This document shows positions 1-27,395 of a stretch of 27,395 nucleotides of DNA, in pieces; position 1 is the first letter of the stretch; every line of letters starts with the position of its first letter. The notes below the pieces were generated by a model. The model saw nothing but the letters and a program-made list of their open reading frames with translations. It searched no databases and was not told where the DNA came from. The stretch spans positions 1 through 27,395 of the forward strand of contig CAYHED010000001.1 in assembly GCA_964355615.1 (NCBI GenBank), in the 5' to 3' direction. A program made the position numbers and the translations under genes. This DNA is from an uncultured bacterium. Lineage in GTDB: Bacteria > Chlamydiota > Chlamydiia > Chlamydiales > SM23-39.

Positions 1-223
1 GGAGAACTCCTAAAGCCTGGACGCACTCTTCTTCATTGAGGGGAGGTTTTTTCCCCTGAGCTGCATCTTTGATCCCTTGGATCACGGCGTCGAGGTCTAC
101 ACCTACGCCAATGGATTGGAGGTTTTTACCAATGAGGTGTCCCATCGCCTCAGAGACTTTTGCCACATCGGGCTCTTCTGCAAAACAGGCGACTGCGCTT
201 AAGATACAAAGGTATTTAAACAT
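1..223 (-). CDS. mip: Mip / FKBP-type peptidyl-prolyl isomerase, N-terminal part, runs off the left edge of the window
   Basis: Absent from the ORF track. Hand translation from the ATG at 223 gives MFKYLCILSAVACFAEEPDVAKVSEAMGHLIGKNLQSIGVGVDLDAVIQGIKDAAQGKKPPLNEEECVQALGVL with no stop: a signal peptide plus an FKBP N-terminal dimerisation-type segment. The start overlaps the hisS stop, and mip neighbours aspS/hisS in Chlamydia. Confidence 0.8.
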   Translation of the reverse strand, partial: MFKYLCILSAVACFAEEPDVAKVSEAMGHLIGKNLQSIGVGVDLDAVIQGIKDAAQGKKPPLNEEECVQALGVL

Positions 224-1499
224 AGAGATCCTTCAGTGTGAAAACCAGTTGATCGAAGGGCACCTCTTTTTGCTCTCTCGTCTGGAGGTTTTTGAGCTGA
301 CCCTTTTGTTGGGAGAGCTCTTCGGTGCCGAGGATGACGCAGTAGGTAGCGCCGATTTTCGTCGCATTTTGGAGGGCTGTTTGCATTTTCTTCGCTTGGA
401 GTTCGATGTCGCAGGGAATTTTTGCATGCCGACAAGCGGTGGCGAGCAAAAAGCACTGCTCTCTCGCTTCGTCTCCGAGGGGGACGAAATAGACAAAGGG
501 AGTGATCGCTGGTGTCCAGGGGAGCCCTTGTGCGAGGAGTACGTGAATCACTCGCTCCAACCCAGTGGCCCACCCCGCAGCGGGAAGGTCGGGGCCTCCG
601 AAAGTGGAAATGAGTCCATCAAAACGGCCCCCTCCGCCAATGGTGTTTTGAGCGCCGAGGTGGCCCCCAACCACCTCAAAGACCGTCTTGTTGTAGTAGT
701 CCAAGCCTCTAACAAGCCGGTCATCGACCACGTAAGGGATCCCGATCTTTTCGAGCAGCGCGCGCACCTGGTCAAAGTGCTCTTTCGCTTCAGGAGTCAA
801 ATAGTCCAAAATGGAGGGAGCCCCTTTCAGAAGCTGTTTGTCTTTGGGGTCTTTTGAGTCGAGGATCCTCAGCGGATTTTTCTCAAAACGGACCTGACTA
901 TCGGCCGACAGCTCCGCAAACTGGGGACGTAAAAAGTCCATCAGCGCCGTTCGAAAAGCCAAACGGGAAGCGGGATCGCCCACCGTATTGAGGTGCACTG
1001 TCAAATCTCTAATGCCCAGCCGCTGGTAAAAGGTGTAGAGGAGGTCGATCACCTCGGCATCTTGCTCGGGCCCCGCGACGCCAATGGCCTCGATCCCAAA
1101 CTGGTGGTGCTGTCGGTACCGTCCCGACTGAGGGCGCTCATAGCGAAACATTGGCCCGATATAGAAAAACTTATGAGTGGAGCGAGCAGAACCGAGTTTG
1201 TGTTCCAAAAAGGAACGCATCACAGAGGAGGTTCCTTCCGGTCTCAGGCACATCGGCCGGTCTCCTTTGTCGGTGAAAGTGAACATCTCCTTGGTCACGA
1301 TGTCGGAGGTTTCTCCCACCCCGCGGTTAAAGAGCTCAGCCCTTTCGTAGATGGGCGTCCGGATTTCACCGTAGCCGTAATCGACGGCGATCTGGCGGGC
1401 CACGGCTTCGACATACTGCCAAAGCGAAGAGAGGCGCCAGGTTTCGTCCGTGCCGTAGGGCAAGACGTCAAAAGTTCCTTTAGGGGCATTCAAGTCCAT
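216..1499 (-). CDS. hisS: Histidine--tRNA ligase
   Basis: 427 aa with class II HisRS motifs: APKGTFD, LRPEGT, FRYERPQSGRYRQHHQFGIE, RGLDYY, GGGRFDGL, GLER, and a C-terminal anticodon-binding domain. Confidence 0.98.
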   Translation of the reverse strand: MDLNAPKGTFDVLPYGTDETWRLSSLWQYVEAVARQIAVDYGYGEIRTPIYERAELFNRGVGETSDIVTKEMFTFTDKGDRPMCLRPEGTSSVMRSFLEHKLGSARSTHKFFYIGPMFRYERPQSGRYRQHHQFGIEAIGVAGPEQDAEVIDLLYTFYQRLGIRDLTVHLNTVGDPASRLAFRTALMDFLRPQFAELSADSQVRFEKNPLRILDSKDPKDKQLLKGAPSILDYLTPEAKEHFDQVRALLEKIGIPYVVDDRLVRGLDYYNKTVFEVVGGHLGAQNTIGGGGRFDGLISTFGGPDLPAAGWATGLERVIHVLLAQGLPWTPAITPFVYFVPLGDEAREQCFLLATACRHAKIPCDIELQAKKMQTALQNATKIGATYCVILGTEELSQQKGQLKNLQTREQKEVPFDQLVFTLKDLYV

Positions 1500-1511
1500 A
1501 TAACCAAAGGA

Positions 1512-2075
1512 CTATACCAAAAGGGGGAGCAGAGAGTCAATCTGGAGTATCCAGTGATAGAGGGTACTGTTGATGGGATTGTGGGTGTGCTCGAAGTGCA
1601 GTTTCGACACTAGCTCCATGAAGGGGAAGGGGAGCCACTTTTCTCCCACATACTCGCTCAAGTAGTAGCCGAGGGTATGTTGCTGCCCCTCCGGATAGGA
1701 TTGGATCTTCCCTAAAAAAGGGCTCAAGGCAGGGGCATTCTGTTGATCGTCGAGCAGTTTGCGCCAGATATCGGCCATCCGGTGCAGAAACAGGGTGTCT
1801 TGGCTCTTATTTTCCTTCTTAAGGGTCTCCAACTCACCCCTCAGCAGCAACAGGTGAATGCGGCTGCTTGAGGGGATTTTTCTCTGCAACGGGATCTCGA
1901 ACAGCTGAAATAATTTCCGCAAGAGAAACAAAACGTAGAGCAAAAGGCTGGGCTTTTGCTTGTCGGGGTCTTCGGGCCCTCCCCCAAAAGACCCTCTCCG
2001 GTCTTGCTGGAGTTCTTCGACCCGGTATCGGTCATAGGGGTCTCTCGGGCCAACAGGGGGGGTGTACGATTCCAT
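1512..2075 (-). CDS. Hypothetical protein, probably conserved in environmental chlamydiae
   Basis: 187-aa ORF with host-like composition, co-oriented with hisS and ending 12 nt before its start. No domain recognised. Confidence 0.7.
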   Translation of the reverse strand: MESYTPPVGPRDPYDRYRVEELQQDRRGSFGGGPEDPDKQKPSLLLYVLFLLRKLFQLFEIPLQRKIPSSSRIHLLLLRGELETLKKENKSQDTLFLHRMADIWRKLLDDQQNAPALSPFLGKIQSYPEGQQHTLGYYLSEYVGEKWLPFPFMELVSKLHFEHTHNPINSTLYHWILQIDSLLPLLV

Positions 2076-2143
2076 AACCGCATCTTAAGAGACAGCGCAT
2101 TTTTTATTTATCTTTTTTCTATTTTACAGGCATAAGAAGATCA

Positions 2144-4267
2144 ATGGAAGTAGTTTGCTCAAAACAACAGAACCTCATCCAAAAAATAAAATCCTGGCTG
2201 GTGAAATTGTCCATACGATTTGGCAGCCAAGACGCATCTATTCAGCGGCTACTTGGAAATGTCTATCTATTTGATAAATTGACCAGTGAACAAAAAATAT
2301 TAGTCACCAAATCTATTCAACCGATTTATTACGAAAGTGGCGAGGTCATTTTTAAACAAAATGCGGAAGGGGATAACTTTTATCTCATTAAAAGTGGGGT
2401 CGTTAGTATATGTTTTTTCCCTCCGGAAGGAAACGCCGAAATTGTTCTCGCCCGCCTTGAAGCTGGAGATTTTTTTGGAGAACAAGCTCTTTTAGGGAGT
2501 CTCCCAGAAAAAAGAAATGCCAGTGCAAAAACTCTCACTAAAACAACCCTTTACGCCATCTCTCATTCCGTGTACCAAAAAATTTTAAATGCCAATGTTG
2601 CGGAGATATTAAAAAAAATCGGGGAGCGGGAACTTTTAGAGAATCTTGATAAAAATCTAGAGGCCTTTGGCCTTTTAAAAAACGACTTAGGAGAAGTGCT
2701 AAACTATTCAGACGGCCAAGTTATTTTTAAAGCTCGAGAGATTGCTGATCGATCCTATTTTATCCTTTCAGGAGAGGTGGTGATCGAGTTCCCGGGACAA
2801 GATGCTTCGGCACATAGGACAGAGCTAGGCGCGGGAGAATTATTTGGAGAGTTGGGAGTTTTGGAGCAAATTCCACGTGCAGGCACAGCGAGAGCAAGGG
2901 GAAGTCTCCGATTGCTCTCCTTTAAAGGAGATGCATTTCGCAAGCTTTATAAAGAATCTTCCGAGTTACAACGGTTTGTTCGTGAGCTTAAAGACGTTTA
3001 TCCTCTTTTGAATCAAGGAACAGTTAGGTTGTATCACAGTAAGTTTCTTAATTTAAAATCCATTAATGCCAATTATCATTTAGGGGACAATCGCCTTGTT
3101 ACAACATCAAAAGTGATTGGAATGCCCATTTTCGCCATGTCGCATAATGAATTAGGCGCTGCTGAAACTGTACATTTTGCTCGTGGCGCGGATATTCGAC
3201 GAAGATTGATGATTCTCGGGTATAAAATCCTTGGGGTTTCCTGTTTTGGCGAGTGGGATGAGCTAGGTGAAGTTTGTGGCTTGATTTTGCAACAAAAAAA
3301 GATCAGTGACGAACAGATTGAGTCCTTCAAAAAAACGGGCAAGTTAAATCTCTCGAAATTCAAGATTCTTCCTTCGGAACAAAGAAACGAAACCATCTGT
3401 TTCTGTATGAAGGTATCTAAAGGAACCATCTATGATGCGATGTCTCAAGGTGTGAATAATCTAAGTGACATGATAAAGAAAACCGGGGCCGGAAGTGTAT
3501 GCGGCACTTGTCAGCCTAGAATTGTCGAGCTTTTGGGAATGCAAGCTTGGACTGCTGTTCGATTCATTGAAAAAGTACCCCTCACTTCAAATATTTGTTC
3601 TTTTAGGTTCCTCCCAACCGACCTTGCGCAGTATAGATATCAGCCCGGGCAGCATATTGTTATTCAAGCGATGATCAGTGGTCAATTTGTGAGTAGGAGC
3701 TATACACTGACTTCAGTGCCAGATCGAGATCATTTTATCGAAATTACTGTGAAGAGGGAGTCTCAGGGAGCTTTTTCAAATTGGCTTTTTGATCAGGCAA
3801 ATGAAAGTTCGCTGATTCGCATTTCCCAGCCACGAGGAGATTTTGTTTTAACACCAGAGCCAGATGTTCCGATGGTTTGTTTTGTGGGAGGGATTGGAGT
3901 GACTCCTGCTCTGGCATTTGCCAGATATTTGGTAGCCCATTCCAAGGAATCCCGTTTGCATATTGACTATTCTTGTAAAACGGATAAGGATTTCATTCTC
4001 ACGGAGGAATGGAAATCGATGACAGCAGCGCAGAAAAATATTACCATCCAACTGAGAGCCACAGCAGACAATCATCGACTGAGTGAGGATGCTATAGATC
4101 ATGTCTGCGGACAGTTGAAAGGGTGTAAGTTTTATATCTGTGGTCCTAAGGACTTTGAGCAATTTGTTGTTAATTATTTAAAAAAATGTCAGATATCTAC
4201 AGATAGGATCAGGGTAGAAGAGTTTATACACGCCGGAAGTCCGGTCAGCAGAACAATTGAAATTTAA
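2144..4267 (+). CDS. Multidomain reductase: two cNMP-binding domains, NirB/rubredoxin-reductase C-terminal-like segment, BFD-like [2Fe-2S] domain, FNR-type FAD/NAD(P)-binding reductase
   Basis: cNMP cassettes FFGEQALLGSLPEKRNA and LFGELGVLEQIPRAG; BFD signature ICFCMKV...GAGSVCGTCQP; FNR motifs PGQH, RSYTLTS, GAFSNWL, GGIGVTP, FYICGP, EEF. Confidence 0.88.
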   Translation: MEVVCSKQQNLIQKIKSWLVKLSIRFGSQDASIQRLLGNVYLFDKLTSEQKILVTKSIQPIYYESGEVIFKQNAEGDNFYLIKSGVVSICFFPPEGNAEIVLARLEAGDFFGEQALLGSLPEKRNASAKTLTKTTLYAISHSVYQKILNANVAEILKKIGERELLENLDKNLEAFGLLKNDLGEVLNYSDGQVIFKAREIADRSYFILSGEVVIEFPGQDASAHRTELGAGELFGELGVLEQIPRAGTARARGSLRLLSFKGDAFRKLYKESSELQRFVRELKDVYPLLNQGTVRLYHSKFLNLKSINANYHLGDNRLVTTSKVIGMPIFAMSHNELGAAETVHFARGADIRRRLMILGYKILGVSCFGEWDELGEVCGLILQQKKISDEQIESFKKTGKLNLSKFKILPSEQRNETICFCMKVSKGTIYDAMSQGVNNLSDMIKKTGAGSVCGTCQPRIVELLGMQAWTAVRFIEKVPLTSNICSFRFLPTDLAQYRYQPGQHIVIQAMISGQFVSRSYTLTSVPDRDHFIEITVKRESQGAFSNWLFDQANESSLIRISQPRGDFVLTPEPDVPMVCFVGGIGVTPALAFARYLVAHSKESRLHIDYSCKTDKDFILTEEWKSMTAAQKNITIQLRATADNHRLSEDAIDHVCGQLKGCKFYICGPKDFEQFVVNYLKKCQISTDRIRVEEFIHAGSPVSRTIEI

Positions 4268-4272
4268 AAGAT

Positions 4273-5370
4273 ATGGGAAATGGCAAATACGGTTTTTTGA
4301 TTCCGTCTCTTGTTCCGATTTTCATTATAATGGCATTTGTCACAAATCGTCCCGCATTATTTCTGTATATTATTTCGTTTGCTTTTCTGTTTTCTATTGT
4401 TCTTGATTGTCTCGTTCCTCGTGATAAGCTGTATTGTTATGATGAAGTCATTGCAACTCCTGAAAATGATGGGAGGCTATCTTCATGGATTTATCAACTC
4501 CTCTCTGGGAGTTTCCTAATATTACACCTCATTGCTTTGATTTTAGGAATGTATATTGCGAGCTATGAATATCCTTTGAGTCCTTGGATTTTTTATCTAC
4601 TTCCGTTTGGCTTTGAGGGTTCAGTAGTGCTGACAGTATGTCATGAATATTTCCATAAAGAGAGTTTGATTGAAAAAAATATCGCTAGATTTTTTGGGAG
4701 CCTGGAGTTTTGGAGTGTACATGAATATGAACATCTATTCTATCACCATCATCCCGATATTTCTTGTACGCCGGATGATTTATCTCATGCAAGAATCAAT
4801 CAATCTGTTTATTCATATGTTTATCATGCAATTATTCATAACTATGTGTATGCATGGGAGAAGCAAAAAGAGCTTTGTAGTCTGTCGGGAGTGCCATTTT
4901 TCAATATTTTAAAAAACCCTTTGTTAAAATGGTTGTCTGTGTCAGCAATAATTATTGCAATTATTTATGTTTTTTTTGGGTATAATGGCGTTCTGTTTTT
5001 TTTAGCGCAAGCCGCCCTATCAATGTTCATATTTATAGCAAGTGCTTATAATCAGCATTACGGACTCACGCGCCGTTTAAAAGCAGATGGGACGTACGAA
5101 GAATTCACGTTCATGAATGTTTGGGCATTCAACCATTTTATCTCTAGTAAGCAAGCATTCAACGCAACGCACCATGCACATCACCATCTCTTTCAGCTAT
5201 GTCGTTATCCTCACCTAAAAGCTGTTTCAAAAGGGCCTCTTTATCCTTTTGGATTGTCGATGACGTTTCTTCTCTGCCTCATTCCTGGTCTTTGGTATAG
5301 GATAGTGAATCCCCGAGTGAAAGAGATCTATCGATTGCGGGACGAATATGAGAGTAAAGGACAATTATAA
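4273..5370 (+). CDS. AlkB/XylM-family integral-membrane diiron hydroxylase/desaturase
   Basis: Several N-terminal hydrophobic helices. His boxes HEYFHK, EHLFYHH, NQHYGL and HHAHHH line up with AlkB HELxHK, EHxxGHH, NYxEHYG and RHxDHH. The C-terminal YPFG...LIPGLWYRIVNPRV is AlkB-like. Substrate unknown. Confidence 0.85.
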   Translation: MGNGKYGFLIPSLVPIFIIMAFVTNRPALFLYIISFAFLFSIVLDCLVPRDKLYCYDEVIATPENDGRLSSWIYQLLSGSFLILHLIALILGMYIASYEYPLSPWIFYLLPFGFEGSVVLTVCHEYFHKESLIEKNIARFFGSLEFWSVHEYEHLFYHHHPDISCTPDDLSHARINQSVYSYVYHAIIHNYVYAWEKQKELCSLSGVPFFNILKNPLLKWLSVSAIIIAIIYVFFGYNGVLFFLAQAALSMFIFIASAYNQHYGLTRRLKADGTYEEFTFMNVWAFNHFISSKQAFNATHHAHHHLFQLCRYPHLKAVSKGPLYPFGLSMTFLLCLIPGLWYRIVNPRVKEIYRLRDEYESKGQL

Positions 5371-6812
5371 TGTCAGCTAAAGTTGCGGTTATAGGTGCAG
5401 GTTGGTGTGGAATAGGAGTTCTGCGGACTTTATTAGAAAAGGGGCACCAAGTCGATTTATATGAAAAGAATGACGATGTCGGAGGAACGTGGCATCCGAG
5501 TAATTGTTACGCGGACTTACGGCTGCATGACTTAGCAAGACAGGTGGCTTATTTTGATTATTCTTTGCCTGATCACATTGACATTACTGAGCGAATTCCT
5601 TCTGAGGTGATTTTTCTTTACCTGCAGAATTATTGCAAGGCAAAGAAACTATATGAACATATGATTTTTAACTCTCGTGTATTAAAAATAAACTATGATT
5701 CGAAGCGCAATAAAAGCAAGATCTATATCCAGAAGGGGGATGGTCAAGTAATTGAACGAGAGTATGATTACATCGTCTACACAAATGGGTATAGCTGCCG
5801 TAACATTCCTAAACTCTCCGGGGCTGATCAGTTCTCCGGGGAAATTGTTCATTCTTTTGATGTTTCCTCGGCCCAATTGAGCTCCTATGTTCGACAAAAT
5901 AAAAAAATTACAATCCTTGGCGCGAGCAAAACTGCGACTGATTTTGCGCTGTCTTTACACAAATATGGCTATCAATTTTCTTGGCTTTCAAGAGCGCCTT
6001 ATTGGTTTATACGCTTGGACCCACTACGTCAATTCTTGAAGGATAAAAAATCGGGCAGATTCCCAAATCTTTGGTATAAGATGGGGGTGACGCTCAGTTT
6101 TTTTGCAGCTCAAATCATTCCCGTTCCTTCTATAGTGATGTGTTTTTTTAGGTTTTTTAATCTCATTCATACTTATGGAGAGAAACATTTTGATTTTAGA
6201 AAGTTTCATCTTGGGTATATTGATGAAAACCAAATGCGTGATTTAAAAAGACTCTATTCTGAATTTGGTGTTTTAGGAGATATTTCGTTGCTACAAGAGA
6301 AAGGGATCTGTCTGAAAAGCGGTAAGTTCATTGAGAGCGATGTGATTATTTGCTGTACAGGGTCTGGGGCGAAGAATCCGGATGCAGATGTCGAATTTCA
6401 AGTGGATGGACAACGCTTCTGCACTAGCGAGGTCAAGCAGGTTTATAATAGTAAAGTAATTCCCCAGCTGCCAAATTTGATCTTCACTGCGTACCAAAGT
6501 TTTGCTTTAGGGACTATTAATGGGCTGATTCAAGGAAATTGGATAGCAAAATACATAGAACTCCATCCTAGCCAGGACTACTTAGAAAAATACGCTATTA
6601 CTTTTGATCATTCCTTTTTCCTTCATCCTGTGCTTTTTGATTCATCTGACACCTTGTTTCATAAATCACATGCGCTTGCGAGTCCGTATTTTAAAAGCAA
6701 TGAGTTGTCTAAATGGTCCTATTACAAGTGGATTTTGAAGCAGTACTTTGCCGTCCACCCTTCCCTTCCCCTGGACTTTCATTTACCTGACCGCTCGTAT
6801 AAAATGGATTGA
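5370..6812 (+). CDS. Flavin-containing monooxygenase (FMO/BVMO-like)
   Basis: GAGWCG FAD Rossmann motif, DVGGTW, FSGEIVHS (FxGxxxH fingerprint), second dinucleotide motif ILGASKTA, DVIICCTG. Start overlaps the upstream stop (TAATG). Confidence 0.88.
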   Translation: MSAKVAVIGAGWCGIGVLRTLLEKGHQVDLYEKNDDVGGTWHPSNCYADLRLHDLARQVAYFDYSLPDHIDITERIPSEVIFLYLQNYCKAKKLYEHMIFNSRVLKINYDSKRNKSKIYIQKGDGQVIEREYDYIVYTNGYSCRNIPKLSGADQFSGEIVHSFDVSSAQLSSYVRQNKKITILGASKTATDFALSLHKYGYQFSWLSRAPYWFIRLDPLRQFLKDKKSGRFPNLWYKMGVTLSFFAAQIIPVPSIVMCFFRFFNLIHTYGEKHFDFRKFHLGYIDENQMRDLKRLYSEFGVLGDISLLQEKGICLKSGKFIESDVIICCTGSGAKNPDADVEFQVDGQRFCTSEVKQVYNSKVIPQLPNLIFTAYQSFALGTINGLIQGNWIAKYIELHPSQDYLEKYAITFDHSFFLHPVLFDSSDTLFHKSHALASPYFKSNELSKWSYYKWILKQYFAVHPSLPLDFHLPDRSYKMD

Positions 6813-6813
6813 T

Positions 6814-8568
6814 ATGGATATTTCTGTTGAGGCATTGCGCGATTGTTTCTTTTTTTCGGGTCTTAACGACAATGATCTGTTACAAGTTTTTGGCAAATTA
6901 CAAAGAGTGGATTTGTCTGAAAATGAGTATTTATTTAAAGAGCGCGACCAAGGAGACTCATTGTATGTACTCATCAAAGGGAAATTGGCGGCGGCGACAC
7001 AACACAAAAGTGTAGAGAAGGTGATAGGATTTATAAGGCCAGGAGAGGTCGTCGGCGAATTAAATATATTCTCAAATGCGCCCAGAAGCGCGTCGGTAAA
7101 AGCGATCCACCCATCCATCGTTTTGCGCCTGAGTCATGAGGATTTCCAATCGCTATGCTACAAAAATCCGAAAATTTTGTGGGAAGTCTCTCAGTTAATC
7201 GCGAGAAGATCCCAATCCAATATGGAGATTCTTCGTGAGGGGAAAACGAGCCAATCTCAACTGATAGCGATTGTCTCGGTAGGTCAGCAAATGGATATAC
7301 AAAAACTGATGTCCGACTTGGCCGGTAACAGCAATGAAACGATGAATATCAGTTTCATTGATTATAGCAGCCTGAAAGCGGATCGCCATTTAATTCATAG
7401 TGGTCGTACGATTATTTACGGTATGGATTATGCTGAATTACATAAAAACAGCGAGGTCTTACAGCTCTCTGATAAAGTAGTTTTCGCTATCAATGCGGAG
7501 CATGATAACTATGATTCCTTAAAGAAAATATGGGATGAGTGTGTTGAAAGACCCACAGCACATATGGAAAGGGAGTTAATGCTTTTGCAGACTGCAGATA
7601 AACCTTTCTATCTCAACACGCAAAAATACTTCGGGTTAGCAAATTTCTCGAAATGGTATCACGTTGCAGTTCAGTCGCCGAAAACGGTTCAGCGCTTCCT
7701 GAGATTGCTGAGTGGGAATGCTATTGGAGTCGTCATCGGAGGCGGAGGCGCGAGAGGTTGGGCTGCCGCTGGTGCAATCAAAGCTTTGCTCGATCACAAT
7801 ATTGCCATAGATTATATCGGGGGCTCGAGCATAGGTGCTGTAGTGGGCTGTATGTACGCTCTGTCTGAGAATTATGAGCAATTTATGGGGCTTGGAAAGA
7901 CCATGGGCAATCCAGTTAAATTACATGAGTTAACTTGGCCGCTCGTTTCGATTTTTAGCGGAGCAGCCCCGACGGAGTGGACTCAGGGAATTTGTGGAGA
8001 TGTTATGATTTCTGACTTCAGTGTGCCTTACTTTGCCATGTCAACCAATCTATCCACTATGAGTGAACACATTTGGGATAGAGGATTTTTATGGCAGGCG
8101 CTAAGGGCCACTGGCTCAGCCCCCATGCTTGTGCCTCCGCTTACCTATAATAACCAGCTCCATGTAGATGGGGGTGTGCTCAATAATTTTCCTGTAGATG
8201 TGATGCATGCTAAGTTGGAAAACCGAGGGTTCGTTATTGGAATCGATATTACCAGATCCTCTCTGGATGTAAAAGCATACGACTTCCCCCCGACCATTAA
8301 GTTTTGGAAGGCCTTACAAATGAAAATAAAGGGCGATGCCTATATTGATATCGTGGAAACCATGGATCGAACGATGATGGCCACCTCTATGGAAAAAACA
8401 GTCAGGAACGGCAAGAGATGTGATTTGCTCATTAGGCCCAAGTTGGATGAGTTTGGGTTGCTCGATTTCGCTAAGAAAGATGAGATCCTGGAAAGAGGGT
8501 ACAAGGAAGCCGATGAGCAGTTAAGTAAGTTCTTCGGGTTGGGCAAACGGGATGGCCGGTCTGGCTGA
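6814..8568 (+). CDS. cNMP-binding domain fused to patatin-like phospholipase (NTE/RssA-like)
   Basis: Start set at ATG 6814, 1 nt after the FMO stop and in frame with the listed 6748 ORF. cNMP cassette VGELNIFSNAPRSA; patatin motifs GGGGARG, GSSIG (GxSxG) and DGGVLNNFP. Confidence 0.92.
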   Translation: MDISVEALRDCFFFSGLNDNDLLQVFGKLQRVDLSENEYLFKERDQGDSLYVLIKGKLAAATQHKSVEKVIGFIRPGEVVGELNIFSNAPRSASVKAIHPSIVLRLSHEDFQSLCYKNPKILWEVSQLIARRSQSNMEILREGKTSQSQLIAIVSVGQQMDIQKLMSDLAGNSNETMNISFIDYSSLKADRHLIHSGRTIIYGMDYAELHKNSEVLQLSDKVVFAINAEHDNYDSLKKIWDECVERPTAHMERELMLLQTADKPFYLNTQKYFGLANFSKWYHVAVQSPKTVQRFLRLLSGNAIGVVIGGGGARGWAAAGAIKALLDHNIAIDYIGGSSIGAVVGCMYALSENYEQFMGLGKTMGNPVKLHELTWPLVSIFSGAAPTEWTQGICGDVMISDFSVPYFAMSTNLSTMSEHIWDRGFLWQALRATGSAPMLVPPLTYNNQLHVDGGVLNNFPVDVMHAKLENRGFVIGIDITRSSLDVKAYDFPPTIKFWKALQMKIKGDAYIDIVETMDRTMMATSMEKTVRNGKRCDLLIRPKLDEFGLLDFAKKDEILERGYKEADEQLSKFFGLGKRDGRSG

Positions 8569-8571
8569 ACG

Positions 8572-8598
8572 CAAACTCGGCCTTTTCAGCCGAGTTTG
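8572..8598. terminator. Hairpin between convergent genes, candidate bidirectional terminator
   Basis: CAAACTCGGC-cttttca-GCCGAGTTTG, a perfect 10-bp stem 3 nt after the patatin stop. Confidence 0.55.
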
Positions 8599-8627
8599 GG
8601 ATAAGAGAAATGGCGCAAAATGACGCC

Positions 8628-8662
8628 CATTCGGTCAATTTGAGACTCAAATTGACGGAATG
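8628..8662. repeat. 35-bp near-perfect palindrome (REP-like)
   Basis: CATTC-g-GTCAATTTGAG-a-CTCAAATTGAC-g-GAATG: one mismatched pair around a single central base. Confidence 0.7.
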
Positions 8663-8693
8663 AAGAGCAATTTGCTAAAGACAGGTTCCAAGG

Positions 8694-9344
8694 TTAGGTG
8701 TATTCATACTCTCTTCTGAGGTAGGCGGCCCGACGGCCTTTCGCCGAAATCGATTTAGGAAAATCGATTCGTTCTATATTTGAACGGACCTCGTAGCCGA
8801 CAAAAGGGGCGCTCGCTTCCTGAATGGCGACTGTTGCTAATGAAAAGTCTTCATCTGAAATCGCCCCATCATAGACAAACCGCAGCTCTAAATACTTCTT
8901 TTTAGGATCTGAGTCTACTGTAACGATGCGCAAAGAAGGGGACACCTTTCCGAGTAGCGCTTCTTGCATATCAAGAAGTAATACAGAGCTATGGAGCGTC
9001 TCTGGAGTCTTCAAAAGAAAGGCCCTGTTTTCTTTGGGATAATTTGGCAAGTTCGGTTCTTTTCTTAAATATGCAAATTTTCCCCAAAGGGGAATCTGTT
9101 TTGGGGCATCCACTCGAAGAATATATTCCTCATTGAAATGATTTGGGTAACTATCTGTTTCCGTCCTAGCGAGGTTTGCAATTTCTCTTACGCGCTCCGT
9201 GATTTCCCCGTCATAGAAAAAATAGATGAGTGCTTTTTTATTTTTATCGTCCGTATCCACAATGACGGCGCGTAGTTCCGGCGTCACCGCATTGAGCAGG
9301 GCATTTTGAATGCTCCATAGCAGGTAATATATGGAAGGGTCCAT
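8694..9344 (-). CDS. Putative toxin immunity protein made of two tandem ~100-aa repeats (MafI2-like)
   Basis: The pattern ALLxxVxPxLRxVxVD...FxYDGxI...RxDxPKxI..G..AYLRxE occurs twice. The start lies 3 nt after the stop of the Ntox50 toxin frame. Confidence 0.65.
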   Translation of the reverse strand: MDPSIYYLLWSIQNALLNAVTPELRAVIVDTDDKNKKALIYFFYDGEITERVREIANLARTETDSYPNHFNEEYILRVDAPKQIPLWGKFAYLRKEPNLPNYPKENRAFLLKTPETLHSSVLLLDMQEALLGKVSPSLRIVTVDSDPKKKYLELRFVYDGAISDEDFSLATVAIQEASAPFVGYEVRSNIERIDFPKSISAKGRRAAYLRREYEYT

Positions 9345-9347
9345 TGA

Positions 9348-9900
9348 TCAACTCTTTGGTGCTGTAGGTACTATGTGAACTCCGTCTTTAGCATAATGGA
9401 TCTTTCCCCAGGTTGTGAGTGTTTTTTTCTTAGTCGTGAGATCCACTGCATATCCTATTATTTCTCCAAAATCGATCACTTCTTTGTAGCCGGCAACTCC
9501 AGGAGCGCTTGTTCCTTCCGTGAATCCCGTTCCTGCAAACTGGTTGACCAATTTCTGAGGATTGGGATGTGTGAGGATACTGGGATATTCTTGCTTCTTG
9601 AGTTTTTCTAAATAATGGCGGTGGCCGAGGAGGTGCTTGCCCTGCTTGGCTTCGAGGGTAAAAGAAAGGTGCGTTGCGTACTGTACTCCGTACTGTCTCT
9701 CTGAAGATGTATTCAATATCGTCGATGCGACCATCTATCTCCCCATCGCCACACCCCCAATGGCAAAGAATAGTCATCCCGCCATAACTCACGGGTTTTG
9801 GGGTCGCACAAGAGTAGCCCTCATCTTCCTCATCCTCATAGTCCCAGTCAGCAAAAAGAGACAATGAACAAAGGAGCATCAACACTAGGCGATAACACAT
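9348..9900 (-). pseudogene. Secreted polymorphic toxin with C-terminal Ntox50-type domain, interrupted by a frameshift
   Basis: The ORF from 9900 begins with a signal peptide (MCYRLVLMLLCSLSLFA-D) and an acidic stretch. The toxin motifs KQGKH..GH..Y, AGTG, KEVIDFGEIIG and GKIHYAKDGVHIVP lie in another frame (9348-9734). Removing one base from the A4 run at 9660-9663 joins them into a 183-aa ORF. Confidence 0.7.
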
Positions 9901-9926
9901 AGTTCCCCCACCAAAGAGTTCCAGAC

Positions 9927-9955
9927 ACTATGAAGAAAAAAATTTACTGCGTCAA
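9927..9955 (-). promoter_or_regulatory. Candidate sigma66/sigma70 promoter for the toxin gene
   Basis: TTGACG-17 nt-CATAGT on the minus strand, ending 26 nt before the ATG at 9900. Confidence 0.45.
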
Positions 9956-9982
9956 GAAATTTGTTCGGGTGGGAAATAAGGA

Positions 9983-10012
9983 TTGACAGAAGGGGGGGGA
10001 GGTCTTTACCCT
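9983..10012 (+). promoter_or_regulatory. Candidate sigma66 promoter for uhpC, with a G8 tract in the spacer
   Basis: TTGACA (9983-9988), 18-nt spacer containing G8 (9992-9999), TACCCT (10007-10012). Confidence 0.4.
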
Positions 10013-10052
10013 TTTGTTGTTTTGGCCTTCAATTTATTCCCGAGGAGTGCGC

Positions 10053-11444
10053 GTGAGCGTTCTTGACTTTTTCCGACCCGCCCCGAACATTGCAGAGATC
10101 CAAGATCCGGAGCTCATTCAAAAAAATTATAAGTACTGGCGCATCCGGACCTTCTATGCGATGTATGTGGGCTATGCTTTCTACTACTTCACACGTAAGA
10201 GCTTTACCTTCGCCATGCCCGCTATGCAAACGGCGCTTGGGTTGGGCAAGTTCGAGCTTGGCCTCTTGGGCAGCGTTCTCAGCTTAAGTTACGGGGCAAG
10301 CAAGTTCTTGAGTGGGATTTTAGGCGACAAGTCGAACCCCCGTTACTTCATGTCGGTCGGGTTGCTCCTCACGGGCCTATTCAATATCCTCTTCGGTGCC
10401 TCTTCTGTTTTTTGGGTCCTGGCGATTTTCTGGGGCTTGAACGGGTGGTTTCAGGGGTGGGGCTGGCCTGGCTGCGCAAAACTCTTGACCCATTGGTACT
10501 CCCAGTCTGAAAGGGGGCGCTGGTGGAGCTTTTGGAACACTTCTCATAACTGTGGGGGGGCTCTGATCCCGATCGTCGTCGCGGGGCGTACGGAGTACTT
10601 TGGGTGGCGCTACGCCCTCTACGTCCCTGGAGGCATTTGTATTCTCGCGGGCCTCTTCCTCATGAATCGGCTTCGCGATACGCCCCAGTCTTTAGGCCTT
10701 CCCCCCATTGAAAAGTACCGCAATGATTACCCCAACGGCGCCTCGAAAACCGACACCCGCACCAGTCTTACCGTCAAAGAACTCCTCTGGGACTACGTCC
10801 TCTGCAATAAGTATATCTGGGTTCTCGCCATCGCCCAGTTTTTTATCTACGTGATCCGGACAGCAGTCAATGACTGGAGCATGTTTTACCTCATTGAAGT
10901 GAAGTCCTACACCCACTTGCAGGCCGGTTTTTGCTTGGTGTGGTTTGAGATAGGGGGCTTTTTAGGCAGTCTGACGGCCGGATGGTCATCCGATGTCCTC
11001 TTTAAGGGCAAGAGAAACCCGGTCAATGTCCTCTTCACATTCGGCGTCCTGATCTTGCTCGTCGCCTTCAAGCTCTTTGAAATGCCCTTTCCTCTCCTCG
11101 ATGCGGCCTTCCTCTTTGGCTTCGGCTTCTTCATCTTTGGGCCACAGATGCTCATTGGCGTTGCTGTAGCGGAACTCTCCCACAAAAAAGCTGCTGCTAC
11201 GGCAACGGGCTTTGCCGGCTGCTTCGCCTATCTCGGCGCTGCTGCGGCAGGGGGCCCTCTCGGCGCCATTACCAAAATCTGGGGATGGGATAGCTATTTA
11301 TTGACTCTCTTCATTTGCGGTGTCATTGGAGCGCTATTGATGATCCCCCTCTGGTCCGTTAAAACGGGTCCCAGAGAGGAACCCCCAGTGGTTGCTGCTA
11401 CGGACGGGCCGACAGAGAAGGCGGAGACGGCGAGTCAAGGATAA
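10053..11444 (+). CDS. uhpC: Chlamydial hexose-phosphate transporter UhpC (MFS, GlpT/UhpT family)
   Basis: YKYWRIRTFYAMYVGYAFYYFTRKSF, ERGRWWSFWNTSHNCGG, GPQMLIG and AATATGF are OPA-family motifs. Start set at GTG 10053 behind a GAGGAG SD; the ORF track extends it to 10014. Position between hisS and dnaE matches Chlamydia. Confidence 0.95.
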   Translation: MSVLDFFRPAPNIAEIQDPELIQKNYKYWRIRTFYAMYVGYAFYYFTRKSFTFAMPAMQTALGLGKFELGLLGSVLSLSYGASKFLSGILGDKSNPRYFMSVGLLLTGLFNILFGASSVFWVLAIFWGLNGWFQGWGWPGCAKLLTHWYSQSERGRWWSFWNTSHNCGGALIPIVVAGRTEYFGWRYALYVPGGICILAGLFLMNRLRDTPQSLGLPPIEKYRNDYPNGASKTDTRTSLTVKELLWDYVLCNKYIWVLAIAQFFIYVIRTAVNDWSMFYLIEVKSYTHLQAGFCLVWFEIGGFLGSLTAGWSSDVLFKGKRNPVNVLFTFGVLILLVAFKLFEMPFPLLDAAFLFGFGFFIFGPQMLIGVAVAELSHKKAAATATGFAGCFAYLGAAAAGGPLGAITKIWGWDSYLLTLFICGVIGALLMIPLWSVKTGPREEPPVVAATDGPTEKAETASQG

Positions 11445-11445
11445 G

Positions 11446-11472
11446 CAGGATGCAGGGCGGCCCTGCATTCTG
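11446..11472. terminator. GC-rich hairpin between convergent uhpC and the methyltransferase gene
   Basis: CAGGATGCAGGG-cgg-CCCTGCATTCTG, 12-bp stem with one G-T pair, starting 2 nt after the uhpC stop. Confidence 0.45.
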
Positions 11473-11486
11473 TGCATCCTTTAGGT

Positions 11487-12629
11487 CTATGAGGTCTTCA
11501 ACTCTTCAGGTTGTTTGGGCATAGTCCGCTCTAAAACAATCCACCAAAGTTGAACTCGGTTGTCTTTCAAATGGTGTTCGCTTCGATAATTAGCTTGCCA
11601 ACCTGAATTACCAAAATGCCAATGAATCCAAGCGTCGCAATAAATATCTATCCATTTGTGAATATGATGGGGATCGAGCAAAAGAAGGACTGGTATCGAT
11701 AAAGCCTTCTTGAAGCTCCATTTAATTTGTGCAGCGCCAAAGTGCTTTCTGTCTATTACGGAAGTTAATCGATAATCTTCTGTTTTATCATACCTTCTTA
11801 GTTCTGCAAAAAAAGGAGTGGCATTTTGTGTAATTCCTTCATCTCCTGTTGGATAACAGCCGGAATGATACTTATCTAAAAGATAGGACAACAACTGTTC
11901 TTTCACTTTAACCTGCTTGACTGTTTGGTGTAAGCAAGAAATAAAAATTCTATGAGAACGAGAGTCTGGTTTCATGAGCTTGGCTGCCAACTCAAACATG
12001 TCCGCATATATTTTATTCTGAGCATTCCTGTCTGATCTATCTTTTGCAGGGACATAATGTTCAATTGTATCCATAAATGTAACAGCGTCAAATTGACCGT
12101 AGAGTTGCTCTCTGAGTTTTGAGTTTTCGGCAATAGATTTCCAATTGGTGCAGATGACTTCTATTCCATGCTTTTTTTTCGCTGCAGCTGCTTGTTCTGA
12201 AGTTATATTCACACCTACAACATAAATCCCTTTAGATCGCGCATAATTCAACCAGTCCCCGTAACCACATCCTATGTCTATTAAAGAATCTCCTGGAGAT
12301 AAATTGAGCTCTTTTAACATAAACTCCCATTTATCAATCTGAGCTTGATGGCGGTTTTTCGATAAGTCTCCATCGTAAAAATTGAATCCCAGATCTCTGC
12401 CATCTTCACTTAAGGACGAAAGAAATACATTTCCAAACTGATAGCCTCTTTGAATTCTGATTTCTGGGTTGAGAATGCTCCAACCGAATCCGTAATAGGT
12501 TAAATCATCCAACAACTGGAATCCAAACCAAATAAAAAAACAAAAAGGGGATAGAACAATCCCTAAATATATACTTAAAAAAATAAAAGAAATGTTAATT
12601 GCTGCATTTCTATCAATTCTGAGCTTCAC
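11487..12629 (-). CDS. Class I SAM-dependent methyltransferase resembling cyclopropane-fatty-acyl-phospholipid synthase, with an N-terminal membrane segment
   Basis: LIDIGCGYG motif I, GVNITSEQ, FDAVTFMDTIEHY and KYHSGCYP parallel Cfa motifs. GTG start behind a GGAGG SD; hydrophobic N-terminus; AT-richer than the flanking core genes. Confidence 0.75.
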   Translation of the reverse strand: MKLRIDRNAAINISFIFLSIYLGIVLSPFCFFIWFGFQLLDDLTYYGFGWSILNPEIRIQRGYQFGNVFLSSLSEDGRDLGFNFYDGDLSKNRHQAQIDKWEFMLKELNLSPGDSLIDIGCGYGDWLNYARSKGIYVVGVNITSEQAAAAKKKHGIEVICTNWKSIAENSKLREQLYGQFDAVTFMDTIEHYVPAKDRSDRNAQNKIYADMFELAAKLMKPDSRSHRIFISCLHQTVKQVKVKEQLLSYLLDKYHSGCYPTGDEGITQNATPFFAELRRYDKTEDYRLTSVIDRKHFGAAQIKWSFKKALSIPVLLLLDPHHIHKWIDIYCDAWIHWHFGNSGWQANYRSEHHLKDNRVQLWWIVLERTMPKQPEELKTS

Positions 12630-12663
12630 TATACCTCCCTAGAGGGTTGTTTTAGTTCCCGTG

Positions 12664-12698
12664 TATACCGAAATAACTTTTCAAGTTGCTTCAGTATA
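12664..12698. repeat. Minimal TATAC...GTATA palindrome made of two ERIC-like element termini
   Basis: TATACCGAAATAACTT-ttc-AAGTTGCTTCAGTATA; the arms resemble the termini at 12791, 13111 and 13248. Confidence 0.6.
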
Positions 12699-12790
12699 TA
12701 ACGTACCGTATTAATAATTTTTTTTCAATAAACAGCTGCATCTATCTGGTTGGTAGGGTGTTGCCTATTTTAAAGGGTTCTATTGTGCTA

Positions 12791-12922
12791 TATACTCAAA
12801 CAACTTGAAGAGTTGGTTTTTGGCTGCGTCGGCGGGGACCCCGGATGGGTCGCTCGCTCCGAACAAAAATTCTGGGGACCCTCCTTGCCTTGTTGCATAA
12901 TTCTTCGCTTTCTGGGTAGGGC
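12791..12922. repeat. Partial, inverted relative of the 13111-13248 element
   Basis: 12791-12816 TATACTCAAACAACTTGAAGAGTTGG matches the reverse complement of 13223-13248 at 25/26 nt. Blocks TTGTTGCATAA (12890-12900) and TTTCTGGGTAGGGC (12909-12922) are exact inverted copies of 13190-13200 and 13170-13183. Confidence 0.7.
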
Positions 12923-12985
12923 TCTCGTGTCTGTGTCCGAATGCCCTAGATGAAGAATGGACGGTACTTAGTTTGCAGCAGGAAA

Positions 12986-13101
12986 AACGATGGAAATGAT
13001 GAAATGAGAAAATGATAAAAATATTGGTTCGCCGCAAAGCGGCGATGCGGCGAAGCCGCAAGGTTTTTTTATCATTTTCTCATTTCATCATTTTTATCAT
13101 T
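12986..13101 (+). repeat. 116-bp Y-shaped hairpin element, copy 1
   Basis: Long AT-rich inverted repeat enclosing two GC-rich mini-hairpins, TCGCCGC-AAA-GCGGCGA and TGCGGC-GAA-GCCGCA. The 92-bp core 12998-13089 is identical to 22627-22718. Confidence 0.9.
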
Positions 13102-13110
13102 GACCTTGGT

Positions 13111-13248
13111 TATACCGAAACAACCTCTTGAGGAGAGGCAGTCGGGGAAGCCCCCGCTGCCCCATTCTGGCCCTACCCAGAAATTTGATTTATGCAACAA
13201 CGCCACCCTCCTTGCCAAATTCCCAACTCTTCAAGTTGTTTGGGTATA
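13111..13248. mobile_element. 138-bp ERIC-like MITE candidate
   Basis: Terminal inverted repeats TATACCGAAACAAC / GTTGTTTGGGTATA (13/14 match), TATA at both ends, no coding capacity. Confidence 0.6.
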
Positions 13249-13397
13249 AATAAGGCGAGATTGAGAAAGCGGGCCAACCTAGCCAAAGAGACCCTTTACT
13301 CCAGCTTGAAGCACCGGAATCCGACGATCAAAAACCCCCGCAAAAATTATGTATACTTTCACTCACTAAATTCCCGATTCTGGTATGCTCTGTTAGC

Positions 13398-16300
13398 ATG
13401 ACCTGGATCCCTCTGCACGTTCACTCTCAGTTCTCGATTCTCGACTCTTCTGCGTCGGTAGAAGACCTCGCTGAAACGGCTAAGCGCTATGGCATTCCCG
13501 CTCTGGCGATCACCGACACAGGCAATTTGTACGGCGCTGTCGAATTTTACAAGGCGTGCAAGGCGGCGGGGGTTAAGCCGATCATGGGCTGCCAGATCTG
13601 GGTGGCGCCAGGTGCGCGGACGGAGAAAAAACGGATCCCCGGCGTTCCCAACGGTTTCCCCATTGTGCTCCTTGCCAAAAACCTAAAGGGGTACCGCAAC
13701 CTCTGCAAGCTCTCTTCTATCGGATTTTTGGAGGGGTTTTATTACCAGCCTCGGATCGATAAGGAACTGCTCGCAGCTCACAGCGAGGGGCTTATTTGCT
13801 TATCCGGAGGGATGGAGGGGCCGATCGCCCATTCTATTTTGACGGGAGGGGCCGTTTTAGAGGAGATCGAGTGGTATCGGGGTGTGTTTGGAGCGGACTT
13901 TTATTTTGAGATCCAGCGCCAGCCTTTGAGTGAAAACGAGGTGGTTTCTGAAAATTGGCTCGCTCAGAAAATGCGCGACGCGGTTTCTTTCCAAGAGAAG
14001 GTGAATGGGAAGTTGATTGAGCTGTCGCGCAAATTGGGAGTGAAGCTCGTTGCGACCAATGACATTCACTACATCGGGCAAGAGGATTGGGAGGCCCATG
14101 AGGTGCTTCTCAACGTCCAATCGGGAGAGCCCTGCGAGATTTGGGAGCGAGATTCTCAGGGGAATGCCAAGGCAAAAGTGCCCAATCCGAAAAGGGAGGC
14201 GATGGCGACGCGGGAACTCTATTTCAAATCGCCTGAGCAGATGAAGGCCCTTTTTGCCGATGTGCCGGAGGCGATTGAGGAGACCGAACGGGTGGCGGCC
14301 CTTTGCAATTGCGAGATCGACTTTAAGACGAAGCACTATCCGGTCTTTGTCCCCCCCGCTTTAGAGGGACAACCTTGGACCAAAGAAGAGCGGGAAAAAG
14401 CGGCGGGGCAATTTCTTCACGATTTGTGTACCCAAGCCATTCCGACCCGTTACACGGCGGCCCATCTCGCGGCCGTGCAAAAAGTCTATCCTGGCAAAGA
14501 TCCGCTGCAAGTGGTGCAAGACCGGTTTACCTATGAGTTTGGGCTCCTCACTTCGAAGGGGATGTCCGACTATATGCTCATCGTCTACGACTTCATCGCT
14601 TGGGCCAAGAGGAAGGGGATTCCGATGGGGCCAGGTCGCGGTTCGGCTGCGGGTTCTATCATCGCCTACTTGACCGGCATTACTGATATCGAGCCGCTCC
14701 GATTCCATTTGTTCTTTGAGCGATTCATCAATCCGGAGCGGGTCTCCTATCCCGATATCGACGTCGACATCTGCATGGACAGGCGCCAAGAGGTGATCGA
14801 TTACGTCGTTGCCAAGTACGGCAAGGAAAAAGTCGCTCAGATCATCACGTTCGGCACGATGAAAGCCAAGATGGCGATTCGGGATGTGGGTAGGGTTCTC
14901 AATGTCCCCCTATCGAAGGTGAACCAGATTGCAGCTCTCGTCCCCGAAGACCCCACCATGACGTTGGAGCGGGCTTTTCAGATCGATCCTGAGCTGACAC
15001 GCCTCATGGAGACCGATGAAGAGGCGAGAAGGGTCCTCGAGATGGCGAAAAAAGCAGAGGGCTCCATTCGCAATACGAGCACTCATGCGGCGGGGCTCAT
15101 CATCTCAGCCAATCCGATTACCGATCACGTTCCTGTGTGCACCGCGAAAGACTCTGCGATGGTCGTGACCCAATACGCGATGAAGCCAGTCGAGAGCGTT
15201 GGGATGCTCAAGATCGACTTTTTGGGACTCAAAACGCTCACCTGTATCCAAAAATGTGCCGATGCGGTGGCTCGCAATACGGGCAAACGGATCAACTGGG
15301 CCAACCTCCCTTTAGACGACCAGCCGACGTTCAATCTCCTCAACCACGGGAAAACACTCGGCGTCTTCCAGCTTGAATCGGGCGGCATGCAGGACTTGGC
15401 CAAGCAGCTCCATATCGATACGTTTGAAGAGATCATCGCTGTCGGCGCCCTCTACCGCCCAGGTCCGATGGACATGATCCCCTCCTTCATCGCCCGCAAA
15501 CATGGCAGAGAGCCGATCGATATCGACCATCCGCTGATGAAAGACATCCTCTCGGAGACCCATGGCGTGATGGTGTACCAAGAGCAGGTGATGCAGATTG
15601 CGAGCGCTCTTGCGGGCTACACTCTCGGAGAGGGCGACGTCCTCCGCCGCGCGATGGGGAAAAAAGACAAAGAGGAGATGTCCCGCCAGAGGGAAAAGTT
15701 TACCCACGGCTGCGCCGCAAAAGGGATTGAATCAGAGACCGCAAGGCTGATTTTTGATAAGGTGGAAAAGTTCGCCTCCTACGGCTTTAACAAATCCCAC
15801 GCCGCCGCCTATGCCTACCTCTCTTACGCAACTGCCTACTTTAAAGCGAATTATCCAGGCGAGTGGATGGCAGCCCTCATGACTTGCGATCGCGATGACA
15901 CGACGAAAGTGGCCAAATTCATCGGCGAGGCCAAAGCGCTCCATCTCCCCGTCCTCTCTCCCGATATCAACCAGGCAGGCGCCGAATTCTGGGCGACCTC
16001 TGCAGGAATACGCTTCGCGATGGCGGGGATTAAGGGCGTCGGCGAAGGGGTCGTCGAAGAGATTTTAAAAGAGCGCGCCAAAGGGCTTTTTGAGAGCCTC
16101 TACAACTTTATTCAGAGGATGGATAAGACCAAGATCGGGAAAAAACAGATCGAGCTCCTCATCGATGCCGGGGCTTTTGATTTTACTCTCTGGAGCAGAG
16201 ACGCGATGCGAGAGAGCGTCGAGGCGATGTACGATGAGGCTTTTCGCGATCAAAAAGAGGCTTCGCTCGGAGTCTTGAACCTCTTTGCTCTGATTGAAGA

Positions 16301-17066
16301 AACCCCCTTCGTCAATCCTCCCGCTGTCAAACAAAAATCGACCCAACTCCAGTTATTGCAACGGGAAAAAGAGCTCCTCGGATTTTATCTCACTGGCCAT
16401 CCAATGGATAGTTATAAAAAAATCCTCGGCAGGCTCTCTTGCGTCCCTCTCCACGAAGTCGCCCTCTTTCCCGATGGAGCTATTTTTCGAGCCGCCTTTG
16501 TCGTCGAGACGGTGCAGGTCAAAGTCTCCGCCAAGAGCCAGAAGAAATTTGCCATTTTGACCATCGGCGATGGAGTGGAGCGGTTCGAGCTCCCCGTTTG
16601 GCCCGAACTCTACGAGGAAAAGGGGGCCCTCCTTCAGGACAACCGGCTCCTCTACGCCATTTTGCAACTCGAGCGGAAAGGAGAGGGGATGCAGCTCTCT
16701 TCTCGGTATCTCGAAGATTTAGCCGCCATCGACGAGGCCAAGATCAAAGCTTGCGAAGAGTTGTACGACAAACTCAAATCCCAAGTGCGCTCGGAGCCCA
16801 AGTGGAAAACCGCTAAGCAAGATAAGGCGCCCGTGGAGAAGAAAGAAGATGTGCAAAACGTAAAAATTCAGGTCGACGCGGACAAAATGCGCCTGAGCGA
16901 AGTCCTCGCTTATAAAGAGCTCTTCCGCGCTCATCCCGGTAAGTCCACTGTAGAGATGACATTCTCCTCGCAAGGGAGAAGACTCGGCGTCCTCTTCATC
17001 GACTCTCAGTGGGGAGTTAAAGTGGATGAGATCTTTTTGACCCAGTTGAAGAAACTGGGTTCTTGA
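13398..17066 (+). CDS. dnaE: DNA polymerase III alpha subunit
   Basis: 1222 aa: PHP domain (LHVHSQFSILD, ALAITD), GRGSAAGS, catalytic PDIDVD, KIDFLGL, GVFQLES, YGFNKSHA, OB-fold C-terminus. Confidence 0.99.
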   Translation: MTWIPLHVHSQFSILDSSASVEDLAETAKRYGIPALAITDTGNLYGAVEFYKACKAAGVKPIMGCQIWVAPGARTEKKRIPGVPNGFPIVLLAKNLKGYRNLCKLSSIGFLEGFYYQPRIDKELLAAHSEGLICLSGGMEGPIAHSILTGGAVLEEIEWYRGVFGADFYFEIQRQPLSENEVVSENWLAQKMRDAVSFQEKVNGKLIELSRKLGVKLVATNDIHYIGQEDWEAHEVLLNVQSGEPCEIWERDSQGNAKAKVPNPKREAMATRELYFKSPEQMKALFADVPEAIEETERVAALCNCEIDFKTKHYPVFVPPALEGQPWTKEEREKAAGQFLHDLCTQAIPTRYTAAHLAAVQKVYPGKDPLQVVQDRFTYEFGLLTSKGMSDYMLIVYDFIAWAKRKGIPMGPGRGSAAGSIIAYLTGITDIEPLRFHLFFERFINPERVSYPDIDVDICMDRRQEVIDYVVAKYGKEKVAQIITFGTMKAKMAIRDVGRVLNVPLSKVNQIAALVPEDPTMTLERAFQIDPELTRLMETDEEARRVLEMAKKAEGSIRNTSTHAAGLIISANPITDHVPVCTAKDSAMVVTQYAMKPVESVGMLKIDFLGLKTLTCIQKCADAVARNTGKRINWANLPLDDQPTFNLLNHGKTLGVFQLESGGMQDLAKQLHIDTFEEIIAVGALYRPGPMDMIPSFIARKHGREPIDIDHPLMKDILSETHGVMVYQEQVMQIASALAGYTLGEGDVLRRAMGKKDKEEMSRQREKFTHGCAAKGIESETARLIFDKVEKFASYGFNKSHAAAYAYLSYATAYFKANYPGEWMAALMTCDRDDTTKVAKFIGEAKALHLPVLSPDINQAGAEFWATSAGIRFAMAGIKGVGEGVVEEILKERAKGLFESLYNFIQRMDKTKIGKKQIELLIDAGAFDFTLWSRDAMRESVEAMYDEAFRDQKEASLGVLNLFALIEETPFVNPPAVKQKSTQLQLLQREKELLGFYLTGHPMDSYKKILGRLSCVPLHEVALFPDGAIFRAAFVVETVQVKVSAKSQKKFAILTIGDGVERFELPVWPELYEEKGALLQDNRLLYAILQLERKGEGMQLSSRYLEDLAAIDEAKIKACEELYDKLKSQVRSEPKWKTAKQDKAPVEKKEDVQNVKIQVDADKMRLSEVLAYKELFRAHPGKSTVEMTFSSQGRRLGVLFIDSQWGVKVDEIFLTQLKKLGS

Positions 17067-18491
17067 GCCACTTTTGAATCGTGCCATTGGAGATCAACAA
17101 GTCATTGTAGTCGATGATGGCATTGATTGATTCAAAAATGGACGATCCCCCAATAAAAAGGGTCTGATTTTTCCCTTGCAATTCAAGTAGTTTCCAAGGA
17201 GCGCCCTCCAGAATGCCATTCGCATTGAAGTGGGGAAAGTAGAGTGACTCATTCCCTGTAGTGGGGCCCTTGGCGTGAATGACAAAGCGTCCTTCGGGGA
17301 GCGCTTGCTGCAGCGCGTGCAGGCACGCTTCTTCCCAAGCCGCTGTGGAGGAGTGAATCGGAAGATCGTAACAATAGGAGACAAATAACTTGGAAGGGTT
17401 GCTGTTTTCTGGGAAAAAATGTTTGGAGTGTCTGAGCGTCATCACGACAGTTGACTTGTGTGGTTGGAGCGCGGAAGGATAGGTGATGATCCCTTTTCGA
17501 GGAGAAGGCACCTCACACTCAATGAGGTAGCTCGCAAAACGAAAGCCTTCGTCTAGGTCTCTAAATAGTTCGTGTTCTTCGGGGGTGAAATCCAAGATGC
17601 CCTGTAGGGCGGTGGGGGGGCAGGCCACGACCAATAAATCATAATTTTCCTCCTGGTTATTGACCCGTACTTGGACTCCGTGCGACGTTCTTTGCACGCG
17701 AGTGACTTTGGAGGAGAGTTTGATGGAAGCCCGGATTTGCCCAGACAGAAGTCGAATCAGGGATTCAAAGCAGGTCGAGAGCAAGTAAGCGTTTGTTTTG
17801 GTCCCCCCCCTCGTTACTTTCCCCAAAATTTGTTGTTTGATCATGTGGATCGTATTTGGATTGCACCAGATCAGGCCATAAAAAGTAGGAATACTTTCAA
17901 GATAACCGTACCCCTGGGCTGTTTGGAACAACCTAAAAATAGGGATCAACATTTCGAGCTTATGGAGTTTTAAAAAGTCCAAAAAGGGGACAGAGAGCTG
18001 TTCTCTTCTTTGCAAATCCTTTATGGGGGGGGCATGAAATCCTTATAGGACCCGAGTATCTCCTTATGAACGCGGAGATATTTTTTGAGTTTGAAGAGGA
18101 GGGTGACCAGAAAGAAAATTTTGAGAATAGGGCCTGGGAGAAATTGACAGATTTTGGGGAGGTGGAGCCTGCTCTCTTCTAGCGCCCAATCTCCGAATTC
18201 CTTGAGCTCATTCTTGTGATGCATTTCTCGGCCTGGAACGGGACGTAGGTAAGGGTCCACGTGGCATCCCAGCTGTTCAAATAAGGAATAGACGTTCGGG
18301 TAGCTTGGAGCGAGGTAGCAGGCTCCCAGCTCATGTAAAAACCCATCCGGCCCCTGCACAGTCTGTATTTTGCCGCCGAGACGGTCCCTCTCTTCGTAGA
18401 TGGTGATATCCACCTCTTCCGAGCGAAGAAGATAAGCCATGTGGAGAGAGGCCAGCCCTCCCCCGATGAATGCGATCCGTTTCTTGGTCAT
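17017..18491 (-). pseudogene. FAD-dependent oxidoreductase (amine-oxidase fold, PUFA-isomerase-like) split by a frameshift in a C8 tract
   Basis: ORF 18021-18491 carries RIAFIGGG, YEERDRLGGK and HELGACY. ORF 17017-18015 carries the C-terminal YFPH...LQGKNQTLFIGGSSIFE. Adding one base to (or removing two from) the G8 run at 18025-18032 on the + strand fuses them; C9 gives 491 aa. Confidence 0.8.
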
Positions 18492-18533
18492 TTAGCTCTG
18501 ACATAGGGCTTGCTAGAGAAATTTGTCAACCAA

Positions 18534-18562
18534 TTGACCAAAATGGGCCAATAGCCTACGCT
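18534..18562 (+). promoter_or_regulatory. Candidate sigma66 promoter for bamD
   Basis: TTGACC-17 nt-TACGCT, ending 8 nt before the ATG at 18571. Confidence 0.55.
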
Positions 18563-18570
18563 AGATATCT

Positions 18571-19506
18571 ATGAAAAAATGGCTAACTATTTTCTGTGCG
18601 GCGCTGACCCCCCTCCTGGCTCAAGAGGAAGGGGAGGATTTTGCTTTTGAAGGGACTTCCGTCCAGGAGTTTAACGGCTTTCTACAGGAGGCTTTTGCAG
18701 CGCAAGATTGGTGGGGGGTGGTCGACTATGGGGCGATCCTCGTCAATGACTTCTCCGATACCCCGTTTGCCAAGGAAGCCCCTTTTTCCATAGCGGAAGG
18801 GTATTTCAACCTAGAGCAGTACGAAATGTCCAATGAGATGTTTTCCAGCTACTTGGCCAGCACGGTGATGCCCCGCTATTTCGAAGAGGCGATCCGCTAC
18901 AAGTTCGAGATCGCAGAGCGCTTTGCCCATGGCGCCAAACTCCGCCTATTTGGCTCCCCAAAAATGCCCGCCTGGCTCCCCGCCAAGGAAGAGGCCATCC
19001 AGATTTACAACGATGTGATCGCAGCGCTCCCTCATGCGGACATCACAGCACAGGCGCTCCTCTCTAAGTCCCGTCTGCAGTTTGAGCTAGAGGATTACAA
19101 GCCCAGCGTTGAGACGCTCGATCTCTTGATCCACCGCTTTCCCAAGCATGACCTCGCTGCAGAGGCCTATTTGGAAAAGACCCGCAACTACTTGGCGCAG
19201 TGCAAAGCGCAAAAACTCGATCCCGATATCCTCGATATGGCCGACCTCAATATCCGCCGTTTCCGGCTTGCGTTTCCCCGTGAACCTCGTGTAGCAGAGG
19301 CGGAGCTGGCCTATGCCGGCATGCAGGAAGTCTTTGCTGAATCTCTGTACGAGACGGCCTGTTTTTTCGAGCGCTTTGGCCGCACGAAAAAGACCGACGC
19401 GGCGCAAATCTATTTCAGAAATCTGATCTCTAAGTACCCCAACACAAAAGCTGCTAAAGCGGCTCAAGCTAAGCTCCGTCCCATTGTGCAGACTGAAAAA
19501 AATTAA
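18571..19506 (+). CDS. bamD: BamD/ComL-like TPR outer-membrane assembly protein (CT547-like)
   Basis: Signal peptide, TPR-like repeats, LIHRFPKHDLAAEAY, FRLAFPREPRV, AAQIYFRNLISKYPNTKAA. Syntenic position after dnaE. Confidence 0.75.
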   Translation: MKKWLTIFCAALTPLLAQEEGEDFAFEGTSVQEFNGFLQEAFAAQDWWGVVDYGAILVNDFSDTPFAKEAPFSIAEGYFNLEQYEMSNEMFSSYLASTVMPRYFEEAIRYKFEIAERFAHGAKLRLFGSPKMPAWLPAKEEAIQIYNDVIAALPHADITAQALLSKSRLQFELEDYKPSVETLDLLIHRFPKHDLAAEAYLEKTRNYLAQCKAQKLDPDILDMADLNIRRFRLAFPREPRVAEAELAYAGMQEVFAESLYETACFFERFGRTKKTDAAQIYFRNLISKYPNTKAAKAAQAKLRPIVQTEKN

Positions 19507-19700
19507 CCACAGAGCCACAGAGGAAGAAGAGGTAGCACAGAGGGAAGAGTTCCCTTTTTGCGAGAGCAAAAAGGGAAGACCGCTTCTGCACTTTGCCGCG
19601 CTTCGCGGCAGAGTTCTTTCTTTTTTGCTCTCGCAAAAAAGAAAATTCATCCTCTGTGCTACCTCCCTCCTCTCCGTGCCTCTGTGGTTAGTTTTTTTTC
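19495..19700. repeat. ~205-bp multi-hairpin palindromic element overlapping the bamD stop and the next gene's start
   Basis: Outer imperfect inverted repeat A7-TTAACCACAGAG...GAGGTAGCACAGAGG / CCTCTGTGCTACCTC...CTCTGTGGTTAG-T8. Inner hairpins TTCCCTTTTTGC-GAGA-GCAAAAAGGGAA, TGCCGCG-CTT-CGCGGCA and TTCTTTTTTGC-TCTC-GCAAAAAAGAA. Confidence 0.85.
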
Positions 19701-20254
19701 TTCCCGCCCTCTCCTCCTGCGGCTATCAGTGGACTCCCAAAGAAGATCGCTTCACGGTCTCCGTCCCCTTCGTGGAAGGGGACGAGGATGGGGCCTTGAC
19801 GCAAGAGCTCATTTGGGCGCTGAGCCGCTCTGGCTTGGCAAAAGTGCAAAATCAGGATGCCCATTACCGGCTCGAAGTGGCGATTGTGGAGTCGAAGAGC
19901 GACACGGTGGGATTCCGGCGGGATAAGCAGATCATCAAGGGGAAAACACGCAAAAACCTCCTGGCATCCGAGGCGCGCAAGACGGTCGCCGTTGAGGTGT
20001 CTCTGTTTGAGGGGGGGGCAGAGGAGCCGGTGCTGGGCCCTTTTCGGGTCGCTGCCGATGCCGATTATGACTATGTCGATGGGGACTCGATCCAAGACCT
20101 CACTTTTACCGACTCCTCTGGGCAACTGGTTACTGTCCTGCCCTTTTCTTTAGGCCAGCTCGAGCCGACCGAATCGGCTCAAGAGGCCGCCACCAAACCC
20201 CTTTATCGCAGTCTTGCGCAAAAAGTGATCGACGTTATTTCCTCAGAATGGTAG
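19625..20254 (+). CDS. LptE-like lipoprotein (CT548-like)
   Basis: Lipobox LSS-C followed by GY, then VSVPFVEGD..G.LT..L, typical of LptE-like proteins. Start proposed at TTG 19625, giving MLSQKRKFILCATSLLSVPLWLVFFLPALSSC. The true start is uncertain (alternatives GTG 19676, TTG 19484). Confidence 0.65.
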   Translation: MLSQKRKFILCATSLLSVPLWLVFFLPALSSCGYQWTPKEDRFTVSVPFVEGDEDGALTQELIWALSRSGLAKVQNQDAHYRLEVAIVESKSDTVGFRRDKQIIKGKTRKNLLASEARKTVAVEVSLFEGGAEEPVLGPFRVAADADYDYVDGDSIQDLTFTDSSGQLVTVLPFSLGQLEPTESAQEAATKPLYRSLAQKVIDVISSEW

Positions 20255-20291
20255 AAATTGAAAGAGAAATTTTTACTATACTTAGGTTTCG

Positions 20292-20690
20292 GTGCGCTTT
20301 CCTGCAGACTTGGCTCAGATCCGTCCCGCGCTCCTCTGGATACGAGGGGAGCTATCGAACTTATCCCTCGACAAGTCGACCCTGAATAAGATCGAGCTTG
20401 TTTCTGAGGAGGCGTTGGTCAATATTGTCGAACATGCTTATCAGGGGCTGAGCGGCGATATTGAGCTCGTTGTCAGCTCTAGCCCCAAACAAATAGAGAT
20501 CGTTATCAAAGATCAGGGACCTCCCTTTGATCCCCTGAATGCCCCCATTGATTTCGATCCCACCCTGCCCCTCGAAGAGAGGAAGTTAGGGGGATTGGGG
20601 ATTCCCATGATCCGCAAGTTCATGGATCAAGTGCTCTACAAAAGAGAAAATAACCAGAATGTCTTGACGCTCATCAAGAAGCGTCACTGA
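20292..20690 (+). CDS. rsbW: Anti-sigma factor / Ser kinase RsbW
   Basis: HATPase_c_2 motifs EEALVNIVEHAY, IKDQGPPFDPL and GGLGIPMIRKFMD; position matches chlamydial rsbW. Confidence 0.9.
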   Translation: MRFPADLAQIRPALLWIRGELSNLSLDKSTLNKIELVSEEALVNIVEHAYQGLSGDIELVVSSSPKQIEIVIKDQGPPFDPLNAPIDFDPTLPLEERKLGGLGIPMIRKFMDQVLYKRENNQNVLTLIKKRH

Positions 20691-21115
20691 CCTTTTTCGA
20701 AAAGGGTTACGGTCTCTTCCGTTTCTAGCATGTCGACCAGATAGTGCTGGAGGACTTTGAGGACGTAGCGGGGCGTGTTATAGACCCCTTCTGTGAGAAA
20801 GACGATCTCTAGGTGGGGCTTTTCGGGATGATTGAGCGCGATCAACACATAAGTGACCGGTTGCTCAGAATCCATCTTCGGGACGATCCAGACGACGAAT
20901 TGCTCATTGAAGAGGGTGACCTTCTCAACGCTTTCAATCACGTGGAAGTACTGGGTCAGGTCGTCCGGTTCCGCGGTATCGTCTTGGATGAGGGCCAAAA
21001 TCCCCCGATCGTGCAGAAACTGGAGATTGATGCGGGTGACCCCATCGTGAACGCACTCCGTAAGGTTCCCCATAAACTGTTTGTAAGCTTCATCAAGTTG
21101 AGTTGGATTCAACAT
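20684..21115 (-). CDS. Conserved chlamydial hypothetical protein (CT550-like)
   Basis: 143 aa with YFHVIESVEKVTLFNEQFVVWIVP, recalled as characteristic of the chlamydial gene between rsbW and dacC. Convergent 7-nt overlap with rsbW. Confidence 0.75.
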   Translation of the reverse strand: MLNPTQLDEAYKQFMGNLTECVHDGVTRINLQFLHDRGILALIQDDTAEPDDLTQYFHVIESVEKVTLFNEQFVVWIVPKMDSEQPVTYVLIALNHPEKPHLEIVFLTEGVYNTPRYVLKVLQHYLVDMLETEETVTLFEKGQ

Positions 21116-21142
21116 GTCTTCCCCCGCACATACCGTATCCTC

Positions 21143-21172
21143 ATCTTAGGTCGAAAACAGGCCAGTTGTCAA
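21143..21172 (-). promoter_or_regulatory. Candidate sigma66 promoter for the CT550-like gene
   Basis: TTGACA-18 nt-TAAGAT on the minus strand. Confidence 0.55.
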
Positions 21173-21186
21173 GAGAAAAATTGCAT

Positions 21187-21215
21187 TTGACCCGCCAAAG
21201 TCATTTGAGTAAGAT
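21187..21215 (+). promoter_or_regulatory. Candidate sigma66 promoter for dacC
   Basis: TTGACC-17 nt-TAAGAT, divergent from the CT550-like promoter. Confidence 0.6.
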
Positions 21216-21218
21216 GTT

Positions 21219-21392
21219 TATATCAGGAATGATTCAAAAATCAGGGTATGCCAAGGAGGCGCCCTGATTTTGGGTCAGGCGAAGCCGACGCTTAAAGCAG
21301 CTCAACCCAAGGGGTTGGGCGATGCAGGCGGATCCCAAAAGCAGTGGCTGCTCGACGCCGGCAGAACCGATTTTTGAATCATGAGTGGTATA
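21219..21392. mobile_element. 174-bp TATA-ended palindromic element (MITE-like) filling the dacC 5' leader
   Basis: Perfect 14-bp inverted repeat ATGATTCAAAAATC (21229-21242) / GATTTTTGAATCAT (21369-21382), outer pairing TATATCA / TGGTATA, and internal hairpins including AAAATCAGGG...CCCTGATTTT and GGC-GAA-GCC. Confidence 0.65.
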
Positions 21393-22553
21393 ATGTTGCG
21401 TTTCGTTTTTGTCGCCCTTATCGCCTTGCCTTTATGGGGAGGTCCGCTCGAAGTCACTCTGCAGGCGCGCTCTGCGATCTTGATGAACGGAGAAACGGGC
21501 GCTATTCTGTACGAAAAGCATGCCCACACCCCGTCATTCCCTGCGAGCATCACCAAAATCGCCACTGCCCTTTTTGTCCTCGATCAGAAGAAAGGAACTT
21601 GGGATGAGGTAGTTACGGTTTCAGGGGAGGCGCTCCGCTTCAAGAATCCCCAAGATCTGAAAAATGCTCTGCCCCATTGGCTGGAGCCGGAGGGGACCAT
21701 GATGTGGCTGGCTAAAGGGGAAAAAGTCACCTTAGATGCGCTTCTGCACGGATTGATGCTCGTCTCTGGCAATGATGCAGCGAACGTCCTTGCGGAGACC
21801 GTTTCAGGTTCAGTGCCCCAATTCATTGAAGGGCTCAATGGGTATGTGCGCGATTTGGGATGTCTCCATACCCAATTTCGCAACCCGCATGGGCTCCATC
21901 ATCCCGAGCACTTTACGACGGCTTACGACATTTGTTTGGTGACGAAAAAAGCGCTGCAGTTCCCCAAATTTCGGTCGATTGTGTCGAGTCTCTCTTACGT
22001 TAAACCGAAGACAAACAAGCAACCGGTGACAGAGCTCTTTCAGAAAAATCCCCTTTTGAAGTCGGGCAAGTTCCATTACTCCAAGGCGATCGGGGTAAAA
22101 ACAGGTTATACCTCTCATGCCCAACACACTTTAGTCGCTGCTGCCGAGCATGATGGGAGGTTGCTCATCGCCGTCGTACTGGGATGTAAGCAAAAAGGGG
22201 AGCACTGCGCCGATGTGACGCGCCTCTTTGAAGCGGCCTTTGCGGAAGAGAAGAAGTCTCAGAGGTTGATTGGTCCCGAATCGCTCTTTACGCAGAAGGT
22301 GGAGGGGGGGACAGCTCCTGTGGAGGCCTGTTTGGCCGATGAGGTGGTGATTTCATTTTATCCAGCAGAAGAGCCCGCTTATAGGGCCTTTGTCCGTTGG
22401 GAGCTACCGGCGCTTCCTATTCAAAAAGGGCAGAGAGTGGGGCGGATTGAGGTCTTGAGCGGCGAGGGAGTATTGCTGACGCAGGGGCCTTTGTTTGCTC
22501 AGGTGGATGTGAAACCCACGCTCCTATTCCGAATGAAGCAGTGGTTTAAGTAG
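21393..22553 (+). CDS. dacC: D-alanyl-D-alanine carboxypeptidase (peptidase S11)
   Basis: PASITKI (SxxK), VSGNDAA (SxN), GVKTGYT (KTG) and an N-terminal signal peptide. Start at ATG 21393 or 21381. Confidence 0.93.
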   Translation: MLRFVFVALIALPLWGGPLEVTLQARSAILMNGETGAILYEKHAHTPSFPASITKIATALFVLDQKKGTWDEVVTVSGEALRFKNPQDLKNALPHWLEPEGTMMWLAKGEKVTLDALLHGLMLVSGNDAANVLAETVSGSVPQFIEGLNGYVRDLGCLHTQFRNPHGLHHPEHFTTAYDICLVTKKALQFPKFRSIVSSLSYVKPKTNKQPVTELFQKNPLLKSGKFHYSKAIGVKTGYTSHAQHTLVAAAEHDGRLLIAVVLGCKQKGEHCADVTRLFEAAFAEEKKSQRLIGPESLFTQKVEGGTAPVEACLADEVVISFYPAEEPAYRAFVRWELPALPIQKGQRVGRIEVLSGEGVLLTQGPLFAQVDVKPTLLFRMKQWFK

Positions 22554-22614
22554 CCTGGAATAGTTCAGATACTCCCGATGAAGAACGGACGGTACTAGGC
22601 TGACGACTAAGAAA

Positions 22615-22730
22615 AATGATGGAAAGGATGAAATGAGAAAATGATAAAAATATTGGTTCGCCGCAAAGCGGCGATGCGGCGAAGCCGCAAGGTTTTTTTA
22701 TCATTTTCTCATTTCATCCTTTCCATCATT
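22615..22730 (+). repeat. 116-bp Y-shaped hairpin element, copy 2
   Basis: Perfect 36-bp inverted repeat AATGATGGAAAGGATGAAATGAGAAAATGATAAAAA around the same core as copy 1. The upstream 20-mer GATGAAGAAyGGACGGTACT is shared (22577-22596 vs 12949-12968). Confidence 0.9.
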
Positions 22731-22761
22731 GATCTTAGCTTAAGGAGACGGATCTGAGCTG

Positions 22762-23562
22762 TTACAATAGTTTCTCATAAAAGCCCATCCACTGCTCTAA
22801 GGAGAGTGCTTCAGGGCGCGCTTCAGGGGAAACGCCGACTGTTCGCAACGCCTCCTCCACTTGGGCAGGTGGGAAGAGGCTCTGCAAGGAAGACCGTAGC
22901 ATCTTGCGCCGTTGTTGGAAGGCTCTCCGAATCACCGCAAACATCTCTTTCCCATCCTTCTCCACATTGCAGAAATCGAGGCGCAGTACTGTAGAGTCTA
23001 CGTTGGGGCGTGGGTAAAAGCAGCCGGGGCTTACACGGAAGGTTTTGGTGATCTGGGCAAAGAATTGGACAAAGAGGGTCAGCGAGCCAAATTCTTTAGT
23101 GTGGGGCTGCGCCGCAAGCCTGTCGGCGACCTCTTTTTGGATCATGAGGGTGAAGGAGGAAAAGAGGGAGGCGTGTTCGCAGATTTTTTCCAAGATGGGG
23201 GCTGTGATGTGGTAAGGGAGGTTGGCAACGCCTTTGAGGGGGGCGTGGGCTTTTAGCGTCTCCCAAGGAAACTCGAGGATGTCTACGGGGAAGATATGGA
23301 GCGGCCCTTCAAAACGGGAGAGCTCCCTTGCGAATAAAGGGTCTTTCTCAACTGCGATGACGGTGGCTCCTTGTTTGAGGAGCTCTTGGGTCAGGGCGCC
23401 GGGGCCGGGACCTATTTCGAAAACGCGGTCGCCTGGCTGAATATCGGCTGTGGCCACAATTTTTTTAACGACGTTGGGATCGATGAGAAAATTCTGCGAG
23501 AGGCTTTTTCTCGGGGAGGCGCCGATGCGCTCCAAGAACGGGATGAGTTCAGAAAGGATCAT
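22762..23562 (-). CDS. rsmA: 16S rRNA m6,2A dimethyltransferase RsmA/KsgA
   Basis: SLSQNFLID, EIGPGPGALT, VANLPYHIT, MIQKEVADRL, FYPRPNVDS, FQQRRKML, RPEALS. Confidence 0.96.
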   Translation of the reverse strand: MILSELIPFLERIGASPRKSLSQNFLIDPNVVKKIVATADIQPGDRVFEIGPGPGALTQELLKQGATVIAVEKDPLFARELSRFEGPLHIFPVDILEFPWETLKAHAPLKGVANLPYHITAPILEKICEHASLFSSFTLMIQKEVADRLAAQPHTKEFGSLTLFVQFFAQITKTFRVSPGCFYPRPNVDSTVLRLDFCNVEKDGKEMFAVIRRAFQQRRKMLRSSLQSLFPPAQVEEALRTVGVSPEARPEALSLEQWMGFYEKLL

Positions 23563-24545
23563 TGCAGAGAGAAGGGATGGAGATCTGTGGGGATCACTTG
23601 TTGCAAAGAGACTTCATCATAGCCGTGTTGTTTGCGGAGTCTTTCGAGATAGTTAGTGGATTCGGCTGCGATGGCTTTTTGCACGAGTTCTCCTCGCAAT
23701 TGGTCTGTGAGAGCTTCAAAAGGGGGTGCGGGGTGGTCCTCTTTTTTGATGAGGTGGAAGATTCTGTGGAGCCCTTTTTTATCAGAGCGGCTCAATTGGA
23801 AAACGGGGGCGCTATACTGGCCTGGCTGTAGGGAGGCGAGGGCTTTTTTGTGCATCTCCGAGAGATCTTGGTCTTTGGCTGTAAAATCGGCAGAGGCCTG
23901 CACGGCTTCGTGTGCGAGTGCTTCGCCTGTGGCGAGTAATTTTTCATACGCGGCCTGTACGACGCTCTCGTCTTTGATAGAGATCACTCGGTAGGTCCAC
24001 TCTTGATAGGGGGGATTTTCTTTGAGGTAGAGGCGATATGCTTGGCGGATGTCTTGGGGAGTGACGGCGCTGAGGGCGCGCGAGTGGACAAACCACCAGC
24101 TCATCCGGCGGACGATCATTTCACTTTTGACGAGAGTCCATGTTTCTTCGTAGCTCAGGCCGATTTTCTCGAGAGTGCGCATGACGTTGGGTCCAAAGCG
24201 AGATTCCATCTCTTCTCGGATTTCCCCATCGGTCAGAGCGATCTCTTTGACTCCTGCATCGGCGAGCATCAATTCATTGTCGACCAGCTCGCGGAGAACC
24301 TGGCGCCAGCTCACTTCGTAATATTGAAGGCGGGCGGGGGTCGATTCGGCCAGTTGCGGATAATTTTGGTAGAACAGGAGATCCATCTTCTTTCTGACAT
24401 CGAGCATCGAGAAGGTCTTGTCATTGACTTTGACCAAGATCGCATTTTGCATCGCGATCTGCTTATTGTCCGCGAAGTCGGGGATATTCGGCATAGGAGC
24501 GGCTGCGAGAAGAAATGAGGCAAGCAGTGGAAACATATGGTGCAT
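23559..24545 (-). CDS. SurA N-terminal-domain / periplasmic foldase-like protein (CT355-like)
   Basis: Signal peptide, ILVKVNDKTFSMLDV, VTPQDIRQAY, PGQYSAPV, YLERLRKQH. 4-nt overlap with the rsmA start, consistent with chlamydial gene order as I recall it. Confidence 0.7.
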   Translation of the reverse strand: MHHMFPLLASFLLAAAPMPNIPDFADNKQIAMQNAILVKVNDKTFSMLDVRKKMDLLFYQNYPQLAESTPARLQYYEVSWRQVLRELVDNELMLADAGVKEIALTDGEIREEMESRFGPNVMRTLEKIGLSYEETWTLVKSEMIVRRMSWWFVHSRALSAVTPQDIRQAYRLYLKENPPYQEWTYRVISIKDESVVQAAYEKLLATGEALAHEAVQASADFTAKDQDLSEMHKKALASLQPGQYSAPVFQLSRSDKKGLHRIFHLIKKEDHPAPPFEALTDQLRGELVQKAIAAESTNYLERLRKQHGYDEVSLQQVIPTDLHPFSLQ

Positions 24546-24549
24546 TCTA

Positions 24550-25674
24550 TCAGGCTCCCCGTTTTCTGAACAGTGCCACGAAAAAACCGTCCATGCCGCC
24601 TTGCTGAGGGAGGAGAGTGAGGGGGTCCTTCACCAGTTCTAAAGGATGAGTTTTTAAAAAGAAATCGACCTGGGATTGGTTTTCTTCGGGAAGTAGGCTG
24701 CAGGTTGCGTAGACGAGGTGCCCTTTGGGGCGCAAGTATTGCATCACTTCAGAGACGATGCTTCTTTGTTCGGCGATGAGGCGGGAGACCATGGCCTCAT
24801 CAATGCCCCACTTGGCGTCAGGATTTCTACGGAGGGTTCCGCTGCCACTGCACGGAACGTCGGCGAGAACCCAATCAAAGGTCCCTTTCAGTTTGTCGGC
24901 TAACTTTTCTGCGCACTGGGCATTCTGGATGCCGGCCCGTTTGAGCCTTCTTTTCGCTTCCAGCAAAATGGAGGGGCGGATGTCATGGAGGAAAATTTGT
25001 CCGCGCCCCTTCATTTTATGTGCAAAGGCGAGGGTTTTTCCTCCTGAGCCGCTGCAAAAATCGAGCACTTGTTGGCCGGGACGGGGGTCTACCCAGTCGG
25101 CGATGATCTGGCTTCCCTCGTCTTGCACTTCAAAGAGCCCGTCTCGGAATGCGGGGAGGGTAAATAGGGGAGGGCGTCCAGAAACCTGGATGCCGGCAGA
25201 AGAGTGGGCGCAAGCTTGAGGATTCCACTCAGAAAATGGGGCGAGGAGCTCTTCGCGGGTGGTTTTCAGGAGATTGGCGCGGATGGTGACCGGGGCCTCT
25301 GTATTTAAAATTTGGCCCAGTTCGGCCGTCTTTTCAGCGCCAAAAATAATTTTGAACCGTTCATATAGAAAGGGGGGGAGGCCGAGCCGGACGTCTTCCG
25401 GGAGAGAAGTGTCTTGCTGGCACCGCTCGATCGAGAGGCCGCGGTAGGTGGAAAGTCTTTCCATAGGGTCATCGGAGTGACAAAAGAGGTCGAGGAGGGA
25501 CTTCCAGCGGACCATGCCAAAGAGGGTATTGCCCATCGTGCGCCGGTCACTGGCGCCAATGCTTTTGTGGGAGCGGAGGTAGTGGCCCCACTCCTGGTCG
25601 AGGGGAGCGCGCGAGCCGGTCCACTGTTTCAAAAAAACGATGAGATGGTGATCTCGAAAGGAAATTCTTTCCAT
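24550..25674 (-). CDS. RsmB/NOP2/Fmu-family rRNA m5C methyltransferase
   Basis: FEVQDEGSQ, LDFCSGSGGKT, DVPCSGSGTLRRNPD, LVYATCS, MDGFFVA. ATG at 25674 preferred to TTG at 25680. Confidence 0.92.
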   Translation of the reverse strand: MERISFRDHHLIVFLKQWTGSRAPLDQEWGHYLRSHKSIGASDRRTMGNTLFGMVRWKSLLDLFCHSDDPMERLSTYRGLSIERCQQDTSLPEDVRLGLPPFLYERFKIIFGAEKTAELGQILNTEAPVTIRANLLKTTREELLAPFSEWNPQACAHSSAGIQVSGRPPLFTLPAFRDGLFEVQDEGSQIIADWVDPRPGQQVLDFCSGSGGKTLAFAHKMKGRGQIFLHDIRPSILLEAKRRLKRAGIQNAQCAEKLADKLKGTFDWVLADVPCSGSGTLRRNPDAKWGIDEAMVSRLIAEQRSIVSEVMQYLRPKGHLVYATCSLLPEENQSQVDFFLKTHPLELVKDPLTLLPQQGGMDGFFVALFRKRGA

Positions 25675-25697
25675 AAGCAAGAGTATTCTACTCCTAC

Positions 25698-25726
25698 TTG
25701 CTACTTAAGTTCTAGAAAAATATACT
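25698..25726 (+). promoter_or_regulatory. Candidate sigma66 promoter for doxX-lnt
   Basis: TTGCTA-17 nt-TATACT, ending 6 nt before the ATG at 25733. Confidence 0.6.
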
Positions 25727-25732
25727 GCAGCT

Positions 25733-26212
25733 ATGAAACAAGTTCGCACCTACTCGATTTTTTTAGCTCGGCTTTTGATCAGCGTTGTTTTTCTCGCGGC
25801 GGCGCTGGATAAAATTTTTCATTGGCACGAGGCTGAAAGGGCACTGTCTAATATGCTGTGTGAGTGGCAGGGCTATCTCGGTTCGAATGAGGGGTTGCAG
25901 AGCTGTTTTGCTGCGGTCACCCCTTGGTCTCCTCTGATTTTGATTGTCTCCACCTTTTTTGAACTCATTGGGGGGCTCCTGATTCTCCTTGGGGTCAGGG
26001 AAAAATTGGGGGCGGGACTCATTATGGCCATCCTGATCCCCACGACCGTCCTCATGTACCCCTTTTGGTTCATGGAGGGGATGGAAAGGGGGCTGCAGAC
26101 CATTTTCTTCCTGAAGAATTTAGGGATTCTCGGCGGGCTGATCCTCGTTGCCATCCATGGAGTTCAGGTCAAGTCGGGCCCCTCCCCGTTCACGAGCTTT
26201 AAAATTGGTTAA
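25733..26212 (+). CDS. DoxX-family membrane protein
   Basis: LARLLISVVFLAAALDKI, FELIGGLLILLG and FFLKNLGILGGLIL; four hydrophobic segments. Confidence 0.85.
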   Translation: MKQVRTYSIFLARLLISVVFLAAALDKIFHWHEAERALSNMLCEWQGYLGSNEGLQSCFAAVTPWSPLILIVSTFFELIGGLLILLGVREKLGAGLIMAILIPTTVLMYPFWFMEGMERGLQTIFFLKNLGILGGLILVAIHGVQVKSGPSPFTSFKIG

Positions 26213-27395
26213 TTTCATTGTCAGCTTTTTGATTGTCGCTCTCGGGCAATCGGCTTGGGTTCCCTGGCTGGGGCCTGTCGCTGCCGCCTGTGGCTACGCT
26301 CTTTTATGGCGCTCTACGACCCGTTTTTGGCCCACGACCCTTTGGTTTACAGCGGTCCAACTGGTTCAGATTTCTTGGCTTGCGACCCTCGATTACATGC
26401 CGTTTGCCATGGTTTTCGTCTACCTTGCTCTCGCTTTTCTTTTGGGGCTCCAGTTCGGCTGGGTTTCGCGCTTGACTCACCGCCCACTGGCTCTCGCTGG
26501 GGGATGGGTCCTTCTCGAATGGTCGCGCCTCTTTCTCTTTGCTGGGTTTCCTTGGAATCCGGTGGGTTCGAGCTTGGCTACGACCTCGGCCTCGATCCAA
26601 TTTGCTTCTCTCTTTGGCGTGTACGGCCTCTCTTTTTGGGTCTTCCTCGTCAATGCCCTGTGGCTCCAGCGGAAAAAGACCCTTTGGGCCATTTGCGCTT
26701 TAGTCCCTTATGTCTTTGGATTTGTCCAGCAACAGATCGTTGCGCCCTCTTCGAGTACCCTCTCCGTAGCTCTTGTACAGACAGGTCTTTTTCCCCATGA
26801 AAAAATGCCCGTCCGAGAATACCCCGGCGCCTTTATCCCTGCATTGACTCAGTGGGAACGGGTTCTTTCTTCCATAAAGCCCGCTGAGTTGATCGTGTTG
26901 CCTGAGGCGTCTTTCCCGTTTGAGGTAGGTGGCGCTTACCACTCGGTCAAACAGGTGAGAACCCTTTGGAAAAAATGTCTGAGGACGGAGCTTCCCGCCA
27001 CGCTCAAAAAGCGGGTGAGCAATGGGTGGATTGCGCAACAACTCGCAGACCATTTGGGAGCGCAGGTGGTCGCCGGATTTGACGATTATGAAAAGGAACA
27101 CTCCTACAACGCCGCCTTCCTCTTTTCTCCTCAGAAACTGGCGCCAGAGCGGTATGAGAAACGAACTCTCATGCCAGCTGTAGAGTACGTCCCCCCTTTT
27201 GCCGCACAGTTTTTATCGACTCATTTTGGCCTCACCTCCTCTTTTGATGAGGGGGTGGAAGCGAAAGTCTTTGCCTCTCGAGTTCCTCTCGGCATCGCCA
27301 TTTGCTCCGACGAGGCCTATAGCGATATCGTCCGCCAAGAGCGGGCGAAGGGAGCGGAACTCCTTGTGAGCATTTCGAACGACGGCTGGTATCCT
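26205..27395 (+). CDS. lnt: Apolipoprotein N-acyltransferase, runs off the right edge of the window
   Basis: Absent from the ORF track. Hand translation from TTG 26205 is open to the window end: MVNFIVSFLIVALGQSAW...LLEWSRLFLFAGFPW...GVYGLSF...IVLPEASF...YNAAF...YEKRTLMP...AICSDE...SNDGWY, containing the nitrilase-fold E, K and C residues. Confidence 0.92.
   Translation, partial: MVNFIVSFLIVALGQSAWVPWLGPVAAACGYALLWRSTTRFWPTTLWFTAVQLVQISWLATLDYMPFAMVFVYLALAFLLGLQFGWVSRLTHRPLALAGGWVLLEWSRLFLFAGFPWNPVGSSLATTSASIQFASLFGVYGLSFWVFLVNALWLQRKKTLWAICALVPYVFGFVQQQIVAPSSSTLSVALVQTGLFPHEKMPVREYPGAFIPALTQWERVLSSIKPAELIVLPEASFPFEVGGAYHSVKQVRTLWKKCLRTELPATLKKRVSNGWIAQQLADHLGAQVVAGFDDYEKEHSYNAAFLFSPQKLAPERYEKRTLMPAVEYVPPFAAQFLSTHFGLTSSFDEGVEAKVFASRVPLGIAICSDEAYSDIVRQERAKGAELLVSISNDGWYP

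Follow-up and report, generated by a model that had tools for sequence, protein, structure and literature searches.

A horizontally acquired chlamydial operon that may place an AlkB-family membrane hydroxylase under a cyclic-nucleotide-sensing reductase

Membrane hydroxylases of the AlkB family are served by several kinds of electron donor. In the AlkB-AlkG-AlkT system of the alkanotroph Pseudomonas putida GPo1 (structures 8sbb and 8f6t) the donors are rubredoxin and rubredoxin reductase. XylM is fed instead by XylA, a single polypeptide with a [2Fe-2S] cluster and an FNR-type reductase. A ferredoxin and FNR donor for AlkB also has precedent and was shown to be active (PMC8918992, PMC4021335), and ferr_ferrR_AlkB fusions are known from Leptospira, Limnobacter and Polaromonas (PMC4021335, PMC8918992).

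The window analysed here, a stretch of 27,395 nt (contig CAYHED010000001.1 of assembly GCA_964355615.1), comes from a lake-water or freshwater member of the Chlamydiales. The genome is 1.46 Mb and 89% complete, and its owner is probably an intracellular symbiont. Four ORFs at 2144-4267, 4273-5370, 5370-6812 and 6814-8568, all on the plus strand, were confirmed with the originally noted gaps of 5, -1 and +1 nt. These gaps fit co-translation, and genes 3 and 4 are probably co-translated with the rest of the operon. The start of gene 4 was set at ATG 6814 over TTG 6748, since alignments with relatives begin at residues 5-11 of the protein read from ATG 6814 (584 aa). By motif reading, the catalytic or ligand motifs of all four products are intact. 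A putative terminator hairpin (8571..8599, plus strand) was read from the sequence right after the gene 4 stop, with a 10-bp perfect stem and no T-run; it was not among the sites of a consensus terminator scan, whose site count did not exceed that of shuffles. Promoter and terminator scans performed no better than shuffles. Our best explanation, held with moderate confidence, is an acquired operon whose core is a two-component membrane oxygenase with a putatively cNMP-controlled reductase, and to which genes 3 and 4 were added.

The operon is horizontally acquired. It lies in an AT-rich island of 7.9 kb (2076..10013), defined by comparison with relatives and by GC3, between the core genes orf187 and uhpC. 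In at least 15 relatives hisS, orf187, uhpC and dnaE are directly adjacent, with a spacing of about 100 bp between orf187 and uhpC; because this conserved block is uninterrupted there, the island is an insertion. uhpC was present in 23 of 25 relatives and dnaE was directly beside it in most of those loci. The left island junction is shared with a sister species (G001, locus L035). The flanks are hisS (216-1499, minus strand; NCBIfam hisS equivalog, 466 bits), orf187 (1512-2075, minus strand; 187 aa, kept beside hisS in relatives) and a uhpC-type sugar-phosphate MFS transporter (10014..11444, plus strand; NCBIfam UhpC, 527 bits). An insertion between hisS and uhpC had been proposed, and this holds with the amendment that conserved orf187 separates hisS from the operon. 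The proposed AT-richness was likewise found: the operon block has GC 0.37-0.45 and GC3 0.33-0.48, against GC 0.53-0.55 and GC3 0.65-0.70 for hisS, orf187, uhpC and dnaE. Two further island ORFs on the minus strand (8694..9734), one of 216 aa with no Pfam match and one of 128 aa with an Ntox50 domain (Pfam, E 3.5e-25), are probably unrelated cargo. At least one further, separate insertion, a lipid-type gene for a CMAS-like methyltransferase, was found in the same core block, and the region therefore appears to collect lipid-type cargo.

In sequencing runs belonging to other samples and studies, Logan contigs spanned both island borders and all three gene junctions; they showed no differences there, and their depth equalled that of the flanks. 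An assembly chimera was rejected on these grounds. The operon DNA is present in several independent lake metagenomes. None of the sampled sequence words was found in RNA runs from the same samples.

Gene 1 (2144..4267, plus strand) encodes a reductase of 707 aa, assigned from Pfam, PDB sequence matches, a family alignment and AF2/Foldseek. Pfam identified two cNMP domains (124.9 bits over two stretches), Fer2_BFD, FAD_binding_6 and NAD_binding_1, and a beta-rich linker domain occupies about residues 292-398. PDB sequence matches were PKA RI-alpha over residues 32-275 and flavohaemoglobin over residues 469-692. The BFD-type [2Fe-2S] domain carries C419, C421, C453 and C456, the FNR-like FAD/NAD(P)H module has RSYT at 518, GGIGVTP at 582 and CGP at 666, and the phosphate-binding cassettes read FGEQALL..RNAS (111-127) and FGELGVL..PRAGT (234-248). 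In an alignment of 27 reductases at 28-55% identity, the four Cys, G112, E113, G235 and R245 were invariant and R124 and E236 were at least 90% conserved; RxYT, GGIGxTP and CG were supported by the same alignment and by motif reading. Like the PKA regulatory subunit and PKG, gene 1 has two consecutive CNB domains (CNB-A/CNB-B) with intact cassettes. Unlike the PKA regulatory subunit, it has no identifiable inhibitor or pseudosubstrate segment, and its controlled partner would be an electron-transfer chain in cis rather than a kinase. The AF2 model had a pLDDT of 80.9 and gave Foldseek matches, but its inter-domain geometry is unreliable (pTM 0.46), so that no structural gating mechanism can be read from it. 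A comparable module (2Fe2S, FAD and NAD serving an oxygenase) is that of Sorangium cellulosum scNOS, described as experimentally self-sufficient in the part of PMC3701330 that cites Agapie 2009. Sorangium sequences (L048, L053) matched gene 1 over residues 350-694 at 31% identity and, unlike gene 1, lack the cNMP tandem.

Gene 2 (4273..5370, plus strand) encodes an AlkB-family integral-membrane di-iron hydroxylase of 365 aa, assigned from Pfam FA_desaturase and from homology to solved AlkBs, to which it is about 25-28% identical. Residues 16-352 aligned with residues 41-372 of 8sbb_A (E 6.3e-27), and 8f6t_A was matched at E 2.6e-25; no NCBIfam AlkB model was matched. The His boxes are HEYFHK at 124, EHLFYHH at 153, NQHYG at 260 and HAHHH at 301, and H124, H128, H154, H158, H159, H262, H301, H303, H304 and H305 were invariant in 22 relatives. 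Kyte-Doolittle windows at 4-51, 72-100 and 215-259 fit, as hydropathy only, three helix pairs (six TM helices). Homology over the full length and the nine-His di-iron set are shared with AlkB of GPo1, and the hydropathy profile is compatible with its six TM helices. The original reading of an AlkB-family enzyme in need of an external electron chain is supported. Unlike in GPo1, the owner is a small-genome chlamydia, alkJ, alkH and alkK are absent from the operon, and a PF00301 search found no rubredoxin in the 89%-complete genome. In place of a rubredoxin and rubredoxin reductase donor, a BFD-FNR reductase adjoins, one polypeptide with predicted [2Fe-2S], FAD and NAD(P)H sites encoded beside the hydroxylase, as in a two-component system. 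This rubredoxin-free departure is common to the XylM and ferr_ferrR_AlkB subgroups, where one [2Fe-2S]-FNR polypeptide likewise feeds an AlkB-family enzyme. In contrast to both, the cluster domain of gene 1 is BFD-type rather than plant-type and N-terminal to the FNR module; the reductase is also separate from the hydroxylase, unlike in the fusions. Described AlkB partners have neither the tandem cNMP sensor nor the extra beta-rich domain.

The pair of reductase and AlkB-like genes recurs in at least eight other independent loci, belonging to chlamydia-like and other bacteria, and either gene may come first. An AlkB-like gene adjoins each close reductase homologue for which the contig was read (L010/L011, L012, L015, L016, L017); L012 has two reductases and three AlkB-like genes, and L016 is a fragment. 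Starting from the hydroxylase side, all AlkB-like relatives whose loci were read (L117, L118 and L119) have a reductase homologue directly downstream. AlkB-linked reductases form one clade (SH-aLRT 99). A second AlkB-like paralogue in the genome (G000:C37), cut by a contig end, has no second reductase in view. Because the pair is kept in these loci and rubredoxin was not found in the genome, gene 1 is, on sequence grounds, the obvious electron donor to gene 2.

Gene 3 (5370..6812, plus strand; 480 aa) encodes a class B flavoprotein monooxygenase (FMO/BVMO-like), assigned from Pfam (FMO-like, 50.8 bits against a cut-off of 22, and Pyr_redox_2), PDB matches and motifs. Residues 1-215 matched FMOs, Tmm and BVMOs in the PDB, and a hydrophobic insert lies at 238-267. 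GAGWCG at 9, DVGGTW at 36, FSGEIVHSFD at 155 and GASKTA at 184 are kept in three chlamydial orthologues, and the class B assignment rests on two dinucleotide-binding motifs with the FMO-like match. The strict signatures FxGxxxHxxx[Y/F] (FMO) and FxGxxxHxxxW[P/D] (BVMO) are absent, as FSGEIVHSFDV ends in V, a position held by I or A in orthologues. Gene 4 (6814..8568, plus strand; 584 aa) encodes an N-terminal cNMP-binding domain (Pfam, 71 bits) and a patatin-like lipid acyl hydrolase (Patatin, 92.1 bits against a cut-off of 27.7), also supported by motifs and by PDB matches to PlpD and PKA-R. Its patatin motifs are intact (GGGARG at 310, GSSIG at 337, DGG at 452) and its phosphate-binding cassette reads GEL..PRSAS (81-94). 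Pfam and the cassette strings of genes 1 and 4 agree with the original count of three cNMP domains with intact GE...R cassettes. As in NTE/PNPLA6 and bacterial cNMP-patatins (annotated, for example, in Leptospira), a cNMP domain is followed by GGGxRG, GxSxG and DGG; unlike that type, gene 4 has a single CNB domain, no TM anchor and an operon shared with oxygenases. The NTE/PNPLA6-like and bacterial cNMP-patatin class is not known to be regulated by cNMP, and the eukaryotic cNMP-patatin NTE is reported not to bind cAMP.

The genome has three cNMP-domain proteins, two of them in the four-gene operon, which thereby holds three of the four cNMP domains. It was predicted that a cyclic nucleotide would gate both substrate release and electron supply, with a signal from elsewhere in the genome or, speculatively, from a host. 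There is indeed no cyclase gene in the window. Two class III cyclases, HAMP- and CHASE2-linked membrane sensors, were found on other contigs of the genome (C10 and C6); since the bacterium encodes its own, a host signal is unnecessary. Another cyclase is located 3.5 kb from the pair in L118. It is reasonable to propose that cNMP controls electron supply, since the reductase family as a whole has kept the cNMP cassettes; the case for all four genes acting as one pathway consists of operon structure and the shared sensor domain. In the mechanism we propose, electrons would pass from NAD(P)H to FAD and the BFD-type [2Fe-2S] cluster of gene 1 and then to the di-iron centre of gene 2, which would hydroxylate a membrane-located alkyl or acyl chain. 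As long as no cAMP or cGMP is bound, the tandem PKA-R-type module of gene 1 would keep electron transfer switched off (or on); the HAMP- and CHASE2-linked class III cyclases of the bacterium itself would supply the nucleotide. Genes 3 and 4, a class B flavin monooxygenase associated with the membrane and a patatin lipase with a cNMP domain, would have been added in this genus, and a single nucleotide signal could then release acyl chains from glycerolipids as well as trigger their oxidation. The outcome may be an oxidised lipid or a remodelled membrane lipid. Nucleotide binding and its direction of control, the nature of the substrate and any link between genes 3 and 4 and the core pair are inferences.

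It is possible, if somewhat doubtful, that the island is a mosaic in which the pair alone is the functional unit and the FMO-like protein and cNMP-patatin are independent cargo with other substrates. The four-gene neighbourhood did not prove to be the conserved system that was predicted: all four genes were found together in the sister species only. Outside this genus none of the reductase-AlkB loci examined carries an FMO or cNMP-patatin. FMO orthologues occur in other Chlamydiales (40-42% identity), either on their own or beside a Zn-ADH and a type I PKS, and cNMP-patatin relatives occur in five other Chlamydiales genomes (about 30% identity) in unrelated contexts. A sample of 400 genomes of the phylum yielded no AlkB-like relative. 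With a GC3 of 0.48, gene 4 departs from genes 1-3 (0.33-0.39), so the operon may be a mosaic built up in steps. The CMAS-like insertion also favours independent cargo. Against independent cargo, the gaps of -1 and +1 nt around gene 3 imply co-translation, the sister species has all four genes at 81-92% amino-acid identity and apparently in the same order, two of the three genomic cNMP-domain proteins sit in this one operon, and all four products plausibly act on membrane lipid. That the CNB domains sense no cyclic nucleotide but bind another ligand, or serve only in dimerisation or docking, leaving the reductase an ordinary constitutive redox partner, is unlikely. Some bacterial proteins do use CRP/FNR-type folds to bind haem, 2-oxoglutarate or other ligands, and no ligand-binding data for any member of the reductase family were found in the literature searched; but the Gly-Glu and Arg of both cassettes are invariant or nearly so in the 27 aligned members, the tandem aligns along its entire length with PKA RI-alpha and PKG (PDB sequence and Foldseek), and cyclases are present in the genome and in L118.

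A catabolic route by sub-terminal oxidation, with alkyl chains from the host or the environment as carbon source, is quite unlikely. In class, the enzymes correspond to those of the textbook sub-terminal alkane pathway: the AlkB-type enzyme would give a secondary alcohol, a dehydrogenase elsewhere a ketone and a BVMO an ester, with the patatin as esterase. BVMOs are indeed among the PDB relatives of gene 3, an SDR directly follows the reductase in L015 and a GMC oxidoreductase lies 2 kb away in L010. The operon itself, however, does not encode an alcohol dehydrogenase, the W[P/D] ending of the BVMO signature is missing from gene 3, and in a probable intracellular symbiont the putative gating of two enzymes by a second messenger points to signalling or remodelling rather than to bulk catabolism. 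An anti-phage or conflict system, in which a cyclase product would trigger the cNMP-patatin to destroy membranes in the manner of a Pycsar/CBASS effector, is very improbable. PADLOC Pycsar effector and PycC models matched the CNB domains, the two genomic cyclases matched at domain level, and the island also holds the Ntox50 toxin-domain ORF. These PADLOC matches cover only the shared CNB or cyclase domains, however; the adjacent cyclase of Pycsar/CBASS is absent, the HAMP/CHASE2 cyclases being on other contigs, and the three redox and oxygenase genes have no role in such a system, their reductase family being tied to metabolic oxygenases.

The acquired, putatively cNMP-controlled oxygenase pair remains our preferred reading, and the conserved pair with its sensor suggests direct second-messenger control over the electrons supplied to an oxygenase. 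The reductase family is large and metagenomic, and at least 140 clusters at 50% identity match gene 1 over its full length. No description of the family or of its cNMP-bearing NOS fusions was found in the literature searched. We tentatively propose that 2xCNB-BFD[2Fe-2S]-FNR proteins are a widespread, undescribed class of second-messenger-gated donor and that the chlamydial cyclases trigger formation of a lipase-fed oxidised lipid. If so, AlkB-type hydroxylases, P450s, NOS, nitrite/sulfite reductase and molybdoenzymes would come under direct post-translational control by cAMP or cGMP, and the chlamydial lipid might be a signal or membrane modification used inside a protist host. Because partners are so varied across the family, the reductase resembles an electron-donor cassette of general use that senses cNMP. 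The partners, either fused to family members or encoded alongside them, are NOS oxygenase, a nitrite/sulfite reductase (NIR_SIR), a molybdoenzyme (molybdopterin), multihaem cytochromes and P450s: the NIR_SIR and molybdopterin partners are fusions, three P450 genes flank reductase members, and NOS fusions bearing the cNMP tandem were found in L037, L038, L040, P0020, P0030 and P0040.

The four genes are read as one operon, most likely a cNMP-controlled two-component AlkB-type hydroxylase to which, at genus level, a flavin monooxygenase and a cNMP-patatin were added, making it a lipid-oxidation operon; its substrate, product, nucleotide specificity and direction of control we only infer. The ORFs lie on the + strand at 2144–4267 (gene 1, reductase), 4273–5370 (gene 2, AlkB-family hydroxylase), 5370–6812 (gene 3, class B flavin monooxygenase, FMO) and 6814–8568 (gene 4, cNMP-patatin). 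The original prediction of four co-oriented genes on an AT-rich insert was borne out by intergenic gaps of 5, −1 and +1 nt and by a GC3 of 0.33–0.48 for the four genes, against 0.65–0.70 for hisS, orf187, uhpC and dnaE. A perfect 10-bp hairpin (8571–8599) stands 3' of the gene 4 stop. Promoter and terminator consensus scans of 1900–10100 returned sites no more numerous than in shuffles, and regulatory claims from them were therefore withheld. None of the sampled words was present in RNA runs from the same lake samples.

The window is the entire contig C1 of a 1.46-Mb, 187-contig, 89%-complete genome (G000), whose HisS has its best named relatives in 'Chlamydiales bacterium' MAGs (about 70% identity). 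A protein-atlas search with HisS did not resolve the taxonomy, which was taken from these named homologues. The order hisS-orf187-uhpC-dnaE is common to relatives from the same family and order, in which orf187 and uhpC are spaced by about 100 bp and dnaE directly follows uhpC. Relative to this arrangement, the window bears a 7.9-kb insertion (2076–10013) and a second, 1.95-kb insertion containing a CMAS-like methyltransferase. The left junction is the same in the sister species (G001), which carries the same genes at 81–92% amino-acid identity, divided between two contig ends. Logan contigs from other samples and other studies span both island borders and every gene junction with zero differences, at a depth over the island equal to that of the flanks, and the window DNA turned up again in several studies' metagenomes from freshwater and lakes.

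Further features of the contig were recorded. The CMAS/cyclopropane-fatty-acid-synthase-like methyltransferase gene (11487–12629, − strand, GC3 0.34) occupies the second AT-rich insertion, between uhpC and dnaE; in G001 the place beside uhpC is taken by a gene for a cNMP + Rce1-like protease, which in G000 is found on contig C63. Within the island, 8694–9734 (− strand) contains a 128-aa Ntox50 toxin-domain ORF (Pfam E 3.5e-25) beside a 216-aa ORF with zero family matches, and the two may be a toxin/immunity pair. Metagenome contigs pile up over 12600–13500 to roughly tenfold flank depth, and some omit 275–327 bp there (joints 12877/13205 and 12906/13182), which suggests a small multi-copy element, present or absent among strains. 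An amine-oxidase-type flavoprotein gene (17017–18491, − strand) is broken into two ORFs (156 aa and 332 aa), as would fit a frameshift or a phase-variable gene.

In gene 1 (707 aa), two cNMP-binding (CNB) domains are combined with a [2Fe-2S] domain of BFD type and with FAD and NAD domains like those of FNR. The CNB tandem (residues 32–275) aligns with PKA RI-alpha, and flavohaemoglobin reductase is the match for the C-terminus. Across 27 aligned family members (28–55% identity), full or nearly full invariance was seen for the four cluster cysteines, for the motifs RxYT, GGIGxTP and CG, and for the Gly-Glu/Arg residues in each of the two phosphate-binding cassettes. The AF2 model (pLDDT 80.9, pTM 0.46) is good for single domains and adds a beta-rich domain at 292–368, followed by helices to 398; given the pTM, domain docking was left uninterpreted. 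Foldseek searches with this model returned PKA-R/PKG and FNR-type reductases.

Gene 2 (365 aa) matches solved AlkB structures over its full length (E 6e-27), and every histidine box is intact and invariant across 22 relatives. It has zero matches to NCBIfam models and is for that reason placed in a divergent AlkB subfamily. A second AlkB-like paralogue (G000:C37:10588-11221), 42% identical to gene 2 and truncated at the contig end, adjoins E1/E2 genes of a pyruvate/2-oxoacid dehydrogenase; the G000 assembly showed only the one reductase. Gene 3 (480 aa) belongs to the class B flavoprotein monooxygenases; it keeps both nucleotide motifs and has a conserved hydrophobic insert, but its signature departs at the end from the strict FMO form and from the strict BVMO form alike. 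Gene 4 (584 aa) joins a CNB domain, its cassette intact, to a patatin domain that keeps GGGARG, GSSIG and DGG.

On sequence comparison, the conserved unit is the reductase and AlkB-like pair rather than the four-gene set. For reductase homologues at 45–55% identity, an AlkB-like gene adjoins in every contig read: in L010/L011, as two reductases with three AlkB-like genes in L012, in reversed gene order in L015, as a fragmentary AlkB-like gene in L016, and in L017 with flanking sodM, accD, dut and ptsN, which we take to recall chlamydial synteny. Seen from the AlkB side, loci L117, L118 and L119 all have a reductase homologue directly downstream; L117 belongs to a Gammaproteobacteria MAG with SET and LRR genes, and L118 has an FHA-cyclase 3.5 kb from the pair. 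The window reductase and all AlkB-linked reductases at 45–55% identity form a clade (SH-aLRT 99); the L118 reductase joins only in the clade one step larger. Neither FMO nor cNMP-patatin relatives occur at any of these loci. A patatin beside the L117 pair was rejected as an independent lipase link, having only the catalytic motifs in common with gene 4 and no CNB domain. Among 400 genomes of the phylum, the AlkB-like gene is confined to the genus and one distant copy (G260, 25% identity), which was not counted as a pair as it has no reductase neighbour. The predicted gated four-gene lipid system is supported in part: the reductase–AlkB pair proved conserved and the full set genus-specific.

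Four other readings were weighed. The weightiest is a mosaic island with genes 3 and 4 as independent cargo: FMO orthologues (40–42% identity) occur in three genomes of the phylum and full-length cNMP-patatins (about 30% identity) in five, and the FMO orthologue nearest outside the genus (L141:1064-8407, in G136:C7; 42% identity) shares its orientation with genes for a type I polyketide synthase (KS-AT-KR-ACP) and a Zn-dependent alcohol dehydrogenase. Against it stands the sister species, which shares the whole set. A sub-terminal catabolic route ranks next.

Third in weight is that the CNB domains do not sense nucleotides. The genome has only four cNMP domains, three in the operon and the fourth fused with the Rce1-like protease. 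The window had been described as lacking a cyclase; as candidate sources of the signal the genome encodes two, one HAMP-linked (478 aa) and one CHASE2-linked (743 aa), which speaks against this reading. Of 61 related genomes, 31 have class III cyclases. A defence effector ranks last, the defence-system reading having been dropped following a PADLOC search. For the preferred cNMP-controlled hydroxylase, no rubredoxin was found in the 89%-complete genome. Compared with two-component AlkB/XylMA-type monooxygenases, the operon is classed as a variant, and the wider implication lies at the level of the reductase family.

When 1.84 billion cluster representatives were searched with a family profile, at least 140 of the best 150 matches listed were full-length, with lengths grouping near 680–710, 840–880, 1060–1140 and 1250–1316 aa. 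Current annotation is only 'ferredoxin-NADP reductase/CRP-like protein'. The 2xcNMP-BFD-FNR cassette is fused with NOS oxygenase (L037:7013-10279; inspected fusions are from Sericytochromatia and Terriglobia), nitrite/sulfite reductase (L044:6578-10753) or molybdopterin oxidoreductase (L042:124-4572), and is flanked by three P450 genes at L180:3338-10649; multihaem cytochromes are fused or adjacent to some inspected members. Such a partner range is what one would expect of a general redox partner with a built-in sensor. For the BFD-FNR part, scNOS is an experimental precedent (PMC3701330); for feeding AlkB from a ferredoxin/FNR donor, the ferr_ferrR_AlkB fusions are one (PMC4021335, PMC8918992). 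The literature searched on AlkB, patatin and NOS, mostly without subscription journals, contained no account of these architectures, and no paper found connects a CNB domain with any of these redox systems. Conserved, and apparently undescribed, are the predicted cNMP-sensing reductase and the pair that it makes with AlkB-like hydroxylases.

Bacterial cAMP and cGMP mainly regulate transcription (CRP), channels and a few enzymes, and AlkB-type enzymes are known for alkane degradation. Direct cNMP control of electron flow into oxygenases would, if true, be a new output mode and would explain a family of well over a hundred 50%-identity clusters. AlkB-type enzymes would gain a regulated, probably lipid-directed role in small-genome chlamydiae, and enzymology would have a redox partner, complete in itself and switchable by a ligand, that could serve AlkB, P450 and NOS oxygenase domains. 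Several clusters in the protein atlas join a cNMP-binding domain with an NDH-2 C-terminal domain, which hints at more cNMP-linked respiratory or redox enzymes.

Follow-up and report, generated by a model that had tools for sequence, protein, structure and literature searches.

Electrons for canonical AlkB hydroxylases are supplied by rubredoxin and rubredoxin reductase. XylA, the reductase of the xylene monooxygenase XylM, is a plant-type ferredoxin fused to an FNR, and in the XylA/phthalate dioxygenase reductase (PDR) family a single [2Fe-2S] and FNR polypeptide serves a membrane His-box or Rieske oxygenase. The redox partners of AlkB, P450 and NOS enzymes are commonly viewed as constitutive, the famous exception being the calmodulin control of animal NOS. 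A further arrangement has been described for scNOS, the self-sufficient NOS of Sorangium cellulosum, in which a BFD-FAD-NAD module forms a fused FAD and iron-sulfur reductase domain (Agapie 2009, PNAS 106:16221, as cited in PMC3701330 and PMC4436077); the inputs that stimulate scNOS are stated to be unknown (PMC4436077).

The closest studied relative of the protein described here is the scNOS reductase domain. The protein, P0001 (707 aa), is the product of an open reading frame on the forward strand of the window, by which we mean the whole 27,395-nt stretch of chlamydial DNA that was analysed (Table 1). The Sorangium locus matches P0001 residues 350-694 at 31% identity (E 1e-45) and has the same order of Pfam domains, and scNOS and the similar SiliNOS of Silicibacter have in common with P0001 a homologous core of reductase-C-like, BFD [2Fe-2S], FAD and NAD(P) domains. 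Whereas scNOS is fused to a NOS oxygenase and has a pair of EF-hands, P0001 is a stand-alone protein with two cNMP-binding domains, paired with an AlkB-family enzyme; its C-terminus is the end of the NAD domain, and Pfam finds no NOS oxygenase domain in it. On balance, we consider it probable, though far from certain, that P0001 is an NAD(P)H reductase that feeds the adjacent AlkB-like hydroxylase through its BFD cluster under the control of the cNMP tandem.

Table 1. Positions in the window of the reductase gene, its domains, its neighbours and the surrounding insertion.
Feature	Position	Strand	Assignment and remarks
Whole reductase, P0001	2144..4267	+	cNMP x2, reductase-C-terminal-like, BFD [2Fe-2S], FAD, NAD(P) (Pfam, NCBIfam)
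cNMP-binding domain A, residues 61-150	2324..2593	+	PF00027; phosphate-binding cassette G112, E113, R124
cNMP-binding domain B, ~residues 187-271	2702..2956	+	PF00027; phosphate-binding cassette G235, E236, R245
Middle domain, ~residues 290-408	3011..3367	+	Seven strands and two helices; NirB / ferredoxin and rubredoxin reductase C-terminal-like
BFD-like [2Fe-2S] domain, residues 417-464	3392..3535	+	PF04324 Fer2_BFD, E 2e-10; C419, C421, C453, C456
FNR-type FAD-binding domain, residues 474-567	3563..3844	+	PF00970 FAD_binding_6, E 1e-12; R518-x-Y520-T521
NAD(P)-binding domain, residues 582-676	3887..4171	+	PF00175 NAD_binding_1, E 1.7e-9; G583, G585, P588, C666
AlkB-family membrane di-iron hydroxylase, P0002 (365 aa)	4273..5370	+	PF00487; starts 5 nt 3' of reductase; proposed electron acceptor
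FMO-like flavin monooxygenase (480 aa)	5370..6812	+	PF00743 and PF07992; overlaps AlkB-like stop; same operon
cNMP-binding and patatin-like phospholipase	6814..8568	+	PF00027 E 8e-20, PF01734 E 7e-26; last gene of operon
Low-GC insertion	2076..10013	.	36-46% GC vs ~53% in flanks; holds operon and Ntox50 toxin with candidate immunity gene

All Pfam domain matches of P0001 lie above their gathering cut-offs, and Pfam, the NCBIfam NirB model TIGR02374 and structural superposition agree on the domain order that a preliminary description of this DNA had given, including its NirB-like linker. In TIGR02374, P0001 residues 315-486 align with NirB positions 311-482 (E 2e-14), at a score of 53 bits versus a cut-off of 578. 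A domain model of residues 265-470 has a pLDDT of 90, and residues ~310-408 of it superpose on the C-terminal domain of glutathione-reductase-family ferredoxin and rubredoxin reductases (VIA-align, Z 6-8.4), namely those of BphA4 (1d7y, Z 8.4), TodA (3ef6, Z 7.4), putidaredoxin reductase (3lb8, Z 6.8) and two rubredoxin reductases (3klj and 2v3b, Z 6.1), with 3fg2 also among the structural matches. These came from an exhaustive VIA-align search; a Foldseek search of the same model against the PDB gave no match at E <1e-3. One member of the family has a Pfam Rubredoxin_C match (E 6.8e-7). A pLDDT above 90 and the fold matches speak against an unstructured linker here, and we reject that possibility. 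Immediately downstream, residues 416-468 of the model superpose on Pseudomonas aeruginosa Bfd (6e6q; Z 8.7, rmsd 1.8 A over 52 residues), and Foldseek matches the BFD domain to 6e6r (TMt 0.85).

Residue conservation was scored on an alignment of 34 homologues. The four cysteines of the CxC...CxxC motif in the BFD domain are invariant (alignments A1, A2 and A3), as are R518 of the FAD motif R518-S-Y520-T521 and G583, P588 and C666 of the NAD(P) motifs GGxGxxP and CGP; Y520, T521 and G585 are conserved in at least 90% of the homologues. The fold of the FAD domain resembles the FNR modules of flavohaemoglobin and cytochrome b5 reductase (4eh1, TM 0.77). Judged by sequence, the cofactor and ligand motifs of P0001 are all intact and conserved family-wide, and the PF00970 and PF00175 motifs place the protein in the FNR-like superfamily, such that FAD binding and NAD(P)H oxidation are predicted. 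The full-length AlphaFold model has a mean pLDDT of 81.8 and a pTM of 0.47; with the inter-domain geometry uncertain at this pTM, the model does not reveal how gating would work. The gene is not an assembly chimera: a genome of the same genus (G001) has it at 85-87% identity, beside the same neighbouring genes.

The N-terminal part of P0001 matches the cNMP_binding profile (PF00027) twice (E 1.3e-36, with domain A as the best stretch) and aligns as a single unit to PKA RI-alpha (residues 32-275); the best Foldseek matches of this region are tandem CNB structures of PKA-R. G112 and E113 of domain A and G235 and R245 of domain B are invariant among the 34 homologues, and R124, the aligned counterpart of the PBC arginine in PKG/PKA-like domains, and E236 are at least 90% conserved. 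Across ~34 stand-alone and 39 fused members of the family, both CNB domains keep the PBC Gly-Glu and Arg with little or no variation. Two class III cyclases are encoded in the genome, together with only three cNMP-binding proteins, two of which are products of the reductase operon. In Sorangium-type and Flavobacteriaceae NOS, the same core is preceded by an EF-hand pair instead of the cNMP tandem, an argument for an interchangeable second-messenger input at the N-terminus. The tandem suggests that a second messenger may switch the electron supply, a reading for which we draw on the invariant phosphate-binding residues, the two genomic cyclases and the EF-hand replacement in Sorangium-type NOS. 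Judged by sequence, cAMP, cGMP and other ligands are all candidates.

The comparison with AlkB/AlkG/AlkT is close in some respects. P0002 is an AlkB homologue over its full length (PDB 8sbb, E 6e-27; 8f6t, E 2.6e-25) with all nine metal-binding histidines (H124, H128, H154, H158, H159, H262, H301, H304 and H305), which are invariant in 34 homologues; both systems have a small iron or iron-sulfur carrier reduced by an NAD(P)H flavoprotein, and the middle domain of P0001 is like the C-terminal domain of rubredoxin reductase. By contrast, the carrier here is a BFD [2Fe-2S] domain, and P0001 is a single polypeptide with an added cNMP sensor; AlkT is of the glutathione reductase type (Pyr_redox_2), whereas the flavin module of P0001 is FNR-type and only the C-terminal-like part is shared. 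The earlier observation that the window lacks a rubredoxin is borne out by a PF00301 profile search, which also found none in the whole 1.46-Mb assembly (88.9% complete), with positive controls; a rubredoxin could lie in the missing part of the assembly. P0001 also resembles the XylA/PDR family, in that its FNR part weakly matches PDR (2pia) and BenC/AntC-type models, but it has no plant-type Fer2 domain (PF00111); its cluster domain is PF04324 and lies N-terminal to the FNR part, after the NirB-like and two cNMP domains. The C-terminal-domain and BFD cassette aligns with that of NirB, and NIR_SIR or molybdopterin domains, familiar from the enzymes of nitrate and nitrite assimilation, are attached to some members of the family; unlike NirB, P0001 lacks Pyr_redox_2 (PF07992) and the sirohaem domain (PF01077) and has an FNR module instead of the flavin domain.

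The concept of a second-messenger sensor on an enzyme or electron-transfer protein is shared with the calmodulin-regulated diflavin reductase of animal NOS, with mycobacterial Pat, an acetyltransferase with a fused CNB domain whose NCBIfam model matches P0001, and with NTE-type cNMP-patatin proteins. In none of these is a CNB tandem combined with a BFD-FNR reductase, and the same holds for PtdE of the ptd cluster, a cNMP-domain iron-sulfur protein as far as it is described in the preprint that reports it (bioRxiv 10.1101/2023.11.21.568154). In the open-access literature searched, we found no paper describing the cNMP-BFD-FNR family, no description of cAMP or cGMP control of electron supply to an oxygenase, and nothing relevant on cNMP domains with BFD/FNR, ferredoxin reductase or self-sufficient P450s, on bacterial NOS domain architecture, or on Chlamydiae and alkane monooxygenase. 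The fusion had initially been called unusual. Its rarity holds, with ~264 clusters at 50% identity, but these already constitute a coherent family.

The operon of which P0001 is part sits on an acquired gene island in an environmental chlamydia. The low-GC segment lies between a conserved hisS-hypothetical pair and an MFS gene; in four genomes of the same family, hisS, the hypothetical gene, MFS, dnaE, bamD and lptE are contiguous, with nothing inserted at this site. A scan of positions 1400-9400 for promoters and terminators gave no more sites than shuffled sequence, so the boundaries of the operon rest on gene spacing only. The cNMP-patatin gene starts at either an ATG at 6814, 2 nt past the FMO stop, or a TTG at 6748.

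At seven or more loci an AlkB-like gene adjoins a reductase homologue, in either order, in two separate clades and in differing surroundings. These include the same-genus genome G001; L001, with a gap of 18 nt; L005, where the AlkB-like gene is upstream; L099 and L100 (4-nt overlap; distant lineage); and L004, where two reductases and three AlkB-like genes are arranged as reductase, AlkB, AlkB, reductase, AlkB. Within P0008/P0076 and within P0016/P0074, the longest contigs are equal in length (14,014 and 16,169 bp), as would be expected if the members of each pair lay on one contig. In a maximum-likelihood tree, the close AlkB-adjacent reductases all fall in one clade (support 100/100), and the L100 pair falls in the second. 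Covalent fusions also occur: P0149 is the module fused to an FA_desaturase-family domain, which is not of the AlkB subfamily (no BLAST match to P0002, and a weak HMM match), and in other clades the module is fused to a NOS oxygenase. Fusions that carry cNMP domains include a NOS protein of Sericytochromatia (L007) and the P450 protein P0173. A BLAST search with P0002 against 150 representative matches gave no fusion to the AlkB subfamily itself. The P450 and NOS oxygenase fusions mark the module as a likely electron donor for oxygenases, and the prediction that P0001 supplies the adjacent AlkB-like enzyme with electrons is well supported by these comparisons.

We infer the cofactor loading, direction of electron flow, acceptor and gating of P0001 as follows. 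P0001 would be a soluble NAD(P)H-dependent reductase. The FAD of its C-terminal FNR module would take up electrons from NAD(P)H and hand them on to the [2Fe-2S] cluster of the BFD domain. Serving as a one-electron carrier within the same polypeptide, that domain would stand in for the rubredoxin of canonical AlkB systems and would deliver electrons to the di-iron centre of P0002 and perhaps also to that of its paralogue. The middle domain would be what is left of a ferredoxin reductase C-terminal domain; it is linked to BFD in the manner of NirB, and its probable role is that of a hinge or docking platform. We propose that the PKA-R-like tandem at the N-terminus binds cAMP or cGMP and decides whether the BFD domain can move back and forth from flavin to acceptor, much as calmodulin controls the NOS reductase. 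When the BFD domain (A3, residues 140-206) was modelled in complex with the AlkB-like protein (alignment A4), the score was 0.11 against a mark of 0.32, a result that we count neither for nor against the pairing.

An alternative possibility is that P0001 is an electron donor but that its cNMP tandem has no gating role, functioning instead in dimerisation, localisation or the binding of a different ligand. We regard this as rather unlikely, while giving it real weight: some CAP-family domains have come to bind other ligands, non-canonical precedents exist in the haem-binding CooA and the cAMP-independent trypanosome PKA-R, 6h4g, 6flo and 6hyq are among the fold matches of the tandem, and the low-pTM model offers no gating geometry. 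Nonetheless, the residues in contact with the cyclic phosphate (Gly-Glu and Arg) vary little or not at all in both domains of stand-alone and fused members alike, two nucleotide cyclases have been kept in the genome, and EF-hands at the same position in NOS relatives fit a signal input.

It is also conceivable that P0001 is a general or otherwise targeted reductase, serving other FA_desaturase proteins, the FMO or a respiratory component, and that its adjacency to AlkB reflects co-transfer on the island. The same genome has a second AlkB-like fragment (contig C37) and another FA_desaturase-family gene (contig C63), the module serves many partners across the family, and at the locus L006 a close homologue from the clade has no AlkB-like neighbour, such that adjacency is not universal. 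Against this, the pairing with AlkB-like genes recurs across varied surroundings, orders and clades, and among ~190 genomes sampled from the order of the window, the AlkB-like subfamily is found only in this genome and G001, both of which have an AlkB-clade reductase. As for the FMO, the gene order is kept in G001 but is not conserved beside more distant reductase homologues, and FMOs use NADPH directly. Only one other NAD_binding_1 protein was found in the assembly, on a 2-kb contig. We think a different acceptor improbable. The preliminary description had, however, made P0001 the dedicated reductase of the adjacent oxygenase; its identification as donor is upheld by the recurrent AlkB pairing and by the FA_desaturase, P450 and NOS fusions, whereas the second AlkB-like fragment and the FA_desaturase gene may share this donor. 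A role in iron or NO chemistry, as a Bfd-like iron-mobilising, ferric or flavohaemoglobin-like NO-detoxifying reductase, seems very improbable. Among NCBIfam models, the FNR part indeed matches NO-inducible flavohaemoprotein best, though far under the cut-off (121 versus 432 bits), and the classical partner of BFD is bacterioferritin (PDB 4e6k), but Pfam finds no globin or haem domain in P0001, no bacterioferritin gene was seen within the window, and the adjacent or fused partners in the family are overwhelmingly oxygenases and reductases.

If P0001 is indeed a cyclic-nucleotide-controlled donor to the AlkB-like hydroxylase, bacteria would regulate oxygenase chemistry post-translationally, at the level of electron supply, via a built-in cAMP/cGMP receptor. 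P0001 would then offer AlkB-type enzymes a single-polypeptide partner that needs no rubredoxin, a physiological input would be provided for Sorangium-type NOS, the stimuli of which are given as unknown (PMC4436077), and cyclic-nucleotide signalling would be tied to lipid modification on an acquired island of an obligate intracellular chlamydia. More tentatively, and with rather less confidence than we have in the reading of P0001 itself, we suggest a general modular strategy in bacteria, in which an exchangeable N-terminal sensor (cNMP tandem or EF-hands) gates a reductase-C-like/BFD/FNR core that feeds AlkB-type hydroxylases, P450s, NOS, sirohaem or molybdenum reductases, and multihaem conduits; in the chlamydia, cAMP or cGMP, possibly reflecting the state of the host cell, might turn on lipid hydroxylation by the AlkB-like enzyme, acting alongside the operon's cNMP-patatin lipase. 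Fusions of the module to a NIR_SIR (sirohaem) reductase and to a molybdopterin enzyme occur elsewhere in the family. Seven of the 39 long family members are P450 fusions, possibly a new class of self-sufficient P450s with relevance to biocatalysis. No P450 was found in the 88.9%-complete assembly that includes the window; in another chlamydial genome of the same family (G015), a P450 gene lies 1 nt 3' of a copy of the reductase gene.

Two cNMP-binding domains, a NirB/rubredoxin-reductase C-terminal-like part, a BFD domain and FAD- and NAD(P)-binding domains had been assigned to the reductase P0001 in the preliminary description. Pfam matches (table), an alignment of residues 315-486 to positions 311-482 of the NCBIfam NirB model (E 2e-14) and structure matches show that this string is correct throughout. 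The predicted structure of residues 265-470 has a mean pLDDT of 90; approximately residues 310-408 can be superposed on the C-terminal domain found in ferredoxin/rubredoxin reductases of the glutathione-reductase family (BphA4, TodA, putidaredoxin reductase and rubredoxin reductases; Z 8.4 to 6.1), and residues 416-468 on Pseudomonas Bfd (Z 8.7). That the region separating BFD from the second cNMP domain is a mere linker was considered and rejected, since a folded domain is predicted there. The N-terminal tandem aligns as a single unit with PKA RI-alpha, and in the full-length model (pLDDT 81.8, pTM 0.47) its best fold matches are PKA-R structures, while the C-terminus matches the FNR modules of flavohaemoglobin and cytochrome b5 reductase.

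Features of the window and of P0001
Feature	Position	Strand	Remarks
P0001 reductase ORF	2144..4267	+	open frame, 707 residues
P0001 cNMP_binding x2	N-terminal		Pfam, E 1.3e-36, above curated cut-off
P0001 BFD-like [2Fe-2S] domain	residues 417-464		Pfam, above curated cut-off
P0001 FAD_binding_6	residues 474-567		Pfam, above curated cut-off
P0001 NAD_binding_1	residues 582-676		Pfam, above curated cut-off
AlkB homologue P0002	4273..5370	+	5 nt downstream of P0001 gene; full-length match to PDB 8sbb (E 6e-27), 8f6t (E 2.6e-25)
Insertion with reductase operon and toxin pair	2076-10013		
216-aa ORF, candidate immunity gene	8694-9344	-	no family match; next after Ntox50 ORF
Ntox50 polymorphic-toxin domain ORF	9348-9734	-	PF15542, E 3.5e-25
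Insertion with CMAS-like methyltransferase	11487-12629		
Insertion with amine-oxidase-like gene	17017-18491		
Amine-oxidase-like flavoprotein, two adjacent ORFs	17017-18015, 18021-18491	-	NAD_binding_8/Amino_oxidase N-terminal part; Amino_oxidase C-terminal part

Across 34 full-length P0001 homologues (29-55% identity), the BFD cysteines (C419, C421, C453, C456), the FAD motif R518-x-Y520-T521, the nucleotide motif (G583, G585, P588) with C666, and the phosphate-binding cassette Gly-Glu and Arg of both cNMP domains (G112, E113, R124; G235, E236, R245) are all invariant or at least 90% conserved. The same cofactor and cassette residues are conserved in 39 longer, fused family members, and R124 occupies the alignment position of the cassette arginine in PKG domains. 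This conservation indicates that selection acts on all cofactor sites and on both predicted ligand sites, for cAMP or cGMP.

The proposal that P0001 is the reductase of the adjacent oxygenase gains support from recurrent pairing with AlkB-like genes, from the reductase phylogeny and from fusions elsewhere. Homologues with 43-55% identity directly adjoin an AlkB-like gene (product 35-52% identical to P0002) on unrelated metagenomic contigs, in differing arrangements: an 18-nt gap in L001, two reductases interleaved with three AlkB-like genes in L004, and the AlkB-like gene upstream in L005. A search started from P0002 found two further pairs, one in a Gammaproteobacteria MAG with a patatin gene also nearby (L099), the other on a large contig of a distant lineage, with the two genes overlapping by 4 nt (L100). 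A maximum-likelihood tree built from 60 core sequences unites all close AlkB-adjacent reductases in one clade (100/100 support) and places the L100 reductase in a second. The nine metal-binding histidines of P0002 are invariant among 34 relatives. The absence of rubredoxin noted for the window extends to the whole assembly (1.46 Mb, 88.9% complete), where we also found no P450, and the single other NAD_binding_1 protein lies on a 2-kb contig. We consider it quite likely that P0001 is the electron donor of P0002. The next two genes downstream, with stops and starts overlapping or abutting, encode an FMO-like flavin monooxygenase and a patatin-like lipase with a cNMP-binding domain. By this spacing the four genes appear to form one operon, a view to which scanning for consensus promoters and terminators contributed nothing. 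The same-genus genome G001 has the identical reductase, AlkB-like, FMO gene order. Behind the L004 array (1702-9264; reductase, AlkB-like, AlkB-like, reductase, AlkB-like) come Glyco_transf_90 and LRR genes, which form a eukaryote-like repertoire. A second AlkB-like paralogue in the window's assembly (contig C37:10588-11172, minus strand; L113) matches the subfamily profile at E 2e-78 and is cut by the contig end.

When residues 265-470, the middle part specific to this family, were used to search 1.84 billion representatives, 264 clusters matched at E <=1e-10, most of them at about residues 240-470, behind an N-terminus of sensor size. The fusion had been called unusual; this holds in part, as the architecture is rare yet makes up a coherent family. 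A word-indexed search of 5.8 billion proteins gave about 45 clusters with the full architecture. In a set with a single genome per species (185,579 species), both sensor and FNR are covered by 13 of the 80 best loci. Fusion to a terminal redox enzyme occurs in many members, the partner being NOS oxygenase (Sericytochromatia, Terriglobia, Bradymonadia), cytochrome P450 (7 of 39 long members, 1250-1600 aa), an FA_desaturase-family domain (P0149) or, in some cases, multihaem cytochromes, which may instead be adjacent. Stand-alone members adjoin P450 genes, with a 1-nt gap in G015, from the window's own family, and the P0027 reductase is surrounded by four P450s, a Rieske oxygenase and a sterol methyltransferase. 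Fusions, P450 neighbours and tree thus identify the module as a portable electron donor whose partner differs between clades.

Five metagenomic proteins (P0173, P0178, P0234, P0247, P0261; 1250-1607 aa) carry the cNMP x2, BFD, FAD, NAD module with a C-terminal P450, P0261 having an N-terminal sulfotransferase as well; such fusions may represent a class of self-sufficient P450 not yet described. The module carries an N-terminal molybdopterin oxidoreductase in one protein (L012:124-4569, 1482 aa) and a C-terminal NIR_SIR sirohaem reductase in another (L014:7357-11529, 1391 aa); these proteins may reduce nitrate and nitrite or sulfite in a cyclic-nucleotide-linked manner. Members about 850 aa long (L009:5192-9132, L022:7271-10516, L011:721-3495, P0260), encoded beside or fused to multihaem c-type cytochromes, form a class whose additional C-terminal region, some 190 aa in length, matches no Pfam family. 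P0047, P0049 and P0050 (768-772 aa) have cNMP x2 and BFD fused to PF10118 (Metal_hydrol) instead of the FNR module.

The only studied relative is the Sorangium-type NOS, which shares the reductase-C-like, BFD, FAD, NAD core (31% identity over residues 350-694) but has an EF-hand pair in place of the cNMP domains, as does a Flavobacteriaceae NOS; other NOS fusions have the cNMP tandem. In both proteins (L018:6786-10256, Sorangium sp.; L019:2387-5758, Flavobacteriaceae MAG) the EF-hands precede the BFD-FNR reductase, at about residues 170-240; they go unmentioned in the scNOS summaries consulted. The inputs that stimulate scNOS have been stated as unknown (PMC4436077). P0001 belongs to the scNOS type of ferredoxin-FNR fusion reductases, here with a cyclic-nucleotide sensor and an AlkB partner. 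That different second-messenger sensors can replace one another at this position is our main argument that the N-terminus would be a regulatory input. In the window's genome there are two class III cyclases, and cNMP-binding proteins number only three: P0001, the operon's patatin lipase and a cNMP-CAAX-protease-like protein beside another FA_desaturase gene; all three therefore have links to membrane or lipid enzymes. In the last (contig C63, L112), a cNMP domain fused to an Rce1-like CAAX protease domain (4451-5560, plus strand) is convergent with the 296-aa FA_desaturase-family gene (5824-6714, minus strand). That cAMP or cGMP gates electron supply to the AlkB-like enzyme has about an even chance; the joint proposal of donation and gating we hold to be somewhat favoured. 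The open-access literature searched yielded no paper on the cNMP-bearing reductase or its P450/NOS fusions, or on cyclic-nucleotide control of an oxygenase's electron donor; PtdE, a different cNMP-domain iron-sulfur protein, is listed with unknown function (bioRxiv 10.1101/2023.11.21.568154).

The window comes from an environmental chlamydia of small genome size: the closest named relatives of the window's HisRS are from Chlamydiales/Chlamydiota MAGs (about 70% identity), and another part of the assembly encodes an outer membrane protein of Protochlamydia type. The operon stretch has 36-46% GC versus about 53% in the flanks, and four same-family genomes have hisS, hypothetical, MFS, dnaE, bamD and lptE contiguous, with nothing at the operon site. 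Full-length P0001 homologues occur in 4 of 41 sampled relatives, a middle-domain match in 2 of 150 sampled genomes of the order, and the AlkB-like subfamily, across both samples, only in this genome and G001. Horizontal transfer is therefore the most likely source of the reductase-AlkB pair. Ankyrin, LRR and SET-domain genes on the contigs of the closest P0001 homologues hint at exchange among bacteria inside protists. Three lineage-specific insertions break the conserved block, and their genes have no match at the syntenic loci of the four same-family genomes. The Ntox50 ORF and the 216-aa ORF occupy the distal end of the island, and the split of the amine-oxidase-like gene could reflect a frameshift, decay to a pseudogene or phase variation.
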